Shown here: positions 1 through 40,067 of the stretch, one piece after another
Position numbering within the stretch: the first letter of the stretch is position 1
Layout of the letters: every line of letters begins with the position of its first letter
Virus record (IMG/VR): IMGVR_UViG_2585427781_000002
Length of the DNA: 40,067 bases
DNA from: a virus
Taxonomy: Duplodnaviria; Heunggongvirae; Uroviricota; Caudoviricetes
Strand: one strand, 5' to 3'
Position numbers and translations under genes: made by a program
Notes under the pieces: generated by a model
Database searches by the model: none
The model's input: only the letters and a program-made list of their open reading frames with translations
Told to the model about the DNA's origin: nothing

Positions 1-1871
1 GTCGCATAATTGCCAATCTCAACGTAAATATCATATGTATCGCCGGATGTGTTGATCCAGGCGAAATTCGTTAATCCGACGGCTGTACGCTTCCACAAAG
101 CCCCGGTAATTCCTTTGGGGTTTCCATTGCCTGCTCGTAGAACCAGTTCTGAAATGCCTGCCTGATGTGGGGAACCGACGTTGTAACCAGCGCCACCAAT
201 CAATGCGATGTAAACGATGGAACTCGCTTGTGGCATGGTAACCGTAGCCAGTTTGAACCACCCAGCCCCGCCAGAGAAAGACATCGTTACTGAATTTAAA
301 GTACCAATATCTTTCGGCGTTAATGTTATATCCGCAGTCAGTGCTTTTCCGTTAACTTTTCGGTTAGATGGCACCCTGCTATTCGCATTGTCATTGGCTG
401 CTTTAACTGCTTTTGGCGTTGCGGCCAGCGATTCACTGGTGCTATCAACAGCACTGCTAAGTTTCACAACACCTTTAGTTGTAAGGCTTGCGTCTTCCAT
501 CGCAACTGCACCGGCCATCTCTTCAGCACGATCAGCAGCAGCTTCCGCACGGGTCGCAGCGGATTCAGCAGTAGTTTTGCTCTGAGATGCTGCCGTCGCA
601 CTGCCTGCCGCCTCTGTTGCCTTCGTGGATGCCGTCGTGGCGCTGCTCTTCGCTGCTGACGCCTGTCTGGTCGCCTCATCTTTTGAAGCAGACGCAGATG
701 ATGCCGATGACGACGCCGAACTGGCTGACGATGCGGCAGCCGTTTTTGAGGATTCTGCGCTGGTTTCCGACGCTTTCGCGTTCGTTTCGGATGTCTTCGC
801 TGCGGAAGCAGACCTCGCTGCTGCGCTGGCCTGTTCAGTGGCTTCGCCAGCCTTCGTTGTGGCTGTTGAAGCAGACGATGCGGCGCTTTCTGCCGATTTT
901 CCGGCGGCGGTGGCACTGGCTGAGGCCTGCCCGGCACTTGTTGACGCTGCACTGGCAGACGACGCAGCCGCTGTTTTTGAGCCTGCCGCAGCCGAGGCGC
1001 TCTGTCCCGCTGCCGTTTCAGAAGACCTGGCGTTCGTCTCTGACGTTTTTGCCGCCTTCGCGGAATTTCCTGCCGCTGTTGCCGAGGAAGCTGCGCTACT
1101 GGCGCTCGAGGATGCGTTCGTTTCTGATGATTTTGCCGCCTCTTTTGAAGCCGCCGCATCCCGGGCTGAGGTGGCAGCTTCTGACGCTTTCGTAGTTGCG
1201 GTGGATGCAGAAGTGGCTGCTGATTGTTGTGACGCTGCAGCATTCGTTTCTGACGTTTTCGCGGCACTGGCACTGGTAGCTGCCGCGCTTTTTGAGGACT
1301 CTGCAGCGGCAGCACTTTTTGATGCTTCAGTAGCCTTTGTTGATGCCGTTCCTGCGCTGGAAGTCGCTGACTGAGCCGACGACGCGGCCTGTCCGGCTGA
1401 CGTGCTGGCTGCGCGTGCTGAGCCTGCAGCATCAGTCGCATGGGTTGCCGCCTCACGGGCTGATGTGCTGGCATCACTGGCTGACTTCTTCGCGGCTGCC
1501 GTGTTCTGTGCCACCACGGACGCGTTACGCGCCACCTCTTCCACCATCAGCTCAAAACGGCGCAGTGCCTCCGGACGGGCATCATCCTCCGTCATGGCAC
1601 CGAGAAAATCATTCAGCGTACCGGGTCGGGAATCTTCATACACTGTGATGGTCCCGGCATGTGACGGCGGGAATCCTTCCACCAACAGACTGACGCTGTA
1701 CTGACCGTACTCAACGTCCATACTGTAACGCCCGGCTTCATCCGGATTTTCAGATGCCAGCGTGTTCACCACCACCGTGGTACTGTTACGTTTTGCTTTC
1801 AGCTGGATTGTGCAGTTCTGTACCGGTTTTCCTGTGCCGTCTTTCAGTACACCTGAAATTTTTACTGCCAT
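1..1871 (-). CDS. stf: side tail fiber protein Stf, 5' portion (gene runs off the left edge)
   Basis: Minus-strand frame from ATG at 1871..1869 reads MAVKISGVLKDGTGKPVQNCTIQLKA... then long Ala/Ser/Thr-rich repeats (KTSETNA-type), matching the lambda Stf N-terminus as remembered. No in-window stop, so it is absent from the ORF track. Lies directly downstream of lom as in lambda. Confidence 0.75.
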   Translation of the reverse strand, partial: MAVKISGVLKDGTGKPVQNCTIQLKAKRNSTTVVVNTLASENPDEAGRYSMDVEYGQYSVSLLVEGFPPSHAGTITVYEDSRPGTLNDFLGAMTEDDARPEALRRFELMVEEVARNASVVAQNTAAAKKSASDASTSAREAATHATDAAGSARAASTSAGQAASSAQSATSSAGTASTKATEASKSAAAAESSKSAAATSASAAKTSETNAAASQQSAATSASTATTKASEAATSARDAAASKEAAKSSETNASSSASSAASSATAAGNSAKAAKTSETNARSSETAAGQSASAAAGSKTAAASSASAASTSAGQASASATAAGKSAESAASSASTATTKAGEATEQASAAARSASAAKTSETNAKASETSAESSKTAAASSASSASSSASSASASKDEATRQASAAKSSATTASTKATEAAGSATAASQSKTTAESAATRAEAAADRAEEMAGAVAMEDASLTTKGVVKLSSAVDSTSESLAATPKAVKAANDNANSRVPSNRKVNGKALTADITLTPKDIGTLNSVTMSFSGGAGWFKLATVTMPQASSIVYIALIGGAGYNVGSPHQAGISELVLRAGNGNPKGITGALWKRTAVGLTNFAWINTSGDTYDIYVEIGNYA

Positions 1872-1880
1872 ATTCACCCC

Positions 1881-1909
1881 ACAAAAAAGCCCGCCTGAAC
1901 CGGCGGGCT
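1881..1909 (-). terminator. candidate intrinsic terminator between lom and stf
   Basis: Inverted repeat AGCCCGCC (1888-1895) / GGCGGGCT (1902-1909) with a 6-nt loop; on the minus strand the hairpin is followed by a U-run (plus-strand A-run 1882-1888). Confidence 0.45.
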
Positions 1910-1935
1910 GTCATAACACTGTGTTACCTGGCTAA

Positions 1936-2535
1936 TCAGAATTTATAACCAACACCCACGATGAACCCGTCAGTGCGCCAGTCACCACTGCCGGAGCCTT
2001 CATAAGCGACATCAATGGCCACGGATTCGGTCGGGTTAAACTGCACGCCAGCTCCCCACGCCAGAGACGTGTTGCTGTGGCGACCGTCATCACTTCCGGT
2101 CAGCACATCGTGCTTTTTCCCCTTGTTGTCAGTTACGTGGAGATAATCCCCGGAGAAAGTCGACACACGGCTGTAAGCCACACCCGCCATCGCATACGCG
2201 CTGAACCATTCATTCACGCGCACAGACGGCCCCGCCATTACGCTGAACCAGCGGTTACGAACGGAATCTTCATGCCAGCGGGTATCGCTGTAACGGGTAA
2301 TCTGGCGATTCTTGTCTCCTGCATAGCTGAACGACGTCACCATCCCCAGTGTGTCCGTAAACTCATAACGGTATTTCACGTTAATCCCGTTCAGATCATC
2401 ACTGCCGGGAACGTTCGTCCGGGCATGAAGATACCCCGCGCTCAGCGTGGACTGATGTTCAGACGCCCATGCAGGCGCACCGGATACGGCCAGACAAATG
2501 GCTGCGGACAAAATGGCGGCATAAAGTTTACGCAT
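1936..2535 (-). CDS. lom: outer membrane protein Lom (Ail/Lom family)
   Basis: 199-aa ORF with a signal peptide ([24 protein letters not shown]) and beta-barrel-like sequence ending ...GVGYKF; sits between J and stf as in lambda. Confidence 0.9.
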
Positions 2536-2557
2536 AATTACCTCTCGCTTTTCTGCA

Positions 2558-2583
2558 ATAAAAAAGGCGTCATTTCTGACGCC
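2558..2583 (-). terminator. candidate intrinsic terminator downstream of J
   Basis: Stem GGCGTCA (2566-2572) / TGACGCC (2577-2583) with loop TTTC; on the minus strand the hairpin is followed by a U-run (plus-strand A-run 2558-2565). Lies between the J stop and the lom start. Confidence 0.5.
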
Positions 2584-2601
2584 CGTTCTGGGTTATAAAA
2601 T

Positions 2602-6003
<3,402 letters not shown>

Positions 6004-6060
6004 TCACGCTCCATAAACGACAAAACCGCCCGGAGGCGGTTTCACATAAAACATTTTGCA

Positions 6061-6708
6061 TCAGCGACCAATCACCACAACCTGACCACCATCCCCTTCG
6101 TCTGCCGTGCTGATCTCCTGAGAAACCACCCGCGACCCCACGCGCATTTCACCGTACAGAACAGGCAAAACATTGCCCTGGGCAACCATGTTATCCAGTG
6201 AGGAGAAATAGGTGTTCTGTTTGCCGTTATCTGTACTGGCTGCCGTGGGCGTCCTGGCTTTCGGTGCCAGCATCTGCGCCACTCCGCCCAGGATCATACT
6301 GGCCCCTGCCGCATACATGCCCGATACAGCCGCGGCACCCAGCCAGCCCACAGGGTTCCACCATGCCACCGCAATCAGCGCCGCCCCAAGCACCACCTGA
6401 AACACACCGCCACTTTTAGCTCCCGCCAGACGCGGCACGATGTGGATCACGGCACCATTTGCCAGCGGCTCATTAAGACGGGCAGATAATTCATTTTCGC
6501 CTGCATCACGCCCGGCAATGCGCACCTGATACCAGCCCTTATTCAGTTTCTGACGAAACGCCGGGAGCTGAGTGGCCAGCGCCCGGATGGCTTCGGCCCC
6601 CGTTTTCACACGAAGGTCGATGCGGCGGCCAAATCGTTGCAAATCCCCGTAAAGGCAGATGCGTGCCATGCCCGGTGACGCCAGAGGGAGTGTGTGCGTC
6701 GCTGCCAT
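6061..6708 (-). CDS. I: tail assembly protein I
   Basis: 215-aa ORF directly upstream of J, overlapping the K 3' end as in lambda; C-terminal hydrophobic Gly/Ala-rich segment. Confidence 0.8.
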   Translation of the reverse strand: MAATHTLPLASPGMARICLYGDLQRFGRRIDLRVKTGAEAIRALATQLPAFRQKLNKGWYQVRIAGRDAGENELSARLNEPLANGAVIHIVPRLAGAKSGGVFQVVLGAALIAVAWWNPVGWLGAAAVSGMYAAGASMILGGVAQMLAPKARTPTAASTDNGKQNTYFSSLDNMVAQGNVLPVLYGEMRVGSRVVSQEISTADEGDGGQVVVIGR

Positions 6709-7349
6709 TTGTCGGTATACCTCTCTCGTTTGCTCAGTTGTTCAGGAATATGGTGCAGCAGCTCGCCGTCGCCGCAGTAAATAGCGGCATGATTCGGCAC
6801 CGATGAACCAAAACAGCACAGCAGCACATCGCCCGGCTGCGCCGCTGACAACGGCACCTGATACAGCCCTGTAGCCTCCAGATTATCCAGATAGAGATTC
6901 TGACCGTTACGCCACCAGTCATCCCCGCGATGAAAATCCGGCATCTCAATCCCCGCCAGATGGTAAGCATCCCGGAACAGCGTGTAACAGTCCGTCACCC
7001 CGTGCTCAAAGCGCCGCCCGGTGAGATGCGGCACACAGCGGAATTTATGAATCTCACCCCGGCAGACCAGCCACCACGGCAAATCACTCTGCACCTGCAG
7101 CCGCCGGTCAGTCTCACTCAGCCAGGGCAGACCACCGGGGTGGCTGTGGACCAGCGCCACAATCTCACCCTGCATTTCTGCCCGCAGCCAGTCCTCCGGC
7201 GACATCCGGAAATACTCCTCCGGCTCACCGGAGATATTCACGCAGGGAAAATATCTTTCTCCCTCCGGCGTTCTCACCACGAAGCCGCACGACTCCGCTG
7301 GCGCACATCGCCGGGCGTGCGCCAGAATCGCTGATTCTGTCTCTGTCAT
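6606..7349 (-). CDS. K: tail assembly protein K (MPN/JAB plus NlpC/P60-like domains)
   Basis: 247-aa ORF with HSHPGG metal-binding motif and a downstream Cys/His peptidase-like region; position between L and I. The exact start is uncertain. Confidence 0.8.
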   Translation of the reverse strand: MTETESAILAHARRCAPAESCGFVVRTPEGERYFPCVNISGEPEEYFRMSPEDWLRAEMQGEIVALVHSHPGGLPWLSETDRRLQVQSDLPWWLVCRGEIHKFRCVPHLTGRRFEHGVTDCYTLFRDAYHLAGIEMPDFHRGDDWWRNGQNLYLDNLEATGLYQVPLSAAQPGDVLLCCFGSSVPNHAAIYCGDGELLHHIPEQLSKRERYTDKWQRRTHSLWRHRAWHASAFTGICNDLAAASTFV

Positions 7350-7354
7350 GGGAT

Positions 7355-8053
7355 TTACTGCGAAAGTTTGTTAATGGAAAGGAAGCCGCCAAAGTTGCCG
7401 ACGTTATTGCGGAACTTACAACCGCTCAGGCATTTGCTGCATTTATCCTTCGTGATATCGGACGTTGGCTGGTCATATTCATCCGCGACCGCCGGACCGT
7501 GATAACCGCACTCATCGCCGCGATAGGTCCAGGTGCAGGTGTTGGCCAGCATGATACGTCCCGGAAAAACAGCGCCGTCCGTTTCCGTCGGCGTGGCCAG
7601 TACAAAAGAGGCACTGACCGCGCTCAGTTCGCTGCACTGCTCGATGCGCCAGCGGCTGATCACCTCCTGCTCCGGGTCGGCGTCACTGTTTCCGTTGACG
7701 AAGTTCACCGCATCCAGAAAACGGGCGTAAACCTTACGCCGGACCACCGTTCCGCCGACCAGACTCTGCAGCTCTTCCGCCATCCCGGTGACCATACCGT
7801 GCAGGTTAGAAACCGTCAGTGTCGGACGGGCAGCACTGCCCTTGCCGTTCAGTTCAAATCCCGTCCCCTGAATGGGATACGGCTGATACTGTCGTCTCTG
7901 CCAGGTGACCGGCTCACCTTTTTCGTTCTGCTCATTACAGAAAAAATAACGTTCACCACCGACCTCTGTCAGATCGATTTCCCAGAGCACCACCTGGGCT
8001 GACTGAGTGAGGCGTGTCGTCTCATGATGTGTTTCCTGTGGAATATCCTGCAT
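7355..8053 (-). CDS. L: minor tail protein L
   Basis: 232-aa ORF, same length as lambda L, with C-terminal cysteine cluster (CSKCLSGCKF); conserved position. Confidence 0.9.
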   Translation of the reverse strand: MQDIPQETHHETTRLTQSAQVVLWEIDLTEVGGERYFFCNEQNEKGEPVTWQRRQYQPYPIQGTGFELNGKGSAARPTLTVSNLHGMVTGMAEELQSLVGGTVVRRKVYARFLDAVNFVNGNSDADPEQEVISRWRIEQCSELSAVSASFVLATPTETDGAVFPGRIMLANTCTWTYRGDECGYHGPAVADEYDQPTSDITKDKCSKCLSGCKFRNNVGNFGGFLSINKLSQ

Positions 8054-8062
8054 CAGAGCCTC

Positions 8063-8392
8063 CTATGCCACGACCTGTTCAAAATCTGCCGTTATGGTTA
8101 CCCACAGCGCCCCCACGCTTGCCGACCATTTACGACAAACCACCCTAATCGGTTTCCAGTCATAAGGTGGCGTCCACTGAAATGCGCGGACGCCACCGTG
8201 CCGTTCCAGAAAGGCTTTTAAAGATGGGTGTTCACATTTACGAACACGTATCGTCACGCTGTAAGTCGACAACTGGTTATTCAGTCCCGCCGCACGACGC
8301 TGTTCATAACCATCGCCCAGCTTCACTGTCACCACTTTCGGCTCTGATACCACATTCATATCCGGGCGCACTTTCCAGTGAAACGTCTCCAT
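8063..8392 (-). CDS. M: minor tail protein M
   Basis: 109-aa ORF, same length as lambda M, immediately downstream of H with a 1-nt overlap. Confidence 0.9.
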   Translation of the reverse strand: METFHWKVRPDMNVVSEPKVVTVKLGDGYEQRRAAGLNNQLSTYSVTIRVRKCEHPSLKAFLERHGGVRAFQWTPPYDWKPIRVVCRKWSASVGALWVTITADFEQVVA

Positions 8393-11076
8393 TACCGATA
8401 TGCTCCACTTAACCGACCACCATCACGGGCCTGCTGTTGCATAAAGTCCGCTGCTGCTTTTTTCCCGAGGTCATAAACCACCTTCAGGGCAGCCGGACCT
8501 ATCTGCCCGTTCGTGCCATCGTTATTGATCTCGATGTTGTACTGCGGGGCAAACATCGCCATACCTGAACCACCAATATCCGCCACAACCCCCAGCTTAC
8601 CGTCAGCACCACGACGCAGAGGCAGAATGGCTTCAGGCCCAGCTTCCCCCATCACACCTGCACCTTTTGCAAAAGCAAAAAACGTCGGACGGTTAACCAC
8701 CGTGCCACTGTAGCGACTCAAATCAGCAGACTGATAAACACCACCATCAGCATTGGGCGTCACACTGGCAGTTGCTGCACTCCCCCAGCCAAACGCCGAA
8801 CCAATCCCCTTAACTGTCTGCATCATGGACATCTGAGCCATGATTTTTGCCAGATCAGAAAGGAGCGAGGCGGTAAAAGATTTGAAGTTCAGTTTTCCGG
8901 TGGTACAGAATGTAGCCAGTGCATTACCTGCACTATTAAATGCCGCTGTAAGCATCTGCTCCGCAGTGCCTGCCGCATTATCCGCATCTGCCGTGAAATT
9001 CTGAAACGCCCGCATGGCACCGTTTTTCCAGTTACCCTGAGCAATTTCAAGCTGTTGCCAGTAACGGCGATTCTCATTCAGTTGCCTGTTCAGGCTCTCC
9101 GTCAGCGCCTGCTCGGCCTTTCTGTAGTCATCCGTGTTATATGTCCCTTTCTGCTCACTATCCCGCCTCAACTGCTCCAGCTGTTGCTGGTATTTCTGGC
9201 GAAGGCTCAGTTGTACCTGATATCGCTGCCGCTGCTGATCACCCATACCCACCGTGGCGATATCCAGGTCATGTTGCTGACGCTGAGCGCGCTCTTCTTC
9301 AGCCAGTTGACTGGTCAGCTGAATTGTTTTTTTCTTCAGATCGTTGAGTGCCGTCTGTTTCTGAAGCTCCTGCTGTTTTACATCCAGCAGCGTCAGTGCC
9401 TGAATCAGTTCATCTTTACGGGCCAGCACACTCTTTTCATCTGCCGTCAGTTTTTTCCCGTCCAGATCGCTGATGCGCTGCTGCAGAGCCAGAAGCTGTT
9501 TATGCGCTTCTGTCATCTTTTCAGTGGCAATGCCTGCTGACTGTCTTGCAGCAGCAATCTGTCCTTCCACCTGTGCCTGTTGCTGGCTGTACTGCAGCAA
9601 TAACCGGGTGGCCTCATCATTACGGGTTTCGCGTGTTTTTTTCTTACCGGATGCCAGGGCTTTCTCGTAACGTTCATTTTCACGTTGTATCGCCGCATCC
9701 CTGACAGCCTGATCGGCGTACTGCATGGCATTAATACGCGCAATTTCACGCTGATGTCGTGCTGCTTCCGTTTCATTCATCCGGTTCAGTGCAGCATTTT
9801 CAGCATTACGGCGTTTCTGTTGCTCCTGATAATTCCGCTCTGCCTGCTCTTTTGCATCCTGCAAATCCTTCTGGCGTTTTTTCTCCTGAAGATCGTTAAG
9901 ACGCTGCTGATCGTATTCAACCTGAGAAGATGATGCCGTCCAGGGGAGTCTTTTCGCCCGCGACACTTTCTCCTGTAAAGCGGCAATCTGTTCATCCAGC
10001 GAGTCTTCACGACCAATATTCATGGCCGCATCCCAGAAACGACTCCACAAATCAGACAGATACTTCAGCGTACTGCCAAGCGCATTGAGGTTATTATCAA
10101 TATCCGCAGTACGCCGACCGGTTTCCTCTGCCAGTGCAGACATGGCTATCCGTGCAGCATCACTGGACCGCCCCTGCTCCCCAAGGACGCGTATCTGCTC
10201 AAGCTGAGTGGCAGTAAGAAAATGCAGCTCATTGTCCAGAGCCTTCGCGGCATTTACAGGATCATCCTTCAGCCGCTTAAACTGATTTATGGTATCGCTG
10301 ACCGACTGGCCAACCGATCGCTCCATCTGTGCGGCAGCTCTCGCCACCATACCGATATCGTTTCCACGAAATGCACCACTCCCCACCACCTGAGCCAGCG
10401 CACCGGCTGCAGCATGTTGCGTGATACCATTCCCGGAAATAGCACGACTGAGCGTCCACAGCTGCCCGGCAGTAACTCCGGCATAATGCCCCGTCAGCGA
10501 CAACTGGCGGTTAAATTCTTCCCCCTCCTTCTGACCGTCATACCAGGCTTTACCCAGACCATAGACGGCCGCGGCAATACCGCCAATAACCCCGCCAAGC
10601 ATCATGCCTTTCGGTGACATCAGTGTGTCTATCCATCCGGCACGGTTAGCCAGCGTTATCCCGGATCCCCTCAGCGCCCCTAAATTGCCGCGGGCCAGTT
10701 CACCTATCAGAACGCCTATCTCCTGGCGGGCTGCTGCACTTTTCAGACCCAGCGAATGCGTGGCTTTTCCTGCCTGCTCCATTTTGCGGATATACACTTC
10801 TGCAGCACTGCTTACCCCCAGCTGGGCTGCCTTAGCACGAAGCAACTCAGAAGATGAAAGATTCTGGCGGGTTGCCTGCTCTTTAAGCTGACGGATAAAC
10901 GCCACTTTCTGTCGGGTAGCCTCTTCCTCAGCCTGTGTAAGAACACGGGTTTTCGCCGTAACCTCAGAAATCAGCGCCAGATAATCCTGCTGACCAATCC
11001 CGCCACTGTTTCTGGCCTGTCGGATCTGCTGCTGAATACGCTGTAATTCCTGCAGCCCCGCACTGGCCTGTTTCAC
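8392..11076 (-). CDS. H: tail tape-measure protein H, portion downstream of an in-frame TAG
   Basis: 894-aa ORF with long coiled-coil Q/R/E-rich repeats and C-terminus ...NNDGTNGQIGPAALKVVYDLGKKAAADFMQQQARDGGRLSGAYR, matching the lambda H C-terminus as remembered. The track ORF begins at a GTG right after the amber codon. Confidence 0.85.
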   Translation of the reverse strand: MKQASAGLQELQRIQQQIRQARNSGGIGQQDYLALISEVTAKTRVLTQAEEEATRQKVAFIRQLKEQATRQNLSSSELLRAKAAQLGVSSAAEVYIRKMEQAGKATHSLGLKSAAARQEIGVLIGELARGNLGALRGSGITLANRAGWIDTLMSPKGMMLGGVIGGIAAAVYGLGKAWYDGQKEGEEFNRQLSLTGHYAGVTAGQLWTLSRAISGNGITQHAAAGALAQVVGSGAFRGNDIGMVARAAAQMERSVGQSVSDTINQFKRLKDDPVNAAKALDNELHFLTATQLEQIRVLGEQGRSSDAARIAMSALAEETGRRTADIDNNLNALGSTLKYLSDLWSRFWDAAMNIGREDSLDEQIAALQEKVSRAKRLPWTASSSQVEYDQQRLNDLQEKKRQKDLQDAKEQAERNYQEQQKRRNAENAALNRMNETEAARHQREIARINAMQYADQAVRDAAIQRENERYEKALASGKKKTRETRNDEATRLLLQYSQQQAQVEGQIAAARQSAGIATEKMTEAHKQLLALQQRISDLDGKKLTADEKSVLARKDELIQALTLLDVKQQELQKQTALNDLKKKTIQLTSQLAEEERAQRQQHDLDIATVGMGDQQRQRYQVQLSLRQKYQQQLEQLRRDSEQKGTYNTDDYRKAEQALTESLNRQLNENRRYWQQLEIAQGNWKNGAMRAFQNFTADADNAAGTAEQMLTAAFNSAGNALATFCTTGKLNFKSFTASLLSDLAKIMAQMSMMQTVKGIGSAFGWGSAATASVTPNADGGVYQSADLSRYSGTVVNRPTFFAFAKGAGVMGEAGPEAILPLRRGADGKLGVVADIGGSGMAMFAPQYNIEINNDGTNGQIGPAALKVVYDLGKKAAADFMQQQARDGGRLSGAYR

Positions 11077-11088
11077 ACTGTCAATCTA

Positions 11089-11466
11089 ACGATAAAACGC
11101 AGCAGCCGCTTTATCCTGAGCCTCCGCCAGAGCCATGGCCTGCGCCTGTTCATCGCGCATTTTCTGGCTCAGCGCCTCCATGCGCTGGCGGGTTTTCTCC
11201 ACCTCGCGGGCCATGCGTTCATGAGCCTGTGCGTTCTTCTCCACCGTCTGCGCATGGACGGAGGCGGCTGTTGCAGCCGAAGAAGCCGCCTGCGTTGTCT
11301 GCCGGGCGGCCTGAGTCTGACGCTCCATAAAACGCTGCATACGGGCAGAAGACCGTTCTGCATCGCTGGCGGCACCATTCAGAAGGTTTTTGATACGGGG
11401 AATTTCATTTTTAAACTCTGCCGCATCAATCCCCAAATCAATGACCAGGTTGGCTATCTGGTCCAT
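11089..11466 (-). CDS. H: tail tape-measure protein H, N-terminal portion upstream of the in-frame TAG (11086-11088)
   Basis: Same reading frame as the 894-aa ORF, separated only by TAG. From ATG at 11466, MDQIANLVIDLGIDAAEFKNEIPRIKNLL... aligns with the lambda H N-terminus (..GDLVVDLSLDAARFDEQMARV..). Confidence 0.7.
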
Positions 11467-11767
11467 AACGCACACCTCCGGAAATACCTTCTCCAAGATG
11501 CATCAGTTCTTCGTCCGTTCGCTCCGGTATCCCGTTCTCTTCCGGTAAAAGGCTGAAATCAGCCACCGCAGCATCACTGCTGCCGGACACCATTCTCACG
11601 ATCAATGCCTTCAGCGAGGCAAACTGCGCATCCATCCACACATCACTGAAGCTCTGCATCCGGAAATAATCGCCCCACTCACCAAGCTCAGTGGCCGACA
11701 TTTCCGACAGCATCCGCCGCCAGTCTGCCCGCCGGAACTCCCGGGCAAGCCGCATGACAAACTGCAT
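11438..11767 (-). CDS. T: T segment of the tail assembly chaperone G-T (expressed by -1 frameshift from G)
   Basis: ORF in the -1 frame relative to G; its frame stays open upstream through the G stop region; position between G and H. Confidence 0.65.
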   Translation of the reverse strand: MQFVMRLAREFRRADWRRMLSEMSATELGEWGDYFRMQSFSDVWMDAQFASLKALIVRMVSGSSDAAVADFSLLPEENGIPERTDEELMHLGEGISGGVRYGPDSQPGH

Positions 11768-11775
11768 TTCCCGCG

Positions 11776-12165
11776 TCAGGACTTTTCCGGCGTCAGCGCC
11801 TCATGCTCATCATCCCCGGCATTATCAATGGCCCCCATACCGCTCAGCGACAGAACCATCTCCGCCCCCGCACCCAGGGCATCATACGACCATGTTGTAA
11901 TAACGGATGCGCAAAGCGTCTCTACATCCTTAGACTGATCCGCATTCCACAGTGAGCGGGAAACCAGCCAGGCATTGATATCCATCCCCATCCGCAGAAA
12001 AGCAATCTGTCGTTCAGCCTCCGGCAGTTCTCCCTCCCCGGCATCAAACTTTGCCGTTCGCTGCTGAACAAACGCCAGATATTCAATTCTCTGCAGCCCG
12101 GACAGCTCACTGAGCACCACGGACTGTTTTTCATAATTAAACGTGCCCTGTTTCAGAAACATCAT
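11776..12165 (-). CDS. G: tail assembly chaperone G
   Basis: Start at MMFLKQG... (ATG at 12165 or 12162); ...VLSELSGLQRIEYLAF resembles lambda G; ends EALTPEKS* with a slippery-like motif two codons before the stop. Confidence 0.8.
   Translation of the reverse strand: MMFLKQGTFNYEKQSVVLSELSGLQRIEYLAFVQQRTAKFDAGEGELPEAERQIAFLRMGMDINAWLVSRSLWNADQSKDVETLCASVITTWSYDALGAGAEMVLSLSGMGAIDNAGDDEHEALTPEKS
11782..11790 (-). other. candidate -1 programmed ribosomal frameshift site for G-T
   Basis: Minus strand reads CCG GAA AAG TCC TGA at the end of G; shifting -1 on the GAAAAG stretch enters the T frame (…GCC GGA AAA GTC CTG…). Analogous in position to the lambda G GGA AAG site but not an exact canonical heptamer. 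Confidence 0.45.
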
Positions 12166-12222
12166 GTTCTCCACCTGCAAAAAAGCCCCGGATAACCGGG
12201 GCAAATGATGAGTATCGTCCTG

Positions 12223-12972
12223 TTAACCTGCGGCGCTGACAGCCACCGCAGCCACGGCCACAAAATCGCCGTCAGAAGTCATGCCCACAATGCTGACACT
12301 GCCCTGCTTCACGCCTTTCACCGTGGCCACAAGCCCGTTCAGGGTCACCGTGGCAGTCTGTGGATCTGTCGAATGTACACTGATCGCTTTGTCACTGGCT
12401 CCGTCAGGTTTTACTGTAAAGGTCAGCGTGGTGGTTGCTCCCACTTTTACACTGGCAGATGCTGGTGCCACCGTCAGCCCGGTAACGCTCACTGTTTCAG
12501 TGCCTTCCTCTGCCAGATGCGGACGCCCCACACCGCTGATTTTCACTGTGCGGGTCATCACGTCTTTTGAGGCAATGGTTTTACCCAGTGAGCTCAGCCA
12601 GCCACGGAAAACATCAACAGTGCCGTTGGGATATTTGATACGAAACGCGCAGACTTCACCGGAGTCGAACAACTGAACCAGTTTTTTCTGCCCGCTGTCA
12701 CCCGGACGCCAGGCCAGCGTCGCCGAAGTATCACCGACGGATTTCTGCCCCTGGGTTGTCGTTTTCCAGTCTGCATCTTCATCATCGAGATAAGTGTCAT
12801 CTTCTGCATCAGCGGTCATTTCGCCAGGTTGCAGATCCTTCACCATCGCAAGACGCAGCCAGTCAGTGTCCGATAAAGGGTTCGCAAACGCATCGCCCTT
12901 GCCGGTGTACATCCAGAACGTCGTTCCCGCACCTTTCGTTTTTGCCAGTGGATTTGGTGTGGTCATTGCCAC
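12223..12972 (-). CDS. V: major tail protein V
   Basis: 249-aa ORF; ...AKTKGAGTTFWMYTGKGDAFANPLSDTDWLRLAMVKDLQPGEMTA...YLDDEDADW... closely parallels lambda V; C-terminal Ig-like region. Confidence 0.9.
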   Translation of the reverse strand: MAMTTPNPLAKTKGAGTTFWMYTGKGDAFANPLSDTDWLRLAMVKDLQPGEMTADAEDDTYLDDEDADWKTTTQGQKSVGDTSATLAWRPGDSGQKKLVQLFDSGEVCAFRIKYPNGTVDVFRGWLSSLGKTIASKDVMTRTVKISGVGRPHLAEEGTETVSVTGLTVAPASASVKVGATTTLTFTVKPDGASDKAISVHSTDPQTATVTLNGLVATVKGVKQGSVSIVGMTSDGDFVAVAAVAVSAAG

Positions 12973-12977
12973 CTCCT

Positions 12978-13379
12978 TTAATTCGTGTACGTGATCTGGT
13001 ACGTGATTTCCGCCATCGCCCAGGTGGCCATCTCATTATCACGTTGATAGTTAAAACCGAGAGGGATCAGGGTGTCGATGAGTCCGGAAAGTGCCGGTAT
13101 ATCATTCAGAGCCGGGAAAATGGTGCTCTCCATCCACATATCCAGCTCTGAATCCGGTGCCTGTGCCCGGATGAAGACAGCAATATGCAGAACAGCCTGC
13201 CAGTCATCTTCATCCGTCATTTTTCCGGTGTACTGAGCATCACTCAGCCACACCGCCACGGCAGGCAGTTCCTGCGCATCAATAAATGCCGGAAGCCCGT
13301 CAAAAAACGTGGCGCTGTCTCCACACTGTTCCCGAAGGCGTGCCAGTACGGCCTGGCGGATTTGTGTATGTCGGTTCAT
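12978..13379 (-). CDS. U: tail terminator protein U
   Basis: MNRHTQIRQAVLARL...ATFFDG...PAVAVWL...ELDMWMES...DIPALS... aligns with lambda U; start taken at the internal ATG 13379 (track start 13391 is also an ATG). Confidence 0.85.
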   Translation of the reverse strand: MNRHTQIRQAVLARLREQCGDSATFFDGLPAFIDAQELPAVAVWLSDAQYTGKMTDEDDWQAVLHIAVFIRAQAPDSELDMWMESTIFPALNDIPALSGLIDTLIPLGFNYQRDNEMATWAMAEITYQITYTN

Positions 13380-13954
13380 CGGGTCAGCCATAACCTCAGT
13401 TGTTGTTTCAGTGCATACCCCAGCTGTTTCGGCATTTCCGCAGCAATAATGCGGTCGCGGGCATCTTCAAATGCCTGTGTCAGCGGTCCGGACAGCGGGA
13501 CTTTCACCACATCAATGGGGTAACGATTTTTGCCATCAATACGCCGCATCACATGCCAGCGACCATTCGCCAGTTGCTGAATAAACGCATCCCGGAAAAG
13601 ATATTTACCCACCTTCAGCACACTGCCACGGTACTGCAGTTTTCCACCACGCCGGGCCAGTCTGACCCGGGCTGTCCCCAGCTTAATAGCGGGCAGATTG
13701 CCCCGGTTAACGCGGATCCTGGCCGTCATTTTTCCTGACGGACTGGCTTTAAACACCCGGACACGCTGACGTACCAGTTTCAGGGGGATCCCTTTCACCT
13801 GGTTATCTCCCGCAACGGTATTCCCGGCAACCTGCCGGGTGGCGACCGAGACCGCTTTCTGTGCCACACGGTTTATCGCCCATGCGCTGGCCTGTGGCAC
13901 CATACGGGTATCAAGGCTGTTCAGATTACGGATGGCATTCTCAAGCCCCTTCAT
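13376..13954 (-). CDS. Z: tail completion protein Z
   Basis: 192-aa ORF, same length as lambda Z; MKGLENAIRNLNSL...AINRVAQ...NGRWHVMRR..GKNRYPIDVVK.. parallels lambda Z. Confidence 0.85.
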   Translation of the reverse strand: MKGLENAIRNLNSLDTRMVPQASAWAINRVAQKAVSVATRQVAGNTVAGDNQVKGIPLKLVRQRVRVFKASPSGKMTARIRVNRGNLPAIKLGTARVRLARRGGKLQYRGSVLKVGKYLFRDAFIQQLANGRWHVMRRIDGKNRYPIDVVKVPLSGPLTQAFEDARDRIIAAEMPKQLGYALKQQLRLWLTR

Positions 13955-13965
13955 CCCACACCTCT

Positions 13966-14241
13966 TTACTCAATAAAGATCATTGGCTTACCGTTAAAAC
14001 GTTCATGCCGTGTGACCGTCCATTGTTGTCCGTCATAAACAACGCGATCCCCGCGCCGTGGGCGGTATCCCGAAGAAAACACCACCAGAGAGACCGCAGG
14101 TCCGGACAGAGCATTCAGCTCTGCCAGTGTTTCTCCCGGGATCACAGTCATATCGACATCATTAATCGAGGCTGTCTTTCCCATCTTTCTGACCGTGATC
14201 GCATCCATACGCGCTGCCAGCCGGGAAAAGGGATCAGACAT
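13966..14241 (-). CDS. head-tail joining protein (FII-like position and pattern)
   Basis: 91-aa ORF immediately upstream of Z; DPF...GD..W.V pattern loosely resembles lambda FII. Assignment is mostly by position. Confidence 0.5.
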   Translation of the reverse strand: MSDPFSRLAARMDAITVRKMGKTASINDVDMTVIPGETLAELNALSGPAVSLVVFSSGYRPRRGDRVVYDGQQWTVTRHERFNGKPMIFIE

Positions 14242-14557
14242 TGAGTTTTACCGGCACTTCTTCTGCACTGGTTCCGGCATCTGCCCAGACAACCCCGACC
14301 AGCGGATCAGAGCCGCTGTTAGTCAACTGAACTTTTCCGGACTTCAGATAAACCTTCTTACCCGTTTTCATGTCATCCGTTTTCAGCTTAGGCAGCATAA
14401 ACACACCTTCGGTCAGGCCGTCGCCTGTTTCACCCTGTGGAATATCGGTCAGCGCTACCGCAAAAACATCACCCACCTGCACCAGATCTCCGCTGCTGAT
14501 GGCTGCACTGGCAACAATCGCCACCGTTTTTCCTTCTTCTACAAAATTCTTTGCCAT
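14234..14557 (-). CDS. small capsid-associated protein (DUF2190-like), downstream of the major capsid gene
   Basis: Start at ATG 14557 (MAKNFVEEGKTVAIV...) with GGAGA RBS; the track start at 14602 is a TTG. Small Gly/Val-rich protein typical of genes following HK97-type capsid genes. Confidence 0.5.
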   Translation of the reverse strand: MAKNFVEEGKTVAIVASAAISSGDLVQVGDVFAVALTDIPQGETGDGLTEGVFMLPKLKTDDMKTGKKVYLKSGKVQLTNSGSDPLVGVVWADAGTSAEEVPVKLNV

Positions 14558-14600
14558 AACTGTCTCCGCACAGCCCCGTTCAGGGGCTGATTTCAGGTAC

Positions 14601-14620
14601 AAAAAAAGCCCTTACGGGCC
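14601..14620 (-). terminator. candidate attenuator/terminator after the capsid gene
   Basis: Hairpin GCCC-TTAC-GGGC (14608-14619) followed on the minus strand by a 7-nt U-run (plus-strand A-run 14601-14607). Confidence 0.4.
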
Positions 14621-14643
14621 ATCAGAGTTGTTGTCTGCGACGT

Positions 14644-16602
14644 TTACGCCGTACATTTCACCAGACCGCGGTGATCAACTGGCGCGACACCGGCGTCAAT
14701 ACGCACTTTCGTTGTCACGCCATCCACACTGAAGCCCTCCATCTGATCAATATATGGCGTATCCACACCGTTGAGATAAGCCACTTCAATCGTATCGGAG
14801 CCTTTTGACGCAGCCAGGTAGAAGGTGGTCTGGCTGTTATCATCAAGACGAGGCTCTGCAATAACGGTCGCAAAATCTTTCACCGGGTTAATAATACCGG
14901 CGTTAATGTCAGCCCCCTTGACACTTGAGGAGCGAATGACCTGGTTAGCAACAGACTCCATCGCCGTCGGTACCAGTACGAACGCAGGACGAATATTCAG
15001 ATGACGCTCCCCCTCTTTCTGAACGCGCATCAACTGGCGGGCTTTATCCAGCGATTCCACGTCCATTGCAGCGCTCTCCAGTACGTTTGCATGTTTCGCT
15101 TTATCGAACAGACTTACATTATCTGTGGAGATTTTCGGGTTAGACGTCAGAATGGCATAAACCAGATCGGCAATAGTGGATTTCGCCGCACGGCCCAACT
15201 TCATCGGGACATCGGTCAGCATATTCAGATAATCATTGATAATGGCCTGACGGGTGATACTGAACAGCTCGCCATAGGTCGCCAGTGCAATAGTGGCCTG
15301 TTTATCTCCGGTGGTGACGTATTTATATTCCGCCCCTTCACGCACCTGACGCAGAGCACTGAAGCCCCCCATACCCACACGATGGGCAATTTTAAAATCA
15401 GACAACTGACCTGTCCGCGTCCACTGTTCATAGGTTTCAGGGGCATCTTCCCAGCCCTGCAGAATGGCTTTGTTCGCAACATCCAGCAGAATATTACCGA
15501 AGTCAGACGTACTGTGTGTGAACGCCGCACCGACCATCTGCATCGGGTTATAACTGGAAACCCCAATACCCCGTTCAGTCAGTGACATACGGGCATATTC
15601 ACGCAGGGTCATCCCGTTGTAGACATTATCACGTTCGGTTTTTTCAAATCCGGCACGCGCCATCAGCGCCTGGCGGATCCCGTCCCCCACAAAATTACCG
15701 TTACCGGCATAAATATGAGCCGGGGTATTTTTATTGGATGGCGTGGACTCGCGCCCCATCTCGTTCAACAGCTTTTCGCGGGCCTGCTCCAGCGAACATT
15801 CAGGATCGGCAAGACACTGAGCCTGCAGCGTCTGATAACGCCCGCCAAACATGGCAAACAGATCATTAATACCGTTTACACGCGCTTTTTGCTCTGCCAG
15901 TACCTGCGCACGGATGCTGTTTTCATCCACCACGGGTGCTGCTGCCTGCACTGGCGTCCGGGAGGCTTCAGGTTCATTATCCTGTACGCGTGGAGCACTG
16001 TTGCGTGGCGGAGTAATCATGTTTCGAATGGATTCCGGCATCTTTTTAAATTCCTCTGTACGTTTTGACTGAATACATGCCATTGCCTTAACGGCTGGCG
16101 TTACCTGATCAGCAAATCCATGTGCCAGACATTCGGCACCGGACATCCAGGTCTCATCCGCCAGCATGGCAGCAATTTCATCGGTGGTTTTCCCGGTTTT
16201 CTGTGCATAAGCGGGTAACAGAACCGCCTCAACTTTATCGAGCAGGTCGGCATAGGTGCGCATGTCCTCCGCATCACCGCCCGTAAAGCCAAATGGTTTA
16301 TGAATCATCATGAAGGTGTTTTCCGGCATAATGACCGGGTTTCCCACCATCGCAATGACCGACGCCATTGATGCCGCCACACCGTCGACATAAACGGTAA
16401 TGGACGCACCATGTGTTTTCAGCGCATTAAAAATGGCGATGCCTTCAAAGACATCGCCACCCGGTGAATTGATATGGAGATTAATGTGGGTGATATCGCC
16501 CAGTGCATTCAGATCACTGATAAACTGCTTCGCTGTAACACCCCAGAAACCAATCTCGTCATAAATATAAATATCCGCGTCACTCTGGTGACCAGCCTGC
16601 AT
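14644..16602 (-). CDS. prohead protease (ClpP/S49-like) fused to an HK97-fold major capsid protein
   Basis: Start at ATG 16602 (MQAGHQSDADIYIYDEIGFWGVTAK...); N-terminal region has the ClpP-like serine protease pattern (INSPGGDVFEG), followed by an Ala/Gln-rich linker and a C-terminal capsid-like domain. The track ORF extends upstream over the portal 3' end. Confidence 0.8.
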   Translation of the reverse strand: MQAGHQSDADIYIYDEIGFWGVTAKQFISDLNALGDITHINLHINSPGGDVFEGIAIFNALKTHGASITVYVDGVAASMASVIAMVGNPVIMPENTFMMIHKPFGFTGGDAEDMRTYADLLDKVEAVLLPAYAQKTGKTTDEIAAMLADETWMSGAECLAHGFADQVTPAVKAMACIQSKRTEEFKKMPESIRNMITPPRNSAPRVQDNEPEASRTPVQAAAPVVDENSIRAQVLAEQKARVNGINDLFAMFGGRYQTLQAQCLADPECSLEQAREKLLNEMGRESTPSNKNTPAHIYAGNGNFVGDGIRQALMARAGFEKTERDNVYNGMTLREYARMSLTERGIGVSSYNPMQMVGAAFTHSTSDFGNILLDVANKAILQGWEDAPETYEQWTRTGQLSDFKIAHRVGMGGFSALRQVREGAEYKYVTTGDKQATIALATYGELFSITRQAIINDYLNMLTDVPMKLGRAAKSTIADLVYAILTSNPKISTDNVSLFDKAKHANVLESAAMDVESLDKARQLMRVQKEGERHLNIRPAFVLVPTAMESVANQVIRSSSVKGADINAGIINPVKDFATVIAEPRLDDNSQTTFYLAASKGSDTIEVAYLNGVDTPYIDQMEGFSVDGVTTKVRIDAGVAPVDHRGLVKCTA

Positions 16603-16648
16603 CCTGAACCAGGAATTATTCTTCGGACTGGTCGTCGGTGTACTGCGG

Positions 16649-18124
16649 CTACTGTCGTTTCGTTGCGGCACTGCTGCCTCCTTTATCACTGGCCGGATCG
16701 GTATCAAATACCAGGTCCAGCTTGCGGTTTTCATCAATTTCGGCCTTGCGCCGACGTTTGACATCATCCGGATTACGACCACCTGCACGTACCCAGTCTG
16801 ATTCTGTCGCCGCTCCACCACGAATCTGGATTTTCCAGGCCTCAGCCTCCTTAACAGGGTCAATCCACGGCATCACCGGTCCGGAATACACCGCGGTATA
16901 CAGTGAAGAACGGTCAAGATCGCGGGGTAGCCTGATAACACCGGATGCCACAGCCTGTTTCAGCCAGGCACGATACATCGGGCGGGTGACGGCACCAATA
17001 AACCAGTCCTGCAGGATCAGGTAGCCATCAGTGGATTCAACCAGCTCCTGACGCTGGGCGCTGTAAGTGCCGTTATAGTTGCGCGCTGTACTGGAAAAAC
17101 TCAGACGACTGCCCGCCGCCACGGCACGCAACTGAGCATTACGAAAAGTTTCAAGGTTAGGATTTGGGCGATCCGACTTCACCATTCCGATTTCTTCGCC
17201 GGGTTTCAGATCGTCGTAAATAATGCCTGGCTGAATGGTAAGCTCGCGTTCATTCTCCTTGCTGTCATTACCATCCGTTTCATAGCTCTGTCCGTCGCCT
17301 TTGCGGATGTACATCCCCAGAGCAGCGGCGACCCTTGCTGCAGTCAGCTCAGAATCTTCATACTCTTTCAGGGCGCTGAGGCGGATCAGCACACCGGACA
17401 ATAAAGACGTCCCGCGCATCTGGTGCAGACGGCGAACAAATTTAAGATGCAGCATTCGCTCTGCATCCACTTCTTTGGTTTCCATCTGCCGTCCGGATAC
17501 AGGACGACTTTTATACACCAGATATTTTTCGGGACGCCCCCAGTCATCAACAAACACGCCCTGATTCAGCCTGTTGCTCTCATCACTGGTCATGGGAATA
17601 AAGTCCGGCTCGAGCGCCTCCAGCCAGAAATGAACACCGGCAGAAGGCGTCAGGCTGTTTATGCGCCCGGAAACCATCTGGGCAAACACCTCACCATCGC
17701 GCAGCCAGGTACGAAGCATCAGACGTTCCAGCATCGGACGGGTAAACTGCCCGGTGACTTCCGGGCTGACAGACCATTCACTCCATCGGGTGCGAATCTC
17801 CGCAGCCAGGTCACGGGCAATGGCCCCATTGCGTAATACCGGATGTGGCTCGACAATAATCCCGTTTTTCCCCACCACCCGTTCTTCCAGCTTGTCAAAT
17901 ACACCAATAACCAGATCGTGGTTGTTATCAAGGTAACGGGCCTGCTCACGTAACGACACGGCCCCGTACTGGCTTAACTGGTCGGCAGTTCGGTTCTCCC
18001 GTCGGGCTTTGTGTGTCCGCGTCGTTTTTACGGCCTCATAAGCCTGGATCACCGCACGGGAACGCAGCCTTGCCGCTTTCCATCCTGGTGAAAAAACGCC
18101 AATCACATCATCAAGAATTGCCAT
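16649..18124 (-). CDS. B: portal protein (lambda B family)
   Basis: Start taken at ATG 18124, overlapping the W stop (MAILDDVIGVFSPGW...); track start 18196 is further upstream. Size and position between W and the capsid gene fit a portal. Confidence 0.85.
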   Translation of the reverse strand: MAILDDVIGVFSPGWKAARLRSRAVIQAYEAVKTTRTHKARRENRTADQLSQYGAVSLREQARYLDNNHDLVIGVFDKLEERVVGKNGIIVEPHPVLRNGAIARDLAAEIRTRWSEWSVSPEVTGQFTRPMLERLMLRTWLRDGEVFAQMVSGRINSLTPSAGVHFWLEALEPDFIPMTSDESNRLNQGVFVDDWGRPEKYLVYKSRPVSGRQMETKEVDAERMLHLKFVRRLHQMRGTSLLSGVLIRLSALKEYEDSELTAARVAAALGMYIRKGDGQSYETDGNDSKENERELTIQPGIIYDDLKPGEEIGMVKSDRPNPNLETFRNAQLRAVAAGSRLSFSSTARNYNGTYSAQRQELVESTDGYLILQDWFIGAVTRPMYRAWLKQAVASGVIRLPRDLDRSSLYTAVYSGPVMPWIDPVKEAEAWKIQIRGGAATESDWVRAGGRNPDDVKRRRKAEIDENRKLDLVFDTDPASDKGGSSAATKRQ

Positions 18125-18342
18125 CAGACCCCCGCCAGCCGATACCCGGGATGCCCCCGTCGTCGTGTAATCAGAGCCGCAAGGCGGCGCTCCCACTCCT
18201 GCCGTCCCTGCCTGATCTCAGATAAGTTTTCCATGGTCATCTGCTGACCATTAAAGGTGACGGATTTTCCGTCCAGCACCGCCATTTCAGCTTCCGTATA
18301 ACGCTGAATCATGGCTTCGATATCATTCTGGTTCATAACCAT
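18124..18342 (-). CDS. W: head-tail joining protein W
   Basis: 72-aa ORF between terminase and portal; C-terminus ..ITRRRGHPGYRLAGV resembles the lambda W C-terminus (..RRRGPAGFYV). Confidence 0.7.
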   Translation of the reverse strand: MVMNQNDIEAMIQRYTEAEMAVLDGKSVTFNGQQMTMENLSEIRQGRQEWERRLAALITRRRGHPGYRLAGV

Positions 18343-20432
18343 CCTCCGGAAGTCAGCCAGGGGTTAACATCGTCAGTTACTGTTTTCTTCCGTTTTTGTT
18401 TTTTAACAGGCGTGGATACCGGTTCCGGTGAGGATGACGGTTCGGTACTGTCCGGGACACACTCCAGCCAGGTTTCCCGGCTCGCCCACTCCGGTGCATC
18501 CGGCCAGCGGATCTTTTCGTATCCATGCAGAATGACCAGAGCCTCGGCATACACCATCAGGTCAAAAGCTTCGTTGGCACCGCGACCCGGCTTACTCCAT
18601 TTCCCGTCACTGCTCCGCTCTTCATACGTCAGTTCGTCGTAAAACCAGCTCCCCAGCCAGTCAGGGAAATGCACATAGCCGGGACCTGGCGAGTCACGCC
18701 ATAACGCGTTATTCACCCGGTCTTTCAGTGCATCCGTCTGAAGAAGCCAGAGCGGCACATCACCTGCGGCCTGCGCCCGTCGGCCCGTTCGTCCGGTGTT
18801 ATCAGGGAATGTACGGGTGATCAGTTTTGCGCGCCGGATGCTGTCGCCCTTAAACAGGTAAATACGTTTACCAAGGCCATCACGACGGCAACGACGCCAG
18901 AATTTATAGGCATTATCAGTGACCCCGTCTTCACCGCCGGAGTCCACCGCCATTGCCATCAGTCGCATTTGTTGAGAAGGATCGGAGGCCAGCGGCCAGC
19001 TTTTATGAAAAACATCCGTCAGCAGGACATCCCAGTCTTCCGGATAGCTGGCCGGATCAATTCGCTGGCTCTCCCCGTCGCTGTCACCGCGCAATGACTG
19101 CGTGATGTTGTAACGATCAATAATCCAGCGTTCGCCACGGCTGCCATAGCCCGTTACCTGAACCACAAAACGGCGATGACGTCCCGCCTGCACATCCACT
19201 GTCGCCACAAGAAAATTAACGCCATCTGGCACACTGCGGGAAGGAACTGGCTCTGCCCGCTGCTCAAGCAGTTCACTTTTTCGTTGCTCCATGCTGGCGC
19301 GGGGAAGATAAGGTAATCCCCAGTCGGTGTTGATAACCGCCCTGAGTGTTTCTTCACTTCCTGTCGCTTCATACTCCTGTTCTGCAGTCAGTAATTTGTA
19401 AACCAGTTGCGCCCAGGTCTGATACGCAGCAGCTGGCCCTTCCATCCAGAAACTGGCGATACGGGAGCGGCGCGGTTCACCGGAAACGTTGCCGTTACAA
19501 TCAATGACCTGACCTTCACGCAACCAGACTCCTGCACTATTGAGCTCACGCTTTTTCTCCGCAGTGATAATGCCGCTGCAGTGCGGGCAAAGTAGATACG
19601 CCGCCTCACTGGCTTTAAAGGGATCCGGTTCATTACGGTAGCCGGTCATGGCATCCATGGCTGGCTGAAAATATTCACCGCAGTGCGGACATGGCCAGTA
19701 CCAGCGGCGGCGGTCACCACGATTGTAAAGGGAAAGAATACCAGTCGTCGGTGGCGCTTCATGAGGCGACTTACGTCGCCATTTGCTGTCGCAGATGTCA
19801 CGTCCCGGCGAGCTCTCCACCAGAGTCATCCCGGCGGACATAAATGTGGTGGTACGTTTTGAGGCCAGGGAGAAACCATCACCCTCGCTGTCGATATTCT
19901 CCGGAAAACGGTCGTAATCGGTTAAGGCGACAAACCGGTAATCCGACGACGACATAATGTTGACCGAGGGCCAACCAATTTTAAGGAACGAGCCATCCCT
20001 GAACGTCTTATCATGGACATTATTGTCATTACGACGTGGACTCATTCTTTTCTTTACCGCCGCACTGCTTCTGAACGTTCTGTCGAGGCGCTTTTTTGAA
20101 TGCTCGCGGGCCTTATCTTCGGTCATCTGCACAACGAGCATGTCCGAAGGATCGCAAACGATGGTATAGACAATCCATCCATCGATCAGACCAATGGTCT
20201 TCCCTGTTCGCGCAGGACCAACAAAAATCACCGCATCGTATTCACGCGATGCCAGGCAGTTCATGGGCTCAATGATGTAGGGTGTCAGTTCAGGATCCCA
20301 TGGCACCGAGTTACCAGCCCCCTTGGGAACACGCATGAATTTTTTAACAGCCTCCGAAATCGGCATGCGACGTGGTGGGGAAAATCCTGCCGATATGTCC
20401 CTTCCCAAATTTCGGGCTGATGAAAAACCCAT
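18333..20432 (-). CDS. terminase large subunit (lambda GpA family)
   Basis: 699-aa ORF; Walker A-like GPARTGKT, zinc-binding CPHCGEYF...CPHC as in lambda A, C-terminal nuclease region. Confidence 0.9.
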   Translation of the reverse strand: MGFSSARNLGRDISAGFSPPRRMPISEAVKKFMRVPKGAGNSVPWDPELTPYIIEPMNCLASREYDAVIFVGPARTGKTIGLIDGWIVYTIVCDPSDMLVVQMTEDKAREHSKKRLDRTFRSSAAVKKRMSPRRNDNNVHDKTFRDGSFLKIGWPSVNIMSSSDYRFVALTDYDRFPENIDSEGDGFSLASKRTTTFMSAGMTLVESSPGRDICDSKWRRKSPHEAPPTTGILSLYNRGDRRRWYWPCPHCGEYFQPAMDAMTGYRNEPDPFKASEAAYLLCPHCSGIITAEKKRELNSAGVWLREGQVIDCNGNVSGEPRRSRIASFWMEGPAAAYQTWAQLVYKLLTAEQEYEATGSEETLRAVINTDWGLPYLPRASMEQRKSELLEQRAEPVPSRSVPDGVNFLVATVDVQAGRHRRFVVQVTGYGSRGERWIIDRYNITQSLRGDSDGESQRIDPASYPEDWDVLLTDVFHKSWPLASDPSQQMRLMAMAVDSGGEDGVTDNAYKFWRRCRRDGLGKRIYLFKGDSIRRAKLITRTFPDNTGRTGRRAQAAGDVPLWLLQTDALKDRVNNALWRDSPGPGYVHFPDWLGSWFYDELTYEERSSDGKWSKPGRGANEAFDLMVYAEALVILHGYEKIRWPDAPEWASRETWLECVPDSTEPSSSPEPVSTPVKKQKRKKTVTDDVNPWLTSGGWL

Positions 20433-20440
20433 TATTCCTC

Positions 20441-20980
20441 CTAGAGACTCTCTCCTTCCTCATCAGGAATTAATTCAGCAGCACAAGCCTCGTAGGATTT
20501 TTCCTGAAGAGTGTATCGCAGGTCATCAATGGCCTGCTGTACAACGCCAACGGCCTGAGGAGTCAGGGCGCAATCGCGTTCAAGAACATCCGGAATTGTC
20601 TCCAGAACCTGGACGACAGCCTTTCTCATGGACGAATAGACGATGACTACTTCATCAACGGGGATGAGTTTTCGCTGCTCCTTTTCCAACTTGATCCTTT
20701 CATTTTCCGACTGGTACCAGTCCTTTCTCTCTTTCGGCTCCATACGGGATGGATCATGAACAGAGTCTGCTGCCTCATGCTTCACACTAAACAGGGCAGG
20801 CCCGACATGCTGCAGGGCGTAAACGGGGTTCCCCCTGACAGTCGCAGCCACAGGAGTGTTGGCCGCGAGGAGCCGTTTTTTTACTGTGTCCCGGTGAAGC
20901 CCAAAGGCCTCGGCGATTTTAAAAACACTCCAGTAATAAGCATCACCGATCCCGCTCACATTTGACATAAGCAACTCCAT
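20441..20980 (-). CDS. terminase small subunit (Nu1-like position)
   Basis: 179-aa ORF immediately upstream of the large terminase; N-terminal helix-turn-helix-like segment and acidic C-terminus. Confidence 0.7.
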   Translation of the reverse strand: MELLMSNVSGIGDAYYWSVFKIAEAFGLHRDTVKKRLLAANTPVAATVRGNPVYALQHVGPALFSVKHEAADSVHDPSRMEPKERKDWYQSENERIKLEKEQRKLIPVDEVVIVYSSMRKAVVQVLETIPDVLERDCALTPQAVGVVQQAIDDLRYTLQEKSYEACAAELIPDEEGESL

Positions 20981-21530
20981 CTGGCAGGTGAAAATCAGGT
21001 TTATTTATATATTTCAATTAATTGCAAACTAGTCTAATGACAGGGAGAAAAAAATATTGTACAGCTGAAAAGAGAAATAACTTTTAATTATCAATAAATT
21101 ACCAAACATGCTGCCGCCACCATGGAAATGCAAAAACTAGCCTTTTTCCGCGACGCTCCCGCCCCGTGGCAGGGCCCCCCACTGGGAGGACCCGACAGCC
21201 TGACAACCGTGACGAGCATCTGTAACAGAGCTTTACATAATGGCATGGGGATAATTCAGAAGGACATCACAGCATGCCCACACAAATTAGTGTGAGTGTC
21301 CTGTCTCTTACTACGCGCAGGACTGACGAGCATGAGGGGAAAATACGAGAACCGAAATGCCTTATCTTCAGAAATGCAGCCGGCATCCGAACTGGACGAT
21401 ATTGTAAATTCACCTAAATACGAGGCATTGCTGTAGTTGAATTGCATTGCTGTATTAGCCTGACAGTGACAGAATACGATATTGACTCTGTCACTTGTGA
21501 AATGGTCAGAATGGTTAGCAGTTATGGTGA

Positions 21531-21737
21531 TCAGTCAACCACCAGGGAATAATCCTTCGTATTCTTATCGTGCTTTACTAACGCGGCCTCAATTGCCCTG
21601 AATGCTTCCAGAGACACTTGATGTTCTATACATGCAATTACAACATCCGGGTAACCCATCGAAATGGTGCTAATAAGCATAGTTTTTACACGAACCTGCT
21701 CCTGGGAGGGGGCATCAGTGTATTGATCTTTATGCAT
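21531..21737 (-). CDS. conserved small lambdoid-phage protein of unknown function
   Basis: 68-aa ORF; ...[38 protein letters not shown]... resembles a small ORF I recall near the right end of lambda. Confidence 0.5.
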
Positions 21738-22032
21738 TTTGTCGCTCCATGCGTTTGCTCTTCACTTACGGCTAAAAATATAACGTCAAATCACTCAGCA
21801 TGAAAGAGTGAAAGATTCAGCGCGTTTCCCTTACATAATCTGTCGTTTGTATTCTCTTCAGGCATACCGAAAAGACTAGGTATTGTCACACAACCAATAC
21901 CATCGACAATCGAGATTTATACCTATTCGGTAATGTTTAAATATAACAAAACCCCGTAAAAACGAGGTTTATGGGTAATTTGTATTGTTGAATAGCATCT
22001 GATGAGAAATTGATGCTAATGCTATAAACAGA

Positions 22033-22206
22033 CTAGATTAAATCAATCTTGATATCATAGCTTTCAAGACCAGTCATTTTTTCCCGTGCAGTAAACTGGA
22101 TACTGGTAACTTCTTTCCCGGTCTTTTTCTTAAGCTCAATGATTTTTTTTGTTATATATTCAGAAATATCTGCTTCTGTTTTTGTTTTTAACTCTTCAAT
22201 GTTCAT
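22033..22206 (-). CDS. gnsB: GnsA/GnsB family protein
   Basis: From ATG 22206: MNIEELKTKTEADISEYITKKIIELKKKTGKEVTSIQFTAREKMTGLESYDIKIDLI, 57 aa, matching the GnsA/GnsB family as remembered. Confidence 0.8.
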   Translation of the reverse strand: MNIEELKTKTEADISEYITKKIIELKKKTGKEVTSIQFTAREKMTGLESYDIKIDLI

Positions 22207-22378
22207 CATTTCCTCTTTTAGTCTGTTATGACTTTCCTGGTACACAGTAGTGTCAATTATATGGAGCAAGCGTATAAAAGATAAGATGAAACATCGCAAT
22301 AATCAACATACGACGGTCTAAATTTCACACAAACAGATAAAGATGATTATCATTTATTATCAATGCATTAGAATCAAA

Positions 22379-22609
22379 TCAATTCAAGAGTCTCATTGCT
22401 GCTTCCAGAATTTCTTCTGAAGTTACATGCCGATCCGCTGCTACATAAATGACTTTATGATCTCCGGTCAGAGATGGAAACCCTGCAGCCATTACAGTGA
22501 GGTGTGTTGTTTCGCCATTTGGATATTCACGCATGATGGTGTTAACTCCGGTCATCACTGGCACTACCATTGCTGGTTCAGAGTTAAAAAAAACTATTAT
22601 TTTTTTCAT
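22379..22609 (-). CDS. hypothetical small protein upstream of the GnsB-like gene
   Basis: 76-aa ORF from ATG 22609 (MKKIIVFFNSEPAMVVPVMTG...); the in-frame upstream extension in the track is probably not translated. Confidence 0.5.
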   Translation of the reverse strand: MKKIIVFFNSEPAMVVPVMTGVNTIMREYPNGETTHLTVMAAGFPSLTGDHKVIYVAADRHVTSEEILEAAMRLLN

Positions 22610-22880
22610 AATGTTACCGTAATATGTGAGTATCCATCGACTAGACACTAAGCAAAAAAGCTCCCGAAGGAGCCTTCATTTTCACTTTCTTAAATCTAAC
22701 GACAGACGGCTAACATTTAAGTATTGTGAAATATTATCAAATGTAATCATCATTGATTTACAAAAGATACATTTTGCCCCGAAAGGATTCCTGTCAGAAA
22801 CATCAAAAGATGATGTTCTATACTGAGAACCATGGCAACACGGGCATCTAAAGTGAATATGGTTTGTAATATTTTCTACC

Positions 22881-23093
22881 TCAAAGTGCCACAACATGAA
22901 CAGCCGCGGGGCCTTTAGGTCCGTTCTCAATACCAAATTCGACTTCCTGATTCTCAGTTAACGTTTTGAAATCGTTGCTCTGAATAGCTGAGAAATGGAC
23001 AAACACATCTTTGCTACCATCTTTCGGCGTGATGAAACCAAAACCTTTTTCAGGGTTAAACCATTTCACTAAACCAGTCATTTTGTTAGACAT
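22881..23093 (-). CDS. cspI: cold shock protein, CspA family (CspI-like)
   Basis: [70 protein letters not shown]; canonical RNP motifs, 70 aa; long AT-rich upstream region consistent with a csp 5' UTR. Confidence 0.9.
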
Positions 23094-23456
23094 CATTATT
23101 ACCTTTTGAAGAAGTTAGCCCTTGGGCAGAATGGTCCGAAAAAAAATATCAGAGAGAAAAACCAACAAGGAAATCTCAAGAGGTACAAATAATAAAATTA
23201 TAACAATGACTGCTTCAGATAATTTTGTAACAAACCAGAACACCATTAACGCATGATTAACCAACCATAGCAAGGATTACTTTTGTAAAGAAAAACACAC
23301 GAATGAAACAATAGCTTTATTTATTAATAAAACGTGTCATTCTGTCTAATGACCTTTTATCTTACCCTTAAGATTTCAAGGATTTTGACTCATGGAAGAG
23401 TCCTTTTTATTTAAATTTCACATTCAGCGCTAAAAATAATCCGATTTAATATTAAT

Positions 23457-24484
<1,028 letters not shown>

Positions 24485-24611
24485 GGATATTTATCAGGAT
24501 TTATCAGTTTCTAATCTCTAGATATGTTAAGCACTCAGCCCGTCAGTGGTGGATACTGGCGTGTGTAATAAAGGGGGGATGGCTGATTACCTCTGATAAG
24601 GGAATGTAACT

Positions 24612-24908
24612 ATGAACGGTATAGATCCATTCAAACCAATCAGTAAGCAACTTGATGTGGTATTACCACAACTGACAAAACACAACGACCTTCTGGATAA
24701 AGTGTTGCCTTTTTATATTGCTGTTACCGCAAAATTATCAGGTAAAACTCGAGAAGAGGTTCTCAAATATAACATGCTGGCTTTAGAAACAATTTTTGGC
24801 TCAGAAAAAGCGGGAAAATCACCCAAAGAGCTGGCAGAATCTCAATTTGCTTATATGACAAATATAAGAGTATCCGAAATCTTTGATAAGCTACCAGACA
24901 TTGAATAA
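24612..24908 (+). CDS. hypothetical protein encoded antisense to the lysis cassette
   Basis: 98-aa ORF with AAGGGA RBS-like sequence upstream of the ATG; no signal peptide; AT-rich; convergent with the 72-aa gene. Confidence 0.5.
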   Translation: MNGIDPFKPISKQLDVVLPQLTKHNDLLDKVLPFYIAVTAKLSGKTREEVLKYNMLALETIFGSEKAGKSPKELAESQFAYMTNIRVSEIFDKLPDIE

Positions 24909-24932
24909 TTTCTAAGCGGCAGTAATGCCGCT

Positions 24933-25151
24933 TTATATTTTTTCAGCCAAATCTCTCAAGAACTGTTTGGCATGTTTTACCGCAGTAACTTCATAATAAT
25001 CCAAACCAGCTCCTTCAAGTCGCTCAAGGTTGATGTTCAGATCAAAAATTTCACCGGCAAAACGTTCTTTGTCCTGTAACGTTAAGATTACCGTAACTTT
25101 ATTCTCAAAATTGCGGGTCCCTTTCACAATCAGTTCATAGTTTTTAGTCAT
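24933..25151 (-). CDS. hypothetical small protein between holin and endolysin
   Basis: 72-aa ORF starting 5 nt downstream of the holin stop; same strand as the lysis genes. Confidence 0.5.
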   Translation of the reverse strand: MTKNYELIVKGTRNFENKVTVILTLQDKERFAGEIFDLNINLERLEGAGLDYYEVTAVKHAKQFLRDLAEKI

Positions 25152-25155
25152 TGTC

Positions 25156-25371
25156 TTACTCTCCTCTCGCAGCCTTACGCCTGTCTTCTTTAATCTTGAA
25201 ATAAAGGTTTGTCAGATACGTCAGCATGCCAAATACCAGACTACCCAATACACCTATTGCCGCCCACTGTGAGGGTGTGACTTTATCGAGCAACTGTAAA
25301 AACCAGTAGCCAGCACTGCCTGCAGAGGTGCTGTAGGCGATGCCCGTTGTTAACTTATCCATGGATTTCAT
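25156..25371 (-). CDS. pinholin, phage-21 S type
   Basis: From ATG 25371 with GGAGGTGA RBS: [71 protein letters not shown], 71 aa, with the dual-start motif (M1..M4) and two transmembrane segments, matching S21 as remembered. Confidence 0.9.
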
Positions 25372-25561
25372 AGCCTCACCTCCGCAGATAACGGATGGTG
25401 TACACGGTTTGGTTCGAAGAAGGAAAGAAGTTACATTAGCGTAAGGCCCGAACATCTATTCAAAAAGAAAAACGCCAGCAATTATTCTGGCGTAGCTAAA
25501 AATATCGTATAATCTTACACTTCAAAAAATAACTTTATAAAATGCCATCACATCATATCTT

Positions 25562-26284
25562 CTAAGAAAATCTTGATAAATATTGGTGCGGAGGCACACC
25601 AAAATATCTTCTAAAAACACTTACAAAATATGATGCATTGTCATACCCGCATATTCCCGCCACCTTGCCGACAGTATGGTTACTGTAGATCAATAATCTT
25701 TGCGCCATCATCATTCGTTCTTCAAGAATTAATTTACTAAACGATAATCCTTCGTCTTTTAATTTTCTTTTTAACAAACTCTCGCTCATATATAATCTTG
25801 AAGATATATCACAAAGTCTCCATGACGCTGAGATATCCGAGTGAATAATAGCCTTAACTTTACAACCTAAGCTATTAAGACTTCCGAACAAAAAACTTTG
25901 CACTATTTTCTCTGAAGATAAGACAGCAAGACATGCAAGTGATATTTGATTTCTAACTACATCCACGGTTTTGCTATCACAATTCAAGCATGCAACCAAG
26001 TTCTTTAACAATGAAAAATCTTCACATTCTACTATCAAGTATGACGGATAAAACCTTCTTACAGAAAAAGGTGAGAGTGTGTAGTTTTTAAAGAAATCAT
26101 TAACTGTTTTCTCCTCAACATCTACGATCATTAGATGATCTGTATTTGACGAAAAAAGATCTTTTAAATTGTATTCAATGAGGACAGCATTTCCTTTTTT
26201 AAACAAAATATCTTCTTTACCAATTCGGACACCAAACGAGTTCAACACCAAAATGATAGAACATATGTATGGCATATTATCCAC
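25562..26284 (-). CDS. AraC/XylS-family transcriptional regulator
   Basis: 240-aa ORF with a C-terminal AraC-type helix-turn-helix (...GICGYDNASYFVSVFRRYFGVPPHQY); low-GC gene with a 400-bp AT-rich upstream region. Confidence 0.85.
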   Translation of the reverse strand: MDNMPYICSIILVLNSFGVRIGKEDILFKKGNAVLIEYNLKDLFSSNTDHLMIVDVEEKTVNDFFKNYTLSPFSVRRFYPSYLIVECEDFSLLKNLVACLNCDSKTVDVVRNQISLACLAVLSSEKIVQSFLFGSLNSLGCKVKAIIHSDISASWRLCDISSRLYMSESLLKRKLKDEGLSFSKLILEERMMMAQRLLIYSNHTVGKVAGICGYDNASYFVSVFRRYFGVPPHQYLSRFS

Positions 26285-26681
26285 CTGATATCATTGGGGT
26301 TACACCAGGTAAGTATAGGTGGAAAATCAATATTCGCCAGTTCAACAATAAGGAAAATCTCATTGCATCACAACTATAAAACCATGTGTTTAACTCACAA
26401 AAAACAAATCATTAAACTAATCTGTTATATTATAATAGCTGCGTGCAATAATAATATTATATACTCTTAATATTCACTTGAAATATCTTCATATAAAAAC
26501 AGATTGAATAAAATCGTTTGGGGCTGGTATGTTTACCAACATTAAATTGCATCTCAATGTTTTCTTTAGCGTGAACAGGATTTTTATAAAAACTGACACT
26601 ATGAGCATCATAGCGTAGTTTTTACGATTGTAAATATCCTGCATACAGGAACTCATCACTTTCAGATGATATCGCATACAG

Positions 26682-27641
26682 TTAATTCACCATCAGTCTT
26701 AGAGCCAGTTCTTCCGGATAGGGATCGAAGTAATTCTGTGTAAGCAAGTAATCATTAGGATACTCACCCAGATAATGCTTCAGCAGAGTCAACGGCGCAA
26801 GAAGAGGCAATGTGCCAAAGCGATAGTTAAGTATAACCTCGCTCAACTCTTTACGCTGGCGTGTACTTAAGTAATTACTAAAATACCCCTGTATATGCAT
26901 CAGCACATTCGTGTGATTTTTACGTGATGCTGGTTTTCTGAGAATCGCCATCAGATTATCACGATACACCTCAAAGTATGATTCAAGGTCCGCCCACTCG
27001 TGTATTGCAGCCACAAATGGTCCCATATCTTTATAGCCTGCCTGGCTATGCGCCAACAACTGAAGCTTATAACGACTATGAAAAGCTAATAACTCTCTTC
27101 TTGATAATTTCTCCTTGTAAAGGTGATTGAGCTCATGCAAAGCAAAAACTCTTTCAATAAAATTCTCACGAAGCACTGGATCATGTAATCGCCCATCCTC
27201 TTCAACCGGTAGCCAGGAAAACTTTTCCATCAAAGTGCTCGTAAATAGTCCCACTCCATCTTTACGACCTCGATTACCATTTTCATCATAGACACGCACG
27301 CGCTCCATGCCACAGCTGGGAGATTTAGCACAAACCACAAACCCCGATACATCCTTTAATTTGTCCATATAAGAACGACTAAACTCTGTCATTCTCTCTG
27401 TCACATCCTCATTCTGGTCGTGGCTGAAACACATCCGTATATTTCCTTGCTTCGAGCGCACAAGTCGTAGAGCAGGACGCGGAACTGGCAGCCCTATAGC
27501 CATTTCCGGACATACTGGTCTGAATGTTACCCATTCCACTAATTTGTCCATTAAAAAGTCATCTCTTTTGTGACCACCATCAAAACGAACAGCAGAACCG
27601 CCCAAACAACCGCTGATCCCAATCACAGGTTTTTTTATCAT
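26682..27641 (-). CDS. DUF523 (TudS-like thiouracil desulfidase family) fused to DUF1722
   Basis: 319-aa ORF; N-terminal GISGCLGG...FDGG with conserved cysteines (..RPVCPE.., ..CAKSPSCGMERV..) typical of DUF523, and a helical C-terminal half consistent with DUF1722. Confidence 0.65.
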   Translation of the reverse strand: MIKKPVIGISGCLGGSAVRFDGGHKRDDFLMDKLVEWVTFRPVCPEMAIGLPVPRPALRLVRSKQGNIRMCFSHDQNEDVTERMTEFSRSYMDKLKDVSGFVVCAKSPSCGMERVRVYDENGNRGRKDGVGLFTSTLMEKFSWLPVEEDGRLHDPVLRENFIERVFALHELNHLYKEKLSRRELLAFHSRYKLQLLAHSQAGYKDMGPFVAAIHEWADLESYFEVYRDNLMAILRKPASRKNHTNVLMHIQGYFSNYLSTRQRKELSEVILNYRFGTLPLLAPLTLLKHYLGEYPNDYLLTQNYFDPYPEELALRLMVN

Positions 27642-27833
27642 TTCCTCCCCCTTGACTAATTCATTAACACATAAACTTTGTAGTGCACGGACTAAATTGC
27701 CTTTCTGGCTTCATCACTGACAATTTTTCTGTTATTGACTATTCCTAATATAGTAGGAAAGTTCTTTAAGTGATCGGTCGTACTCATCTATCTTTCATAC
27801 TTACTCTCAACTATCAAAAGTACAGGATTTATT

Positions 27834-28358
27834 ATGAAGTTATGGCCTGTGTTGACTGGCATTGCACTCTCTTTCACTCTTATAGCATGTAAGGCCCCGA
27901 CACCACCTAAAGGTGTGCAGCCGATTACAAATTTTGACGCCAACCGCTACCTCGGAAAATGGTATGAAATAGCTCGCCTCGAGAACTGGTTCGAACGTGG
28001 TCTGGAACAGGTCAGCGCTACTTATGAAAAACGGAACGACGGAGGGATTCGCGTACTTAACCGTGGATACGATCCAACGAAAAACAAATGGAGCGAGAGC
28101 GAAGGTAAAGCATACTTTACTGGAGATACTAAAACTGCAGCGTTGAAAGTTTCGTTTTTTGGCCCCTTCTATGGTGGCTATAATGTAATCAAGCTGGATG
28201 ATGAGTATAAGTATGCTCTTGTCAGTGGTCCGAACAGAGAATACCTATGGATTCTGGCAAGGACCCAAACTATTCCAGATAATGTAAAAGCAGACTATGT
28301 GCGTACCGCTCAAAAGTTGGGATTCAATGTCAATGAACTATTATGGGTTAAACAATAA
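27834..28358 (+). CDS. blc: outer membrane lipocalin Blc
   Basis: 174-aa ORF with lipoprotein signal peptide and lipobox (LIAC), then ...NFDANRYLGKWYEIARLENWFERGLEQVSATY...KVSFFGPFYGGYNVI...YLWILART.., matching bacterial lipocalin as remembered. Confidence 0.9.
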   Translation: MKLWPVLTGIALSFTLIACKAPTPPKGVQPITNFDANRYLGKWYEIARLENWFERGLEQVSATYEKRNDGGIRVLNRGYDPTKNKWSESEGKAYFTGDTKTAALKVSFFGPFYGGYNVIKLDDEYKYALVSGPNREYLWILARTQTIPDNVKADYVRTAQKLGFNVNELLWVKQ

Positions 28359-28386
28359 AATCCCCACCCGAAATGATACTTATTAG

Positions 28387-28413
28387 AAAAAAACCAGCCT
28401 TTGGGGAGGCTGG
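28387..28413 (-). terminator. intrinsic terminator downstream of Q (tR'-like)
   Basis: Stem CCAGCCT (28394-28400) / AGGCTGG (28407-28413) with loop TTGGGG; on the minus strand the hairpin is followed by a 7-nt U-run (plus-strand A-run 28387-28393). Lies about 100 nt downstream of the Q stop. Confidence 0.6.
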
Positions 28414-28513
28414 CTAAATCAGGAAACAAGCTGTTATATGATAATAACTACGTTGCGATTCCAACATTTAAAATGTTAGACTAATGAAAATCAGACAGCA
28501 ACTTTTCCTTTAA

Positions 28514-28906
28514 TTATTTCGAACAATCAGCATCCATCTCCAATCGGAGATCCAACACCATCAGCATGCCCTCCACTACGCCCTCAGCTTTCTGGAGCAT
28601 CCTGCCAACCCAACAATCAGATCGCCCATGCTTACGTGCAAGCGCCATAAAAGTCATGCCGCCGACATAATAGTCCACCAATAAATCATGTAAATCGCTG
28701 TTGTTTTTTTTCAGGCGAGCCATACATTCACAAATGATCATCGCGTCATCGTCACAGCATTGCGGACGAGATCTTACTTTTGAAGGAATTAATCCCTTAA
28801 AACCGGCGGCAATGGACGACCAGGTCACATCTTCATGATTATTAGCCGCCCATGCCCCCCAACGCTCAAGAACCATCTGAATATCACGCATCAACTTACT
28901 CCACAA
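28514..28906 (-). CDS. late-gene antiterminator Q (phage 21 / QuuD-like)
   Basis: ...[73 protein letters not shown]... closely resembles Q21-type antiterminators as remembered; the start may be the internal Met (MRDIQ). Confidence 0.85.
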
Positions 28907-28908
28907 AA

Positions 28909-29958
28909 TTAGGCCAGCACACCAATTGCCAGCGCGCGATCGATAAATCGAAAAATCAGCTCCAGTTGGGAGCCATACTTCTCTTCAAATGCCACGGTAT
29001 CCGTATGCAACTCGTCGTGATGCTTTCTGCACAAAGGCAACACAAAGAGATCATGTGCTTTGGTTCCCATTCCGCCCTGCCCGTGACCAATTAGATGATG
29101 CGGATCGTCGGCTGGCATACCGCAGCAAGCACACGGCTGTGTCTTAACCCAGCGTGTGTATTTCTCCTTAACCCAACGGTGACGTTTAGGCAGCTTCATG
29201 AAAGATTCCGGAGACTCTGGATCAACGGTGATGCTTACCACCGTCTTTTCCTGTGATGGGTTTTGTTGCTGGTGGGCGTGAGGCAACGGTGCAAGATTTT
29301 TTGTGCGCTGTTTCAATATGCTGGTGGCGGTCTGCTCTCCCGGTACGATGTCGCTTTCGCGGTACACCGAGCAGTTTTTTTCCGCTGGTAATCCCAGCGA
29401 GCGACGTAATACCACTTCCGGTAGCGCGTCCGCCACCTGATTGCGGACCGCCCACCAGGATAATTCAGCCAGAGATAATTCACGCTCCTGCGTACCGCTT
29501 ATTGCGTGACCGATGACGTCAATCATCCATGCTGACAGGTTTTGATGAGCAAGTTGCTCGAGTGATTCGGATGTCTGGTCACGCAGCTGGTTGTCGCAGT
29601 GCCAGCACAACACCATTGCGCCGGTACCATAACGGTGAATAACGGTTTCGCTGTGATGATAATCGCCGTGTGGCCACTGGCAGGATTTAATATGGCGCAA
29701 CAGCCAGTCAGACAATGCACCAGCACCACCAGCAGCACGAATTACCCGTGCGTTACTGAAAAACGGCAGCAATGTTTTGTCTTCCACCAGCGGCTGGCGA
29801 ACGGCAGGAACGACCCCGGACGGCAGATTACGCATGCTTTTCGGTTCCGGCTCCACCAGTACCCGGGTATTGTGGAATACCGGCATGGATTCACGGCCCG
29901 GCTTAACGACCACCAGCCCGAGTTCCGGTACCAGAACAGGTCGAAGTAATACCCGCAC
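28909..29958 (-). CDS. DUF968-family phage protein (YdfU-like)
   Basis: 349-aa ORF with C-terminal Cys/His-rich motif ([18 protein letters not shown]...CRKHHDELH); translationally coupled to neighbours on both sides. Confidence 0.6.
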
Positions 29959-29959
29959 G

Positions 29960-30238
29960 TTACCTCCAGATGCGTTGCTGGAATGTACGGGACGGACGCG
30001 GTGGGCGTTCGGAGTAAGGCAATCTGACTGAGATTATCCAGTGACGGTAGTCGAGACTAAGAGCTTTCTTAACCTCGTATCCGCGCCTGCGGTAACACTG
30101 AATTATCCATTCAGCCTGCTCTTCAGTGCATGGAGGGTGCTGGAACCATTCAGACTTGAATGCGTGAGAATACCGCTCGTGCGTGCAGGCAAGAACGGGC
30201 GAATTATCAGAATTGTAATATTTTACGTTGCGTGCCAT
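29960..30238 (-). CDS. hypothetical phage protein
   Basis: 92-aa ORF ending 1 nt before the DUF968 start; Cys/His-containing. Confidence 0.45.
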   Translation of the reverse strand: MARNVKYYNSDNSPVLACTHERYSHAFKSEWFQHPPCTEEQAEWIIQCYRRRGYEVKKALSLDYRHWIISVRLPYSERPPRPSRTFQQRIWR

Positions 30239-30304
30239 CGGTTTTCTCCGGTGGCACGGTGTTACTCAGCGGGAGTTCAGCCCCGCGCAAGATTGTAGAT
30301 GAGT

Positions 30305-30556
30305 TTATTCTTCTGCAAAAGCTGAAAAGCCTGCTTTTATTCCGATCTCTTTCAGTGCCTGTAATGAAGTGACAAACTCACCTTCGCGCAAGATAAATCC
30401 GTCTGTCACTCGACCATCCACAAAATTAATTAACGCAGCCCCATTCTTTCGCAAACACATAATGCGGTAATGACTAACAAGATTTCCATTTTCAACGCAC
30501 ACAGCATAGAGGCCATCTTCACAAAAAATTTTACGCAGTTCTTCGATGTTCATCAT
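30305..30556 (-). CDS. hypothetical small phage protein upstream of hok
   Basis: 83-aa ORF (MMNIEELRKIF...); same size and position as Qin rem but identity not confirmed. Confidence 0.45.
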   Translation of the reverse strand: MMNIEELRKIFCEDGLYAVCVENGNLVSHYRIMCLRKNGAALINFVDGRVTDGFILREGEFVTSLQALKEIGIKAGFSAFAEE

Positions 30557-30671
30557 CAGAATCCTTCCGGATAATTAGCTCTCCCCTTTAAGGGACCATC
30601 CCTCTTATCCCTGCGCGCTACTTAAGTATTTTTGATTCTATTCCGGCACCGTCCAGAACTTCAAACGCGTT

Positions 30672-30702
30672 GAAAATAAAAACAAAACCCCGCCGAAGCG
30701 GG
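30672..30702 (-). terminator. intrinsic terminator of the hok transcript
   Basis: Stem CCCGC (30689-30693) / GCGGG (30698-30702) with loop CGAA, followed on the minus strand by a U-rich run (plus-strand A-rich 30672-30688). Confidence 0.5.
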
Positions 30703-30772
30703 TTAAGTGCGGGTGCGTTGAGGATGCCTGCCACATCAGAGGTGGCGAGGGATTTCTCCCTCGCCGGGTCTC

Positions 30773-30928
30773 TTACTCCTCAGGTTCGTAAGCTGTGAAG
30801 ACAGCGACCTCCGTCTGGCCGGTTCGGATTCGTACCTCGCAGAGGTCTTTCCTCGTTACCAGTGCCGTCACTATGACGGTTAAACAGATGACGATCAGGG
30901 CGATTAACATCGCCTTTTGCTGCTTCAT
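30773..30928 (-). CDS. hokD: Hok/Gef-family type I toxin
   Basis: From ATG 30928 with AAGGAG RBS: MKQQKAMLIALIVICLTVIVTALVTRKDLCEVRIRTGQTEVAVFTAYEPEE, 51 aa, single transmembrane helix plus the conserved Cys; an in-frame upstream extension (mok-like) is present in the track ORF. Confidence 0.9.
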   Translation of the reverse strand: MKQQKAMLIALIVICLTVIVTALVTRKDLCEVRIRTGQTEVAVFTAYEPEE

Positions 30929-31185
30929 AGCCTGCTTCTCCTTGCCTTTCGGCACGTAAGAGGCTAACCTACATGTGTCTAGCATGAAATTGGCCTCAGA
31001 TTAATGTTAAGCGTCTTGCAGGACGCGTAATGTTAACTGGGGCTTTTCTCTACCTGCCGTTGGTGTTCGTGCCCGAGGCAGATAGCCTCAAGCACCCGCA
31101 GTCATTCTACTTAACTAAGATTTCCCCGCAAACCGTTTTGTCCAGCACAGTAAATATCCAACTAAACCAATGGAGTTCGCTGTAT

Positions 31186-31365
31186 TTACCGCCAGTATTC
31201 AATGCACATGACCGCCATGAACACCCCTAAAAAAAGGGCATTTATATATCCAAATATTAATATCAAAACATCAACTTTTTCCATATACCTTGCTGTGAAG
31301 ATGATGGGCATACATGATGCGAACAACCAGAACGCAACAAACAAAAACTGCAATGCGTTTTTCAT
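31186..31365 (-). CDS. hypothetical small membrane protein (two predicted transmembrane helices)
   Basis: 59-aa ORF from ATG 31365 preceded by a G-rich RBS-like sequence; strongly hydrophobic (ALQFLFVAFWLFA... / LILIFGYINALFLGVFMAV); AT-rich codon usage. Confidence 0.4.
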   Translation of the reverse strand: MKNALQFLFVAFWLFASCMPIIFTARYMEKVDVLILIFGYINALFLGVFMAVMCIEYWR

Positions 31366-31847
31366 TATTCCCCCTACAATCAATGTGCAATAACATTTAA
31401 ACACACCTCAATTTAGCCGGACATATAAATATCTAAACCAGAAAAAATCACTTACATAGCGTTACAAACTCTTTAGTCTAAATATTCATCGTAAAACATT
31501 CCCCATACTTATCAGCCCGTTCTGCGCCAGGTAGCTCATTGCCTTATCTGGGAACCTGTAATCAGGTTTCCGGATGCTGGTGGATTTTCGCGTTTTAGTT
31601 GTTCATAAAAGTGCACAGCTTTAACCAGTTCTTCTGATGTAACCGGGACTGGCGGGGCAGTGAATAAGGCCTGAATTTCATAGTTCGGCCTATCGTTACA
31701 ATCCTCTTTTTTCGGTACATATTTCCAGTCACCAGACCACTACTTCCCCTGAAAGTCCGTAACGCCTTTTTTTCACGTAGCGATATCGCCATGCCTTTTT
31801 TTTTGCTTCCCCCGCCGTTTCATGCCCTTCCTGATAATTAACCTCGC

Positions 31848-32024
31848 TCATTCATCGCCCCACTCATCACAATATGCTTCGACCGGAGTTTTTCCTGCTT
31901 CATAATCATCACGCCATGCTTCAGCATCAGCAGCACTGCCACCACGTAACTCTGCATAGTCCATTAACAGTTCATGCCATTCTTCAAAACCGACGTTGTA
32001 TTTAGTTGAACCAAAATCAGCCAT
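31848..32024 (-). CDS. hypothetical small acidic protein (58 aa)
   Basis: ORF below the track threshold, found by hand translation: MADFGSTKYNVGFEEWHELLMDYAELRGGSAADAEAWRDDYEAGKTPVEAYCDEWGDE, with GAGGAAG RBS-like sequence upstream. Confidence 0.35.
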   Translation of the reverse strand: MADFGSTKYNVGFEEWHELLMDYAELRGGSAADAEAWRDDYEAGKTPVEAYCDEWGDE

Positions 32025-32061
32025 TTTGTTCTTCCTCTTCGTCTTTTATTTCGTGATATGA

Positions 32062-32199
32062 TTAATTGCAGTAGTTAAAGAAAATATCTTTTGCTTCGTC
32101 ATGTATTTCATCAGGCGTCGCATCATTATCCACTTCGAATTCATCCTCGAAATCTCCACCGGCTATTCCCGTTTCAATAATTATTTTAAACTTTCGCAT
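32062..32199 (-). CDS. hypothetical small acidic protein (45 aa)
   Basis: Hand-translated ORF MRKFKIIIETGIAGGDFEDEFEVDNDATPDEIHDEAKDIFFNYCN; in tandem with the 58-aa ORF; an upstream hairpin (CCGCCC-GAAA-GGGCGG) lies between an AGGAGG and the ATG. Confidence 0.3.
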   Translation of the reverse strand: MRKFKIIIETGIAGGDFEDEFEVDNDATPDEIHDEAKDIFFNYCN

Positions 32200-32706
32200 T
32201 TAACTACCGCCCTTTCGGGCGGCCTCCTGATGTTCTGAGGGTGCAGAAATCCCTCCGGTTAAGGATTAAATTTTTAACAGTGCTAAATTTAATTATTCAG
32301 TTCTGGATTTTGTCACCCTGCGTATCCGCGCTTTCCCGTTACGCTCAATCTGAATTAGCTTTTCTATATTTTTTCGTCTTTCCCGTTCCTCCTGGCGCAA
32401 GAGCCTTACATCATCTGCCAGTCTGGTTTCTCTTTTCGCCACAGAGAGCATCCAGTCAAATGGCTCCACAACTGCACCTCAGATTTTACAGCGGACCTGA
32501 CGCTCTTTTTCGTCAACCCGGACAGAAGCGTGATGGCAATATGGTCTTTCCGATGGCTCATAAAGAAAATTAACCTGATTACGAGGGTCATCCTCTTTTA
32601 TCGGAAATAAAACGATATTGCTTAACTAATCCTCTGGTTTTATTTCCATGCTCCTCTCCTTTGATGCTAATGCCAGCGGTAATTGAAGCCTGATAGCTAA
32701 TTTCAC

Positions 32707-33129
32707 TCACAGTACCGCCTCCTGAAAATTACCCTGATAGAAAGCCAGTACACGCTGCATAGCTTCACTCTTCCGGCACTCGCGACAGATTATGTTTAGA
32801 CGACTGTCGTAGCGACGTATTTCTCCATCAGGTAGTGACCAGATAAGGTCCGGATCAACCACAGCGGGTTTCTTCACCTTCGCCCTAGAGAGTTTTTTGC
32901 GGGCATTTTGCCAGTCCTTTCGTGCCTGTTCAGACGGGAATAACCCGTAGCCGGAGTTGTATACATAACCACTGGCAACCAGCTCTCTGGCAAGAATGCT
33001 CATCAGATATCTTGTCGCACCTGTTTTAGCTTCCAACTGTCGTAATGTCTCGCGACCGCTCTGGCGCACAAGTTCGACCACCTGCTCTTTAATTTTTTCC
33101 CGCTCTTCCTGTGTAAAAACTTTTGCCAC
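32707..33129 (-). CDS. hypothetical phage protein (replication-module position)
   Basis: 140-aa ORF; its first ~42 codons overlap the last codons of the O-like ORF in another frame. Confidence 0.5.
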   Translation of the reverse strand: MAKVFTQEEREKIKEQVVELVRQSGRETLRQLEAKTGATRYLMSILARELVASGYVYNSGYGLFPSEQARKDWQNARKKLSRAKVKKPAVVDPDLIWSLPDGEIRRYDSRLNIICRECRKSEAMQRVLAFYQGNFQEAVL

Positions 33130-33878
33130 AAGTCCTCCTTAAAGGCAGCCTGTTCGTAAAGGTTCACGATCCGCCCCCAAATCCACTGCGCACACGCCAA
33201 ATCCTCCCTGCTACCCCACTGGCGTTTTTTCGCACTAAACACAACCGCGTCGGGGTTCCGGATTAAAAAATCCTGTTCAGCGGTCTGCAGGTCCGGTTGC
33301 GAAGCTTCCGGACGAAAAGTGTTTTTATTCTCTGTAGTAATCTCTGTTGTATTCTCTGTAAGATCATCAGGCCATTTTGACCCGATGACATTGGGTCGTT
33401 TTGAACCAATGGAGCGTTTCATTTTGACCTCTTCCATCGTGTCATTTTGACCTGATGGAGCGGCGCATTTTGAACCGATGGATTCGTTCAATTTGCCACC
33501 ATCTAAAAGCTCGCTCCCATAGTTGATCGTGTAGAAATTGGTCATATCGCGCTTTGATTTATTGAGCTTTTCACAACGCAAAAGCCCCAGCGTTTTCAGA
33601 CTTGCAAACGCGCGCTTTAACGTTGACTCTGACCAGAATGGGAACTGTTCCAGCCATTGTTCCGTTGTGTTGTAAATCCAGCGAACACCATCACATTCCA
33701 TGCCGGAATTGGTATCTCTCAACCAGTAATGCAACTGCTGCAACACAATGGCTTCATTTAAGCCAATCTTCATCGCAAGCTGTGTGTTTATAACCAGTGG
33801 GCGTTCAGCAAAAAGAAGGCTCATAATTCCATCCAGCTTTTTGTTGGTATTGCTGTCGATACGCAAGTTTGAAAGCAA
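33003..33878 (-). CDS. replication initiator, lambda O-like (replisome organizer N-terminal domain)
   Basis: N-terminal ..LNEAIVLQQLHYWLRDTN...RWIYNTTEQWLEQFPFWSESTLKRAFASLKTLGLL.. resembles phage replisome-organizer domains; the central SIGSK repeats are encoded by the iteron array inside the gene. The start may be an internal Met. Confidence 0.7.
   Translation of the reverse strand: MLSNLRIDSNTNKKLDGIMSLLFAERPLVINTQLAMKIGLNEAIVLQQLHYWLRDTNSGMECDGVRWIYNTTEQWLEQFPFWSESTLKRAFASLKTLGLLRCEKLNKSKRDMTNFYTINYGSELLDGGKLNESIGSKCAAPSGQNDTMEEVKMKRSIGSKRPNVIGSKWPDDLTENTTEITTENKNTFRPEASQPDLQTAEQDFLIRNPDAVVFSAKKRQWGSREDLACAQWIWGRIVNLYEQAAFKEDLWQKFLHRKSGKKLKSRWSNLCARAVARHYDSWKLKQVRQDI
33373..33500. repeat. 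iteron array (candidate origin of replication) inside the O-like gene
   Basis: Six direct repeats of CATTTTGA(A/C)C(N)GATGG-like units at about 23-bp spacing (starts near 33373, 33397, 33420, 33443, 33466, 33489), the last one degenerate. Confidence 0.65.
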
Positions 33879-34326
33879 TTGCTTTTTCTATAAGTTCGTC
33901 AGTTTCACGATCCACTACGGCAGGATCAGCAAAAAGCAGTCCGGACTCCACCACATCGCCATATTCTTTGTTTAACCCGGCGATCATGTACGTGATGCTT
34001 TTTCCGTCACTAATTTCACGATACAACCTGAAATCATTAATCCGGATAGCCTCCATAATTGCAGGCACTAGCGCCGTGAACTTTTCACGCTTATCCCTGG
34101 TGTCGATAGCCTTCCAGCGTTCGAATATCTTCACTCGATTAACGCCAAGCGCTCGCTGATCAACCGCGCCACCTTCATCTGTGACACGCTGAACATCGAT
34201 GTTCGGGCGCTCTTTCAAAGCCCAGAATGCTTCAGTGATTAATATCGTCGCCTGCTCCTGTGTCATTCCTGGTCGACATATCCAGGCATCCAGAGCCTCA
34301 CGAGCCTGTTCAGGAGTGATTTTCAT
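33805..34326 (-). CDS. hypothetical early-region protein (CII-position)
   Basis: 173-aa ORF between the Cro-like gene and the O-like gene; no confident family assignment. Confidence 0.45.
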   Translation of the reverse strand: MKITPEQAREALDAWICRPGMTQEQATILITEAFWALKERPNIDVQRVTDEGGAVDQRALGVNRVKIFERWKAIDTRDKREKFTALVPAIMEAIRINDFRLYREISDGKSITYMIAGLNKEYGDVVESGLLFADPAVVDRETDELIEKAIAFKLAYRQQYQQKAGWNYEPSFC

Positions 34327-34537
34327 TGTTCAACCGCCCCGCCCGCTTCGTCTTACGATATTCGTCATAAACCTTGGGATCATACAGAAGCTCCCCGCCA
34401 GATGCCTCCTGTAGACGCATCGCGCGACCTTCAGGAACCAGCTCTTGCCATTGAGAAACAGCAGATGGGTCAACGCCAGCAGCTTTCGCTACTTTGGCTT
34501 TCGTACCGTAAAAATTAATTACGTCTGATTTAAACAT
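34310..34537 (-). CDS. dicC: Cro-like repressor, DicC-like
   Basis: From ATG 34537 with GGAGGT RBS: MFKSDVINFYGTKAKVAKAAGVDPSAVSQWQELVPEGRAMRLQEASGGELLYDPKVY..., 75 aa, divergent from the dicA-like gene. Confidence 0.7.
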   Translation of the reverse strand: MFKSDVINFYGTKAKVAKAAGVDPSAVSQWQELVPEGRAMRLQEASGGELLYDPKVYDEYRKTKRAGRLNNENHS

Positions 34538-34614
34538 CGCACCTCCAATATTGAGTTTTCTCAATGCTAATCACTCAAGGAATCTCAAGTCAAGGGTTAT
34601 TAAGATATCTAAAT
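34538..34614. promoter_or_regulatory. divergent promoter/operator region between the dicC-like and dicA-like genes
   Basis: 77-bp intergenic region with palindrome TTGAG-TTTT-CTCAA (34551-34564) and repeated CTCAAG(G/T) units, consistent with repressor operators. Confidence 0.4.
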
Positions 34615-35022
34615 ATGAACGAGAAAACTTTAGGTCAACGCATTAGAGAAAGACGTAAGCAGGTAGGCTTAAGTCAAAACGGTTTAAGCAAAGCTGCTGG
34701 CGTATCTGGCTCATCAATTTCATTATGGGAAAGTGACCATACAGCCCCGCGTGGGCAAAATTTGCATCGCCTCGCCGAGGTATTGCAATGTTCACCAACC
34801 TGGATACTGTTTGGCGACGAGGACAAAACACCAGCTCCCCCTGTTTCACTCGATAGTGCCTTAGACTTATCGGAAGATGAGTTAGAGATGCTGCGTTTGT
34901 ATCGCGCACTTCCTAAATCAGAGCAACAAGCACAACTCAGCGAACTCCGCGCCCGCGTTGAGAATTTTAATCGCCTGTTCACCGAGCTATTAGAGGCTCG
35001 CAAACGCAACAAGCATCAATAA
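34615..35022 (+). CDS. dicA: CI-like repressor DicA (HTH XRE family)
   Basis: From ATG 34615: MNEKTLGQRIRERRKQVGLSQNGLSKAAGVSGSSISLWESDHTAPRGQNLHRLAEVLQCSPTWILFGDEDK..., 135 aa, closely resembling DicA as remembered. Confidence 0.9.
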   Translation: MNEKTLGQRIRERRKQVGLSQNGLSKAAGVSGSSISLWESDHTAPRGQNLHRLAEVLQCSPTWILFGDEDKTPAPPVSLDSALDLSEDELEMLRLYRALPKSEQQAQLSELRARVENFNRLFTELLEARKRNKHQ

Positions 35023-35214
35023 TCATCCCTTCACAAAATTTTAAAGCCTTACATTTCAATGTATTGGCTTTATCTTGCGCCAATACTTGAGTTTTCTCAT
35101 CAAAAAACCTTGACGAAAAATAATGAGAAAACTAAATTACCTCCATCAACACACCGCACGGTGTTCTCAGCAAACAGTTCCGCTACCCCGGCGTTAAGGG
35201 GAAATGAGGTCAGC

Positions 35215-35367
35215 ATGGATACTATCGATCTTGGCAACAGCGAATCTCTGGTATGTGGCGTGTTCCCCAACCAGGACGGTACGTTCACCGCGATGACATA
35301 TACCAAAAGCAAAACGTTTAAAACCGAATCTGGCGCGCGTTGCTGGTTAGCCAGAAACACTGACTGA
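35215..35367 (+). CDS. ydfA: YdfA-like small protein, first gene of the dicB operon
   Basis: From ATG 35215 with GAGGT RBS: MDTIDLGNSESLVCGVFPNQDGTFTAMTYTKSKTFKTESGARCWLARNTD, 50 aa. Confidence 0.7.
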   Translation: MDTIDLGNSESLVCGVFPNQDGTFTAMTYTKSKTFKTESGARCWLARNTD

Positions 35368-35744
35368 TGAGGCTGACGATGGAATTTAAAGATTTACCGT
35401 CTGATGTACAGAAAACAGCAGCTCATACATTGCATTCTGTGCTGCGAGAAATCGGGAAAGATATTGCAAGCGAGCCAGCAAAAGATCTGGCCCGGAAAAT
35501 CAAGACCGCTTTCGTTGAGCTTTATAATGTTGGCACTGACTCTGAAACTGTCGAGACCAAGACCGTAAGTTCACCAATATTCTCACTTGAGCCAGGCGTA
35601 TTAGCAGGTGAAATATGCACCGAGATTTCCAGCGAACTGCTTCCGGTAATACGAGAAGCAATTTGCCGTCGCGGTTTGGATGGAAGTTACGATCATGACG
35701 TCCTGCAAGTTCTCAGGACAATGGTGACTTCACTGGGGATTTGA
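35367..35744 (+). CDS. hypothetical protein of the dicB operon (YdfB/YdfC position)
   Basis: 125-aa ORF whose ATG overlaps the ydfA stop (TGATG). Confidence 0.55.
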   Translation: MRLTMEFKDLPSDVQKTAAHTLHSVLREIGKDIASEPAKDLARKIKTAFVELYNVGTDSETVETKTVSSPIFSLEPGVLAGEICTEISSELLPVIREAICRRGLDGSYDHDVLQVLRTMVTSLGI

Positions 35745-35913
35745 TCCCTGCGTCCTCTAACCTTTTGATATAGCGGTCCTCCAAGAAGCGGTAAATTTTG
35801 TCGAAATCATCTTTCCCCTCTGGTTTATTCAGAGGATTACAGGACCCGTAAGTAGCGGCATACATTTCAACCGTTTTATCAAAAATATAAGAGACAAATT
35901 CTTCTTTAGTCAT
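35713..35913 (-). CDS. hypothetical small protein antisense to the dicB operon
   Basis: 66-aa ORF from ATG 35913 with AAGGAA RBS-like sequence: MTKEEFVSYIFDKTVEMYAATYGSCNPLNKPEGKDDFDKIYRFLEDRYIKRLEDAGIKSPVKSPLS. Confidence 0.4.
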   Translation of the reverse strand: MTKEEFVSYIFDKTVEMYAATYGSCNPLNKPEGKDDFDKIYRFLEDRYIKRLEDAGIKSPVKSPLS

Positions 35914-36187
35914 ATAGATTTCCTTCTTGGTTATTCGGAATAAGAAGGATACCACCTCGCCTGACGTGGTTAAAAGCAGGCACACAACACGAAAGCGCAC
36001 GGCGAAGTTCGTCTCACTGTACGGTGTCGTTAAATTTAATTCGACCGTGCGCTTCCGGTTGTGGCAACCCGCGAAATGGCGCGGCGGTAAGTATGGCGGG
36101 GGTATTCCTTCCCCGTTGAGGACACCGAGTTGTCAGGTTGACCATACGCTTAAGTGACAACCCCGCTGCAACGCCCTCTGTTATCAA

Positions 36188-36246
36188 TTTTCTGGTGACG
36201 TTTGGCGGTATCAGTTTTACTCCGTGACTGCTCTGCCGCCGTTTTT
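36188..36246 (+). ncRNA. dicF: DicF small regulatory RNA
   Basis: TTTCTGGTGACGTTTGGCGGTATCAGTTTTACTCCGTGACTGCTCTGCCGCCGTTTTT matches the DicF sRNA as remembered, including the terminal hairpin plus T-run; located between the ydfB/C-position gene and dicB. Confidence 0.8.
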
Positions 36247-36415
36247 AAAGTGAATTTTGTGATGCGGTGAATGCGGCTAAGCGCACGCGGAACAGTTAAA
36301 ACCAAAAACAGTGTTATGGGTGGATTCTCTGTATCCGGCGTTAATTGTTAACTGGTTAACGTCACCTGGAGGCACCAGGCACTGCATCACAAAATTCATT
36401 GTTGAGGACGCGATA

Positions 36416-36604
36416 ATGAAAACGTTATTACCAAACGTTAATACGTCTGAAGGTTGTTTTGAAATTGGTGTCACTATCAGTAACCCTGTATTTACTGAAG
36501 ATGCCATTAACAAGAGAAAACAAGAACGGGAGCTATTAAATAAAATATGCATTGTTTCAATGCTGGCTCGTTTACGTCTGATGCCAAAAGGATGTGCACA
36601 ATGA
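36416..36604 (+). CDS. dicB: cell division inhibitor DicB
   Basis: From ATG 36416 with GAGGA RBS: MKTLLPNVNTSEGCFEIGVTISNPVFTEDAINKRKQERELLNKICIVSMLARLRLMPKGCAQ, 62 aa. Confidence 0.9.
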   Translation: MKTLLPNVNTSEGCFEIGVTISNPVFTEDAINKRKQERELLNKICIVSMLARLRLMPKGCAQ

Positions 36605-36792
36605 ATTCAGCATTTGCGCTTGTTCTGACAGTTTTTCTTGTTTCCGGAGAGCCAGTTGATATTGCAGTCAGTGTTCACAGGACAATGCAGGAGTGTATGA
36701 CTGCAGCAACCGAACAGAAAATTCCCGGTAACTGTTACCCGGTCGATAAAGTTATTCACCAGGATAATATCGAAATCCCGGCAGGTCTTTAA
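36601..36792 (+). CDS. ydfD: YdfD-like small membrane protein
   Basis: ATG overlaps the dicB stop (ATGA); MNSAFALVLTVFLVSGEPVDIAVSVHRTMQECMTAATEQKIPGNCYPVDKVIHQDNIEIPAGL, 63 aa. Confidence 0.8.
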   Translation: MNSAFALVLTVFLVSGEPVDIAVSVHRTMQECMTAATEQKIPGNCYPVDKVIHQDNIEIPAGL

Positions 36793-36885
36793 AACAGTTC
36801 CGTAATAAATATCCGGTTTCATTCTTATATGCCAGCAATGGCAGGGATTTGTTCATCCTTAAATCTGTCATGAGGTTAAAACAAA

Positions 36886-39357
36886 ATGAGTAAAGTCTTT
36901 ATTTGCGCCGCTATTCCTGACGAACTGGCAACAAGGGAAGAAGGCGCTGTGGCTGTAGCCACAGCCATTGAAGCTGGCGACGAACGCCGTGCTCGAGCAA
37001 AATTTCACTGGCAGTTCCTGGAACATTATCCGGCTGCTCAGGACTGCGCTTATAAATTTATTGTCTGCGAGGATAAACCTGGCATACCCCGCCCTGCCCT
37101 CGATTCATGGGATGCTGAATATATGCAGGAAAACCGCTGGGATGAGGAGTCTGCTTCTTTTGTCCCGGTTGAGACTGAATCCGATCCGATGAACGTCACT
37201 TTTGACAAGCTGGCCCCTGAAGTACAGAACGCTGTCATGGTTAAGTTCGACACATGTGAAAACATCACCGTTGATATGGTTATTAGCGCACAGGAATTGT
37301 TGCAGGAAGACATGGCAACATTCGACGGACATATCGTTGAAGCGTTGATGAAAATGCCAGAAGTTAACGCCATGTATCCGGAGCTTAAGTTGCACGCCAT
37401 TGGGTGGGTTAAGCATAAATGTATTCCTGGTGCTAAATGGCCCGAAATTCAGGCAGAGATGCGCATCTGGAAAAAACGTCGCGAAGGTGAACGCAAGGAA
37501 ACCGGAAAATACACGTCTGTTGTTGATCTCGCCCGCGCCAGAGCCAATCAACAGTACACTGAAAATTCAACAGGAAAAATCAGCCCGGTCATTGCTGCCA
37601 TTCATCGCGAATACAAGCAGACATGGAAAACACTGGATGACGAACTGGCCTACGCTCTCTGGCCTGGTGATGTGGATGCCGGAAACATTGACGGCAGCAT
37701 CCATCGCTGGGCAAAAAAAGAAGTTATCGACAACGACCGCGAAGACTGGAAGCGTATCTCGGCATCAATGCGCAAACAGCCTGATGCCCTTCGCTACGAC
37801 CGCCAGACTATTTTTGGCCTTGTCCGTGAGCGTCCGATCGACATTCACAAAGATCCCATAGCACTGAACAAATATATCTGCGAATACCTGACGACAAAGG
37901 GCGTGTTTGAGAATGAAGAAACAGACCTGGGCACTGTTGATGTTCTCCAGTCATCAGAAACACAAACTGATGCAGTGGAAACTGAGGTATCTGATATCCC
38001 AAAAAATGAAACCGCGCCGGAAGCTGAACCATCTGTAGAGCGTGAGGGGCCGTTCTATTTCCTCTTCGCAGATAAGGACGGAGAAAAATACGGTCGCGCA
38101 AACAAACTTTCTGGTCTGGATAAGGCACTGGCTGCTGGCGCCACTGAAATCACAAAAGAAGAATATTTTGCCCGAAAAAATGGCACATACACGGGCTTAC
38201 CGCAAAATGTAGATACCGCTGAAGATTCAGAACAACCAGAGCCGATAAAAGTTACCGCTGACGAAGTAAACAAAATTATGCAGGCAGCCAATATCAGCCA
38301 GCCTGACGCCGATAAGTTGCTTGCTGCATCACGTGGTGAATTTGTTGAAGGGATTAGTGACCCGAATGATCCGAAATGGGTTAAGGGGATCCAGACCCGC
38401 GATTCTGTGAACCAGAACCAGCATAAATCGGAACGGAACTACCAAAAAGCGGAACAAAACAGCACAAATGCGTTACAAAACGAGCCAGAAACGAAACAGC
38501 CTGAACCAGTGGCGCAACAGGAAGTGGAAAAAGTCTGCACCGCCTGCGGTCAGACCGGCGGCGGCAACTGCCCTGATTGTGGCGCGGTGATGGGCGACGC
38601 AACATATCAAGAAACATTCGATGAAGAATATCAGGTTGAAGTTCAGGAAGATGATCCGGAGGAAATGGAAGGCGCTGAACATCCACACAAGGAGAACACT
38701 GGCGGCAATCAGCATCACAATAGCGATAATGAAACTGGCGAGACGGCAGATCACTCAATTAAGGTGAACGGTCATCACGAAATCACATCCACCAGCAGGA
38801 CGTGTGACCATCTAATGATCGACCTTGAAACCATGGGAAAAAATCCTGATGCCCCGATCATCTCAATAGGTGCAATATTTTTCGATCCGCAAACCGGAGA
38901 TATGGGACCGGAATTTAGTAAGACTATCGATCTGGAAACTGCTGGCGGAGTCATTGATCGGAACACCATTAAATGGTGGCTTAAGCAATCACGCGAAGCG
39001 CAATCTGCCATTATGACCGATGAAATCCCGTTAGATGATGCACTGTTACAATTGCGGGAATTTATCGACGAAAACTCCGGTGAATTTTTTGTTCAGGTTT
39101 GGGGAAATGGAGCCAACTTCGACAACACGATTTTGCGCCGTTCATACGAACGGCAGGGGATCCCCTGCCCGTGGCGTTACTACAACGATCGCGATGTACG
39201 CACAATCGTTGAGCTGGGGAAAGCCATAGACTTCGATGCCAGAACGGCTATTCCATTCGAAGGTGAGCGCCATAATGCACTTGATGACGCCCGTTACCAG
39301 GCAAAATACGTTTCAGTTATCTGGCAAAAACTGATCCCGAGTCAGGCTGATTCTTAA
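36886..39357 (+). CDS. large early-region protein with a C-terminal DnaQ-like (DEDDh) 3'-5' exonuclease domain
   Basis: 823-aa ORF with GAGGT RBS; C-terminal ~200 aa carry exonuclease motifs (MIDLETMG..., ..GNGANFDNTIL.., ..HNALDDARYQA..); a central CxxC...CPDC zinc ribbon; N-terminal ~550 aa acidic and of unknown function. Confidence 0.6.
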   Translation: MSKVFICAAIPDELATREEGAVAVATAIEAGDERRARAKFHWQFLEHYPAAQDCAYKFIVCEDKPGIPRPALDSWDAEYMQENRWDEESASFVPVETESDPMNVTFDKLAPEVQNAVMVKFDTCENITVDMVISAQELLQEDMATFDGHIVEALMKMPEVNAMYPELKLHAIGWVKHKCIPGAKWPEIQAEMRIWKKRREGERKETGKYTSVVDLARARANQQYTENSTGKISPVIAAIHREYKQTWKTLDDELAYALWPGDVDAGNIDGSIHRWAKKEVIDNDREDWKRISASMRKQPDALRYDRQTIFGLVRERPIDIHKDPIALNKYICEYLTTKGVFENEETDLGTVDVLQSSETQTDAVETEVSDIPKNETAPEAEPSVEREGPFYFLFADKDGEKYGRANKLSGLDKALAAGATEITKEEYFARKNGTYTGLPQNVDTAEDSEQPEPIKVTADEVNKIMQAANISQPDADKLLAASRGEFVEGISDPNDPKWVKGIQTRDSVNQNQHKSERNYQKAEQNSTNALQNEPETKQPEPVAQQEVEKVCTACGQTGGGNCPDCGAVMGDATYQETFDEEYQVEVQEDDPEEMEGAEHPHKENTGGNQHHNSDNETGETADHSIKVNGHHEITSTSRTCDHLMIDLETMGKNPDAPIISIGAIFFDPQTGDMGPEFSKTIDLETAGGVIDRNTIKWWLKQSREAQSAIMTDEIPLDDALLQLREFIDENSGEFFVQVWGNGANFDNTILRRSYERQGIPCPWRYYNDRDVRTIVELGKAIDFDARTAIPFEGERHNALDDARYQAKYVSVIWQKLIPSQADS

Positions 39358-39429
39358 TGTTCAACTGTCGCCGGTTGTGACTGGTATTCTGCAACCGGCG
39401 CTCGTCTGATGTAAGAGATAAAGAAATCG

Positions 39430-39681
39430 ATGAGCGAAGTAATCATGATTGTCTCTCCCGGCAAATGGGTATCCGAAGAGCAGTTAATTGCGCTGAAAGG
39501 AATAAAAAAAGGTACGTTAAAAAAGGCCCGGGAAAAATCGTTTATGGAAGGAAGGGAATATAAGCATGTCGCTCATGACGGTATGCCATGGGATAACAGT
39601 CCATGCTTTTACAACCTGGAAGAAATTGATCGCTGGATTGAGCGCCAGGCATCAGCGAGACCAAGACGTCATCTTACTTGA
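39430..39681 (+). CDS. putative excisionase
   Basis: 83-aa ORF immediately upstream of the integrase start on the same strand; basic C-terminus. Confidence 0.55.
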   Translation: MSEVIMIVSPGKWVSEEQLIALKGIKKGTLKKAREKSFMEGREYKHVAHDGMPWDNSPCFYNLEEIDRWIERQASARPRRHLT

Positions 39682-39715
39682 CTAAAAGCCACACTAACTA
39701 ATGAGAGAAGTTGAA

Positions 39716-39828
39716 ATGAAATATCCGACAGGCGTGGAAAACCATGGAGGGAAATTACGTATCTGGTTTGTTTATAAAGGCGTAAGAGTCAGGGAAAATC
39801 TGGGGGTTCCTGACACAGCAAAAAACAG
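39716..39828 (+). pseudogene. integrase gene 5' fragment, truncated by IS1
   Basis: ATG 39716 gives MKYPTGVENHGGKLRIWFVYKGVRVRENLGVPDTAKNR, typical of lambdoid tyrosine-integrase N-termini as remembered; the frame is cut at 39829 by the IS1 terminal inverted repeat. Confidence 0.75.
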
Positions 39829-40067
39829 GGTAATGACTCCAACTTATTGATAGTGTTTTATGTTCAGATAATGCCCGATGACTTTGTCATGCAGCTCCAC
39901 CGATTTTGAGAACGACAGCGACTTCCGTCCCAGCCGTGCCAGGTGCTGCCTCAGATTCAGGTTATGCCGCTCAATTCGCTGCGTATATCGCTTGCTGATT
40001 ACGTGCAGCTTTCCCTTCAGGCGGGATTCATACAGCGGCCAGCCATCCGTCATCCATATCACCACGT
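39829..40067 (-). mobile_element. IS1 insertion sequence (partial, runs off the right edge)
   Basis: Begins with the terminal inverted repeat GGTAATGACTCCAACTTATTGATAGTG, followed by the reverse complement of the insB 3' end. Confidence 0.9.
39844..40065 (-). CDS. insB: IS1 transposase InsB, C-terminal part
   Basis: Track ORF ...[69 protein letters not shown] matches the InsB C-terminus as remembered. Confidence 0.9.

Follow-up and report, generated by a model that had tools for sequence, protein, structure and literature searches.

Two open reading frames that resemble the two ends of the lambda tail tape-measure protein gpH follow one another on the minus strand of a 40,067-nucleotide stretch of Caudoviricetes DNA (the whole of which is called the window here), with an amber codon between them. 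The question is what this codon represents: the boundary between two real genes, a stop that is read through or suppressed, a mutation that has broken a single gene, or simply an error of the draft sequence. We have analyzed the structure of the interrupted gene, the codon found at the same position in its relatives, the strains that carry the TAG and the condition of the prophage in which it is found.

A single tape-measure gene with an internal stop

The triplet at positions 11086–11088 reads cta on the plus strand, that is, TAG on the coding (minus) strand. Translation from 11520 down to 8392 gave a frame that is continuous except for one internal stop. The initial annotation had placed the 136-codon and the 894-codon frames around this TAG in the same frame and had joined them into one H-like gene of roughly 1020 codons; the list of open reading frames and the translation agree with it, and the exact figure is 1024 codons. 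The 136-aa frame of the list (11086–11496, minus strand) begins at a TTG picked mechanically. The gene actually starts with the ATG at 11466, annotated as the beginning of the tape-measure gene in every collinear relative and preceded by a Shine-Dalgarno sequence, GGAGG, at 11475–11479 (minus strand); the duplex between the anti-Shine-Dalgarno and the 20 nt upstream of this ATG amounts to -10.8 kcal/mol. Counted from there, the gene extends over 8392–11466 (minus strand, 1024 codons plus the final stop) and is made of 126 codons (11089–11466), the TAG as codon 127 (11086–11088) and 897 further codons. The protein encoded by the first 126 codons has been deposited as KEL07849.1, with the title 'putative tail length tape measure domain protein', and under three further accessions, which bear the name 'Escherichia coli 4-203-08_S3_C2'. 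The frame of 894 codons that follows the TAG (8392–11076, minus strand) begins at a GTG that is codon 131 of the gene. This frame results from calling ORFs mechanically, although gene callers list the 894-aa piece as a product of its own in the contigs that carry the TAG.

Both pieces could be aligned to lambda gpH, the N-terminal one over residues 4–56 (gpH 5–57, 34% identity, E 1e-9) and the C-terminal one over residues 159–894 (gpH 122–853, E 8e-48), the latter alignment extending to the INNDGTNGQIGPAALK motif that both proteins have at the C-terminus. The C-terminal piece also scored well above the cut-offs of three Pfam families, TMP_2 (PF06791, 168.4 bits, cut-off 30.2), TMP_4 (PF24622, 63.6 bits, cut-off 27) and Tape_meas_lam_C (PF09718, 84.8 bits, cut-off 23), and the same three domains are found in the intact orthologue. 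The 126-residue piece matched no Pfam family at its cut-off. These alignments bear out the earlier description of an H-like N-terminus upstream of the stop and an H-like C-terminus downstream of it. The gene order is also that of the family, the G/T chaperone pair preceding the tape-measure gene and M, L, K, I and J following it, both in collinear relatives and in the contigs that carry the TAG.

In the relatives, the same coordinates are occupied by a single intact 1024-aa 'phage tail tape measure protein' (WP_001459760.1), the exact sequence of which was found on 440 contigs. It had been considered that the first 126 residues might normally be a separate gene in homologues. We rejected this possibility, since WP_001459760.1 and the genes of the phages are undivided, all orthologues being single genes of 1021–1024 codons. 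With its full-length frame interrupted at codon 127, the gene of the window would thus be a pseudogene of the gpH tape-measure family rather than a functional member of it.

Directly upstream are the G and T tail-assembly chaperone genes (11438–12162, minus strand), T being in the -1 frame relative to G and overlapping the start of the tape-measure gene by 29 nt. The end of G (window 11776–11800, minus strand) reads CCG GAA AAG TCC TGA. The expected G-T frameshift would need a site of the A-AAG type, unlike the canonical G GGA AAG of lambda, and annotations give G and T as separate genes.

The ancestral codon and the distribution of the TAG

Of the 3,075 bases of the closest orthologue, that of E. 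coli WP8-S17-ESBL-05, all but 2 are shared with the window. One is C instead of T in codon 127 (CAG, glutamine, instead of TAG) and the other is G instead of A in codon 884 (alanine instead of threonine). Three isolated phages, phi458, vB_EcoS-813R6 and mEp460, with tape-measure genes 98.6, 99.1 and 95.4% identical to that of the window, all read TAT CGT CAG ATT GAC around codon 127. The comparison of this codon among orthologues, recommended in the initial annotation, therefore gave a glutamine codon one base away, and the lesion can be assigned to window base 11088, where a transition has changed C to T on the coding strand; the base that follows the stop (+4) is A. If the cdtI gene and that coding for WP_001459760.1 are also considered, the intact orthologues have 95–99.9% nucleotide identity with the window over 3,075 nt and, as in the window, are flanked by G, T, M and L, but they have CAG and one uninterrupted frame where the window has the TAG, together with the A884T replacement.

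We have searched for the TAG allele in several collections. A 71-mer centred on the TAG was used as query for 5,426 complete E. coli genomes, and none of the 1,809 records that contain the flanking sequence had the allele. Neither did any of 17 phage records. A 42-mer with Y at the variable base was used for IMG/VR, where the TAG was absent from all the viral contig matches listed (at least 120). The allele was not found either in 117 metagenome contigs or in the only GTDB species-representative contig, belonging to Escherichia ruysiae, that has CAG; viral, metagenome and GTDB contigs taken together, there was no TAG among at least 238 matches listed. Since CAG was the codon in all the sources of this census, the TAG is best described as a derived and rare C>T transition.

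The same data bear on the possibility of a programmed stop. Like in the case of the Q-beta A1 protein, in the window an in-frame stop precedes functional downstream domains. However, programmed readthrough stops are conserved among relatives and none of the orthologues examined, be they from genomes, phages or contigs, has this one, so that a conserved or programmed stop was discarded. From these comparisons, the TAG appears to be an ordinary nonsense mutation of the kind expected in prophage decay and not a recoding site.

Inheritance of the amber allele

An exact look-up of the 126-aa product retrieved 18 contigs that carry it. Among the matches listed there were nine loci, four from NCBI assemblies and five from independently assembled SRA runs, and the 42-mer containing the TAG was identical in 9/9 of these further contigs. 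Among the carrier assemblies are GCA_000714055.1, GCA_958328675.1 and GCA_002991975.1. The carriers 4_203_08_S3_C2 and C3 come from samples of April 2009 and 6_175_07_S4_C1 (accession JORB, locus L006) from a sample of July 2009. Their names follow the scheme of the study of Tanzanian children by Richter et al. (PMC6222053), in which the isolates were commensal, and the three strains are given in its supplementary table as ST5518, phylogroup A and O38:H26, from two different children. In the SNP table of the late region, carriers share the lineage alleles at window 2138 and 3862 as well as the TAG, and they differ from each other by few SNPs over the shared late region.

The alignment of the tape-measure copies has just two variable columns. 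A second substitution within the amber lineage, GCA>ACA (A884T), is located at window 8817 (minus strand), downstream of the stop. The carrier SRR31249508 has the TAG and keeps the ancestral G at 8817, indicating that the amber would have arisen once and that A884T came afterwards. The TAG allele has thus been inherited and, to judge from these contigs, has diversified since.

A sequencing or assembly error in the draft contig, CAG being the real codon, was among the options of the initial annotation. We consider it extremely unlikely. In favour of an error, just one base differs, the draft was assembled from short reads, and four SNPs in 20 kb that are private to the window might be errors as well; nevertheless, the identical TAG was found in independent assemblies and runs, it segregates with other SNPs of the lineage, and a systematic error would be expected in the about 1,800 genomes that share the flanks, where there was none. 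The private bases are located at window 3825, 4508, 15056 and 18132. All four are nonsynonymous in comparison with the 12 other copies (they affect D726 and G498 of J, E539 of the capsid protein and G69 of a small ORF), the other TAG carriers also differ at these sites, and they could be either real mutations or errors of draft assembly.

A Qin-type prophage with other lesions

The window is 99.9% identical to prophages adjoining rspB in phylogroup-A-like strains, and its comparison with that of strain EA13 gave 26 SNPs and zero indels over 39,829 nt. The annotation of the 99.9%-identical prophages of EA13 and IBS28 includes as cargo dicB, ydfD, hokD, rem, ydfU, cspI, ynfN, gnsB, essD and rrrQ. 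In the window itself, Rfam detected above the gathering score the DicF sRNA (36190–36241, plus strand), the sok antitoxin RNA of the hokD locus (30923–31097, minus strand) and a cspA-type thermoregulator upstream of cspI (22835–23251, minus strand). This marker cargo, with the DicF RNA and hokD/sok, is also that of Qin in E. coli K-12, and so is the position next to rspB seen in the 99.9%-identical relatives. K-12 Qin has lost its morphogenesis genes. Unlike it, the element studied here still has its head and tail region in full and is being disabled by point lesions and IS insertions. By its gene content we would classify it as a full-length lambdoid prophage of the Qin type.

Some other features of the element can be mentioned. 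The head protease and the major capsid protein are encoded at 14644–16671 (minus strand) by one gene, annotated in relatives as a 675-aa ClpP-like protease/capsid fusion. Between the Q antiterminator and the lysis cassette (26682–28358) there are 'moron' genes, which by annotation of the 99.9%-identical relatives code for a YbgA-family protein (minus strand) and a lipocalin-family protein (plus strand). The late region (window 1–20000) is present over at least 80% of its length in 1,790 of the 5,426 complete E. coli genomes, mostly with 95–99% identity.

Two lesions besides the amber were found. Only a 5' remnant of the integrase gene is left (38 codons, 39716–39828, plus strand), and its collinearity with the int genes of EA13 and IBS28 is lost beyond 39829; in both of these strains int is intact (1,281 nt). 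The remaining sequence (39829–40067) is the left end of an IS1 inserted in int, a 100% match to IS1A of EA13, and 239 nt of the IS are present before the contig stops. In addition, blastn against IBS28 revealed the junction of a 311-bp deletion at 33143–33144, at the 3' end of the phage O gene that codes for the replication initiator. The last 285 nt of O and 26 nt downstream are missing, while O of IBS28 is intact with 966 nt. The deletion is common to the nearest relatives with CAG, EA13 and 2018-06-4CC: EA13 aligns to the window without indels and therefore has it too, and its O is annotated as 'incomplete; missing C-terminus'.

With int::IS1, the 3' deletion of O and the amber in the tape-measure gene, this prophage carries several of the lesions typical of defective elements, the first two of which we assume to be inactivating. 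By parsimony, the O deletion most likely predates the amber, because it is shared by relatives that still have CAG, and the prophage would have been already impaired in replication. The earlier proposal of a nonsense mutation and a tail-defective prophage was supported, with the correction that the TAG would not be the original cause of the defectiveness, given the probably earlier deletion in O and the disruption of int.

Decay in sister prophages and pattern of substitutions

Sister prophages that are at least 99.9% identical bear knock-outs of their own. A premature stop in J, Q922* (CAG>TAG), was found in EA13 (L002 36717–40115) and 2018-06-4CC (L017 2602–6000), and the latter has another in TerL, W612* (TGG>TGA; L017 18333–20000). 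RCAD0514 has a 1-bp frameshift in a Z-like tail gene (L016 13376–13953), and in 6_175_07_S4_C1 there is an IS1 inside TerL (L006 60–1944). In IBS28 and AHM9C68I the 20-kb late region is intact.

Among 13 copies of the 20-kb late region there were 36 coding SNPs, 21 nonsynonymous, 12 synonymous and 3 nonsense. Under neutrality, the same genes would be expected to give 72.9% of missense, 3.5% of nonsense and 23.6% of synonymous changes (N/S 3.2). The observed N:S of 24:12 did not differ significantly from 3.2:1 (P = 0.12), and the excess of nonsense changes (3/36) was not significant either (P = 0.13). In the divergence of the tape-measure gene from viable phages the N:S values were 14:31 for phi458 and 48:62 for mEp460, so that recent SNPs are richer in N than phage divergence (Fisher P = 0.002 and 0.02, respectively), although the SNPs are few and an enrichment in N over old divergence is always seen in young polymorphism. 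Recent substitutions are thus near-neutral in their pattern, something that is suggestive of relaxed selection on the late region. The tape-measure gene contains 93 CAG codons and 127 transition-to-stop paths, the most of the late region, and for this reason an amber in it would be the likeliest single knock-out.

Expected consequences for translation and tails

The reading that we favour, with a probability of about 0.88, is the neutral pseudogenisation of the tape-measure gene in a vertically inherited prophage that is decaying. A spontaneous CAG>TAG change (Q127amber) would have taken place in a prophage freed from selection for virion production. By standard E. coli termination, RF1 would end translation after residue 126 and release the N-terminal fragment, the sole product expected at normal level. 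The 897 codons that remain, which encode every tape-measure domain that can be recognised and the C-terminal helix by which the protein is anchored in the tail tip, would not be translated at useful levels; there would be no tail initiator and hence no tail would be assembled. The mutation would be neutral for the host and would have been passed down one E. coli lineage that includes ST5518. Since late transcription of lambdoid phages is Q-antiterminated, the polarity of the amber on M-J would probably be weak.

The sus (amber) mutants of lambda gene H stop early, make no tails and are rescued by a suppressor. The window is similar in that a sense codon has become an amber in an essential phage gene of the H type, with an early stop and no tails as the expected outcome, and also in that the wild-type protein would be recovered with a suppressor that inserts Gln, the ancestral codon being CAG. 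Unlike the laboratory mutants, this one is natural and resides in a chromosomal prophage of commensal isolates, in an element that is also damaged in int and O. The absence of tails is expected by analogy with lambda, where gpH forms a trimer inside the tube, is attached to the tip through its C-terminal helix and sets the length of the tail (PMC10721106). As for the N-terminus, phage TP901-1 needs the first 154 residues of its tape measure to be infectious (PMC5099701), and it is on this analogy that a similar need in a lambda-type gpH is proposed.

Alternative explanations

Ribosomes can re-initiate near a stop, and there is an in-frame GTG 9 nt downstream of the TAG. The N-terminal piece plus a re-initiated C-terminal piece of 894 residues, or the latter alone, might then build a slightly shorter tail; all the Pfam tape-measure domains are within the C-terminal piece and two products are reported by gene callers. 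We regard such a split gene as very unlikely. The GTG lacks a Shine-Dalgarno (+0.4 kcal/mol, compared with the value of -10.8 at the real start) and no ATG or start preceded by a Shine-Dalgarno was found within the 60 codons after it. For both reasons, efficient restart at this GTG was rejected and an 894-aa product is unlikely to be made efficiently. Besides, such a product would lack the N-terminus, the conservation of which reaches as far as lambda gpH; the corresponding region is essential in the siphophage TP901-1, and none of the orthologues examined is split. A different possibility, with a comparably small chance of being correct, is that inactivation was selected. Loss of the tape measure might, for example, halt the release of infectious particles or tail-like bacteriocins, or save resources, which would be domestication and not drift. 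The nonsense SNPs exceed their expected share and several independent knock-outs affect morphogenesis genes while cargo genes are intact. Nonetheless, that excess lacks significance, the knock-outs are scattered across genes and most relatives have all their late genes intact, a tail defect gives the host no protection from lysis on induction, and the TAG is confined to one lineage.

Suppression or readthrough is a further alternative. If the host had an amber suppressor, or if natural tRNAGln leaked through the stop, full-length tape measure would still be made and the gene would be conditionally functional. Near-cognate tRNAGln is among the tRNAs that read UAG in E. coli (PMC4333366), and either this or supE, which also inserts glutamine, would restore exactly the wild-type residue at a CAG>TAG site. 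The +4 base is A and not the U of strongly terminating contexts (PMC5289835). This context and the reading of UAG by tRNAGln, with glutamine as the wild-type residue, make a leak plausible, and by analogy a trace of full-length wild-type protein is likely to be produced. Few copies would be needed, as the tape measure acts as a trimer in each tail (PMC10721106), and the TAG allele has persisted for years within its lineage. Still, a neutral mutation carried on the chromosome would be expected to persist just as well. The 40-kb window contains no tRNA gene, so that a phage-borne suppressor tRNA was discarded, and a literature search for natural amber-suppressor E. coli in such strains gave nothing relevant. 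A stop found in no orthologue is no designed feature, and rescue of the tape measure would not restore a phage with int::IS1 and a truncated O. Positive evidence for the suppressor or readthrough option of the initial annotation was therefore not obtained, and we consider it improbable. A more specific version is that of a natural 'leaky sus' allele, kept at a trickle of full-length tape measure by tRNAGln readthrough or by a supE-type suppressor of the ST5518 lineage. If true, the production of tails would be throttled and not abolished, but this appears slightly more doubtful still.

Implications

The case has little importance beyond annotation. The 126-aa and 894-aa products should be replaced by one tape-measure pseudogene with an internal stop, and the prophage should be scored as defective, as it has int::IS1 and a truncated O besides the amber. 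The TAG may be used as a marker of the lineage of the ST5518-related clone. The locus is also a small example of how prophages that look complete decay, since near-identical copies in different E. coli strains have each suffered a different single knock-out, the genes affected being those of the tape measure, J, TerL and Z, with insertion of IS1 as another cause.

Follow-up and report, generated by a model that had tools for sequence, protein, structure and literature searches.

The window (the whole stretch of viral DNA analysed here, 40,067 nucleotides) derives from a Qin-like Escherichia coli prophage and contains an intact, AT-rich cargo cassette of three genes, blc, rudS and araC, between the antiterminator gene Q and the lysis genes. 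The products are predicted to be an outer-membrane lipocalin, the tRNA 4-thiouridine eraser RudS and a Psr/GadW-like AraC regulator. Open reading frame and Pfam analyses place the three genes, Q, a terminator after Q and an S21-type holin where an earlier reading of the bare sequence (the sequence-only reading) had put them, and its view of the cargo as unrelated to phage morphogenesis and sited between Q/tR' and the holin is upheld. So is its placing of blc as convergent with late transcription; rudS and araC run in the same direction as that transcription, and from this arrangement read-through of the cassette by Q-modified polymerase is to be expected. The span first assigned to cargo, 25456-28513, does hold the three genes, but positions 28359-28513 within it are the late-promoter and terminator region of the phage rather than cargo.

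The exchangeable Q-cargo block is anchored on its left by the Q gene (28514-28891/28906, minus strand), which encodes an antiterminator of the QuuD (DLP12) type (Pfam Phage_antitermQ PF06530, E = 8e-51). The protein is 97% identical to gp64 of phage 1H12, 86% to the Q protein of mEp332 and 79% to that of Sakai Sp4. Its relationship to Q21 (PDB 6P18) is merely distant (E = 5e-9), so its identification as a phage 21-like Q was dropped, and the 21-like label originally attached to this prophage is right for the holin only.

Sequence and allele comparison mark out a late-promoter region on the minus strand beside Q (28416..28513), with a candidate pR' and Q-loading region. It is nearly identical across four cassette alleles, includes an invariant CATATAACAG block at 28440-28431, and has short sequence blocks in common with the nmpC-type slot of mEp332. 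The hexamers TTGCTG-17-TAACAT at 28501-28473 are tentatively assigned to pR'; they are weak, agreeing with the consensus at 8 of 12 positions, and were missed by the promoter scan. A literature search found no experimental map of pR', Q binding or pausing for a QuuD-type Q. A tR'-like intrinsic terminator follows (28385..28415, minus strand), in which a 9-bp stem with five G-C pairs closes a loop of 6 nt and a run of seven T residues follows. The hairpin had been noticed earlier at 28387-28413, and it is indeed present, on the minus strand at 28415-28392 and followed by the T-run. The terminator is strong, lies 99-129 bp downstream of Q and is kept in all cassette alleles, and a short transcript predicted to span 28475-28383 has a folding energy of -24.1 kcal/mol (z = -4.0). 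Q, with a candidate late promoter and then an intrinsic terminator ahead of the lysis genes, has the layout of a Q-dependent late operon. In such operons, pR' is constitutively active and is terminated early in lysogens, and Stx phages have been documented to make short pR' transcripts that end at tR' (PMC7547250). An Rfam scan of 24900-29100 (E <= 1) gave a sole match, sub-threshold, of a betaproteobacterial sRNA family to the terminator hairpin; the family is unrelated and the match was judged to be due to chance.

The right anchor of the slot is the gene for the S21-type holin (EssD), the first of the lysis genes (25156..25371, minus strand; Phage_holin_2_1 PF04971, E = 6e-34). The holin had been thought to start at 25455, but a start at 25371, with an MKSM dual start, is most likely. 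The extended 99-residue frame was rejected, since the upstream ATG is missing from 1H12 and the PGAP annotation is 216 nt long, corresponding to the 71-residue MKSM start. Homology of the holin region to other prophages ends approximately 17-31 bp upstream of the start codon (25388-25402 in the window), which sets the cargo boundary near 25400. Between araC and the holin gene is an intrinsic terminator on the minus strand (25462..25493; ACGCCAG-loop-CTGGCGT and a T-run), kept in all four cassette alleles, that presumably stops cargo transcripts of the lysogen from reaching the lysis genes. Conserved terminators thus bracket the cassette, an arrangement that is new here.

The segment has a GC content of 38.0%, against 50.6% in the remaining window, and only 0.4% of windows of equal size are equally low, in keeping with its earlier description as an AT-rich island. 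GC3 follows the same trend, with values of 0.31 for araC, 0.40 for rudS and 0.42 for blc against 0.50 for Q, 0.53 for the holin gene and 0.56 for ydfU. The island is uneven, however: araC and the spacers (0.28-0.34) drive the low value, whereas the depression is mild in rudS and blc (0.43-0.44). Further low-GC patches occur near the cassette, at 21-23.5 kb and 24.5-25 kb. The base composition of the cassette differs from that of neighbouring phage genes, as is typical of morons.

The blc gene (27834-28358, plus strand) encodes a lipoprotein lipocalin (Lipocalin_2 PF08212, E = 7.5e-43) that scores 312.6 bits against the NCBIfam Blc subfamily model NF007786, above the cut-off of 267. The protein is 96% identical to gp65 of 1H12 and is nearer to the rudS-linked Blc proteins of Enterobacter and Leclercia chromosomes (76-80% identity) than to E. 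coli Blc (PDB 3MBT; 63%, E = 8e-67). Its signal peptide, MKLWPVLTGIALSFTLIAC, carries the lipobox LIAC, with Lys next after Cys19, and this type of lipobox predicts placement in the outer membrane. Among infant-gut lambda phages, blc has been listed as a moron that over half of them carry (PMC6969025, Nat Commun 2020). A 192-bp spacer (27642..27833, GC 0.344) separates blc from the divergent rudS and is strongly conserved across phage alleles. The lysogenic promoters of both genes presumably lie here; the promoter scan gave no strong sigma-70 consensus in this spacer.

The second gene, rudS (26682-27641, minus strand), fuses TudS (DUF523; PF04463, residues 7-149, E = 5.8e-40) and DUF1722 (PF08349, residues 192-309, E = 9.4e-40) domains in one polypeptide. 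The current name of DUF523 is "2-thiouracil desulfurase". Cys12, Cys44 (in a CPE motif) and Cys110 (in SPSCG) align with the cluster-ligating Cys10, Cys43 and Cys104 of TudS (6Z92), as do the two motifs with the catalytic Glu and Ser, and the cysteine positions are those given for RudS_vir, the H3V29_gp66 protein of phage 1H12 (PMC11417400). By its 92% identity to RudS_vir, for which activity has been reported, the product is assigned as a [4Fe-4S] tRNA 4-thiouridine desulfidase. RudS_vir, assayed by overexpression only, reduced tRNA 4-thiouridine (s4U) in E. coli, although its tRNA desulfidation was weaker than that of other RudS proteins despite good expression (PMC11417400, NAR 2024). The same study reports that RudS overexpression reduces the UVA-induced growth delay of E. 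coli; rudS genes elsewhere occur within light-responsive operons, and E. coli itself is said to be without RudS (PMC11417400).

The third gene (25562-26275/26284, minus strand) encodes an AraC/XylS-family regulator of the GadW/YdeO/AppY/Psr group, with an AraC-type double helix-turn-helix (HTH_18, residues 161-237, E = 1.8e-17; HTH_AraC, E = 1.4e-12). Over its C-terminal 160 residues the identity to Sakai PsrA is 47.5%; a tblastn match that extends upstream of the annotated PsrA start gives approximately 39% over 237 residues. Identities to GadW (33%, full length), AppY (30%) and YdeO (29%) are lower. All NCBIfam equivalog scores fall below their cut-offs, the best being YdeO at 113.8 bits (cut-off 348), with GadX at 90 (cut-off 500). 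With such scores and identities of 29-48%, orthology to PsrA, GadW or YdeO was rejected, and the protein is a relative within the subgroup only. PsrA, PsrB and PatE are known to activate the acid-resistance promoters of gadE and hdeA (PMC10877973). Between rudS and araC is an AT-rich spacer (26276..26681, minus strand, GC 0.31) with a promoter-like site, TTTACA-16-TATGAT at 26634-26607, detected by the promoter scan with a 10/12 match. Its hexamers are kept in all four alleles, while the remaining spacer is diverged and rich in indels, and the site is presumed to be the araC promoter. AT-rich DNA like that of the araC region is usually silenced by H-NS. A 62-residue open reading frame in the spacer (26489-26677) was considered as a fourth gene and rejected, having no Pfam match and a frame that is not preserved in other alleles.

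The cassette is widespread. Of 5,426 complete E. coli genomes, 1,084 have the Q-blc junction and 987 have that between araC and the holin gene, so that about 1,000, roughly a fifth, carry the cassette in the Q-to-holin slot; at least 80% of the segment is matched in 883 genomes. It is found on at least three lambdoid backbones (Qin-like, DLP12-like and lambda-like, the last including 1H12) and in 12 isolated phage records, among them 1H12, the Lambda_ev series and IdasGreatGrand. These isolated carriers are viable phages. The proposal that the trio is an unusual or undescribed module therefore does not survive: beyond this distribution, blc and RudS_vir have been published, and PsrA and PsrB are published relatives of the AraC protein. 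The cassette is real but ordinary, and partly described already. A literature search on YbgA, lipocalin and AraC together with prophage found no paper that treats the trio as one unit, and the cassette genes go unmentioned in the LF82 prophage transcriptome paper. A 2026 bioRxiv lipocalin paper was set aside because it concerns only host lipocalin-2.

All three open reading frames are intact in the window and in every related locus inspected. Between cassette alleles, which reach a dS of 0.3-0.6, dN/dS is 0.07-0.20 for blc, 0.11-0.22 for rudS and about 0.2 for araC, whose product is 77-87% identical to those of other alleles; the overall range of 0.07-0.25 is near the values for Q and holin, and all three genes are under purifying selection, which is likewise a new finding. 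The cassette is nevertheless not always maintained, because IS elements (IS903B, IS3, IS1, IS2) break it in several genomes, five of which were recorded, and a BL21 derivative has a truncated copy. Many cryptic or defective Qin-site prophages keep it intact, and one close relative has a terminase gene with an internal stop.

These features are probably best explained by a widespread three-gene moron (lysogenic-conversion) cassette that moves as a block with a QuuD-type Q and an S21-type holin, recombines among lambdoid backbones, is expressed in the lysogen as well as by Q read-through, and includes a blc-rudS pair captured from a chromosome. In the lysogen, the late promoter just after Q would fire and halt at the tR'-like hairpin (28415-28385), the 192-bp spacer would drive blc and rudS divergently, araC would be transcribed from the conserved promoter-like site just after rudS, and the second terminator (25493-25462) would keep cargo transcripts out of the holin gene. 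Of the signals that a moron would carry for itself, a conserved terminator is seen after araC and a conserved promoter-like site before it, with no convincing promoter called in the blc-rudS spacer. Blc is likely to be lipidated at Cys19, sent to the outer membrane and, by homology, to bind lysophospholipids or fatty acids. RudS would likely strip sulfur from tRNA 4-thiouridine, lowering the level of UVA-sensitive s4U8 and with it the near-UV growth delay. By analogy with its relatives, the AraC protein is most likely a Psr/GadW-like activator of AT-rich, H-NS-silenced host promoters such as those of gadE and hdeA. For induction, gene orientation and the established behaviour of lambdoid Q proteins suggest that Q-modified RNA polymerase would pass both terminators, running antisense over blc and sense over rudS and araC before it enters the lysis genes; the late lytic cycle would then yield RudS and AraC as well. 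The blc-rudS pair was probably acquired from an enterobacterial chromosome where the genes were already divergent neighbours, and the MerR-type regulator found between or next to them there is absent from the phage version.

It may instead be that the cassette serves mainly the lytic cycle, in the manner of auxiliary metabolic genes: late RudS would strip s4U so that light-induced cross-linking of tRNA, with the stringent response and an arrest of translation, would not reduce the burst after induction by UV or sunlight, with AraC and Blc as passengers or helpers. The co-orientation of rudS and araC with late transcription, between pR'/tR' and the holin, fits this model, as does the reduction in UVA growth delay reported for RudS overexpression in E. 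coli (PMC11417400); the loss of the MerR-type regulator from a gene that elsewhere sits in light-responsive operons would imply rewired control. However, RudS acts on intact s4U and may not repair tRNA that is already cross-linked, so late expression may come too late; blc is antisense to the late transcript, and the persistence of intact cassettes in cryptic and defective prophages favours a benefit to the lysogen. A primarily lytic role is thus unlikely. A more ambitious model joins several of these elements: a phage captured the light-stress pair blc-rudS and swapped its MerR-type switch for Q antitermination and a Psr-like AraC protein. A tRNA-modification eraser would thereby join the late programme and reset the host tRNA pool (less s4U, UVA cross-linking and ppGpp signalling, and altered stability of certain tRNAs), protecting phage translation after UV or sunlight induction, and about a fifth of E. 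coli strains would gain a RudS activity that the core genome lacks. As a whole, this scenario is doubtful.

A role in competition between phages or in envelope protection is still less probable. Here the Blc-like lipoprotein, under AraC control, would block superinfection or alter a receptor or the membrane in the manner of Cor, Llp or Bor-type proteins. Most morons of infant-gut lambda phages are membrane or membrane-binding proteins (PMC6969025), the Blc lipobox is of the outer-membrane type, and nmpC, an alternative occupant of the slot, encodes an outer-membrane protein and is likewise antisense just after Q. Yet this Blc falls within the chromosomal Blc subfamily as an ordinary member, and it is linked to rudS in non-phage chromosomes, so the pairing predates the phage. 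Blc is not known to exclude phages. Least probable, and already disfavoured, is that the cassette is hitch-hiking or decaying DNA, retained without current function between two essential phage elements. The IS insertions, the truncated BL21 copy and an araC region of the type that H-NS usually silences would agree with decay, but the intact frames, the 883 genomes matching most of the segment, the low dN/dS at appreciable dS, the conserved regulatory elements and the activity of a 92% identical enzyme all speak against it.

The value of the locus is one of context rather than discovery, and no long-standing question becomes newly testable. Against the published statement that E. coli lacks RudS, about 20% of complete genomes have a prophage copy behind a late promoter, and UVA and s4U physiology may therefore vary among strains with prophage content. 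Studies have treated blc and rudS apart from each other; their conserved linkage on chromosomes is a hint that they share a role in stress. The cassette also offers a clean, naturally mobile test case for asking who uses slot cargo: the lysogen, the induced phage or, as with stx, both.

The closest known counterpart is phage 1H12 (NC_049947, gp64-gp68), in which Q, an opposite-strand blc, rudS, an AraC-type gene and an S21-type holin gene have the same order and orientation. Identity to the window, given above for Q, Blc (96%) and RudS (92%), is 77% for AraC. The 1H12 backbone is lambda-like, with rusA and ylcG upstream of Q, whereas the window is Qin-like, with ydfU upstream; in addition, araC of 1H12 has diverged much further (dS about 0.6), and a shorter spacer separates it from rudS.

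New here is the finding that divergent blc and rudS form an old linkage on the chromosomes of Enterobacter, Leclercia and Citrobacter, as is the lack in the phage version of the MerR-type regulator present there. Within 6 kb, blc lies divergently upstream of rudS at 42 of 62 chromosomal rudS loci, and the chromosomal RudS proteins are 66-76% identical to that of the phage. Citrobacter sedlakii has them side by side, with a spacer of 187 bp against 192 bp in the window, whereas Enterobacter has a MerR/MlrA-like gene and a transthyretin-like gene in between, which is the usual chromosomal arrangement. Salmonella LT2 STM1389 (ORF319) is also under a MerR-family regulator (PMC11417400), a type that the phage cassette lacks. 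Unlike the cassette, the chromosomal loci are not beside Q or a holin gene and have no Psr-like AraC gene. Phage and chromosomal spacers have no recognisable sequence in common; because alignment with the Citrobacter spacers gave nothing meaningful, it is synteny that argues for capture of the pair as a unit.

The AraC protein has the C-terminal helix-turn-helix of PsrA and PsrB of EHEC O157:H7 and of GadW, GadX, YdeO and AppY. PsrA (ECs1087, Sakai Sp4) is encoded in an equivalent slot, downstream of the 79% identical Q and beside an 85% identical ydfU, but is more than 50% diverged, is no ortholog of the cassette protein, and neighbours a CAAX protease gene and tRNA genes rather than blc and rudS. 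Other cargo found between Q and the lysis genes, such as stx in Stx phages, nmpC in DLP12 and mEp332, and cspB/cspF in K-12 Qin (with a different Q), likewise lies behind pR'/tR' and has a foreign composition, although the genes and their presumed benefits differ. For stx, induction-coupled expression is proven. That mEp332, DLP12, K-12 Qin and Sakai Sp4 carry other cargo at the same position, as expected for a moron site, indicates that the cassette is dispensable for the phage. The parallel extends to layout in mEp332 and DLP12, where nmpC comes first among the cargo, also antisense to the late transcript, and a hairpin and T-run, seen by eye, precede the holin gene; in the mEp332 alignment, this is a different GC-rich inverted repeat at the place equivalent to the terminator after araC.

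The window represents a Qin-site lambdoid E. coli prophage whose late genes are encoded on the minus strand, and its closest relatives, which adjoin rspB, are 99.9% identical to it over 24 kb. The best-matching genomes align at 99.9% only to position 39829, inside the integrase gene of those records; the last 238 bases (39830-40067) fall outside that alignment, perhaps because recombination took place at that point or because the int allele differs. In the direction of late transcription, ydfU is followed by Q (28891-28514, minus strand; Pfam Phage_antitermQ), a 155 bp non-coding stretch and the lipocalin gene blc, which lies on the plus strand (27834-28358), opposite to the late genes. A 192 bp spacer separates blc from rudS (27641-26682, minus strand), a DUF523+DUF1722 gene, and an AT-rich spacer of approximately 400 bp separates rudS from the AraC-family gene araC (26275-25562, minus strand). 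A terminator-like hairpin on the minus strand lies between araC and the S21-type holin gene (25371-25156, minus strand), beyond which are a DUF1327 gene, the lysozyme gene and Rz. ORFs, Pfam domains and a terminator scan bear out the coordinates and gene calls made for the Q-to-holin segment in the sequence-only reading.

This cassette had been considered an undescribed and unusual module, and that view cannot be maintained. In a set of 5,426 complete E. coli genomes, 1,154 contain a match to the 3,058 bp segment, covering at least 80% of it in 883, and these matches form two main classes by identity (>=99% and 90-95%). Within the same genome set, a 355 bp probe for the Q-blc junction is nearly complete in 1,084 genomes and a 390 bp probe for the araC-holin junction in 987; the cassette is thus almost always found in the same slot, and the same trio, whose presence in related prophages was to be checked, occurs at this position in about a fifth of these complete E. 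coli genomes. Carrier backbones include a Qin-like type with ydfU upstream, a DLP12-like type with rusA and ylcG upstream, and a lambda-like type with cII, O, P and ren. The cassette is also present in 12 isolated phage records (1H12, the Lambda_ev series and IdasGreatGrand), and is annotated in RefSeq. Two of its three genes are already discussed in the phage literature, and one of these has experiments behind it; a literature search turned up no publication in which the three genes are handled together as one module or studied experimentally in their native setting. Two short contigs of a 'Candidatus Nanosynbacter' metagenome-assembled genome (JARKOR010000151 and JARKOR010000135) encode Q, blc, rudS, araC and the holin at 85-98% amino acid identity, and are almost certainly mis-binned E. 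coli prophage DNA, not Saccharibacteria genes.

The gene with experimental support is rudS. Its product contains both TudS and DUF1722 domains (Pfam), and the cluster cysteines 12, 44 and 110, along with the CPE and SPSCG motifs, align with those of the TudS structure 6Z92. The protein shares 92% identity with gp66 of phage 1H12, the 'RudS_vir' of a 2024 study (Nucleic Acids Res 2024, PMC11417400). In that work, every RudS variant assayed, RudS_vir included, lowered tRNA 4-thiouridine upon overexpression in E. coli, and the desulfidation activity of RudS_vir was apparently below that expected from its relatively high protein level. UVA-induced growth delay was likewise reduced when RudS was overexpressed (PMC11417400). 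E. coli is said there to be without RudS (PMC11417400); contrary to that statement, a fifth of sequenced E. coli strains carry a prophage copy.

The blc product scores above the NCBI curated threshold for the Blc subfamily, has a lipobox, and shares 63% identity with the native Blc of E. coli. The gene is already listed (Mathieu et al. 2020, PMC6969025) among the morons that more than 50% of infant-stool temperate lambda phages carry. The araC product has a standard AraC-type C-terminal helix-turn-helix domain. Its closest relative is PsrA of O157 Sakai (47.5% identity over 160 amino acids), followed by GadW (33%), AppY (30%) and YdeO (29%), and because it scores under every equivalog cut-off, it is best described as a member of this subgroup and an ortholog of no named member. 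More distant AraC homologs are carried by other coliphages. PsrA sits behind a Q and a ydfU that are 79% and 85% identical, respectively, to those of the window, and its slot is therefore homologous to that of the cassette. PsrA, PsrB and PatE reportedly switch on the acid-resistance genes GAD and hdeA and also repress type III secretion (PMC10877973).

In a scan of one genome per species, chromosomal RudS homologs of 66-76% identity were found in Citrobacter, Enterobacter, Leclercia, Kluyvera, Klebsiella, Pectobacterium and others, and in 42 of 62 non-phage loci rudS has a divergently oriented blc homolog (76-80% identity) upstream of it. In Enterobacter, the two genes flank a transthyretin-like gene and one for a MerR/MlrA-like regulator, in agreement with the MerR link of RudS already noted (PMC11417400). 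In Citrobacter sedlakii, blc and rudS are directly adjacent and 187 bp apart, the arrangement nearest to that of the phage (192 bp); the chromosomal and phage spacers are no longer alignable. No Q gene, holin or Psr-like AraC gene was found near any of these chromosomal loci. On the basis of synteny, the simplest reading is that blc and rudS were acquired together from the chromosome of an enterobacterium, that the MerR gene was lost, and that the pair now adjoins an AraC gene of the kind typically found in prophages.

The segment (25456-28513) had been described as AT-rich, and its GC content of 0.380, versus 0.506 for the remainder of the window, ranks in the bottom 0.4% for windows of equal size. 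The bias is not uniform, however, and is mostly due to araC and the spacers. GC3 is 0.31 in araC, 0.40 in rudS and 0.42 in blc, versus 0.50 in Q, 0.53 in the holin gene and 0.56 in ydfU. Further low-GC accessory patches occur in the window at 21-23.5 kb and 24.5-25 kb. The former (~21000-23500, GC 0.31-0.44), downstream of Rz, includes a CspI-like cold-shock protein gene at 22881-23096, and in close relatives this patch contains ymcF/ynfQ, ynfN and gnsB, an accessory cluster also present in K-12 Qin. Inside the lysis cluster, a 98-amino acid ORF lies on the opposite strand (24612-24908, plus; GC 0.36, GC3 0.29), flanked by a shortened DUF1327/YdfR-like gene (72 amino acids) and the lysozyme gene. 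It has no Pfam match, and its PGAP label in related genomes is hypothetical protein. In K-12 Qin, a full-length ydfR instead abuts rrrQ without this ORF, which looks like a second small cargo insertion. As the S21-type holin has an MKSM dual start and the 177-amino acid lysozyme (23951-24484, minus strand) begins with a hydrophobic stretch, the sequences suggest a pinholin and signal-anchor-release endolysin pair, an assignment made by eye only.

The cargo genes are under purifying selection. Between three allele classes, with dS up to 0.3-0.6, dN/dS is 0.11-0.22 for rudS, 0.07-0.20 for blc and about 0.2-0.25 for araC; values for Q and the holin gene are 0.03-0.09. Several genomes have IS903B, IS3, IS1 or IS2 within the cassette, in some cases breaking rudS up into a DUF523 ORF and a DUF1722 ORF, and truncated cassettes also occur in some E. 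coli genomes. The BL21 derivative Rosetta2-DE3 matches blc and the first third of rudS only, in a match that starts ~100 bp from the start of the record.

The terminator scan returned eight terminator-like sites, versus 2.7 expected. The two best, one just after Q (28415-28392) and one just before the holin gene (25493-25472), both on the minus strand and followed by a T-run, are kept in all cassette alleles. Upstream of araC, TTTACA-16-TATGAT is likewise conserved in all alleles, despite a diverged and indel-rich surrounding spacer. The best late-promoter candidate is weak, and a simple scan of the blc-rudS spacer yielded no good promoter. In a lysogen, late promoter transcription would stop at 28385-28415, the cargo genes would be driven by their own promoters, and the second terminator would shield the holin gene. 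Upon induction, Q-modified polymerase would pass both terminators, producing sense transcripts of rudS and araC and antisense RNA of blc. The late promoter of Stx phages is likewise terminated, and its short product is a regulatory RNA (PMC7547250). Here, the region bounded by the candidate late promoter and the tR'-like terminator (28383-28475, minus strand) would yield an RNA of ~80-90 nt with a predicted fold of -24.1 kcal/mol (z = -4.0), well below shuffles. Its sequence is conserved in all cassette alleles and matches no Rfam family; such an RNA could act as a constitutive sRNA of the lysogen, in the manner of lambda 6S RNA or StxS.

The Q-to-holin slot is a known cargo hot spot, and the reading of this segment as cargo in that slot is upheld. 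Homology to other S21-holin prophages ends ~17-31 bp upstream of the holin start codon, and homology to the nmpC-type slot ends ~18 bp before the Q stop codon; the exchangeable unit therefore runs from Q, through the late promoter, its terminator and the cargo, up to and including the holin gene. A GC-rich inverted repeat with a T-run occurs shortly upstream of the holin gene both in mEp332 (6620-6660 of that locus, identified by eye) and in the window (25462-25493). The two repeats are unrelated in sequence, and cargo in this slot may generally come with an insulating terminator. In mEp332 and DLP12, the same slot is filled by nmpC, likewise antisense. In K-12 Qin, it is filled by cspB/cspF behind a different Q, and in Sakai Sp4 by a CAAX protease, PsrA and tRNA genes.

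Follow-up and report, generated by a model that had tools for sequence, protein, structure and literature searches.

An AraC/XylS-family regulator of the PatE/GadW clade carried as a moron in the Q-to-S cargo slot of an Escherichia coli lambdoid prophage

Gene content of the locus

The window, which is the whole 40,067-nucleotide stretch of DNA analysed here, is a lambdoid prophage of E. coli that extends from tail gene J to the exonuclease gene, and the stretch of it that was tested is 100% identical to a prophage lying beside rspB/ynfA, at the Qin site, in strain IBS28. The interval between the antiterminator gene Q and the holin gene S is the classical cargo slot of lambdoid phages and is the place of stx in Stx phages; it holds nmpC in DLP12 and other genes in Sakai Sp4. 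In the window the order is Q, tR', a blc-like gene on the opposite strand, a ybgA-like gene, an AT-rich gap, an AraC gene, a terminator and the holin gene, as follows:

28514..28891, minus strand: antiterminator Q, QuuD-like, 125 aa, with 86% amino-acid identity to K-12 QuuD
28392..28415, minus strand: strong intrinsic terminator some 100 nt beyond Q, which is probably tR' for the short transcript made from the late promoter
27834..28358, plus strand: cargo gene for a Blc-like outer-membrane lipocalin, antisense to the late operon
26682..27641, minus strand: YbgA-family cargo gene (DUF523/TudS-like plus DUF1722; Pfam, NCBIfam and RefSeq)
26276..26681, minus strand: AT-rich non-coding upstream region, leader and/or promoter region, 31% GC, with no conserved ORF
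25562..26275, minus strand: AraC/XylS-family regulator gene, 237 aa (ORF list, Pfam, NCBIfam, BLASTP and neighbour-joining tree)
25472..25493, minus strand: intrinsic terminator ACGCCAGAATAATTGCTGGCGT followed by a T-run, lying past the AraC stop codon and ahead of the holin gene, kept in all allele groups
25156..25371, minus strand: S21-type (class II) holin with an MKSM dual start, the first gene of the lysis cassette

As the window Q is QuuD-like (125 aa) and not Q21, a comparison with the p21R' Q-loading site was dropped. The holin, read from the MKSM at 25371 as RefSeq annotates essD, has 71 aa, although its longest ORF would begin at 25455; with the MKSM start, the gap between the AraC gene and the holin gene (25372-25561) is 190 bp, exactly the distance given in the original prediction. 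The holin gene is followed by DUF1327, an antisense 98-aa ORF, and lysozyme and Rz-like genes. The terminator that precedes it, read from 25493 to 25472, consists of a 7-bp stem with five GC pairs and a T-run, and is 87-97% identical across alleles.

Lying in the Q-to-S cargo slot, the AraC gene is read as a moron because of its deviant GC content (33% against 50%), its own conserved terminator, formed by this hairpin, and a conserved promoter-like motif upstream. It is absent from related phages and present in viable ones. These features, together with the location between Q and the holin gene and the Qin-site match in IBS28, agree with its initial description as prophage cargo, in which neither the terminator nor the accompanying blc/ybgA genes had figured.

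Start codon and selection on the gene

The ORF list of the window contains an ORF of 240 aa from a GTG codon (25562..26284, minus strand), which is the extent originally predicted for the gene. The ORF exists as described, but the true start is probably the ATG at 26275, with the GTG at 26284 most likely unused, given the following ribosome-binding site:

26281..26286, minus strand: Shine-Dalgarno sequence AGGTGG, 5 nt 5' of the ATG, kept in all alleles

The ATG is preferred because the GTG sits inside this conserved Shine-Dalgarno sequence (26286..26281) and because the N-terminus beginning at the ATG, MPYICSIILV, matches the MxxxCS[VI]I motif of the GadW/YdeO/AppY clade residue for residue in the alignment (MSLVCSVIFI in YdeO, MTHVCSVILI in GadW, MDYVCSVVFI in AppY, MATTCSVILI in the OI-8 AraC protein and MVVVCSVIMV in PsrA). 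The identical sequence in RefSeq (WP_024168019.1, "helix-turn-helix domain-containing protein", E. coli IBS28) is also given as 237 aa from the ATG at 26275.

The GC content of the gene is 33.3% against 49.7% for the window, which places it in the lowest 1.4% of windows, and its sequence evolves under purifying selection. Comparison of the allele groups gives dN/dS values of 0.19-0.25 for the whole gene and 0.10-0.14 for the DNA-binding domain, and the ORF is intact in 77 of 78 loci. A silent and functionless passenger, permanently silenced or decaying, could be imagined here, as an AT-rich gene with an AT-rich upstream region is typical of H-NS targets and most prophage genes are silent in lysogens (PMC10057817). 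This is very unlikely when set against dN/dS values of around 0.2 (0.10 in the DNA-binding domain), the near-universal retention of the ORF and the conservation of the Shine-Dalgarno sequence, the terminator and the upstream blocks among alleles with as much as 18% nucleotide divergence.

Family and clade of the encoded protein

The assignment of the protein to the AraC family was upheld by matches to Pfam HTH_18 (residues 161-237, E 1.8e-17, 63.8 bits against a cut-off of 33.6) and HTH_AraC (E 1.4e-12, 47.8 bits against a cut-off of 26.6), and the protein has the C-terminal DNA-binding domain of about 100 aa with two helix-turn-helix motifs by which the AraC/XylS family is recognised. Pfam matched nothing in the N-terminal 135 residues, which at the Pfam level bears out the earlier remark that the protein carries no ligand-binding signature that can be named.

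The best full-length NCBIfam model was that of YdeO (113.8 bits, residues 4-234), with further matches to the unnamed AraC-family model PRK15186, HilD and GadX, all of them falling far short of the equivalog cut-offs. Orthology to YdeO (NF007407, 113.8 bits against a cut-off of 348) and to GadX (NF007432, 90 bits against a cut-off of 500) was consequently rejected. In PHROGs the protein belongs to phrog_1450 (full-length E 7.6e-98), which is annotated as function unknown. BLASTP against reference proteins drawn from annotated genomes, with PsrA (Sakai ECs_1087) lengthened to the full ORF, gave the following identities:

AraC protein of the O157 cryptic prophage at about 309 kb (OI-8; presumed PatE, z0321): 48%, E 2e-78, over 237 aa
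PsrA (Sakai ECs_1087): 39%, full length
GadW: 33%, full length
AppY: 30%, full length
YdeO: 29%, full length
AdiY: 29%, near full length
GadX: 41%, DNA-binding domain only
YbcM: 23%, C-terminal half only

The end-to-end alignments with the clade had E values from 2e-78 to 5e-33, and the window protein has all the features that its members hold in common: full-length homology including the N-terminal domain of about 135 aa, a size of roughly 237-253 aa and the MxxxCS[VI]I motif. In GadW, YdeO, AppY, PatE and PsrA the first recognition helix, SESLLKRKLK, hardly varies. In a neighbour-joining tree the three allele groups of the window gene were sister to PatE and then to PsrA, within the GadW/AppY/YdeO cluster, so that comparison with the acid-resistance AraC regulators places the protein within the GadW/YdeO/AppY/PatE/PsrA clade.

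Orthology to PatE was rejected as well, on the grounds of 48% identity and a different locus, PatE-type genes being found between tail fibre and integrase and the window gene between Q and S. By these sequence comparisons PatE, PsrA/B, AppY, YdeO and GadW/X are not orthologues of the window gene, which constitutes a third lineage borne by prophages. Because identity to the characterised members is at most 48% and the equivalog cut-offs were failed, its target specificity may differ from that of the rest of the clade.

Predicted structure and the question of a ligand

The AlphaFold (AF2) model has a mean pLDDT of 77 overall and of about 90 in the DNA-binding domain, with seven helices over residues 136-235. 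This modelled domain superposes on the crystal structure of the GadX DNA-binding domain (3mkl) with a TM score of 0.87-0.90 and an rmsd of 1.1-1.4 A, at 40% identity, and the two-helix-turn-helix DNA-binding domain is intact in the model. Disruption of this domain was looked for and not found, since it is both intact on superposition with 3mkl and constrained, at a dN/dS of about 0.10.

The best full-length PDB matches in Foldseek were CsvR, Rns and ToxT, with E values from 2e-12 to 1e-8 and TM scores of only 0.41-0.46. Residues H20 and R75 of Rns and K31 and K230 of ToxT are basic residues of the carboxylate-binding pocket. In a low-confidence profile alignment to an Rns sequence, the sole check on which was agreement with the residue numbers in PDB mutant titles, the match begins at Rns residue 42, leaving Rns residues 1-41 with no counterpart, and R75 aligns with Asp52 of the window protein. 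Because the strand bearing I14, I17 and H20 is missing and R75 is replaced by Asp52 in this low-confidence alignment, there is no evidence for an Rns-type fatty-acid pocket. No small-molecule ligand is known to have been reported for GadW, GadX, YdeO or AppY, the activity of which is taken to track their expression level. Ligand-independent control, with activity set by abundance, is probably the default for the window protein also.

The upstream region and candidate control elements

The AT-rich non-coding stretch of about 400 bp noticed originally upstream of the gene is 397 bp when counted from the GTG start (26285-26681) and 406 bp when counted from the ATG start. Its GC content of 31.0%, against a window mean of 49.7%, lies in the lowest 1% of 397-bp windows, its TpA frequency is 11.1% against 4.5% (an excess of about 2.5-fold), and the RefSeq annotation of the identical DNA has no CDS in it. 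Two ORFs of 58 and 62 aa within it are not genes, having no family match and frames that are broken by indels of 1-2 nt in other alleles. Three candidate elements lie in the region, of which the first and the third below stand out in an alignment of the ybgA-to-holin interval for five loci covering three allele groups:

26607..26634, minus strand: candidate distal sigma70 promoter TTTACA-16-TATGAT, a conserved island present in 29 of 33 distinct upstream sequences
26406..26444, minus strand: copy of a 39-nt post-Q segment (28415-28453), with a perfect TATAAT at 26434..26429
26309..26325, minus strand: conserved block TTTCCACCTATACTTAC, containing an anti-Shine-Dalgarno CCACCT at 26322..26317 and a -10-like TATACT

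A search for a promoter in this region had been proposed at the outset, and its outcome was mixed. The TTTACA-16-TATGAT block is 77-80% identical to the most distant allele, against 50% in its flanks; however, the region has 13 promoter-like motifs, which is no excess over shuffled sequence (11.2 +/- 3.2), and conservation is therefore what the promoter assignment rests on. Several candidates compete, namely this block and two further -10-like sites. Conservation also extends over a block from about -100 to the ATG, which includes TTTCCACCTATACTTAC, the Shine-Dalgarno sequence and the start codon.

The AT-rich composition makes the upstream region a candidate binding site for nucleoid silencers (H-NS/Hha). 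The high-affinity H-NS motif TCGATAAATT, allowing up to two mismatches, had 41 matches against 40.4 expected, none of which was in the upstream region. An Rfam scan of 23000-31000 matched a cspA thermoregulator, sok and two chance-level sequences, and nothing in or near the AraC gene. A hairpin sequestering the Shine-Dalgarno sequence was predicted in both leader types, with z-scores from -1.3 to -1.9 and a fold that is lost in longer context; the comparison involved only two really different leader versions, too few for covariation.

The 39-nt copy is identical to its source at 32 of 39 positions, with a local alignment score of 41 against 18.9 +/- 2.7 for shuffled sequences, none of 500 of which reached 41. 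The source is the segment just upstream of the tR' hairpin (28453..28415), and the copy, which lies 130-170 nt upstream of the ATG, ends where that hairpin would begin. It is common to two allele groups and missing from the third (the 82% allele group). It may be a proximal or second, terminator-less late promoter, or a scar left by recombination beside the blc-ybgA insert.

The copy of the post-Q segment, presumed to be the pR'/qut region minus its terminator, and the conserved anti-Shine-Dalgarno block together suggest that the late-segment copy, with its improved -10, and sequestration of the Shine-Dalgarno sequence and AUG might form a Q-gated or temperature- or sRNA-gated switch linking the prophage state to the host acid-stress regulon. 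Such a switch is something of a long shot, and it is equally doubtful that expression of the AraC gene would, as this supposes, be wired to the phage late-transcription machinery and a structured leader and not only to a generic H-NS-silenced promoter.

The same elements bear on whether the regulator could be directed at the phage itself, being expressed from the late operon or the duplicated late promoter and tuning lysis timing or late genes instead of lysogen physiology. The gene does lie on the late strand between Q/tR' and the holin gene, downstream of the perfect TATAAT of the 39-nt copy, but the AraC gene is missing from many lambdoid phages whose Q and lysis modules are the same, such as DLP12, which has nmpC, and the duplicated element is absent from one allele group. 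The dedicated terminator before the holin gene argues for independent expression in the lysogen, and we know of no clade member that regulates phage genes. A phage-directed role is thus very unlikely indeed.

Distribution and allelic variation

A 1.4-kb stretch around the AraC gene was found at 80% nucleotide identity or more in 976 of 5,426 complete E. coli genomes, always on the chromosome, with 342 of these at 99% or more and 539 at 80-90%. The AraC gene by itself was at least 80% covered in 996 complete E. coli genomes, and is present in roughly 18% of them. The blc/ybgA part was found in 1,152 genomes, nearly complete in 1,047, at 92-100% identity. The AraC, blc-like and ybgA-like genes therefore travel together, as a cassette of about 1,000 of the complete genomes.

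The order Q, blc, ybgA, AraC, holin is also found in the isolated phages IdasGreatGrand (87% amino-acid identity) and Lambda_2G7a/1H12/Lambda_ev (77%), and in prophages with other lysis cassettes, some of which are then followed by iss/bor. Among the carriers are commensal and ETEC strains as well as ExPEC-type (iss-linked) and B-lineage ones. In IMG/VR the AraC gene is present on at least 155 viral contigs, and the exact protein occurs on 896 contigs, under generic names only. In a scan of one genome per species the sole match, a 3.2-kb contig binned as Candidatus Nanosynbacter, is almost certainly E. coli phage contamination; as this match was a mis-binned MAG contig, the scan does not inform on the range beyond E. 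coli.

The window allele is a mosaic, with an insertion of about 54 nt (26520-26467), a 5' part nearly identical to the "89%" allele, and a segment (25704-25520) that differs from both other allele groups. In some strains IS elements lie between the cassette genes and the AraC ORF is retained.

The close linkage to blc and ybgA would also fit a local regulatory role. AraC-family regulators often adjoin their targets, and the three genes are found together, in one constant order, in about 1,000 genomes as well as in isolated phages, as would be expected if the protein regulated the divergent blc-like and ybgA-like genes and itself instead of host regulons. This is nevertheless unlikely. The AraC gene is a separate mosaic unit, varying over 82-100% nucleotide identity against 92-100% for blc/ybgA, its ORF survives IS insertion between the genes, and no repeat motif is common to the two intergenic regions. 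Moreover, PatE, AppY and PsrA, the closest relatives, control host genes and have wholly different genes around them (PMC10057817, PMC10877973).

Proposed function

That the window gene encodes a functional regulator of the PatE/GadW clade, carried as a moron, is very probable. On homology only, its most likely function would be activation of the host gadE/hdeAB acid-resistance regulon, which is proposed because every characterised relative (AppY, PatE and PsrA/B) acts on acid-resistance genes; the chance that the window protein itself activates this regulon is put at close to even. The whole chain, comprising a functional clade regulator, its carriage as a moron, its own expression and activation of host acid resistance, is considered rather probable. 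It would make the gene, plausibly, an ordinary lysogenic-conversion gene.

In the lysogen, the AraC gene would be transcribed from its own promoter or promoters in the AT-rich upstream region, with H-NS/Hha probably keeping expression low until counter-silenced, and the terminator at 25493..25472 would halt the transcript before the lethal holin gene. Upon induction, Q-modified RNA polymerase starting just downstream of Q would read through both terminators, so that the late transcript would come to include the AraC gene as well. Host targets of the protein would be AT-rich promoter sites, for example at gadE and hdeAB, and binding there would increase acid resistance in the manner of AppY, PatE and PsrA/B, possibly with host-dependent knock-on effects on motility, biofilm formation or the T3SS.

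A literature search by accession and keywords, which did not take in the first reports on PatE and Psr with their lists of further homologues, returned no study of this gene. The hijacking of the GAD system by prophage-borne AraC-like regulators is an established concept, which the window gene fits. Clade members AppY, PatE and PsrA/B plug into gadE/hdeAB, with consequent changes in acid survival, motility, biofilm formation and the T3SS, and the window lineage is about as common as AppY, PatE or PsrA/B. If it does activate GAD, it would amount to a widespread, transmissible factor that modifies fitness during gastric passage in strains outside EHEC.

Comparison with known systems

PatE is z0321 of OI-8/CP-933I of EHEC O157:H7 (Bender et al. 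2012, as cited in PMC10877973), and the AraC protein of O157 OI-8 is presumed to be PatE because of where its gene lies in a genome of the EDL933 lineage. Of the characterised proteins it is the nearest to the window protein (48% over the full length, E 2e-78), with a similar size, the same N-terminal motif and an almost identical first recognition helix, and is likewise encoded by an AT-rich, prophage-borne gene, a 98%-identical copy of which is present on the viable phage ev099. Unlike the window gene, it lies in the tail-fibre-to-integrase (b) region and has no blc/ybgA neighbours, and the divergence of 52% marks a paralogous lineage. The "PatE CIW80_12240" of an E. coli Nissle preprint was set aside, as RefSeq CIW80_RS12240 is bcsZ.

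PsrA and PsrB are reportedly z1789 and z2104 (Tree et al. 2011, Yang et al. 2015). PsrA (ECs_1087, Sakai Sp4) resembles the window protein in its Q-to-lysis slot, in an accompanying QuuD-like Q with 81% amino-acid identity to the window Q, and in full-length homology, but differs in having a CAAX protease gene and tRNAs as neighbours, in its association with LEE effector prophages and in showing only 39% identity. AppY of DLP12 in E. coli K-12 is also prophage-borne, with a gene of 32% GC behind a 620-bp upstream region of 28% GC; its identity is, however, 30%, and it lies at the far end of the prophage, beside ompT.

GadW and YdeO are similar to the window protein over their full length, and GadX in its DNA-binding domain and the 3mkl superposition; in contrast to phage cargo, all three are encoded by core-genome or acid-island genes, and scores fall below the equivalog cut-offs. 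Rns, CsvR and ToxT share the two-domain organisation with a small beta-rich N-terminal domain and are the best full-length structural matches, but TM scores are 0.41-0.46, identity is 18-20% and the N-terminus of the window protein lacks about 26 residues by comparison.

Low GC content and long AT-rich upstream regions are common to clade members, several of which have reported links to silencing and acid resistance. appY has been reported to be H-NS dependent, and psrA rises when the sRNA HnrS represses Hha (PMC13502914). AppY activates gadE and gadY directly, as ChIP-seq targets (PMC10057817), and activation of gadE and hdeA has been described for PatE and PsrB, and induction of GadE and YhiF for PsrA/B (PMC10877973). 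The window gene may be one of the "six additional Psr homologs" of the last of these studies (PMC10877973).

Mosaic structure of the regulator locus

On comparison of the three allele groups of the AraC locus, the allele of the window is mosaic. Its 3' end (25520-25704), encoding residues ~190-237 and including the C-terminus, is diverged from both other groups, which are ~90% alike over this interval, and the protein ends at 237 versus 243 aa. The upstream region carries an insertion of ~54 nt (26467-26520), which is unique to the window allele.

The leader of the AraC gene contains a conserved block:

26309-26325, minus strand: TTTCCACCTATACTTAC, containing CCACCU

This CCACCU is complementary to the Shine-Dalgarno sequence AGGUGG (26281-26286, minus strand), located 31 nt downstream, and a hairpin masking the Shine-Dalgarno sequence and AUG is predicted for both diverged leader types, with weak z-scores of -1.3 to -1.9. 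A -10-like TATACT can also be read in the same block.

A duplicated segment flanking the cargo genes

A 39-nt stretch between the antiterminator gene Q and the hairpin of the terminator, probably tR' (28415-28453, minus strand), recurs upstream of the AraC gene (26406-26444, minus strand), the two copies matching at 32 of 39 positions and with an alignment score attained by none of 500 shuffles. The downstream copy contains a perfect TATAAT and is without the terminator. The copies form direct repeats that bracket a 2-kb segment with two phage-borne paralogues of chromosomal genes:

26682-27641, minus strand: ybgA paralogue (DUF523/2-thiouracil-desulfurase-like and DUF1722)
27834-28358, plus strand: blc lipocalin paralogue

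Both are listed in PHROGs as of unknown function, and the pair accompanies the AraC regulator in viable phages as well as in ~1,000 complete genomes of E. coli. The late transcript runs antisense to the lipocalin gene.

Relatives of the regulator

The AraC regulator of the O157 OI-8 region (L002, 5664-6407), presumed to be PatE, is 98% identical to gp29 of phage ev099 (L010, 4010-4753). This counterpart is located between the tail-fibre and integrase genes in ev099, mEp332 and PhiR70_1, all isolated temperate phages, so that the presumed PatE retains its mobility on phages that are viable. The Sakai psrA annotation (ECs_1087; 195 aa) appears to be 5'-truncated; an upstream in-frame ATG yields a 237-aa protein (L006, 48677-49390) beginning MVVVCSVIMV and regaining the conserved N-terminus of the GadW/YdeO/AppY/PatE/PsrA clade. 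An 86% identical copy of the regulator is present in JARKOR010000151.1, a 3.2-kb contig from a Candidatus Nanosynbacter MAG bin, where contamination or mis-binning is the most likely origin of an E. coli phage gene.

Structured RNAs and the lysis cassette

Rfam matches include a cspA-type thermoregulator leader (23000-23251, minus strand; 68 bits), incomplete where it reaches the search boundary and followed downstream by a prophage cspI-like cold-shock gene, and a partial sok antitoxin RNA (30923-31000, minus strand) adjoining hokD.

Within the lysis cassette, an antisense 98-aa ORF (24612-24908, plus strand), flanked by the DUF1327 and lysozyme genes, belongs to phrog_25324, of unknown function, and is hypothetical in RefSeq. 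The DUF1327 gene (24933-25151, minus strand; 72 aa) separates holin from endolysin, whereas these two genes abut in the DLP12-type cassettes examined.

Follow-up and report, generated by a model that had tools for sequence, protein, structure and literature searches.

The window, by which we mean the whole 40,067-nucleotide stretch of viral DNA analysed here, is a lambdoid prophage in reverse orientation. The genes for tail, head and terminase come before a low-GC accessory region and the lysis genes, and these are followed by Q, ydfU (DUF968), the immunity region, dicB/DicF and an exonuclease gene; in matching genomes, xis/int come next, beside rspAB. Throughout its right half the window shares 99.9% identity with prophages located at the rspAB/Qin site in many E. 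coli chromosomes. The prophage setting given in a preliminary description of this DNA is borne out by the neighbours of the gene under study, which include Q, a P21-type holin, lysozyme, Rz, terminase, portal and tail genes.

The gene itself is a single minus-strand ORF in the ORF list of the window, with an ATG start and 319 codons (319 aa), and its product combines a TudS (DUF523) domain with a DUF1722 domain. Fusions of TudS and DUF1722 have been named RudS, a [4Fe-4S] tRNA 4-thiouridine desulfidase (Jamontas et al. 2024, NAR; PMC11417400), and we refer to the gene as rudS. One of the published enzymes, RudS_vir, is gp66 of Escherichia phage 1H12 (YP_009909557.1, NC_049947); it is also 319 aa long and is identical to the window protein at 293 of 319 positions (92%) in a gapless alignment. 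The following features were annotated around rudS.

25156..25455, minus strand: P21-type holin gene, essD-like (RefSeq 25156-25371; Pfam Phage_holin_2_1, E 6e-34)
25472..25493, minus strand: terminator-like hairpin in the gap between the AraC-like gene and the holin gene (scan; dG -11.3, z -2.7)
25562..26284, minus strand: AraC-type (YdeO/GadX-like) regulator gene (RefSeq 25562-26275; Pfam HTH_18/HTH_AraC)
26585..26625, minus strand: terminator-like hairpin ~60 nt past the rudS stop, flanked by an A-run and a U-run (scan and RNA fold)
26682..27641, minus strand: rudS coding sequence, 319 aa (ORF, Pfam TudS and DUF1722, 92% aa identity to RudS_vir)
26715..27068, minus strand: DUF1722 domain, aa 192-309, all-helical, containing Ser239-Arg240 (Pfam, helical AF2 model, residue mapping)
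27195..27623, minus strand: TudS/DUF523 catalytic domain, aa 7-149 (Pfam, alignment to 6Z92, conservation, Foldseek)
27642..27833, no strand: divergent blc-rudS intergenic region, 192 bp (sequence; ~94% conserved with phage 1H12)
27834..28358, plus strand: blc-type outer-membrane lipocalin gene, on the strand opposite the late operon (Pfam Lipocalin_2; NCBIfam Blc, 312.6 bits, cutoff 267)
28392..28415, minus strand: putative tR', an intrinsic terminator just downstream of Q (9-bp stem, 5 GC pairs, U7 tail)
28470..28545, minus strand: putative late promoter pR', at the end of Q or just past it (promoter scan and direct reading)
28514..28906, minus strand: Q-family antiterminator gene (RefSeq 28514-28891; Pfam Phage_antitermQ, E 8e-51)

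In this arrangement rudS is a moron in the lambdoid prophage slot between Q, with its putative pR'-tR' unit, and the lysis genes; on its downstream side the slot ends at the holin gene, with which the lysis cassette begins. The order Q, blc on the opposite strand, rudS, AraC-like gene and holin is kept in 73 of the 81 loci compared (80 IMG/VR contigs and phage 1H12). Phage 1H12 itself has this order. Between the window and 1H12, the DNA from Q to rudS is 97% identical, terminator included, and rudS is 91.7% identical, whereas the AraC-like neighbour is only 77% identical and the downstream lysis genes differ in type (1H12 has a 216-bp holin, the window one of the essD/P21 type). The two copies also differ in state, the one in the window belonging to a prophage integrated at the Qin site and 1H12 being an isolated, sequenced phage. 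The AraC-like gene matches the NCBIfam YdeO model at E 1e-32, which is below the cutoff. Its identification with EHEC PsrA, PsrB or PatE was rejected, the best O157-derived phage fragment being 42% identical over the HTH half only.

Domains, residues and predicted structure

Both domains were recovered in full by profile HMM search. PF04463 (2-thiouracil desulfurase, corresponding to DUF523/TudS) matched aa 7-149 over profile positions 1-141 of 141 (E 5.8e-40, 137 bits; Pfam cutoff 34.7 bits), and PF08349 (DUF1722) matched aa 192-309 over positions 1-117 of 117 (E 9.4e-40, 136 bits; Pfam cutoff 22.5 bits). The preliminary description had read the ORF as a DUF523/DUF1722 fusion with three spaced cysteines, and had proposed profile searches and structure prediction as checks. 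The fusion is confirmed by these strong matches, both profiles being complete and far over their cutoffs, and the cysteines and the fold agree with it as well, as set out below.

The names under which the protein is currently filed come from other comparisons. The DNA of rudS in the window is 100% identical to the RefSeq gene of WP_000592549.1, labelled 'YbgA family protein', and the PHROGs entry of the protein is phrog_3275, 'unknown function'. The NCBIfam YbgA model NF007549 matched the C-terminal half alone, with 189.1 bits under an equivalog cutoff of 237. YbgA (E. coli b0707) consists of DUF1722 alone; it has no catalytic TudS domain and leaves s4U unaffected. The RefSeq name thus understates the window protein, because of its additional catalytic domain and its score below the YbgA cutoff, and on the same two grounds a YbgA equivalog was rejected; both labels could become RudS. 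TudS (DUF523Vcz; PDB 6Z92, 6Z93, 6Z96) has in common with the N-terminal half the fold, the three Cys ligands, the Glu and the Ser-x-Ser motif, but it is a single domain of ~150-166 aa with ~26% identity to the window protein, and it acts on free thiouracil and 4-thio-UMP without lowering tRNA s4U. Membership of the stand-alone TudS class was also rejected, given the 319-aa length with fused DUF1722 and the behaviour of RudS enzymes in growth rescue, which is unlike that of TudS. The same two domains as in the window protein are found in RudS_KT (Pseudomonas putida PP_0741) and RudS_ST (Salmonella STM1389/ORF319), both of which are chromosomal and match it position for position in catalytic and tRNA-binding residues.

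The candidate [4Fe-4S] ligands are Cys12 (27606-27608), Cys44 (27510-27512) and Cys110 (27312-27314). They align with Cys10, Cys43 and Cys104 of TudS (PDB 6Z92) in a pairwise HMM alignment in which the CPE and SPSCG motifs also line up. Glu46, Arg55, Ser107 and Ser109 are the putative catalytic residues. We mapped the positions of RudS_KT onto the window protein through a surrogate homolog (11 of the 12 listed residues share KT numbering) and not through the RudS_KT sequence itself. In this mapping the cluster and catalytic positions pair as C17/C12, C49/C44, C114/C110, E51/E46, R60/R55, S111/S107 and S113/S109, and the tRNA-contact residues Arg24, Tyr25, Asn26, Ser243 and Arg244 of RudS_KT correspond to Arg19, Phe20, Asp21, Ser239 and Arg240. 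A Tyr-to-Phe change at the tRNA-contact position of RudS_KT behaves in a wild-type-like manner (PMC11417400), and Asp instead of Asn, as in Asp21, is the majority state, found in 49 of 67 diverse homologs.

These 67 sequences are representatives, of 34-56% identity, from an exhaustive HMMER search for RudS homologs that returned 1,170 clusters at E<1e-30. Among them the cysteines are conserved in 65-66 of 67, Glu46 and Arg55 in all 67, Ser107 in 66 and Ser109 in 63. Closer to the window protein, Cys12, Cys44, Cys110, Glu46, Arg55 and Ser107 are invariant in 50 enterobacterial homologs (69-97% identity), as are the tRNA-contact residues Arg19, Phe20, Asp21, Ser239 and Arg240, and Ser109 is conserved in at least 90% of them. 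RudS_vir has the same three cysteines, with 26 aa substitutions separating it from the window protein. The three cysteines are therefore present, aligned with the ligands of TudS and conserved across homologs.

An AF2 model of the window protein, built from an alignment that left out the 1H12 sequence, has a mean pLDDT of 74.7 and a pTM of 0.75; the segments modelled with low confidence are 14-25, which takes in the Arg19-Asp21 loop, and 288-319. A Foldseek search of the model against the PDB gave five TudS structures as the only significant matches (prob 1.00, TM 0.69, TudS-normalised), all to the N-terminal half; the helical DUF1722 half matched no solved structure in this search. Among viral predicted structures (BFVD), a fold search with the RudS model returned nothing below E 0.9.

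Enzymatic activity of the RudS family

[quoted passage not shown] Six orthologs, RudS_vir among them, lowered the s4U content of E. coli tRNA 4.7- to 26-fold when overexpressed, as in all in vivo activity data for RudS, whereas stand-alone TudS or YbgA (DUF1722 alone) left it unchanged (PMC11417400). The activity of RudS_KT was abolished by mutations in the three cluster cysteines, Glu51, Ser111, Ser113 or Arg60, and its DUF1722 domain binds the anticodon arm of tRNA (PMC11417400). RudS_KT also cut the UVA growth delay of E. coli from ~105 to ~60 min (PMC11417400). The link between DUF523-DUF1722 fusions and removal of s4U, which the preliminary description had put forward, is thus established in the published RudS family and includes a phage enzyme, RudS_vir. 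Since the family, its mechanism and a phage ortholog from the same cassette have all been published, the RudS finding as such is already known.

It is highly probable that the window gene encodes a RudS-type tRNA 4-thiouridine desulfidase, which would use its [4Fe-4S] cluster to remove the sulfur of s4U8 hydrolytically from intact host tRNA docked by DUF1722. The domain architecture and the residues are those of the window protein itself and the activity is that of a 92%-identical ortholog, from which we infer that the window allele is active as well. As for the substrate, the initial wording 'thiouracil or tRNA 4-thiouridine desulfidase' holds for tRNA. Thiouracil would be a side activity at most: RudS enzymes, RudS_vir included, were poor at rescuing a uracil auxotroph on 4-thiouracil, unlike TudS (PMC11417400).

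The protein could instead be a TudS-like salvage desulfidase acting on free 4-thiouracil, 4-thiouridine or 4-thio-UMP. It would then reuse thiolated pyrimidines or render them harmless, those released by tRNA turnover in infection being one possible source. The catalytic domain is indeed a bona fide TudS domain. Moreover, on 4-thiouracil no other tested RudS enzyme had as short a lag as RudS_vir, and RudS_vir was less effective on tRNA than its high protein level would predict (PMC11417400); the phage lineage may therefore be shifted to free-base substrates. However, no RudS, not even RudS_vir, supported growth on thiouracil as TudS did, and all RudS orthologs lowered tRNA s4U where stand-alone TudS did not (PMC11417400). 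In addition, DUF1722 and the tRNA-contact residues Arg19, Phe20, Asp21, Ser239 and Arg240 have been kept under purifying selection. We consider a salvage function improbable.

Selection, distribution and origin of rudS

The rudS ORF is intact in all 80 viral contigs, which carry 35 nucleotide alleles and 15 protein variants, and the key residues are unchanged in all 15 variants. By the Nei-Gojobori method, dN/dS is 0.14 against the 1H12 allele (dS 0.29) and ~0.2 against 98% alleles, with an overall range of 0.14-0.24. These low ratios, together with the intact ORFs, indicate purifying selection on rudS.

Among phages, full-length RudS was found in this E. coli lambdoid group only (tblastn against 50,697 phage genomes), besides which the same search gave a single fragment, partial and 68% identical, from a Salmonella record. 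A scan of viral contigs with an alignment of close homologs likewise gave the same E. coli cassette only, among the 80 loci kept. The gene is also retained in phages isolated as particles. In bacterial genomes it is widespread within the species: rudS was found in 1,136 of 5,426 complete E. coli genomes (~20%), with at least 80% coverage in 1,064, and 883 of the 5,426 have most of the cassette. The E. coli copies are almost all chromosomal, a genome having between one and three of them, and a second rudS of the chromosomal type is present on some E. coli plasmids. Disruption by IS elements or truncation is seen in some strains, such as E. coli B/C41(DE3) and strain KMi012; in E. coli B/C41(DE3), Q and blc are kept and rudS has been reduced by IS3 to a 49-codon stub. 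It has been stated that 'E. coli lacks RudS', both in PMC11417400 and in reviews up to 2026. This is true of laboratory strains but not of the species, because ~20% of complete genomes carry a prophage rudS that looks functional.

The closest non-phage relatives are chromosomal proteins of Citrobacter, Salmonella, Klebsiella, Enterobacter and Serratia, which are likewise 319 aa long and are 70-76% identical to the window protein. In Citrobacter, rudS is the last gene of a SnoaL/SDR/amine oxidase/DUF1365/CFA-synthase/DUF2878/x/DUF3833/rudS operon, and such a chromosomal context has been described as light-responsive (PMC11417400). The light-responsive contexts of chromosomal RudS comprise MerR/LitR, photolyase, or the SDR/amine oxidase/DUF1365/CFA-synthase/DUF3833 operon. 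The phage copy is without these, and none of the neighbours in the Citrobacter operon has travelled with it. An unnamed 175-aa gene lies upstream of the chromosomal rudS of Citrobacter, and its equivalence with the phage blc was rejected for lack of similarity (E 1.8). With blc unlike this gene, blc and rudS were not captured together from a Citrobacter-type operon.

Transcription and possible role in the prophage

The intergenic region 27642..27833 contains the ribosome-binding site of rudS, GGGGGAGG, and a promoter scan of this region found no consensus sigma-70 promoter upstream of the gene. Nor does the region between blc and rudS contain a LexA box (CTGT-N8-ACAG with at most one mismatch), a pattern that gave 18 matches versus 13 expected by chance. 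Direct SOS control of rudS was rejected on this basis. An effect of the gene on UV/SOS signalling or prophage induction, as raised in the preliminary description, is speculation: no LexA box lies upstream, and a literature search found no paper linking s4U or RudS to prophage induction.

The putative tR', a strong intrinsic terminator, folds with a dG of -14.9 kcal/mol (z -3.6) and is conserved in phage 1H12 save for a one-T length difference in the T-run. Upstream of it, the candidates for pR' are TGGAGA-18-AATAAT, from the scan, and TTGCTG-17-TAACAT, read from the sequence directly. The pR'-tR' unit is a putative one, assigned by its position and by the lambdoid gene order after Q. The hairpin past the rudS stop reaches a dG of -17.5 kcal/mol (z -7.0), with 0 of 200 shuffles as good, and probably functions as the downstream terminator of rudS.

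With a terminator directly after Q, rudS falls between the putative tR' and the lysis cassette, where Stx phages carry stx. After induction, Q-antiterminated late transcription would carry rudS to high expression. The blc gene is on the opposite strand and hence not expressible from the late promoter. The terminator of rudS itself and the opposite strand of blc together suggest that the cassette consists of independently expressible morons, which could be active in lysogens also.

In the mechanism that we propose, the TudS domain would hold a [4Fe-4S] cluster on Cys12, Cys44 and Cys110, and the free fourth iron of the cluster would bind the sulfur of s4U8(9) in tRNA. Glu46, Ser107, Ser109 and Arg55 would then catalyse the hydrolytic exchange of sulfur for oxygen, converting s4U into U, while the helical DUF1722 domain is predicted to dock the tRNA at its anticodon arm; without DUF1722, TudS acts only on free bases and nucleotides. 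Erasure of s4U would remove the near-UV chromophore; its crosslink to C13 leaves tRNA uncharged, sets off a burst of ppGpp and delays growth. The most economical hypothesis for the benefit of rudS is relief of the UVA-triggered sequence of tRNA crosslinking, stringent response and translation arrest, in lysogens or in late lytic growth. A more specific proposal is that the prophage gene is a fitness module, transcribed under Q and perhaps, in lysogens, also from a weak promoter belonging to the gene. In cells whose prophage UV has just induced, s4U8 erasure would keep UVA from crosslinking tRNA, setting off the stringent response or stalling translation, and would so shield late phage protein synthesis. 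We offer this proposal tentatively and regard it as rather unlikely.

It could also be argued that rudS is a passenger, that is, a captured chromosomal gene which is silent or neutral in the prophage and has no role for phage or lysogen. The lack of a convincing promoter directly upstream in the promoter scan and the IS-disrupted or truncated copies in E. coli B/C41(DE3) and KMi012 would fit this, as would the composition of the rudS cassette, which is AT-rich (35-43% GC); AT-rich DNA is often silenced by H-NS. A neutral gene is, however, hard to reconcile with an ORF intact in 80 of 80 contigs, with the dN/dS range given above among alleles diverged to a dS of 0.29 with every catalytic residue kept, with a fixed position in the late operon, and with retention in phages isolated as particles. 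We therefore think it very unlikely that rudS is a mere passenger. A phage-specific role other than UV protection (tRNA remodelling against tRNA-directed defence, altered tRNA stability, or another thiolated substrate) is least credible of all and is pure speculation: loss of s4U does make tRNA-Ser and tRNA-Tyr less abundant in E. coli and trigger degradosome decay in Vibrio cholerae according to the literature, and a location in the late operon would time RudS activity to lytic growth, but PADLOC defence models matched none of RudS, Blc and the AraC-like protein, our literature search found no link of s4U to phage defence, and 2-thiocytidine is unaffected by RudS (PMC11417400).

The position of rudS in the late operon raises the idea that a temperate phage could reprogram the modification of host tRNA at the time of UV-linked induction. 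If the fitness-module proposal is true, the textbook claim that E. coli is without an s4U eraser would be contradicted, and about one in five E. coli strains would be intrinsically different in near-UV growth delay. Given that ~20% of E. coli genomes carry rudS, the classic physiology of near-UV growth delay may be strain-dependent.

Carriage of rudS on prophages and plasmids

Prophage rudS is present in 1,136 of the 5,426 complete E. coli genomes (~20%). This level of carriage runs against the published statement that E. coli is without RudS, which appears both in the RudS paper (Jamontas et al. 2024, PMC11417400) and in a 2026 review. In E. coli B/C41(DE3), Q-blc is retained and rudS is a 49-codon stub truncated by IS3 (positions 4873-5019 of the C41(DE3) locus, L010). 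C41(DE3) derives from BL21(DE3). BL21(DE3) was the expression host in the RudS paper (PMC11417400).

Besides the prophage, plasmids are a second mobile route for rudS. In the plasmid collection, 297 records matched (Klebsiella, 99; Escherichia, 58; Shigella, 12; and others), 174 of which are predicted to be conjugative. The plasmid-borne chromosomal-type RudS shares ~73% amino acid identity with the phage RudS. On the Enterobacter plasmid pCUVET18-121.2 (L091), the DUF3833-rudS pair adjoins lacIZY and IS5 copies:

L091 8453-9960: chromosomal-type DUF3833-rudS pair

Neighbors of rudS in the cassette

The following features flank rudS in the window:

27834-28358 (+): Blc-type outer-membrane lipocalin gene (NCBIfam Blc, 312.6 bits, above cutoff)
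26285-26681: very AT-rich spacer of 397 bp between rudS and the AraC-like gene
26585-26625: strong, bidirectional-looking hairpin inside the spacer
26634-26607 and 26400-26373 (-): two sigma-70-like hexamer pairs inside the spacer
25562-26284 (-): AraC-type regulator gene, directly 3′ of rudS

Since blc lies between Q/tR' and rudS on the strand opposite to rudS, Q-dependent late transcription would cross it antisense. The unnamed 175-aa gene upstream of the Citrobacter chromosomal rudS was considered as a counterpart of the phage blc and rejected, the two being unrelated.

The AraC-type regulator is a constant member of the cassette, and the hexamer pairs in the spacer could drive its expression independently of rudS. 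The protein resembles YdeO/GadX (NCBIfam YdeO, E = 1e-32, below cutoff) and falls within the broad group of AraC-like regulators encoded by prophages, such as PatE, PsrA, PsrB and AppY, which control acid resistance and the T3SS in E. coli. It shares only 42% identity, in the HTH half alone, with an EDL933-derived phage fragment, and 77% with the copy in Escherichia phage 1H12; the latter value indicates faster divergence than that of rudS.

Qin-like elements and the terminase

Additional genes and RNA elements were located elsewhere in the window:

18333-20432 (-): open terminase large-subunit ORF, 699 aa
22835-23251 (-): cspA thermoregulator (Rfam, 109.8 bits)
22881-23096 (-): cspI-like cold-shock protein gene, 71 aa
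30923-31097 (-): Sok antitoxin RNA (Rfam RF01794, 107.8 bits), upstream of ydfU
36190-36241 (+): DicF antisense sRNA (Rfam RF00039, 72.5 bits)

The cspA thermoregulator overlaps the cspI-like gene and extends upstream of it. Both are located in the low-GC accessory region from the lysis genes to the terminase, together with ymcF/ynfN/gnsB-like small genes, an arrangement of the same kind as that in Qin. The Qin arrangement is also seen at DicF, which adjoins dicB/ydfD-like genes. The Sok RNA belongs to a hokD/sok locus, a type I toxin-antitoxin system.

The prophage in NZ_AP021893.1 is 99.9% identical across window positions 20500-39829. In its annotation, the terminase large-subunit counterpart is a pseudogene that contains an internal stop, whereas the ORF in the window is open; the window prophage may thus be better preserved than some relatives.

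Follow-up and report, generated by a model that had tools for sequence, protein, structure and literature searches.

Features of the hok/mok/sok locus

In silico analysis of the window, by which we mean the whole 40,067-nt stretch of DNA studied here, revealed two neighboring cassettes on the minus strand (Table 1), and the home of both is the nin (early-right) region of an E. coli Qin-like lambdoid prophage. This region is found at a median of 2 and a maximum of 9 copies per E. coli genome. The window also carries DicF.

Table 1. Positions of the features of the two cassettes in the window.
Feature	Position	Strand	Details and evidence
Cassette 1, structurally complete hokD-type hok/mok/sok type I toxin-antitoxin module	30672-31139	-	
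Full-length hok mRNA, ~426 nt	30672-31097	-	+1 near 31097 to terminator T-run; position 1 of Rfam model RF01794 aligns at 31097
Candidate hok promoter	31104-31131	-	TTGCGG 31126-31131, 16-nt spacer, TAGAAT 31104-31109, 6 nt before +1
tac, 5' end of hok mRNA, GGGUGCUUGAGG	31086-31097	-	MFE pairing with 30711-30723; invariant in 77 haplotypes
fbi, 3' partner of tac	30711-30723	-	MFE pairs 1-12 with 375-387
3' UTR hairpin GGCGAGGGA/TCCCTCGCC	30744-30752/30757-30765	-	Just past hok stop; 9 bp, loop of 4; MFE and centroid
Intrinsic terminator of hok mRNA	30675-30702	-	Stem CCCGCttcgGCGGG 30689-30702, then T-run GTTTTGTTTT; terminator scan
hok CDS (51-aa HokD and stop)	30773-30928	-	Pfam HOK_GEF, PHROG 251, identity with K-12 HokD
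hok SD, AAGGAG	30938-30943	-	
mok-like frame, 70 codons	30773-30985	-	ORF list; in frame with hok as in K-12 mokC
mok SD, GAGG	30994-30997	-	8 nt upstream of ATG at 30985
Predicted Sok, ~77 nt	30977-31053	+	Homology to annotated K-12 sokC (L094 553-611)
Putative Sok promoter	30944-30972	+	-35 TTGCCT 30944-30949, 17-nt spacer, -10 TAACCT 30967-30972
Cassette 2, AT-rich, 346 nt, carrying the 59-aa gene	31140-31485	-	Between stop of upstream gene (~31483-31485) and hok module boundary (31139)
Very likely gene of a 59-aa two-helix membrane protein, with stop	31186-31365	-	SD AGGGGGA, ends 3 nt before ATG

Cassette 1 has the anatomy and the fold of a hok/sok system. Its toxin is a Hok-family protein, about 50 aa long and with a single transmembrane helix, matching Pfam HOK_GEF (PF01848; 81.6 bits against a cutoff of 22, E = 3e-23) and PHROG 251 (2.8e-33) and agreeing with K-12 HokD at 51 of 51 residues; PGAP labels an identical locus hokD, and HokD has served as a known toxic control (bioRxiv 10.1101/2025.08.07.668861). 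The first-pass annotation had described a hok-type gene with a ribosome binding site, an in-frame mok-like extension, a 3' hairpin and a terminator, and all of these were found; the hairpin, which is real and forms in the MFE fold, had been placed at 30742-30764, that is, 1-2 nt away from its true position (30744-30765). The overlapping upstream frame mok has a Shine-Dalgarno sequence of its own, and its ATG and this sequence are kept in 77/77 haplotypes, mok codons 2-5 being hypervariable; translation of hok via mok is the predicted coupling. The leader matched Rfam RF01794 on the minus strand at 30923-31097 with 107.8 bits (gathering score 59; E = 8e-25), and since the match covers model positions 1-157 of 157 in the hok-sense orientation of the model, it belongs to this structured leader family. 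The whole 426-nt hok RNA folds with an MFE of -170.6 kcal/mol (z = -6.4), and this fold includes the long-range closure of the full-length mRNA by tac and fbi. Across the 77 haplotypes the tac-fbi helix showed only G-C to G-U changes, with zero broken pairs and no compensatory change. Promoter activity for hok may reside in the candidate element listed in Table 1, which was read from the letters and lies inside the conserved hok module (upstream boundary 31139).

The antisense RNA Sok could be delimited by alignment with sokC as a predicted cis-encoded RNA that covers the mok start and has a putative promoter and a terminator. A sok-like RNA had earlier been proposed on the plus strand around 30900-31000; the strand holds and the two intervals overlap in part, and the alignment shifts the RNA to the boundaries given in Table 1. 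The Sok promoter region aligns with the sequence upstream of annotated sokC and sokB, and its TTG and TA...T are retained in nearly all of the 77 haplotypes. In a consensus promoter scan the Sok, hok and 59-aa ORF promoters all fell below the threshold, the Sok -10 (TAACCT) and the hok and 59-aa gene promoters being weak consensus matches. The 5' tail of the predicted RNA is single-stranded and extends over the mok start; a long terminator hairpin (~30992-31044) follows, which has an 18-nt insertion at its tip relative to SokC. The RNA folds at -30.3 kcal/mol (z = -5.4) into this hairpin and a U-tract, and three compensatory pairs were found in the hairpin across the 77 haplotypes.

By homology with plasmid R1 hok/sok, the module would be expected to follow the mechanism as summarized in PMC9841398. 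A stable full-length hok mRNA would be made from its own promoter and kept closed to translation by pairing of the 5' tac with the 3' fbi; slow 3' trimming would then open the mRNA, and ribosomes starting at mok would drive production of Hok, a membrane-depolarizing peptide. The short and unstable Sok would pair across the mok start region, imposing a block and triggering decay of the duplex. RNA processing, RNase III cleavage and killing are ascribed to the window module from what the family does.

The 59-aa gene and its cassette

The composition profile gave a GC content of 32-39% for cassette 2, and in phages of the L144/L171 type the matches to the window, at 30600-31139 and 31486-31570, are separated by 78 unrelated nucleotides. 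Given this low GC content and the 78-nt replacement between conserved flanks, 31140-31485 has the nature of a cassette; it is a moron-type (accessory-gene) insertion, and its sole gene encodes a 59-aa inner-membrane helical hairpin. The first-pass description of the ORF as an unrelated small two-helix membrane protein was borne out by hydropathy, with two hydrophobic segments, and by the AF2 model, a two-helix hairpin (helices 2-26 and 28-58; pLDDT 77). The 59-aa family is an orphan restricted to Escherichia/Shigella, with only two subtypes recovered in a full HMMER scan of 1.84 billion representative proteins. No match to the protein was obtained in Pfam, PHROGs, NCBIfam, PADLOC or the PDB sequences; Foldseek comparison of the AF2 hairpin with viral structures gave nothing below E = 1.7, as expected for a bare hairpin, and a literature search with the peptide sequences found nothing. 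A search of genome contigs with a two-sequence profile yielded at least three loci among the matches listed, one of them a decayed copy. Among 5426 complete E. coli genomes, 1570 (~29%) have the window-type gene and another 19% have a second copy type, and we regard such a conserved small membrane protein outside any described family as being of modest importance.

The 59-aa ORF is very likely a real gene, because it has a Shine-Dalgarno sequence, shows a dN/dS of ~0.19 against the second copy in this frame only, and is modeled by AF2 as a two-helix hairpin. The second copy is likewise 59 aa long and 41% identical, with start and stop conserved and a Shine-Dalgarno sequence in both, and the flanks of the two copies do not align. 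Comparison of the copies gave pS of 0.716 and pN of 0.338 in the 59-aa frame, against 0.64-1.23 for pN/pS in the other five registers, with 34, 42 and 28 of 59 identities at codon positions 1, 2 and 3; judged from these substitutions, the protein is under purifying selection. That the ORF is instead no gene, only a frame left open by chance within an AT-rich spacer, which pipelines call inconsistently, seems improbable to us. No feature is annotated at the ORF in any of the 60 sampled RefSeq rows (of 1571 records), nor at the second copy in the sampled rows, its promoter matches reach only 8/12, and several shortened versions of the gene exist, all of which a chance frame would explain; however, such a frame would not be expected to keep its 59-codon length, start, stop and Shine-Dalgarno sequence in the second copy, to rank identity as position 2 over 1 over 3, or to confine the low dN/dS to itself. 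Polymorphism within the window type amounts to five sites in 84 loci, all non-synonymous, in a sample that is biased by having been chosen by protein similarity, yet variable sites are sparser within the ORF, at 5 in 180, than in its flanks (16 in 201). Phage records call an ORF on the opposite strand 'hornerin' or 'hypothetical protein' at this place, but that plus-strand frame is interrupted by stops in the second copy and was rejected.

Probable independence of the two cassettes and their possible activity

We consider it probable that the locus consists of two side-by-side independent cassettes, a complete hokD-type hok/mok/sok and an accessory membrane-protein gene acting apart from it. 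We compared 80 IMG/VR loci whose HokD is identical: in 62 the shared module ends at 31097-31143 and other neighbors lie upstream, and the 59-aa gene is present in 15 of the 80 and absent in 65. Because most identical hokD loci lack the gene, hok/sok would have no need of it, which argues that the gene is not a required part of the module. In phage records, the upstream genes differ from one hok module to another. A functional coupling, in which the 59-aa protein would be a Hok immunity factor or modulator at the membrane level, or a second toxin checked by the same locus, so that the system had three parts, is quite unlikely in our judgment. It would account for the fact that all of the retrieved 59-aa loci (~85 of ~85) retain the hok leader/sok as immediate downstream neighbor, no terminator intervening, and for the hok remnant lying ~55 nt downstream of the second family member on the same strand (81% over 62 nt); but this second copy is intact where hok is destroyed, the gene is kept in 37 of 80 IMG/VR loci sampled for the 59-aa gene itself despite an IS/flxA block, ~3.3 kb long in PhiR42_1, that parts the leader from the hok CDS, and the close linkage of 89 nt is explicable by common descent alone. 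About half of the 80 identical-HokD loci have a small hydrophobic ORF in the same slot (the 59-aa gene in 15, a 27-aa one in 15 and a 34-aa one in 10), which again would suit a coupling, although the three peptides are mutually unrelated and the 65 loci without the 59-aa gene count against it. It is very doubtful that the slot upstream of the prophage hokD promoter is dedicated to genes for small transmembrane peptides (59-aa, 34-aa and 27-aa) that act with Hok as immunity factors, modulators or co-toxins. Were this so, a two-part RNA-controlled toxin system would become a three-part one, and if the 59-aa or other slot peptides interacted with Hok, a textbook system would gain a protein layer. 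We do not think that the 59-aa protein is an obligatory third toxin-antitoxin component.

With the two cassettes taken as probably independent, the most plausible role of the 59-aa protein would be that of a membrane-level modifier of the host or of superinfection; the first-pass annotation had offered a second membrane toxin or an immunity or exclusion factor as possibilities. As a candidate type I toxin it has the small hydrophobic character of such peptides (59 aa, two hydrophobic segments and two AF2 helices), and a cognate antisense or divergent sRNA was not found, there being no Rfam match; the opposite strand of the gene had no terminator and only 8/12 promoter matches in a relaxed scan, where the absence of consensus sites is weak evidence. 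A class II (two-TM) holin, for which a place beside the endolysin and a charged C-terminal tail would be expected, was rejected, as the ORF lies upstream of Q (28514-28906) and outside the lysis cassette, and its C-terminal tail is only EYWR. The lysis genes, an endolysin and a DUF2514 gene of the same Pfam family as K-12 rzpQ, which we take to be a spanin, are at 23457-24484.

An alternative for cassette 1 is that hok/sok looks intact and is nevertheless no prophage-stabilizing killer, being either silent or a device for abortive-infection phage defense instead of post-segregational killing; we rate this as possible, if rather unlikely. Published tests of chromosomal hok loci found that these did not bring about post-segregational killing, so the window locus might be functionally quiet too. 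The literature also reports hok as enriched in prophages, where its role is still an open question, and with the region present in several copies per genome, cross-protection by other Sok RNAs is conceivable. On the other hand, every sequence-defined hok/sok element is present and conserved, and hypervariability is seen in the Sok 5' tail and its target while the modules of the 77 haplotypes are otherwise near-identical, a pattern to be expected were each copy kept specific and, therefore, active.

Comparison with known systems

Small phage moron membrane proteins, such as superinfection-exclusion factors, offer an analogy only: they share with the 59-aa protein the encoding of a short hydrophobic protein on an AT-rich cassette between conserved phage genes, whereas the window protein resembles no described protein in sequence or, at a significant level, in fold, and its gene has no demonstrated promoter or terminator of its own. 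Among the closest known systems for cassette 1, hok/mok/sok (parB) of plasmid R1 has the same parts, namely a Hok-family toxin, tac, a mok Shine-Dalgarno sequence, the Sok target, fbi, the 3' hairpin and the terminator, as well as a cis-antisense Sok promoter inside mok, and the full Rfam leader model matches. The window module differs in sitting in a prophage, in the 18-nt tip insertion of its Sok terminator hairpin, and in that its mok is in frame with hok, with 57 nt between the ATGs, whereas R1 mok is out of frame with hok. In this last respect it resembles K-12 hokC/mokC/sokC (gef), where the 69-aa MokC is an in-frame extension that contains HokC and whose leader and Sok region align with those of the window, the alignment used to delimit Sok. 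K-12 SokC is 59 nt long versus ~77 nt for the predicted window Sok, and K-12 carries IS186 ~20 nt from the hokC CDS, an insertion that the window locus lacks; hokC has been described as inactivated by an insertion element (PMC12214031).

Another close system is hokD (relF) of K-12 Qin, which encodes the identical toxin, shares 96% DNA identity over window positions 29900-30942 and has the same downstream neighbors (rem, a 92-aa gene, ydfU and Q). In contrast to the window, K-12 has relE/relB beyond 30942, the point 14 nt upstream of the hok ATG at which homology stops; the relBE side thus stands in place of the hok leader, including mok, sok and tac. K-12 Qin also lacks the hok promoter and the 59-aa gene, all of which the window has, and hokD is reported to be inactivated by rearrangement (PMC12214031). 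The Qin-type relBE-hokD (relBEF) arrangement, with relE/relB directly upstream of the hokD CDS, was not found in the window, which keeps the leader. The first-pass annotation had the 59-aa protein stand where Qin carries relBE, and this did not hold up. The hok leader of Qin-type elements is interrupted by an inserted IS-flxA-ydfV-relBE block, with junctions at 30927/30942, and the 59-aa gene lies beyond the leader; PhiR42_1 has, in this order, the 59-aa gene, hok leader/sok, IS, flxA, ydfV, relB, relE and hokD, and, thus, the 59-aa gene and relBE coexist there. Given the differing junctions and this coexistence, we rejected the view that the 59-aa gene takes the position of relBE. This IS is also found after the leader in the further 37 of 80 IMG/VR loci with the 59-aa gene mentioned above, and 33 of them extend as far as flxA inside the 2.5-kb flank, relBE lying outside it in nearly all IS-bearing loci. 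The window and PhiR42_1 together indicate that the inserted block parts the relBE side from the rest of the leader. The hok/sok part of the window is already known and adds little, being the intact form of a K-12 hokD locus familiar as a truncated version, and yet it is a useful reference that reveals what K-12 Qin has lost: mok, sok, tac and the hok promoter.

The hok module and its antisense RNA

The prophage is a lambdoid E. coli element that is read on the minus strand and whose genes are ordered as in K-12 Qin. Database searches showed that the 901-nt region around the hok locus has copies of 99.9% identity in many E. coli chromosomes, and 1068 of 5426 complete genomes contain at least 80% of it; at the matching chromosomal loci, PGAP calls the toxin gene hokD. 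Individual genomes have up to nine places matching the hok region. Between Q and the lysis genes, cargo at 25562-27641 and 22835-23251 (both minus strand) comprises genes for an AraC-family regulator and a 2-thiouracil desulfurase/DUF1722 protein, together with a csp gene that has a thermoregulator leader of the cspA type.

Coordinates of the features in the window
Feature	Coordinates	Strand	Remarks
Tail, head, terminase genes		(-)	first in order
DUF2514 gene	23457-23954		lysis cassette
Lysozyme	23951-24484		lysis cassette
Antiterminator Q	28514-28906
YdfU/DUF968	28909-29958
92-aa gene			between YdfU/DUF968 and Rem
Rem	30305-30556		hok module comes next
hok CDS	30773-30928	(-)	product MKQQKAMLIALIVICLTVIVTALVTRKDLCEVRIRTGQTEVAVFTAYEPEE
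hok SD	30938-30943		AAGGAG
Putative Sok promoter	30944-30949; 30967-30972		TTGCCT, 17 nt, TAACCT; just upstream of predicted Sok
mok (70 codons)	start 30985	(-)	GAGG 8 nt upstream
Candidate hok promoter	31104-31109		TAGAAT, 6 bases upstream of start; TTGCGG 16 nt further up; read from sequence
59-aa ORF	31186-31365	(-)	starts 3 bases after AGGGGGA; product MKNALQFLFVAFWLFASCMPIIFTARYMEKVDVLILIFGYINALFLGVFMAVMCIEYWR
DicF RNA	36190-36241

The hok product scored 81.6 bits with Pfam HOK_GEF, for which the cutoff is 22, matched PHROG 251 as well, and is the same as K-12 HokD at 51 of 51 residues. Its Tyr47 codon (UAC, 30788-30790 on the minus strand, with the A at 30789) lies in the context CUUACGAA, which is similar to the tRNA-Arg anticodon loop; low-level TadA A-to-I editing (6%) that recodes Tyr to Cys has been described for K-12 hokD (PMC12214031; bioRxiv 10.1101/2025.08.07.668861). 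The mok frame is in phase with hok, as in K-12 mokC/hokC as annotated. Rfam model RF01794 ('sok') matched 30923-31097 on the minus strand over its full model length (107.8 bits, E 8e-25), and since this match stops at the hok AUG, the model represents the hok-sense leader and not the antisense RNA. The family, named 'sok antitoxin', marks the hok leader and says nothing on the strand or extent of Sok. The match puts the 5′ end of the hok mRNA at ~31097, and the hexamers TAGAAT and TTGCGG would constitute the hok promoter, an activity that we infer from sequence. The folding energy of the 426-nt RNA from 31097 to 30672 was -170.6 kcal/mol, and shuffled sequences averaged -131.8 (z = -6.4). In the minimum-energy structure of this RNA, tac, the first 12 nt of the mRNA (GGGUGCUUGAGG), pairs with its 3′ partner fbi at 30711-30723, and the 3′ hairpin noticed in the first-pass annotation is formed at 30744-30765; the transcript ends in a terminator with a stem at 30689-30702 followed by a T-run.

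Sok was delimited by aligning the window to hokC/sokC and hokB/sokB, two K-12 loci with annotated small RNAs. The sokC RNA (553-611 in the K-12 locus L094) aligned to 30977-31053 on the plus strand. An antisense RNA had been expected at 30900-31000; on this alignment that interval takes in the putative promoter but no more than the initial 24 nt of the predicted RNA, and the expected position has to be corrected. The 5′ ~15 nt of the predicted Sok are unpaired and lie over the mok start codon, while the remainder folds into a long hairpin, after which comes CUUUUCUCU (-30.3 kcal/mol, z = -5.4). In comparison to SokC, the hairpin tip has an 18-nt insertion, which can be recognized in the Rfam alignment too.

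Collection of 108 full-length hok mRNA copies from phage records and IMG/VR contigs yielded 77 haplotypes that are 91-100% identical to the window. Among the 140 base pairs of the window minimum-energy structure, 88 were invariant across haplotypes, 29 varied on one side only and 4 had changed on both sides; three of the compensatory pairs are located within the hairpin that the Sok terminator has in common with the Sok-target region. The -35 of Sok was retained, as was T-A...T in its -10. This variation supports structural constraint on the hok RNA. The tac-fbi helix was intact throughout, its changes being G-C to G-U only; given that it shows no compensatory change, this helix rests on fold and conservation and not on covariation. 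Hypervariability was concentrated in the unpaired Sok 5′ tail (30977-30992, plus strand) and the complementary mok codons 2-5 (30971-30982, minus strand), with Mok N-termini including MLDTC, MLYTR, MNGKS, MSHKC, MLVTY and MLHKR; the mok ATG, SD and Sok hairpin were almost fixed, and HokD was nearly always identical. Such divergence would stop cross-reaction of co-resident copies. In addition, two mok architectures were found in close relatives (e.g., L138 and L166, region 30928-30985), namely the in-frame 70-codon extension and a leader ORF of 19 codons with a stop that overlaps the start of hok (ATGA). The latter was present in 18 of the 77 haplotypes and results from the deletion of 2 nt together with the insertion of 1 nt.

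The 59-aa ORF and its relatives

The ORF upstream of hok had been proposed to encode a small two-helix membrane protein, and this proposal is supported by two hydrophobic stretches in the product, by an AlphaFold2 model with helices at residues 2-26 and 28-58 (mean pLDDT 77) and by the coding signal between copies described below. The product had no match in Pfam, PHROGs, NCBIfam, PADLOC or PDB sequences, and Foldseek with the model gave no significant result. In a word-indexed search of 5.8 billion proteins, relatives came only from E. coli/Shigella, at no less than 74% identity, and HMMER against 1.84 billion representatives added a single further type, which tblastn also located in two large E. 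coli entries listed as plasmids. This second copy (product MRKILMYLCISIWIVISCVPIILTSEYLTEASIMALMFGHANALCIGVFISIIYIECWR) is exactly 59 aa long and 41% identical to the window type, has its own SD-like AGGGA, and lies at 4001-4180 of locus L005 in a decayed prophage remnant between ttcA, with an integrase remnant, and uspF, which we take to be the Rac attachment region of K-12. It was present in 1045 of 5426 genomes, and the window type in 1570 of 5426 complete genomes (at least 95% nucleotide identity). Feature annotation was absent from all 15 rows sampled for the second copy and all 60 evenly sampled for the window type; the 59-aa gene is thus left unannotated by RefSeq in the sampled rows.

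At the level of sequence, comparison of the two copies points clearly to protein coding. Identity at codon positions 1, 2 and 3 was 34, 42 and 28 of 59, and amino-acid identity was 25/60 in frame versus 14-18 in the five other frames. The comparison gave pS 0.716 and pN 0.338 (dN/dS ~0.19), with pN/pS of 0.64-1.23 in the five other registers, and the flanks are unalignable save for ~20 nt after the stop. An opposite-strand ORF (31202-31393, plus strand), labelled 'hornerin' or 'hypothetical protein' in some phage GenBank records, is interrupted by stops in the second copy, lacks a coding signal and was rejected as spurious. Some observations speak against constraint on the gene. Within the window type, all five variable sites were non-synonymous (A16V, V31I, I37M, Y40H, L44I); the changes are conservative, five sites are too few for a test, and the sample was picked by protein similarity. 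Several truncated or fused versions exist, and one decayed copy was found (L008). The ORF very probably encodes a true small protein of the inner membrane, from an orphan family that comprises just two subtypes.

The upstream cassette and its linkage to hok

GC content across 31180-31540 is 32-39%, versus 45-60% on both sides. Phages of the L144/L171 type match 30600-31139, which takes in the hok module as far as 42 nt upstream of +1. The match resumes at 31486-31570, where the upstream gene has its 3′ end, and in these phages 78 unrelated nt separate the two stretches. Given these conserved flanks around an unrelated middle, 31140-31485, the AT-rich stretch with the 59-aa gene, is an exchangeable cassette. 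The gene upstream of it (31486-31851, minus strand) is called a frameshifted pseudogene with an internal stop by PGAP in the 99.9%-identical CP53 locus, and in the window its frame is broken into short ORFs. In other prophages, this same position immediately upstream of the hokD promoter is taken by one of two further small hydrophobic ORFs (L150 350-454; L176 721-825; L144 ~408-489). One encodes a 34-aa peptide (MSDDISLAMEGALAVIAVVGVYCLVVFLMDRLGN; 10 of 80 loci) with a strong SD and variants that differ mostly synonymously, annotated by PGAP in O157:H7 as WP_001278450.1; the other, of 27 aa (MTWPEALTTVGIAMAVALVVYSICRWG), is unannotated (15 of 80 loci).

Functional coupling of the 59-aa protein to hok/sok could be argued from the observation that the hok leader and sok adjoin the gene in every one of ~85 loci that carry it, and from a 62-nt hok fragment (81% identity, in-frame stop) on the same strand ~55 nt downstream of the second copy (L005 ~4235-4296). 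This constant neighbourhood is most simply explained by shared descent of a tightly linked pair, and we regard coupling as improbable. Among 80 IMG/VR loci with identical HokD, the 59-aa gene was upstream in 15 and the relE type in 3, with the remaining 62 diverging just upstream of the hok promoter, and in other phage records the position is held by Paa/AdfO or by unrelated genes; therefore, hok/sok needs no 59-aa gene. No terminator was found between the 59-aa ORF and the hok start, and the sole promoter-like match on its upstream side, TTTAGA-16-TAAATT at 31410-31437, is weak, and thus the gene may be read from the phage early-right transcript. Our tentative preference is for an accessory prophage membrane protein that acts independently of hok/sok.

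Comparison with R1 and Qin

The mechanism can be proposed by analogy with the R1 system (summarized in PMC9841398). Full-length hok mRNA would be shut by tac-fbi pairing, slow 3′ trimming would open it, and refolding would uncover the mok SD. Sok would pair with the hok mRNA and RNase III would degrade the duplex, so that Hok would be made upon loss of Sok. In published work, the native chromosomal hokA, hokB and hokC loci gave no post-segregational killing.

The first-pass annotation had viewed the 59-aa gene as standing in place of the Qin relBE genes. K-12 Qin is 96% identical to the window across 29900-30942 and then diverges into relE. Phage PhiR42_1 (ECOR13) has an intermediate arrangement in the order 59-aa gene, hok leader with sok, two-ORF IS, flxA, ydfV, relB, relE, hokD, rem, ydfU and Q, where the leader extends down to window position 30927. 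A 15-nt sequence, ATAGCCTGCTTCTCC (30927-30942), was found at both junctions (the region concerned is 1068-4436 of L090 in PhiR42_1 and ~7275-7290 of L004 in K-12). This sequence is longer than the target duplications usual for common IS elements. In a survey of 80 IMG/VR loci with the 59-aa gene, the hok CDS was in place in 38 and an IS directly followed the leader in 37, of which 33 reach flxA inside the 2.5-kb flank. Together, the PhiR42_1 order, the shared junction sequence and this survey indicate that the relBE block has been inserted into the hok leader and that the 59-aa gene is not its positional counterpart. K-12 hokD has kept its SD and CDS but is without mok, Sok, tac and the hok promoter, and this loss agrees with the reported inactivation of hokD by rearrangement (PMC12214031). 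The hok/mok/sok locus of the window is genuine and complete, belongs to a well-known type and represents the intact form of hokD.

Follow-up and report, generated by a model that had tools for sequence, protein, structure and literature searches.

The 1.3-kb region at positions 31405-32706 of IMG/VR record IMGVR_UViG_2585427781_000002 (Caudoviricetes) is very probably a partly decayed copy of an accessory gene cassette that is widespread in lambdoid phages, encoded here on the minus strand. The window, by which we mean the whole 40,067-nt stretch of DNA that was analysed, holds five minus-strand elements in this region, namely the relic of the end of an Ea22-type gene, followed by genes A, B, C and D. 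The families of A-D are already catalogued, and the region is not a new locus; in the 99.6%-identical copy of strain 13P460A, the PGAP annotation in RefSeq gives five CDS, of which two already carry pseudogene flags and one is named DUF7167. As read from the sequence, three of the four cassette genes (A, B and D) appear to have been broken by ordinary gene decay in this E. coli prophage lineage, and gene C, the sole intact cassette gene in the window, would alone be able to yield a full-length product. The features are as follows.

32588-32710, minus strand: relic of an Ea22-type gene, a 40-aa ORF (WP_256070287.1, PGAP; phrog_37408, E 3e-30)

32293-32649, minus strand: gene A, a pseudogene (phrog_1621, E 1.8e-56 with the repaired or phage sequence)

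32223-32228, minus strand: Shine-Dalgarno sequence AGGAGG, 23 nt upstream of the gene B AUG (32197-32199)

32206-32223, minus strand (32207-32222 without the outer G.U pair): GC-rich hairpin with a GAAA tetraloop, CCGCCC-GAAA-GGGCGG

32062-32199, minus strand: gene B, truncated, 45 aa, DUF7167 (Pfam PF23768) / phrog_1997

31848-32024, minus strand: gene C, intact, 58 aa (phrog_519; WP_000753057.1, PGAP)

31486-31851, minus strand: gene D, a pseudogene (phrog_660, E 1.3e-21), with intact alleles of up to 171 aa

31405-31485, no strand: non-coding spacer separating the D remnant from the ORF that follows

The region was compared with phage vB_EcoS-640R1 by alignment (98% identical, with longer ORFs) and with about 200 IMG/VR loci. 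By megablast, several phages and 1,027 of 5,426 complete E. coli genomes have the cassette at a query coverage of at least 80%, and its carriage is about 1,000-1,700 of the 5,426. Unbroken copies occur in vB_EcoS-640R1 and in the functional Stx2a phage ArgO145 (gp17, gp15 and gp14), whose early-left operon has the intact order Ea22-like gene, A, a 70-aa gene, B, C and again an Ea22-like gene. A, B and C are real genes: among their intact alleles pN/pS is 0.08-0.18 (A 0.08, B 0.09, C 0.18), which indicates purifying selection. In the window, replication genes (O-like, DUF977) lie upstream of the cassette and hokD lies downstream of it, so that the order reads hokD (with a Sok RNA at 30923-31097, Rfam), cassette, replication genes. 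In Enterobacter prophages, gene C stands directly after an Ead/Ea22 gene, both next to xis-int and within the nin-like region after O-P, and gene B is absent from its vicinity. Taken together, the ArgO145 and Enterobacter arrangements suggest that the cassette is a mobile module of the Ea22 neighbourhood. The word accessory, as applied to genes A-D, is a label taken from their position.

A comparable neighbourhood is the exo-xis region that lambda and Stx phages carry, with its small genes orf60a, orf61, orf63, orf73, ea8.5 and ea22 (PMC8614690, PMC10834534). Like that region, the cassette is a small, early-transcribed and poorly characterised gene cluster adjoining Ea22-type genes, and in ArgO145 and the Enterobacter prophages the same cassette, or C alone, sits there. 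The two differ in that A, B and C have no sequence similarity to lambda orf60a, orf61, orf63 or ea8.5, that the Pfam families of the exo-xis genes are DUF1317 and DUF1382 whereas the cassette has DUF7167, and that the window's cassette is in a nin-like position after the replication genes. About one in three complete E. coli genomes carries A, B and C, as do Stx phages, and the three genes are reasonable candidates for early-gene screens.

Annotation of the region beyond these families is sparse. NCBIfam has no match for it, "DUF7167" is mentioned in no paper of the literature searched, and tblastn finds no named homologue of A, B, C or D in the K-12 prophages Qin or Rac. The spacer at 31405-31485 is free of ORFs, Rfam matches, and promoter or terminator calls. 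A first reading made from the sequence only had judged no ORF of more than about 65 codons to be convincing here, which holds for the minus strand; the plus strand has a 110-aa ORF (32241-32573), an antisense shadow of gene A that matches no family.

The 45-aa product of gene B matches PF23768 with 41.0 bits (gathering threshold 24.4) over profile positions 1-52 of 60 and phrog_1997 with an E-value of 2.1e-23 over positions 1-45 of 57, and the 60-aa form of the protein scores 55 bits against PF23768 over positions 1-60. The vB_EcoS-640R1 alignment shows that B was shortened from 60 to 45 aa by a TAC>TAA change at 32062-32064. The ancestral 60-aa ORF reached 32017, where its stop overlapped the start of gene C by 8 nt (ATGGCTGA). 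Across 122 IMG/VR loci, B has 60 aa in 92 and 45 aa in 2. The DUF7167 family conserves NYCNYSYHEI after the position of the window's stop, and the copy in the window, missing residues 46-60, falls short of a full-length domain. In an AlphaFold2 model of the 60-aa form (pLDDT 79), the chain has a beta-beta-alpha-beta topology with beta3 at residues 46-51; going by this model, the window's TAA would strip B of a predicted core strand, beta3, and of its acidic tail.

Upstream of gene B, the hairpin lies wholly between the Shine-Dalgarno sequence and the AUG, and closing its 16-nt stem-loop would shorten the spacing from 23 to 7 nt. On this geometry, chances are about even that the hairpin is a "split" ribosome-binding-site element, which would move the distant Shine-Dalgarno sequence to an effective spacing of 7 nt. 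No ATG, GTG or TTG occurs 5-9 nt downstream of AGGAGG, which serves no other start codon, and AGGAGG or AGGAGA is kept in nearly all loci. Predicted folding energies are about -14 to -17 kcal/mol in 52-mers, with a stem of 6-7 bp in both the MFE and the centroid structures. The sequence-only reading had seen this hairpin and placed it correctly between AGGAGG and the start of the 45-aa ORF, with coordinates (32208-32225) that are 2 nt off.

Comparison among loci gives some insight into how this initiation region is inherited. Mosaic joints fall just upstream of the Shine-Dalgarno sequence, and some loci are unrelated immediately upstream of TCAGGAGG, which suggests that the Shine-Dalgarno sequence and the hairpin travel with gene B. 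A divergent B homologue (64% identity) has a canonical GGGGGAGTGAAAG-ATG arrangement (GGGGGAG-N6-ATG) and no hairpin, so that the E. coli form looks as if 16 nt had been inserted into this initiation region. Among 22 natural variants of the hairpin, 94% of cells are paired and 9 are unpaired, with 1 compensatory pair and 12 wobble-preserving changes. Covariation in these 22 variants does not rise above shuffles, and the near restriction of the family to E. coli makes the comparison uninformative. In eight loci of one lineage, the hairpin has an uncompensated A.C mismatch.

The hairpin may instead not be a translational enhancer and serve as an mRNA processing or stability element, as a weak terminator or pause site, or as an occluder of the proximal GGCGGU, which we consider possible but somewhat unlikely. 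Very stable hairpins that have a GNRA-type tetraloop and lie in an intergenic spacer are characteristic of stabilisers and terminators, and the lack of support from covariation would fit such a role. A weak alternative Shine-Dalgarno sequence, GGCGGU, is located 6 nt from the B AUG inside the 3′ arm, so the hairpin could repress translation of B. Moreover, five loci are without AGGAGG and without half of the 5′ arm, and in some loci that lack AGGAGG gene B is intact. Against these roles stand the absence of a U-tract after the stem on either strand, the lack of any other start served by AGGAGG together with an optimal closed-stem spacing, and the divergent homologue, which has the same Shine-Dalgarno sequence and spacer without the insert. 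A negative terminator scan, no Rfam match and a hairpin sequence that is single-copy in the window leave unsupported its assignment as an intrinsic terminator, an Rfam family or a dispersed repeat.

Nivinskas et al. in 1999, and Malys and Nivinskas in 2009, reportedly described split initiation regions in the T4 genes 38 and 25. The spacing falls from 22 to 5 nt in one case and from 27 to 11 nt in the other, and an enhancing effect of the structure on initiation was shown by mutagenesis (PMC3014915); reporter fusions and chemical probing also stand behind the T4 sites. The site upstream of B is like them in that a strong Shine-Dalgarno sequence is too distant, a hairpin lies entirely in the gap and the distance falls into range once it closes. 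Unlike the T4 sites, the cassette site is known from sequence geometry and predicted folding, it belongs to a temperate lambdoid context, and some cassette alleles lack the Shine-Dalgarno sequence or have mismatches in the hairpin. As a split ribosome-binding site, the order Shine-Dalgarno sequence, hairpin and AUG upstream of DUF7167 would be a testable candidate of the T4 type outside the T-even phages.

Gene C has its own Shine-Dalgarno sequence, GAGGA, 9 nt upstream. Its match to phrog_519 (E 5.5e-22) spans only profile positions 76-137 of 143. Among 1.84 billion proteins, the C family has 72 representatives (50% identity), most of which are stand-alone, 50-65 aa long and marked by the motif FEEW..L..A..G.S..D..AWR.DYDAGKTP.EAW.DEW, and W16, W37, Y41 and G44 are conserved in 32 divergent members. 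AlphaFold2 predicts a three-helix bundle (pLDDT 77). Homology and structure prediction for the two small proteins, which had been proposed as a check, thus identified the 45-aa ORF as DUF7167 and the 58-aa ORF as phrog_519 and gave predicted folds for C and for the 60-aa form of B. That C is intact may be due to chance, because the gene is just 174 nt long.

The two tandem minus-strand ORFs for acidic proteins described beforehand, of 58 aa (31848-32024) and 45 aa (32062-32199), are indeed there. It is doubtful, however, that this prophage expresses the two as functional DNA mimics or as anti-defence factors that inhibit host proteins. Their composition fits such a role, with a pI of 4.05 each and net charges of -12 for C and -9 for B. 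Like T7 Ocr and Gp2, phi29/VMY22 p56, T4 Dmd and anti-CRISPRs, they belong to strongly negative proteins of 45-60 aa with early expression, and the predicted topology of B is like that of Gp2 and p56. For B and C, however, no known mimic or inhibitor gives a significant match in structure or sequence, which leaves a DNA-mimic role unsupported; PADLOC finds no hit, and the window's copy of B would lack its predicted core strand. A broader proposal, that B and/or C represent a new class of small acidic phage proteins that inhibit a nucleic-acid-binding or defence protein of the host, with B expressed through the split ribosome-binding site, strikes us as improbable. If it were true, the site would be the first of its kind reported from a temperate lambdoid phage, and only C could still be active in the window.

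Gene D begins with an ATG that overlaps the stop of gene C (ATGA), and the stop of its remnant is at 31486-31488. The overlapping starts and stops of B, C and D (ATGGCTGA and ATGA) suggest that the genes would be co-transcribed from an early promoter and translationally coupled. PGAP labels D "frameshifted; internal stop". When an intact 171-aa D allele is searched against the window by tblastn, three pieces map in three different frames: residues 1-35 to 31851-31747, residues 27-91 to 31772-31578 and residues 145-171 to 31569-31489. Intact D alleles in IMG/VR read ...WRYRYVKK-(D/G)VTDFQ... at the first of these junctions, where GTG AAA AAA GGC forms an A6 run; the window has A7 at 31767-31773, a +1 slip. 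D has two further lesions: at 31740-31742 a TAG stands in frame, and residues 92-144 (53 codons) are deleted, with another frame change. An alternative placement of the D frameshift near GTCTGGTGACTGG was rejected, as the intact alleles put the slip at A7 and the "stop" there is a separate nonsense codon. As to the affinity of D, neither the intact 171-aa protein nor the repaired window sequence matches Pfam Ead_Ea22 (PF13935), and resemblance to Ea22 and gp13 is limited to the first ~16-23 residues (BLASTP E 0.18-0.29).

Both homopolymer runs that had drawn attention to this segment are present on the minus strand, A9 at 31796-31804 and A7 at the slip, and the frame switching noted there takes place at A7. 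The A9 run is the sole run of at least 9 in the 40-kb window, which has 19 runs of at least 7. It consists of three clustered substitutions (AAAAACAGT to AAAAAAAAA), which leave the frame unchanged, and the cluster was found in no other locus or genome compared; its private status rests on these comparisons, since an allele-specific A9 query returned zero matches, possibly through low-complexity masking. In a poly-A census of 122 loci, selected solely by the first 29 nt of gene B, 76 loci have A6 at the slip position, 5 have A7 and 17 have A8; the long ORFs are all A6.

The sequence-only reading had offered two explanations for the homopolymer segment, a decayed gene or slippage-prone expression. 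The latter, taken as a programmed slippage or frameshift site with regulated expression of the downstream frame, is very unlikely and we reject it. The slip run is polymorphic in length and frames do switch there, but the long conserved D alleles are all single ORFs with A6, the in-frame TAG and the 53-codon deletion with its frame change lie downstream of the slip, the A9 cluster is in-frame and private to this genome, and the A8 form gives an 85-aa product in a non-conserved frame. Gene decay, by comparison, accounts for D: set against related prophages, the homopolymer region is a frameshifted copy of a catalogued gene (phrog_660). D would have been hit separately from A and B, by a one-base slip in A6, a nonsense codon and an internal deletion. 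The decay extends beyond what had been proposed, taking in gene A, with two nonsense codons, as well as the truncated B.

At the other end of the cassette, the Ea22-type relic joins an N-terminal "SEISYQA" to a C-terminal "AGISIKGEEHGNKTRG", the latter comparable with the C-termini of ArgO145 gp18 ("...AGIRIKGEEHGNKTRG") and lambda Ea22 ("...AGIRIKGE"). The 3′ part of the relic (AAAGGAGAGGAG) doubles as the Shine-Dalgarno sequence of gene A. In intact phages, too, the closely packed small genes follow the 3′ end of an Ea22-type gene, from which the first Shine-Dalgarno sequence comes. In the vB_EcoS-640R1 alignment, one G>T change both creates the TAG of gene A and removes the TGA stop of the relic, whose ORF is lengthened from 26 to 40 aa by this loss.

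The phrog_1621 family to which gene A belongs consists of 118-aa proteins that combine a zinc-ribbon-like motif (CHH...CxxC) with a basic coiled-coil tail, and gene A matches Zn_Ribbon_TF below threshold. Gene A is intact in vB_EcoS-640R1 and in ArgO145 (gp17). By tblastn, the window's DNA is 96% identical, with the reading frame interrupted by a TAG at codon 8 (32626-32628) and by a TGA at codon 57 (32479-32481) in place of the last Cys of CxxC; PGAP flags the gene "internal stop".

Allele counts came from 55-nt megablast queries centred on each SNP, and hence allele-specific, over the 5,426 genomes. The A-TAG allele occurs in 91 genomes, the B-TAA allele in 39 and the A-TGA allele in 32, and the intact alleles in 1,706 (B, TAC) and 1,585 (A, TGC). 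These nested counts point to a stepwise gain of stops in one prophage lineage, in which the TAG in A would have come first, then the TAA in B and then the TGA in A. A Cys-to-TGA change within CxxC is the classic selenoprotein signature, but that the TGA encodes selenocysteine can be dismissed as next to impossible, since the TGA allele is nested in the TAG allele, whose codon 8 stop lies upstream in the same copies, the 1,585 TGC genomes keep the Cys codon, and PGAP calls the gene a pseudogene. The remainder of a near-identical prophage in 13P460A is largely complete, which suggests that the decay is confined to the cassette genes. For this genome, the region would represent the routine stepwise pseudogenisation of non-essential prophage genes.

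The place of the cassette next to hokD-rem-ydfU is the same chromosomal and prophage slot as that of the relBE-hokD segment of K-12 Qin, which has lost its replication genes and holds no A-D homologue. The earlier remark that related prophages carry relBE where this region lies is thereby confirmed: unlike the window, which is without relBE, Qin has relE-relB-ydfV-flxA between hokD and dicC.

Insertion of IS1A or ISApl1 within the same 1.3-kb block of small genes is seen in some E. coli genomes (H1-H3 and H20-H21, retrieved by megablast), which adds to the evidence that lysogens can do without the block. Gene B, the DUF7167 gene of the block, also has a second truncated allele of 36 aa in 20 of the 122 IMG/VR loci selected by its first 29 nt (L086-L205), and so has been truncated independently at least two times. 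The mutations in the block of the window are as follows:

32626-32628, gene A (phrog_1621), GAG>TAG
32479-32481, gene A, TGC>TGA
32062-32064, gene B, TAC>TAA
31796-31804, gene D (phrog_660), A9 run

The three nonsense mutations are all G:C>T:A on the coding strand, and the A9 run, which is private to the window, consists of three substitutions to A inside 4 nt. This pattern and the A9 cluster could reflect mutational bias, a multi-nucleotide event or sequencing error.

Upstream, Ea22-type genes have a conserved 3′ end (...AAAGGAGAG...; window 32652-32660, and around position 2985-3000 in loci L210-L214) that doubles as the Shine-Dalgarno sequence for the next small gene, whichever that is: gene A in the window and gene C (phrog_519) in Enterobacter prophages. 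This second role may account for the persistence of the Ea22 end as a relic.

The family profile of gene B shows local, sub-threshold similarity to ribosomal protein uL23 (E 0.022), where its β2-α segment (vfevddDAtpeeI..eak.iF) resembles the uL23 motif FKVxxDATKxEIKxAVExLF; the likeness is probably a convergent β-α motif. A 3-kb scaffold assigned by binning to Collinsella (L207, Collinsella sp. MAG) also carries an E. coli-type DUF7167 gene start, probably through binning contamination and not transfer.

Beyond gene D lie the following features:

31186-31365, minus strand, hydrophobic 59-aa ORF (MKNALQFLFVAF...) between gene D and hokD
30773-31097, minus strand, hokD/Sok type I toxin-antitoxin locus (Rfam match and ORF)
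30773-30985, minus strand, Hok/Mok ORF of this locus

The 59-aa ORF is accompanied by a GGGGGA Shine-Dalgarno-like motif, is open in 119 of the 120 loci that carry it, and has no PGAP annotation. Because every difference among its nine alleles is non-synonymous (pS = 0) and searches of Pfam and PHROG returned no match, nothing supports it as a coding gene. The hokD/Sok locus, with Sok RNA at 30923-31097 (Rfam RF01794, 107.8 bits), is an already known element adjoining the 1.3-kb block.

Follow-up and report, generated by a model that had tools for sequence, protein, structure and literature searches.

The initiator gene and its genomic context

The window, i.e., the whole 40,067-nt stretch of viral DNA that was analyzed, is a Qin-like lambdoid prophage with genes for a J-type tail tip, gpA terminase, lysozyme, and DUF968; Rfam matches to DicF RNA (36190-36241, plus strand), sok antitoxin RNA (30923-31097, minus strand), and a cspA-type thermoregulator leader (22835-23251, minus strand) also mark it as Qin-like. 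A replication initiator gene lies in the early operon, among the following features:

33003-33824, minus: initiator open reading frame (ORF), from the ATG at 33824 to 33003 (ORF list)
33510-33824, minus: initiator codons 1-105, N-terminal DNA-binding domain, probably winged-helix (AF2, Foldseek, covariation)
33300-33509, minus: initiator codons ~106-175, predicted disordered linker (AF2), the coding DNA of which is the putative origin (iterons and 12-mers)
33144-33299, minus: initiator codons ~176-227, remainder of a lambda-O-like C-terminal domain (BLASTP, tblastn)
33143/33144: junction left by a clean deletion of 311 bp, as judged against the intact phages mEp460_ev081 and HannyBb (two-piece BLAST matches, junction sequences)
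33003-33143, minus: out-of-frame tail of the truncated initiator ORF, running through the start of the next gene (ORF list, alignment)
32707-33129, minus: downstream gene, DUF977 / LygF / "Ren-like exclusion protein", not a helicase loader (Pfam DUF977, E 3e-29; phrog_142)
33805-34326, minus: YdaT / CII-like gene directly upstream, overlapping the initiator start by 20 nt (Pfam YdaT_toxin; phrog_163)
34310-34564, minus: Cro-like gene, first in the early operon, which extends through the putative origin (Pfam P22_Cro, E 4.5e-16)
34564-34593, minus: pR-like sigma-70 promoter match, TTGACT-18-TAGCAT (consensus scan alone)
34564-35022, plus: divergent cI-like repressor gene (Pfam HTH_3, Phage_CI_repr)

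Transcription from the pR-like promoter match would pass through the putative origin. No P-, DnaC-, or DnaB-like gene was identified among the scanned ORFs of the window or in the annotated stretches around the initiator gene in the intact phages. Elsewhere in the window, a cargo-like block (25562-28358) encodes an AraC-type regulator, a 2-thiouracil desulfurase/DUF1722 protein, and a lipocalin (Blc-like). Tandem repeats of 21 nt (seven codons) occur at 521-570 and 911-957 in the ORF at 464-1477 (minus strand; 337 aa, with no Pfam family) and at 38415-38469 in the ORF at 36886-39357 (plus strand); in both ORFs these are probably peptide repeats.

Neither the window initiator nor its intact relative matches a Pfam family, even at E ≤ 10, and NCBIfam likewise gave no family. 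In PHROGs, the intact relative belongs to phrog_391 ("replication initiation O-like," E 1e-92), and the match is near full-length, with residues 17-321 covering positions 11-298 of the 298-position profile. BLASTP aligned its C-terminal half with lambda O (34% identity, E 3e-28) over residues 147-294 only, the start of the alignment coinciding with the last iteron and the AT-rich tract; tblastn against phages similarly related residues 170-315 to the C-terminal parts of the O proteins of lambda, 21, and 933W and to phi80 gp15 (~37%, E 2e-17). The sequence-only reading had called the ORF O-like; its N-domain, however, is not of the lambda O type, Pfam Phage_rep_O matching neither the window protein nor the intact relative. 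Residues 1-130 match "replication initiation / DnaD-like" phage proteins at 46-71% identity (tblastn), in phages of Klebsiella, Providencia, Pseudomonas, Staphylococcus, and Bacillus, and the N-domain was detected in 10,323 representative protein clusters at E ≤ 1e-3.

An AF2 model predicts a helix-strand-helix N-domain (pLDDT ~57-77), a helical C-domain, and disorder across residues 101-175 (pLDDT 23-47), exactly the stretch whose coding DNA holds the iterons and 12-mers. The top Foldseek matches in the PDB were the N-domains of staphylococcal RepA_N initiators (4pql_B, 4pt7_B, and the Rep-DNA complex 5kbj), followed by winged-helix regulators, all of them weak (E 0.01-0.1, TM ~0.5, for a query model with a mean pLDDT of 52). 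Pfam searches with the window protein and 35 diverse members gave just weak generic wHTH matches; RepA_N (PF06970) was absent among the matches listed for the window protein and among the top 25 families for the 35 members, and PDB sequence searches, whether with one sequence or with the 35-member profile, returned nothing beyond a short DnaT-tail match. The N-terminal domain represents a family distinct from that of lambda O, probably winged-helix and without a Pfam model. At the other end of the protein, the last ~20 residues of intact relatives (...EPDTEIPPGFRG; 2771-2833 of the intact locus) resemble the DnaT C-terminus (NCBIfam E 0.015, PDB E 0.014-0.04). This tail, together with the lack of a P-, DnaC-, or DnaB-like gene, hints at helicase recruitment via host restart factors.

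The tail is missing from the window. The intact module, with the same iterons and 12-mers and a full 321-aa initiator gene, is present in the isolated phages mEp460_ev081, HannyBb, and PhiR42_1 (96-99% nucleotide identity over the gene), the records of which carry no origin annotation. Compared with mEp460_ev081 and HannyBb, the window has lost the last 95 initiator codons and the intergenic spacer through the 311-bp deletion; identity in the flanks is 99.4% and 91.7%, and there is no obvious microhomology at the junction. The window initiator is 99.4% identical to its intact relative over the retained 681 nt and keeps ~52 of the ~146 residues of the lambda-O-like C-domain, and past the junction its ORF runs 47 codons out of frame into the DUF977 gene. 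Most of the best-matching complete Escherichia coli genomes listed have the intact 702-bp form, and five of those listed have the deletion; the deletion allele is that of a few E. coli genomes (2018-06-4CC, EA13, 2017.03.02CC, and 30EVA1), and is annotated in RefSeq as a pseudogene ("missing C-terminus"). The opposite polarity, in which the window ORF has its true full length and the phages carry an insertion, was rejected in view of the 127 nt that run out of frame into the next gene and of the RefSeq annotation. By analogy with lambda O and pSK41 Rep, which require the C-domain, the window initiator is probably inactive, and its origin is probably orphaned by the loss of the C-terminal 95 residues; the origin DNA is intact in the window, and could then fire only with an intact cognate initiator supplied in trans.

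Two repeat arrays within the initiator gene

Direct repeats with a 23-bp period occupy the middle of the initiator gene, and were delimited as follows:

33373-33511, minus: iteron array, core GGTCAAAATG (Tandem Repeats Finder [TRF], repeat search, shuffle test, motif clustering, homologues in 80 species)
33489-33511, minus, gene sense: iteron unit AGCTTTTAGATGGTGGCAAATTG (degenerate; core version GGCAAATTG)
33466-33488, minus, gene sense: iteron unit AACGAATCCATCGGTTCAAAATG
33443-33465, minus, gene sense: iteron unit CGCCGCTCCATCAGGTCAAAATG
33420-33442, minus, gene sense: iteron unit ACACGATGGAAGAGGTCAAAATG
33397-33419, minus, gene sense: iteron unit AAACGCTCCATTGGTTCAAAACG
33373-33396, minus, gene sense: iteron unit ACCCAATGTCATCGGGTCAAAATG, the full palindromic form of which reaches down to 33365

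The array thus comprises six units at 23/24-bp spacing, five of them clear and one (33489-33511) degenerate. TRF reported a period of 23 with 3.7 copies across 33399-33482, and a second repeat search gave repeat families spaced 24, 23, 23, and 23 across 33365-33496. The autocorrelation of 33365-33503 at lag 23 is 0.552, compared with 0.255 ± 0.043 in 5000 dinucleotide-preserving shuffles (z ~7), and none of the 5000 shuffles attains 0.552 at any lag from 8 to 59. These three analyses bear out the six direct repeats of about 23-bp spacing that had been noticed from the letters alone, with the qualification that one is degenerate, and establish the significance of the periodicity. The array also lies inside the O-like ORF, where the sequence-only reading had placed it; the ORF itself, however, is the C-terminally truncated, frame-shifted allele described above. 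Window-wide, GGTCAAAATG has eight matches at ≤1 mismatch, of which four are inside the array, all on one strand, and a scan with this core revealed no second iteron cluster in the 40-kb window.

Three of the units are 23-bp partial palindromes (33365-33387, 33389-33411, and 33435-33457) of the form CATCnGGTC-AAAAT-GACnnGATG; these have dyad symmetry, with 6-8 of nine arm positions complementary, and two iteron units retain a single half-site. There is no DnaA box at the origin, the sole nearby match (33110) being at chance level, and a lambda-like palindrome sought past the AT-rich tract has just 6-bp arms and is not meaningful.

Because 23 is not a multiple of three, successive iteron units are translated in different frames, and the encoded peptides are, in order, SIGSK, PSGQN, EEVKM, SIGSK, and then IGSK after the 24-nt step. 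Accordingly, the repeated SIGSK peptide first reported for this array is only partly upheld: SIGSK is encoded twice and IGSK once, and the other units read PSGQN and EEVKM in the other two frames. As the DNA core persists although the units fall in all three frames, the constraint acts on the DNA.

Immediately beyond the iterons in gene sense is a second, shorter array:

33325-33361, minus: three tandem 12-bp repeats, core CAGAGAnTAC, proposed DNA-unwinding element (TRF period 12, GC content, homologues)

In gene sense these repeats read TACAGAGAATAC / AACAGAGATTAC / TACAGAGAATAA, and the sense strand of the array is strongly A-rich. The AT-rich region that was sought downstream of the iterons on the minus strand is present at 33320-33359, directly downstream of the iterons, with a GC content of 30%, the minimum of the initiator gene, although the AT content of the 12-mers is merely moderate (~67%). 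In the E. coli type, the 36-bp duplex window at the 12-mers has a stability of -39.8 kcal/mol, compared with a gene mean of -49.3 kcal/mol.

Both arrays appear to vary in copy number. Natural 290-aa variants of the initiator lack exactly 31 aa, i.e., 93 nt or four iteron units; the E. coli 290-aa alleles keep two iterons, and one locus has four 12-mers rather than three (gene nt 467-512). Judging by these variants, the iterons and 12-mers in the initiator gene look recombinogenic.

A low-complexity protein linker with SIGSK and TENT repeats could in principle generate such periodicity as a by-product, with no function for the DNA. The region does encode a predicted disordered linker, and the in-frame 12-nt repeat encodes TENT/TEIT. 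However, the 23-bp units keep the same DNA core in all three frames, palindromic half-sites are meaningless for a peptide, and iteron bases covary with a residue at least 40 codons upstream (see below). In addition, homologues with an 11-nt spacing of CAGAGAnTAC read the same DNA motif in two frames, as DRDY and TETT, which therefore is a DNA-level element. Peptide-driven repeats were rejected on the three-frame evidence, and we consider a linker by-product highly improbable.

Conservation in homologues and covariation with residue 67

The search of viral contigs gave just 97-99% identical copies, which were useless for comparison, and among 37 distinct close relatives the polymorphism was too low for a synonymous-site constraint test. 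A profile search of genome contigs with an alignment of the N-domain provided 80 loci from as many species, with genera that include Escherichia, Citrobacter, Pantoea, Xenorhabdus, Yersinia, Pseudomonas, and Acinetobacter, and spanning also Campylobacterales, Desulfuromonas, Bacillus, Geobacillus, and Staphylococcus. In most of the 80 loci, TRF reported a repeat of 21-24 bp in 3-6 copies, at gene nt ~320-460. The spacing of the iterons is quantized (23, 46, or 69), with a last step of 24 in many loci; their sequences are clade-specific yet always form a palindrome around CAAAWTG, as in GGTCAAAATGACC, GGGCAAATTGCAC, GGACAATTTGTCC, GGGGGCAGATTGCCCCC, and TGTTCAAAATGAACA, among which GGTCAAAATGACC and GGACAATTTGTCC are examples of clean palindromes. 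The order of elements is that of the window, with iterons first and then CAGAGAnTAC units at the same gene position.

CAGAGAnTAC was found in ~64 of the 80 homologues, in 2-5 copies at 11-12-bp spacing; it is always on the sense strand and in the same position, and is practically absent elsewhere in the genes. In 46 of these 64 homologues, the 36-bp window of lowest duplex stability in the gene is centered on the 12-mers. No description of a conserved CAGAGAnTAC 12-mer array was found in the full texts searched.

Several observations from the survey concern related or divergent loci. In Shigella phage SfIV, the initiator shares the lambda-O-like C-domain but has a different N-domain and no 12-mers; at an equivalent position (gene nt 310-373) there are in-frame 15-bp repeats (TCTGACCCGTCAAAA, peptide SDPSK/SDASK), which probably are another iteron type. 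Metagenome bins labeled as Veillonella parvula, Bacillota, and Collinsella contain 98-100% identical copies of the E. coli phage gene, most likely as binning contamination. Long proteins (400-880 aa) were also detected with two HMMER-matched stretches to the initiator N-domain. The N-domain was also detected in 89 plasmid records. Many of these are non-mobilizable replicons of ~40 kb from Bacillus and lactobacilli, possibly phage-plasmids, and the genes are annotated either as "replication protein" or as "conserved phage C-terminal domain-containing protein."

One residue of the N-domain is linked to the sequence of the iterons. Residue 67, S in WSESTLKR in the window, at the start of a predicted helix (66-78), tracks the base that neighbors the invariant C in every half-site (GG[T]CAAAATG[A]CC), in 56 of 56 loci. 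The position of the residue and the observed pairings, in which the counts are loci rather than independent events, are as follows:

33624-33626, minus: residue S67, initiator N-domain
Residue 67 S, base T: 30 of 30 loci
Residue 67 D, base G: 17 of 17 loci
Residue 67 K or R, base A: 7 of 7 loci
Residue 67 N, base C: 1 locus
Residue 67 V, base T: 1 locus

The D, K/R, and S classes each recur in several separate sequence clusters and host phyla. Direct recognition is favored because residue 67 tracks one iteron base without exception, and the pattern is as would be expected from a recognition-helix contact.

The 12-mers are near-invariant across phyla, whereas the 23-mers diverge, which suggests that the 12-mers have a specific recognition role that is unexplained by mere easy melting. 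It could therefore be argued that the CAGAGAnTAC repeats, instead of or besides the 23-mers, are the primary sequence-specific site, as initiator binding sites in single-stranded DNA or as a helicase-loading mark, and that the 23-mers mainly bend or position the DNA. The 12-mers travel with the N-domain and not with the C-domain: they are present in 56 loci that lack a lambda-O-like C-domain, and SfIV, with the same C-domain and a different N-domain, has none; furthermore, lambda O also binds AT-rich single-stranded DNA (PMC7466680). Against this, the one clear protein-DNA covariation involves the 23-mers, the iterons of lambda and of RepA_N plasmids (PMC7145576) resemble the 23-mers, and ~12 of 76 full-length homologues lack 12-mers altogether. 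We regard primary recognition of the 12-mers as rather unlikely, and favor the 23-bp iterons as the sites of sequence-specific binding.

A broader proposal, which we offer tentatively and at somewhat less than even confidence, is that a previously undescribed sequence-specific 12-mer element (maybe a single-stranded DNA or helicase-loading site instead of a passive AT-rich tract) is inherited as one cassette with the winged-helix domain and the 23-bp iterons, in phages and phage-plasmids of both Gram-negative and Gram-positive hosts, and that residue 67 sets the specificity of this cassette (S-T, D-G, K/R-A).

A putative bipartite origin compared with known systems

The lambda-style arrangement of an origin within its initiator gene, as suggested at the outset, finds support in the phrog_391 assignment, the homology to the C-terminal half of lambda O, the collinearity with ori-lambda, the AT-rich tract, the conservation across 80 species, and the covariation. 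From these comparisons of sequence, the repeats are almost certainly binding sites of a lambda-style replication origin inside their own initiator gene; more specifically, the array very probably represents the initiator-binding half of a bipartite phage origin, situated in the linker-coding middle of the gene. We infer that dimers of the initiator would bind, via the N-terminal winged-helix domain, five or six semi-palindromic 23-bp iterons (33373-33511), each centered on an A-tract and phased ~2.2 helical turns apart, and that binding would build a bent nucleoprotein complex like the lambda O-some. The resulting stress would open the adjacent least stable segment, at the 12-bp repeats (33325-33361), and in intact relatives the lambda-O-like C-domain with its DnaT-like tail would recruit the host helicase machinery.

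Plasmid iterons serve both initiation and control, and the iterons of the window might be initiator sites mainly for control (autoregulation, a transcriptional roadblock, or titration/handcuffing), with replication starting elsewhere. The sites are inside the transcribed early operon, downstream of the pR-like promoter match, as a control function would have it; in Stx phage origins, which have six iterons, the distal iterons are weakly bound yet required (PMC7466680), which is also compatible with such a function. However, a fixed distance invariably links the array to the gene's least stable DNA, the array and ori-lambda are collinear, and the 40-kb window has no other iteron cluster. A role mainly in control is thus improbable, and we retain the bipartite origin as the preferred reading.

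For the window, the result is mainly one of annotation: the origin of a Qin-like lambdoid prophage is located, and the initiator is shown to be truncated, which bears on prophage replication after induction. The cassette of N-domain, iterons, and 12-mers concerns thousands of protein clusters without a Pfam model, and a rule for locating the origins of many temperate phages and phage-plasmids would be useful for vector design and for studies of incompatibility and exclusion; the candidate one-residue/one-base specificity code could serve to engineer orthogonal origins. In the full texts searched, no publication was found on the origin, binding, or origin activity of the phrog_391-type initiator family.

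The closest known counterpart is ori-lambda, which consists of iterons and an AT-rich tract located centrally within gene O (PMC7466680). In both systems, dyad-symmetric iterons around CAAAA(C/T)G are followed by an AT-rich, purine-skewed tract, and both origin halves are mid-gene at nearly equal gene coordinates: iterons at nt 349-432 and AT-rich tract at 437-476 in lambda O, iterons at nt ~314-452 or 325-460 and short-repeat tract at 466-500 in the window gene, such that the two are collinear. The C-terminal halves of the initiators are homologous (34-37% identity), the window gene follows cro and a cII-like gene in the early rightward operon, as in lambda, and the window array has six iterons, as in Stx phages. 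Unlike lambda O, the window initiator has an N-domain from a different family, and this copy is truncated; its iterons are 23 bp long and of the GGTCAAAATGACC type, ordered 12-bp CAGAGAnTAC repeats replace the AT-rich tract, and there is no P gene, the intact protein having a DnaT-like tail instead.

RepA_N initiators provide the second counterpart. In pSK41, a 120-residue winged-helix N-domain of Rep binds four Rep boxes located centrally in rep, the central domain encoded by ori serves as a linker that can be dispensed with, and the C-terminal domain is essential (PMC5703833); central in-rep, semi-palindromic iterons that converge on an A-tract are described for the RepA_N plasmids pSK41 and pTZ2162 (PMC5703833, PMC7145576). 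The intact window-type initiator is likewise a three-part protein of ~320 aa, with a predicted winged-helix N-domain, an origin-encoded linker, and a swappable C-domain, and the window iterons are also central in the gene, semi-palindromic, and converging on an A-tract; a weaker likeness is that the N-domain model finds its best structural counterparts, themselves weak, in 4pql, 4pt7, and 5kbj. In contrast to RepA_N, the initiator has no sequence match to Pfam RepA_N or to PDB chains, its C-domain is lambda-O-like rather than DnaD-like, and the element is a prophage rather than a plasmid; a keyword search of RepA_N papers did not return a 12-mer array.

The phages mEp460_ev081, HannyBb, and PhiR42_1 have the same iterons and 12-mers as the window, but the window lacks the 311 bp. 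Overall, the window origin is an ordinary element of a well-known kind, in which known designs (ori-lambda and the pSK41 ori-in-rep) are combined, with a predicted specificity module that differs from that of lambda; only two parts may be new, namely the 12-mer array seen across the family and the residue-67 code.

Follow-up and report, generated by a model that had tools for sequence, protein, structure and literature searches.

Positions 35215-36792 of the window (the whole stretch of viral DNA that was analyzed, IMGVR_UViG_2585427781_000002, 40,067 nucleotides in length) are likely to represent the mosaic, repressor-controlled early-left (dicBF) operon of a lambdoid prophage of the Qin family, in which a 66-aa gene reads against the operon from the place held by sieB in other lambdoid phages and is preceded by a hairpin that most likely belongs to the leftward transcript. 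The dicBF operon itself is already known and ordinary, and the NCBI pipeline (PGAP) already annotates every ORF in it. Each element listed for this region in the initial annotation was found at its assigned position or a few bases away.

The operon runs along one strand in the order repressor, promoter with operators, ydfA, an exchanged segment (below), dicF, dicB, and ydfD, and the K-12 operon is annotated in the same order. Gene order and the presence of an upstream DicA-family repressor agree with the Qin prophage of K-12, as expected of the dicB-type operon originally proposed. The proposal that it is the pL equivalent of the prophage likewise agrees with the synteny of repressor, operon, exonuclease, excisionase, and integrase. 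Intact copies of the promoter, operator repeats, ydfA, the DicF precursor stem, DicF, dicB, and ydfD are present in the window. The next gene of the leftward operon encodes an 823-aa exonuclease (36886-39357, plus strand; Pfam Rv2179c-like, 225.7 bits) and is followed by the excisionase and integrase genes, an order read from the loci of LR-45 and CP53, which are near-identical and annotated by PGAP. Terminase, portal, capsid, tape measure, and J genes are present in the prophage; unlike Qin of K-12, it keeps a full set of morphogenesis and structural genes together with intact exonuclease, xis, and int genes.

The same arrangement was found in 389 of 5426 complete E. coli genomes (∼7%). LR-45 carries the window version at the Qin locus, which is the chromosomal location of the K-12 operon. 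One sequenced phage, mEp460_ev081, also has this arrangement; farther downstream it has exonuclease, excisionase, and integrase genes that read the same way and seem to be part of the operon.

The repressor gene (34615-35022, plus strand) encodes a 135-aa protein of the DicA family that matches the NCBIfam model NF007257, "transcriptional repressor DicA," with 239.4 bits against a cut-off of 101, and also matches Pfam HTH_3. Only 76 of its 135 residues (56%) are identical to K-12 DicA, so its specificity is probably different, and control by the Rem antirepressor or by the stresses described for K-12 is not assured. A divergent gene (34310-34537, minus strand) encodes a DicC/Cro-like regulator of 75 aa (Pfam P22_Cro, 59.3 bits) that is identical to K-12 DicC at 54 of 75 positions and throughout its C-terminal half. 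The equivalent of dicBp is located at 35087-35138 on the plus strand, where a promoter scan identified a -35 element TTGACG and a -10 element TAAATT at 35110-35138 with 9 of 12 matches. Two operator repeats located by a pattern search (35087-35099 and 35124-35136) bracket this promoter. A third operator-like repeat, TTGAGTTTTCTCA (34551-34563, plus strand), lies between the dicC-like and dicA-like genes and is an exact copy of the one at the operon promoter. The promoter and operator stretch has diverged from K-12; just beyond it, from ∼35144 on, the sequence is nearly identical to the K-12 leader. The window repressor differs from that of the K-12 operon in having its own operator repeat, within an arrangement that the two share.

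The protein-coding genes at both ends of the operon are shared with K-12 in the same order. YdfA (35215-35367, plus strand; 50 aa) matches Pfam DUF1391 (PF07151) with 94 bits and is identical to K-12 YdfA at 43 of 50 residues. DicB (36416-36604, plus strand; 62 aa) matches the Pfam DicB family (PF05358) over model positions 1-62 of 62 with 136.8 bits, and all 62 residues are those of K-12 DicB. YdfD (36601-36792, plus strand; 63 aa; Pfam DUF1482, PF07358, 92 bits) differs from its K-12 counterpart at one residue (62/63 identical). The overlap suggested between the start of the ydfD-like gene and the dicB stop codon is real, with the ydfD ATG and dicB TGA reading ATGA.

The DicF sRNA, its terminator hairpin, and a T5 tail occupy 36190-36246 of the plus strand (DicF itself, 36190-36241). 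The initial annotation had recognized DicF from the sequence, and a covariance-model search bore this out: Rfam RF00039 matched over model positions 1-52 of 52 with 72.5 bits (gathering threshold, 48; E = 3e-14). The seed has not diverged, and the sole difference from K-12 is the last base, 36241, where G replaces C at a position that is unpaired in the Rfam consensus structure. By sequence, DicF and DicB are practically the same as those of K-12. Further upstream, a long stem in the DicF precursor (35992-36056, plus strand; arms 35992-36003 and 36045-36056) was predicted in folds of both the window and K-12 precursors, and the stem and its flanks are conserved relative to K-12. The processing of DicF has been described, including an RNase III cut ∼137 nt upstream of mature DicF (bioRxiv 10.1101/2023.04.14.536235). 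The location of the stem agrees with this published cut, and the stem is probably the RNase III site that gives rise to the 190-nt DicF species. The untranslated stretch between dicF and dicB (36253-36393, plus strand) resembles Rfam STnc100 below threshold (34.5 bits against a gathering threshold of 47; E = 9.5e-6), and a similar sub-threshold match is present at the equivalent place in SfV, K-12, and another prophage locus (L010).

Because DicF matches K-12 save for its last base and DicB matches at 62 of 62 residues, the predicted division block rests on the K-12 experiments. The expectation that loss of the repressor would block host division and affect phage receptor physiology is soundly drawn from that work (PMC5069750, PMC6832061, bioRxiv 10.1101/2023.04.14.536235). 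By analogy with K-12, inactivation of the DicA-family repressor would lead to synthesis of a polycistronic RNA from which RNase III and RNase E would free DicF. DicF would then base-pair with ftsZ and other mRNAs, while DicB would send MinC to the division site and block the ManYZ- and FhuA-dependent routes of phage entry. The expected result would be filamenting cells with altered phage sensitivity. The changed upstream genes and the converging gene could, however, alter the amount of transcription that reaches dicF and dicB.

Another reading is that the operon is a silent relic, intact but too little expressed because the converging gene and an element in the leftward transcript stop transcription before dicF and dicB. 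The K-12 operon is tightly repressed, and a full-length transcript through dicB has not been detected; moreover, the window version has an additional converging gene and a conserved structured element between promoter and dicF. Nevertheless, we consider a relic very unlikely. No intrinsic terminator was predicted on the plus strand between 35744 and 36190, the dicB, ydfD, and DicF sequences are nearly identical to K-12 (99-100%) over hundreds of genomes, and mEp460_ev081 keeps the same layout upstream of exonuclease, excisionase, and integrase genes that seem to belong to the operon.

The resemblance to K-12 is interrupted between ydfA and dicF. The DNA is 98% identical to K-12 over ∼35972-37652, but K-12 cannot be aligned across 35367 to ∼35970. 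The ydfB and ydfC genes are missing from this interval, and their place is taken by a forward gene of 121 aa and a reverse gene of 66 aa. From these alignments, 35367 to ∼35970 is a two-gene mosaic module, with the 3′ ends of its genes overlapping, in place of K-12 ydfB-ydfC.

The forward gene of the module (35379-35744, plus strand; PGAP WP_023281935.1) belongs to phrog_33007, a family of unknown function. The initial annotation gave it 125 codons, starting at 35367. The ATG at 35379 is the likelier start, as it has a GAGG sequence 8 nt upstream, is used by PGAP, and is shared by most homologues. These homologues are 74-99% identical and are found in Escherichia, Salmonella, Enterobacter, and Hafnia. 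Searches of Pfam, NCBIfam, and PADLOC (PADLOC-DB 2.0, E up to 0.1) with the 121-aa protein gave no match, and its AlphaFold2 model was poor (pLDDT 60, four helices). An N-like antiterminator was considered and rejected; the protein is acidic (19 Asp/Glu versus 13 Lys/Arg), its N terminus is not arginine-rich, and four helices are predicted.

The reverse gene (35713-35913, minus strand; WP_000159335.1, phrog_34441) has the sequence AAGGA 8 nt before its ATG, in agreement with the proposal that this 66-aa ORF has its own ribosome-binding site. It had also been described as lying antisense to the 3′ end of the 125-aa gene. This holds for its last 32 nt, which do overlap, but the ORF is not nested in the forward gene and lies mostly in the untranslated stretch before dicF. 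It is better described as a converging, independent accessory gene than as a nested antisense frame. Since 60 ORFs of at least 30 aa are present in these 5 kb, the size of the 66-aa ORF is not significant by itself, and its reality rests on conservation and on dN/dS. Full-length homologues of 65-66 aa were found with 54-98% identity in several prophage contexts, always with an invariant N-terminal motif, and the Shine-Dalgarno sequence and ATG are kept in every homologue compared. The dN/dS ratio was 0.07-0.26 in frame, whereas most comparisons in shifted frames gave values of ∼0.9-1.8 (range, 0.27-3.45).

These observations bear directly on the idea that the ORF is a chance antisense frame whose conservation derives from the DicF precursor RNA or from DNA signals. 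ORFs of this size are common by chance, and neither a known domain nor a published report of its product was found for the 66-aa ORF. Even so, a chance frame is most improbable and already largely refuted. The strong excess of synonymous change is seen in frame only, the length and N-terminal motif are kept down to 54% identity even at loci that have no dicF, and the translation signals are retained throughout. The AlphaFold2 prediction is confident (pLDDT 82.8) and shows a two-helix hairpin. Finally, K-12 does without the whole stretch, yet its DicF production is normal. On this comparative evidence the 66-aa ORF is a real protein-coding gene.

The 66-aa protein is hydrophilic and has no transmembrane segment. 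Family, defense-database, and fold searches (Pfam, NCBIfam, PADLOC-DB 2.0 with E up to 0.1) yielded no assignment. The SieB profile PF14163 gave nothing above noise with this protein, whereas P22 and lambda SieB scored 101-104 bits with the same library. Toxin-antitoxin domains of Pfam and NCBIfam were found in neither the 66-aa nor the 121-aa protein. Literature searches on the protein accessions returned nothing specific and no published evidence of a product.

A reverse gene within the early-left operon that converges on an upstream early gene is present in the window, lambda, P22, SfV, and four further loci (L005, L009, L010, and L011). N and sieB of lambda are convergent in the record (35438..35037 and 34482..35036, respectively). 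The window shares with P22 and lambda both this topology, in which the reverse gene is embedded in the early-left operon and points toward one of its first genes, and the 34-nt core with its adjacent hairpin upstream of the reverse gene. From position and flanking sequence, the 66-aa gene lies in the lambdoid sieB slot, where it reads against the early-left operon behind the core. The occupants of the slot are not alike. SieB is a membrane protein of ∼190 aa (PF14163), whereas the window protein is unrelated to it and is predicted to be a soluble 66-aa helical hairpin. Nor does the 66-aa gene have an internal start of the esc type.

The near-invariant core (35950-35983; minus-strand sequence, GTGCCTGCTTTTAACCACGTCAGGCGAGGTGGTA) was recognized by sequence conservation at the head of the variable slot. 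The core pattern GCCTG..CTTTTMACCACNTCAGGCNNGGTGGT together with the adjacent hairpin is found in the window (35921-35983), lambda (core at 34395-34431), and P22. Two scans located the core in at least 240 IMG/VR stretches. The slot is hypervariable, with 23 unrelated gene families behind the core in 256 sampled loci. Most of this cargo consists of single small ORFs of 41-195 aa, and SieB alone was recognized by Pfam among the 20 families scanned; SieB is also the only cargo of known function. In SfV, which shares the core and a short leader with the window, an unannotated 81-aa reverse ORF behind the core converges on orf33, with which it overlaps; among the early-left genes after cI, orf33 comes first. 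There the cargo and its partner are of other families, dicF and dicB are absent, and the core is joined directly to the stretch that in the window comes after dicF; the reverse ORF is uncalled in the SfV record, which marks the hairpin as a putative terminator. K-12 retains a degenerate remnant of the core downstream of ydfC.

The slot resembles the moron sites and other hotspots of temperate phages (HK97 gp15; P2 and P4, PMC9122126) in that a fixed site of a syntenic genome carries varied, independently oriented small genes and is marked by conserved flanking sequence. Here, the marker is the 34-nt core and a covarying hairpin inside the lambdoid early-left operon. In the literature searched, no description of the sieB slot as a hotspot was found, which is not proof of absence. 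By analogy with sieB, the 66-aa gene would be an accessory gene of the moron type, with its own transcription while the operon is repressed; when the operon fires, converging transcription and antisense pairing would silence it. A separate promoter that works in the lysogen, countered by an antisense RNA of the infecting or induced phage, is mapped for P22 only, in the annotation of its record and in a review (PMC12197685) that describes sas as a 105-nt cis-antisense RNA. Against the analogy, the window leader is shortened relative to P22 and lacks the stretch with the mapped promoter and RNA start; with the ATG 8 nt past the hairpin, a leader of this short type leaves no room for the P22 promoter. 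Judged from position alone, the 66-aa protein would most likely exclude other phages or modulate the host.

The 66-aa gene and its forward partner tend to travel together. The pair, with 3′ ends overlapping by 32 or 56 nt, is present in the window and at five other loci (L005, L009, L010, L011, and L012; 54-98% identity). In the first four of these loci, which are in prophages that have neither dicF nor dicB, the pair directly follows the repressor gene. The C-terminal half of the 121-aa protein tracks the 66-aa gene, whereas its N-terminal ∼55 aa are found in other proteins, and other cargo families likewise have specific converging partners. One explanation is that the two form a functional pair, for example a 66-aa exclusion or toxic factor expressed in the lysogen and a 121-aa early antidote that would spare the phage's own lytic growth, a logic akin to that of SieB and Esc or of defense systems with self-immunity. 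We think this unlikely. A Cedecea prophage has the 66-aa gene alone, between cro and a cII-like gene, and overlapping 3′ ends would by themselves hold the genes together through recombination, which explains the linkage without any functional tie. The converging gene in lambda and P22 is simply that for antiterminator N or gene 24, and toxin-antitoxin and PADLOC models matched neither protein. An independent accessory gene in the sieB slot remains the preferred description.

The core is conserved as sequence. It matched no Rfam family at the gathering threshold or with E up to 10, and its variants are rare and uncompensated. A pseudoknot formed by the core in the leftward sense (S1 ACCAC:GUGGU, S2 GCCUG:CAGGC, A-rich loop 3) was considered and found to be unsupported. 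Cores with an altered CAGGC arm were sought in three scans, which returned 15 stretches only; all of these had single, mostly transition changes, and the unconstrained arm showed no compensating change.

The hairpin abuts the core and lies at 35921-35949, with arms TCCTTCTT and AAGAAGGA; read on the minus strand, the 3′ arm doubles as the Shine-Dalgarno sequence for the 66-aa gene. The hairpin covaries; 61 unique helices with 44 distinct 5′ arms contain 412 Watson-Crick pairs. Among these 61 helices, 54 positions are G·U solely in the leftward sense (window plus strand) and 23 solely in the cargo sense, and for 42 of 49 variants folding in the leftward sense gives the lower minimum free energy. 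This strand preference comes from a comparison of related sequences rather than from a formal test. The pattern points to a structure in the RNA of the leftward transcript as the most likely reading of the hairpin; the same RNA carries DicF ∼240 nt downstream. Its annotation in SfV as an intrinsic terminator is not supported, because a U-tract follows it on neither strand and a terminator scan found none there.

The signals upstream of the 66-aa gene could alternatively serve the expression of the cargo gene, with the core acting as a promoter or regulator site and the hairpin exerting translational control by hiding the Shine-Dalgarno sequence. Several features are in keeping with this. The window leader is of the short type, with the 66-aa ATG 8 nt after the hairpin, and in such leaders the 3′ arm is the Shine-Dalgarno sequence; wobble pairs in several variants fit the cargo sense alone and favor a cargo mRNA in which the stem would sequester that sequence. 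Conservation of the core without compensation is as expected of a DNA site. The sieB promoter and RNA start are mapped in the P22 record; the core is upstream of that promoter and spans -76 to -42 relative to the RNA start, where activator sites and UP elements are typically located. The sequence TGgTATCCT at the junction of core and hairpin is readable as an extended -10 element; it is the sole promoter candidate, is weak, and is missing from some short leaders. A σ70 promoter for the 66-aa gene upstream of the core was sought and rejected, as no candidate is conserved across flank types.

We nevertheless regard cargo signals as a possible but doubtful explanation. The RNA start mapped in P22 is downstream of the hairpin, which places the hairpin outside the sieB mRNA, and yet the hairpin is conserved and covaries. 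If the extended -10 element were the promoter, the 5′ arm of the hairpin would not be transcribed in the cargo sense. The wobble counts (54 to 23) and folding energies (42 of 49) favor the leftward sense. Placement of the hairpin in the leftward transcript remains the preferred reading.

A bolder proposal, which we put forward tentatively and regard as unlikely, is that the core and hairpin constitute an undescribed, widely conserved lambdoid signal that marks a hypervariable exclusion-gene slot. Acting in the leftward transcript, the signal would supply a cis-antisense RNA with its structured end or with a handle for processing; by this RNA, any cargo gene in the slot would be silenced once the early operon of the phage itself fires. 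The 66-aa protein would be a new small anti-phage or host-modulating factor. If so, the signal would be a generic self-immunity switch of which the P22 sas RNA is one instance, with at least 23 alternative cargos of which sieB is the sole characterized example. In this prophage, the transcript that silences the 66-aa gene would then also be the source of DicF and DicB.

An intact DicF/DicB cassette essentially identical to that of K-12 is thus carried by a structurally complete prophage of the Qin family and by ∼7% of complete E. coli genomes. For dicBF regulation outside K-12, it matters that in many strains the promoter is separated from dicF by a convergent gene as well as a conserved structured element. 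What is new is that the sieB position is a general, sequence-tagged slot for many unrelated, uncharacterized small genes. The 34-nt core provides a direct search key with which candidate exclusion or host-modulating genes may be retrieved from lambdoid prophages, and the slot offers a testable idea of how its genes may be turned off during the phage's own lytic growth.

Every element that the initial annotation had placed in this region was found, namely ydfA, a 125-aa ORF, the DicF small RNA, dicB, ydfD and a 66-aa ORF on the opposite strand. The ydfA gene encodes a DUF1391 protein, and the dicB and ydfD products gave end-to-end matches to their own Pfam families. The ATG of ydfD lies over the TGA of dicB, as had been claimed. 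A covariance-model search with Rfam detected DicF at 36190-36241 with a score of 72.5 bits against a gathering score of 48; the match spanned the whole model and was followed by TTTTT, bearing out the proposed small RNA with its terminator. The 125-aa ORF starts at 35367. An alternative ATG at 35379, with GAGG 8 nt upstream, gives a 121-aa product and is the start chosen by PGAP and in most homologues.

Upstream of the operon are a Cro-like gene (34310-34537, minus strand) and a gene for a 135-aa repressor (34615-35022) that matched the NCBIfam DicA model with 239 bits against a cut-off of 101. One copy of a 13-nt repeat, TTGAGTTTTCTCA, is located between these two genes, and two further copies flank the -35/-10 elements of the operon promoter (35110-35138). 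The operon genes are followed on the 3' side by genes for an 823-aa exonuclease, an excisionase and an integrase. This combination of features identifies the stretch as the early-left operon of a lambdoid prophage.

The leader and ydfA are ~93% identical to those of the K-12 prophage Qin, and identity is 98% throughout 35972-37652. DicF is intact and differs from K-12 only at its final base, a position left unpaired by the Rfam consensus structure. DicB, which works via MinC and ZipA, is identical at 62 of 62 residues and YdfD at 62 of 63. In the predicted precursor folds of both the window and K-12, a long stem has a 12-nt inverted repeat (35992-36003 and 36045-36056) at its base. RNase III cleavage gives a 190-nt DicF species, and the position of the long stem coincides with the reported cut (bioRxiv 10.1101/2023.04.14.536235); we infer that the cut falls in the stem at 35992-36056. 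Since the K-12 experiments used identical molecules, a division block and altered phage entry would be expected on derepression (PMC5069750; PMC6832061; bioRxiv 10.1101/2023.04.14.536235), as the initial annotation had predicted. Two caveats apply to this expectation: the repressor is identical to K-12 DicA at only 76 of 135 residues, and the stretch between ydfA and the DicF precursor differs from that of K-12.

Specifically, K-12 has no counterpart of 35367-~35970 and carries ydfB and ydfC in the same place. The module found here consists of the forward 121-aa gene (35379-35744) and the reverse 66-aa gene (35713-35913, minus strand). The latter had been described as antisense to the 3' end of its partner and provided with its own RBS-like sequence. 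The RBS-like AAGGA is present 8 nt ahead of the ATG, and the antisense relationship holds for the last 32 nt, which overlap the 121-aa gene; the remainder is in untranslated DNA ahead of dicF. Sequence evidence marks the 66-aa ORF as a real gene. Seven homologous genes with 54-98% protein identity are all 65-66 aa long and share an invariant N-terminal MTxEEFVxY(I/V)FDK. Over the 55 codons outside the partner overlap, dN/dS was 0.07-0.26 in frame and mostly ~0.9-1.8 (range 0.27-3.45) in the two shifted frames. AlphaFold predicted two helices (residues 3-22 and 31-54; mean pLDDT 82.8), for which a fold search returned generic helical hairpins only. The protein had no match in Pfam, NCBIfam, PADLOC or, by sequence, the PDB, and belongs to a PHROGs family of unknown function. 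The 121-aa partner likewise received no functional assignment; its N-terminal ~55 residues also occur in other phage proteins, and its structure model was poor.

About 75 nt upstream of the 66-aa ATG are common to otherwise unrelated loci. This leader contains a near-invariant 34-nt core (35950-35983) and an adjoining hairpin (35921-35949). A scan of IMG/VR with the leader pattern found at least 120 stretches, in which the following ORFs, among the matches listed, belonged to about ten unrelated families. A second pattern, comprising the core only and leaving out the window-type continuation, found at least 120 further IMG/VR stretches. Their leaders are longer, running from core and hairpin through a TATAAT-like -10 and a direct repeat of the hairpin loop and 3' arm to the SD and ATG; among the reverse genes behind them (cargos) in the matches listed are those for SieB of P22 and lambda, together with many more. 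Pooling the matches listed gave 256 cores, 229 of them with a called cargo ORF, and these ORFs formed at least 23 families by BLASTP single linkage. In a Pfam scan of 20 of the 22 other family representatives, only two SieB types scored above the family threshold; the remaining scanned representatives had no Pfam match apart from two weak sub-threshold ones. No Rfam family covers the core. The core and its covarying hairpin, which head a hypervariable slot for reverse genes in lambdoid phages, are also present in lambda (NC_001416 34395-34431) and P22 (NC_002371 ~29651-29708).

In lambda, the leftward N gene (35438..35037) converges on the rightward sieB (34482..35036), and the core lies upstream of sieB. 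The order in P22 is core, hairpin (TCTCG..CGAGA), annotated sieB promoter, mapped sieB RNA start and sieB ATG. Phage SfV has a short leader, with an unannotated 81-aa reverse ORF (2261-2506, minus strand) behind the same core that overlaps orf33 by 83 nt; the 'putative rho-independent terminator' of its record (2494-2526) is the hairpin adjoining the core and lacks a U-tract. Because the three phages share the arrangement of core and reverse gene, the slot held by the 66-aa gene is that of sieB. In P22, the prophage expresses sieB (PMC10883804), and the cis-antisense RNA sas acts as the switch for sieB translation (PMC12197685, PMC7067206). By analogy, the 66-aa gene would be expressed during repression of the operon and silenced by leftward transcription through it. 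In K-12 Qin, the hairpin 3' arm and core survive between ydfC and dicF (~3140-3180 of locus L002) only in degenerate form (AAAGGATA..TGAAAAG..CAGAC), without a reverse gene; persistence of this remnant suggests that the K-12 slot was formerly occupied and later decayed or was replaced. No description of the slot-wide pattern was found in the literature searched; the original sieB papers lie outside that scope, and parts may be known already.

The 66-aa gene is not confined to dicBF operons. In four related prophages (L005, L009, L010 and L011) and a 995-bp contig with no context beyond the gene pair (L012), a 66-aa-family gene and a 121-140-aa gene converge, with an overlap of 32 or 56 nt. In the four prophages the 121-140-aa gene is directly downstream of the repressor, and dicF and dicB are absent from these loci. 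In a Cedecea prophage (L003/L004, 3564-3764) the 66-aa-family gene is found by itself, with cro on one side and a cII-like gene on the other, opposing the rightward operon; the core is degenerate there. Given its occurrence without dicF and dicB and on its own in Cedecea, the 66-aa gene is autonomous and always oriented against an early operon, the dicBF operon being one of several contexts. L005 also has a tRNA gene inside its early-left operon (4257-4329, minus strand), and L010 has isrK and C4-antisense-RNA matches in its rightward early region (6625-6813, plus strand).

The hairpin is strongly covarying, with 44 distinct 5' arms in 61 unique helices and 412 Watson-Crick pairs. Where the RNA of one strand would have G.U and that of the other A.C, the leftward transcript was favored by 54 positions to 23, and the minimum free energy was lower in this sense for 42 of 49 variants, a comparison among related sequences and thus no formal test. 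The mapped P22 sieB start is downstream of the hairpin, which therefore cannot be part of P22 sieB mRNA. Wobble counts, folding energies and start position together favor an RNA structure of the leftward transcript, which in the window would be the plus-strand RNA that also yields DicF. That the hairpin serves the cargo mRNA instead appears rather unlikely in the light of these three observations; in short leaders, its 3' arm is also the cargo SD, and a few wobble pairs suit the cargo mRNA better. The core is conserved as sequence. A pseudoknot in the core is not supported, as scans for altered versions of one arm found only 15 stretches, none compensated. Candidate functions of the core are regulation of the cargo promoter (as a regulator or UP-type site), marking the end or processing point of a sas-like antisense RNA, a part in termination, or provision of a short stretch of homology through which cargos are exchanged. 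The P22-type promoter stretch is missing from the short leader of the 66-aa gene, where an extended -10 (TGgTATCCT) at the core/hairpin junction is the sole promoter candidate. A stretch with sub-threshold likeness to the Rfam small RNA family STnc100 (34-41 bits over the set; gathering score 47) always closely follows the core (or dicF) when read leftward and precedes the next early gene; it is located at 36253-36393 (plus strand) in the window, 2594-2809 in SfV, 3697-3908 (minus strand) in L010 and 3433-3642 in K-12 Qin.

Strain LR-45 carries a near-identical sequence (99.6-99.9% over 25042-39829) between ydfJ and rspB, at the Qin locus. Morphogenesis genes (large terminase, portal, ClpP-capsid fusion, tape measure and J) form a full lambda-like set at 2605-20432 (minus strand) in the window, unlike in K-12 Qin. 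On this gene content the prophage is far more complete than K-12 Qin and may be inducible. The two blocks of identity with LR-45, 25042-33143 and 33144-39829, are separated in that strain by 312 bp; the ~312 bp missing at 33143/33144 from the O-like replication gene could affect replication competence. An 83-aa ORF (30305-30556, minus strand) is Rem by the PGAP annotation of the LR-45 locus. Rem is an antirepressor that reportedly lifts repression by DicA in K-12; its candidate target here is 56% identical to K-12 DicA. Other minus-strand features are a hok/sok type I toxin-antitoxin locus (30773-31097; sok RNA at 30923-31097 with 107.8 bits, adjoining a HokD-like ORF at 30773-30985) and an Rfam cspA thermoregulator match (22835-23251; 109.8 bits against a gathering score of 78), the leader of a prophage-borne cold-shock gene of the cspB/cspI type, as in Qin. 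As in LR-45, genes of non-phage appearance separate the Q antiterminator from the lysis genes (25565-28358): an AraC-type regulator, a DUF523/DUF1722 (2-thiouracil desulfurase-like) protein and a blc-like lipocalin ORF.

Of 5426 complete E. coli genomes, 389 contain at least 80% of 35000-36900 and 4759 contain parts of it. The sequenced phage mEp460_ev081 has the same layout with 99.5% identity, and both module genes are already annotated by PGAP as hypothetical proteins. The operon as such is thus known and ordinary, a common variant of a known system, and the initial annotation was correct in its finding and sound in its interpretation. The analysis adds two points to this: the antisense ORF is, on the evidence of its conservation, a real gene and one of at least 23 families at a sieB slot tagged by sequence, and the stretch from the operon promoter to dicF includes a conserved element.
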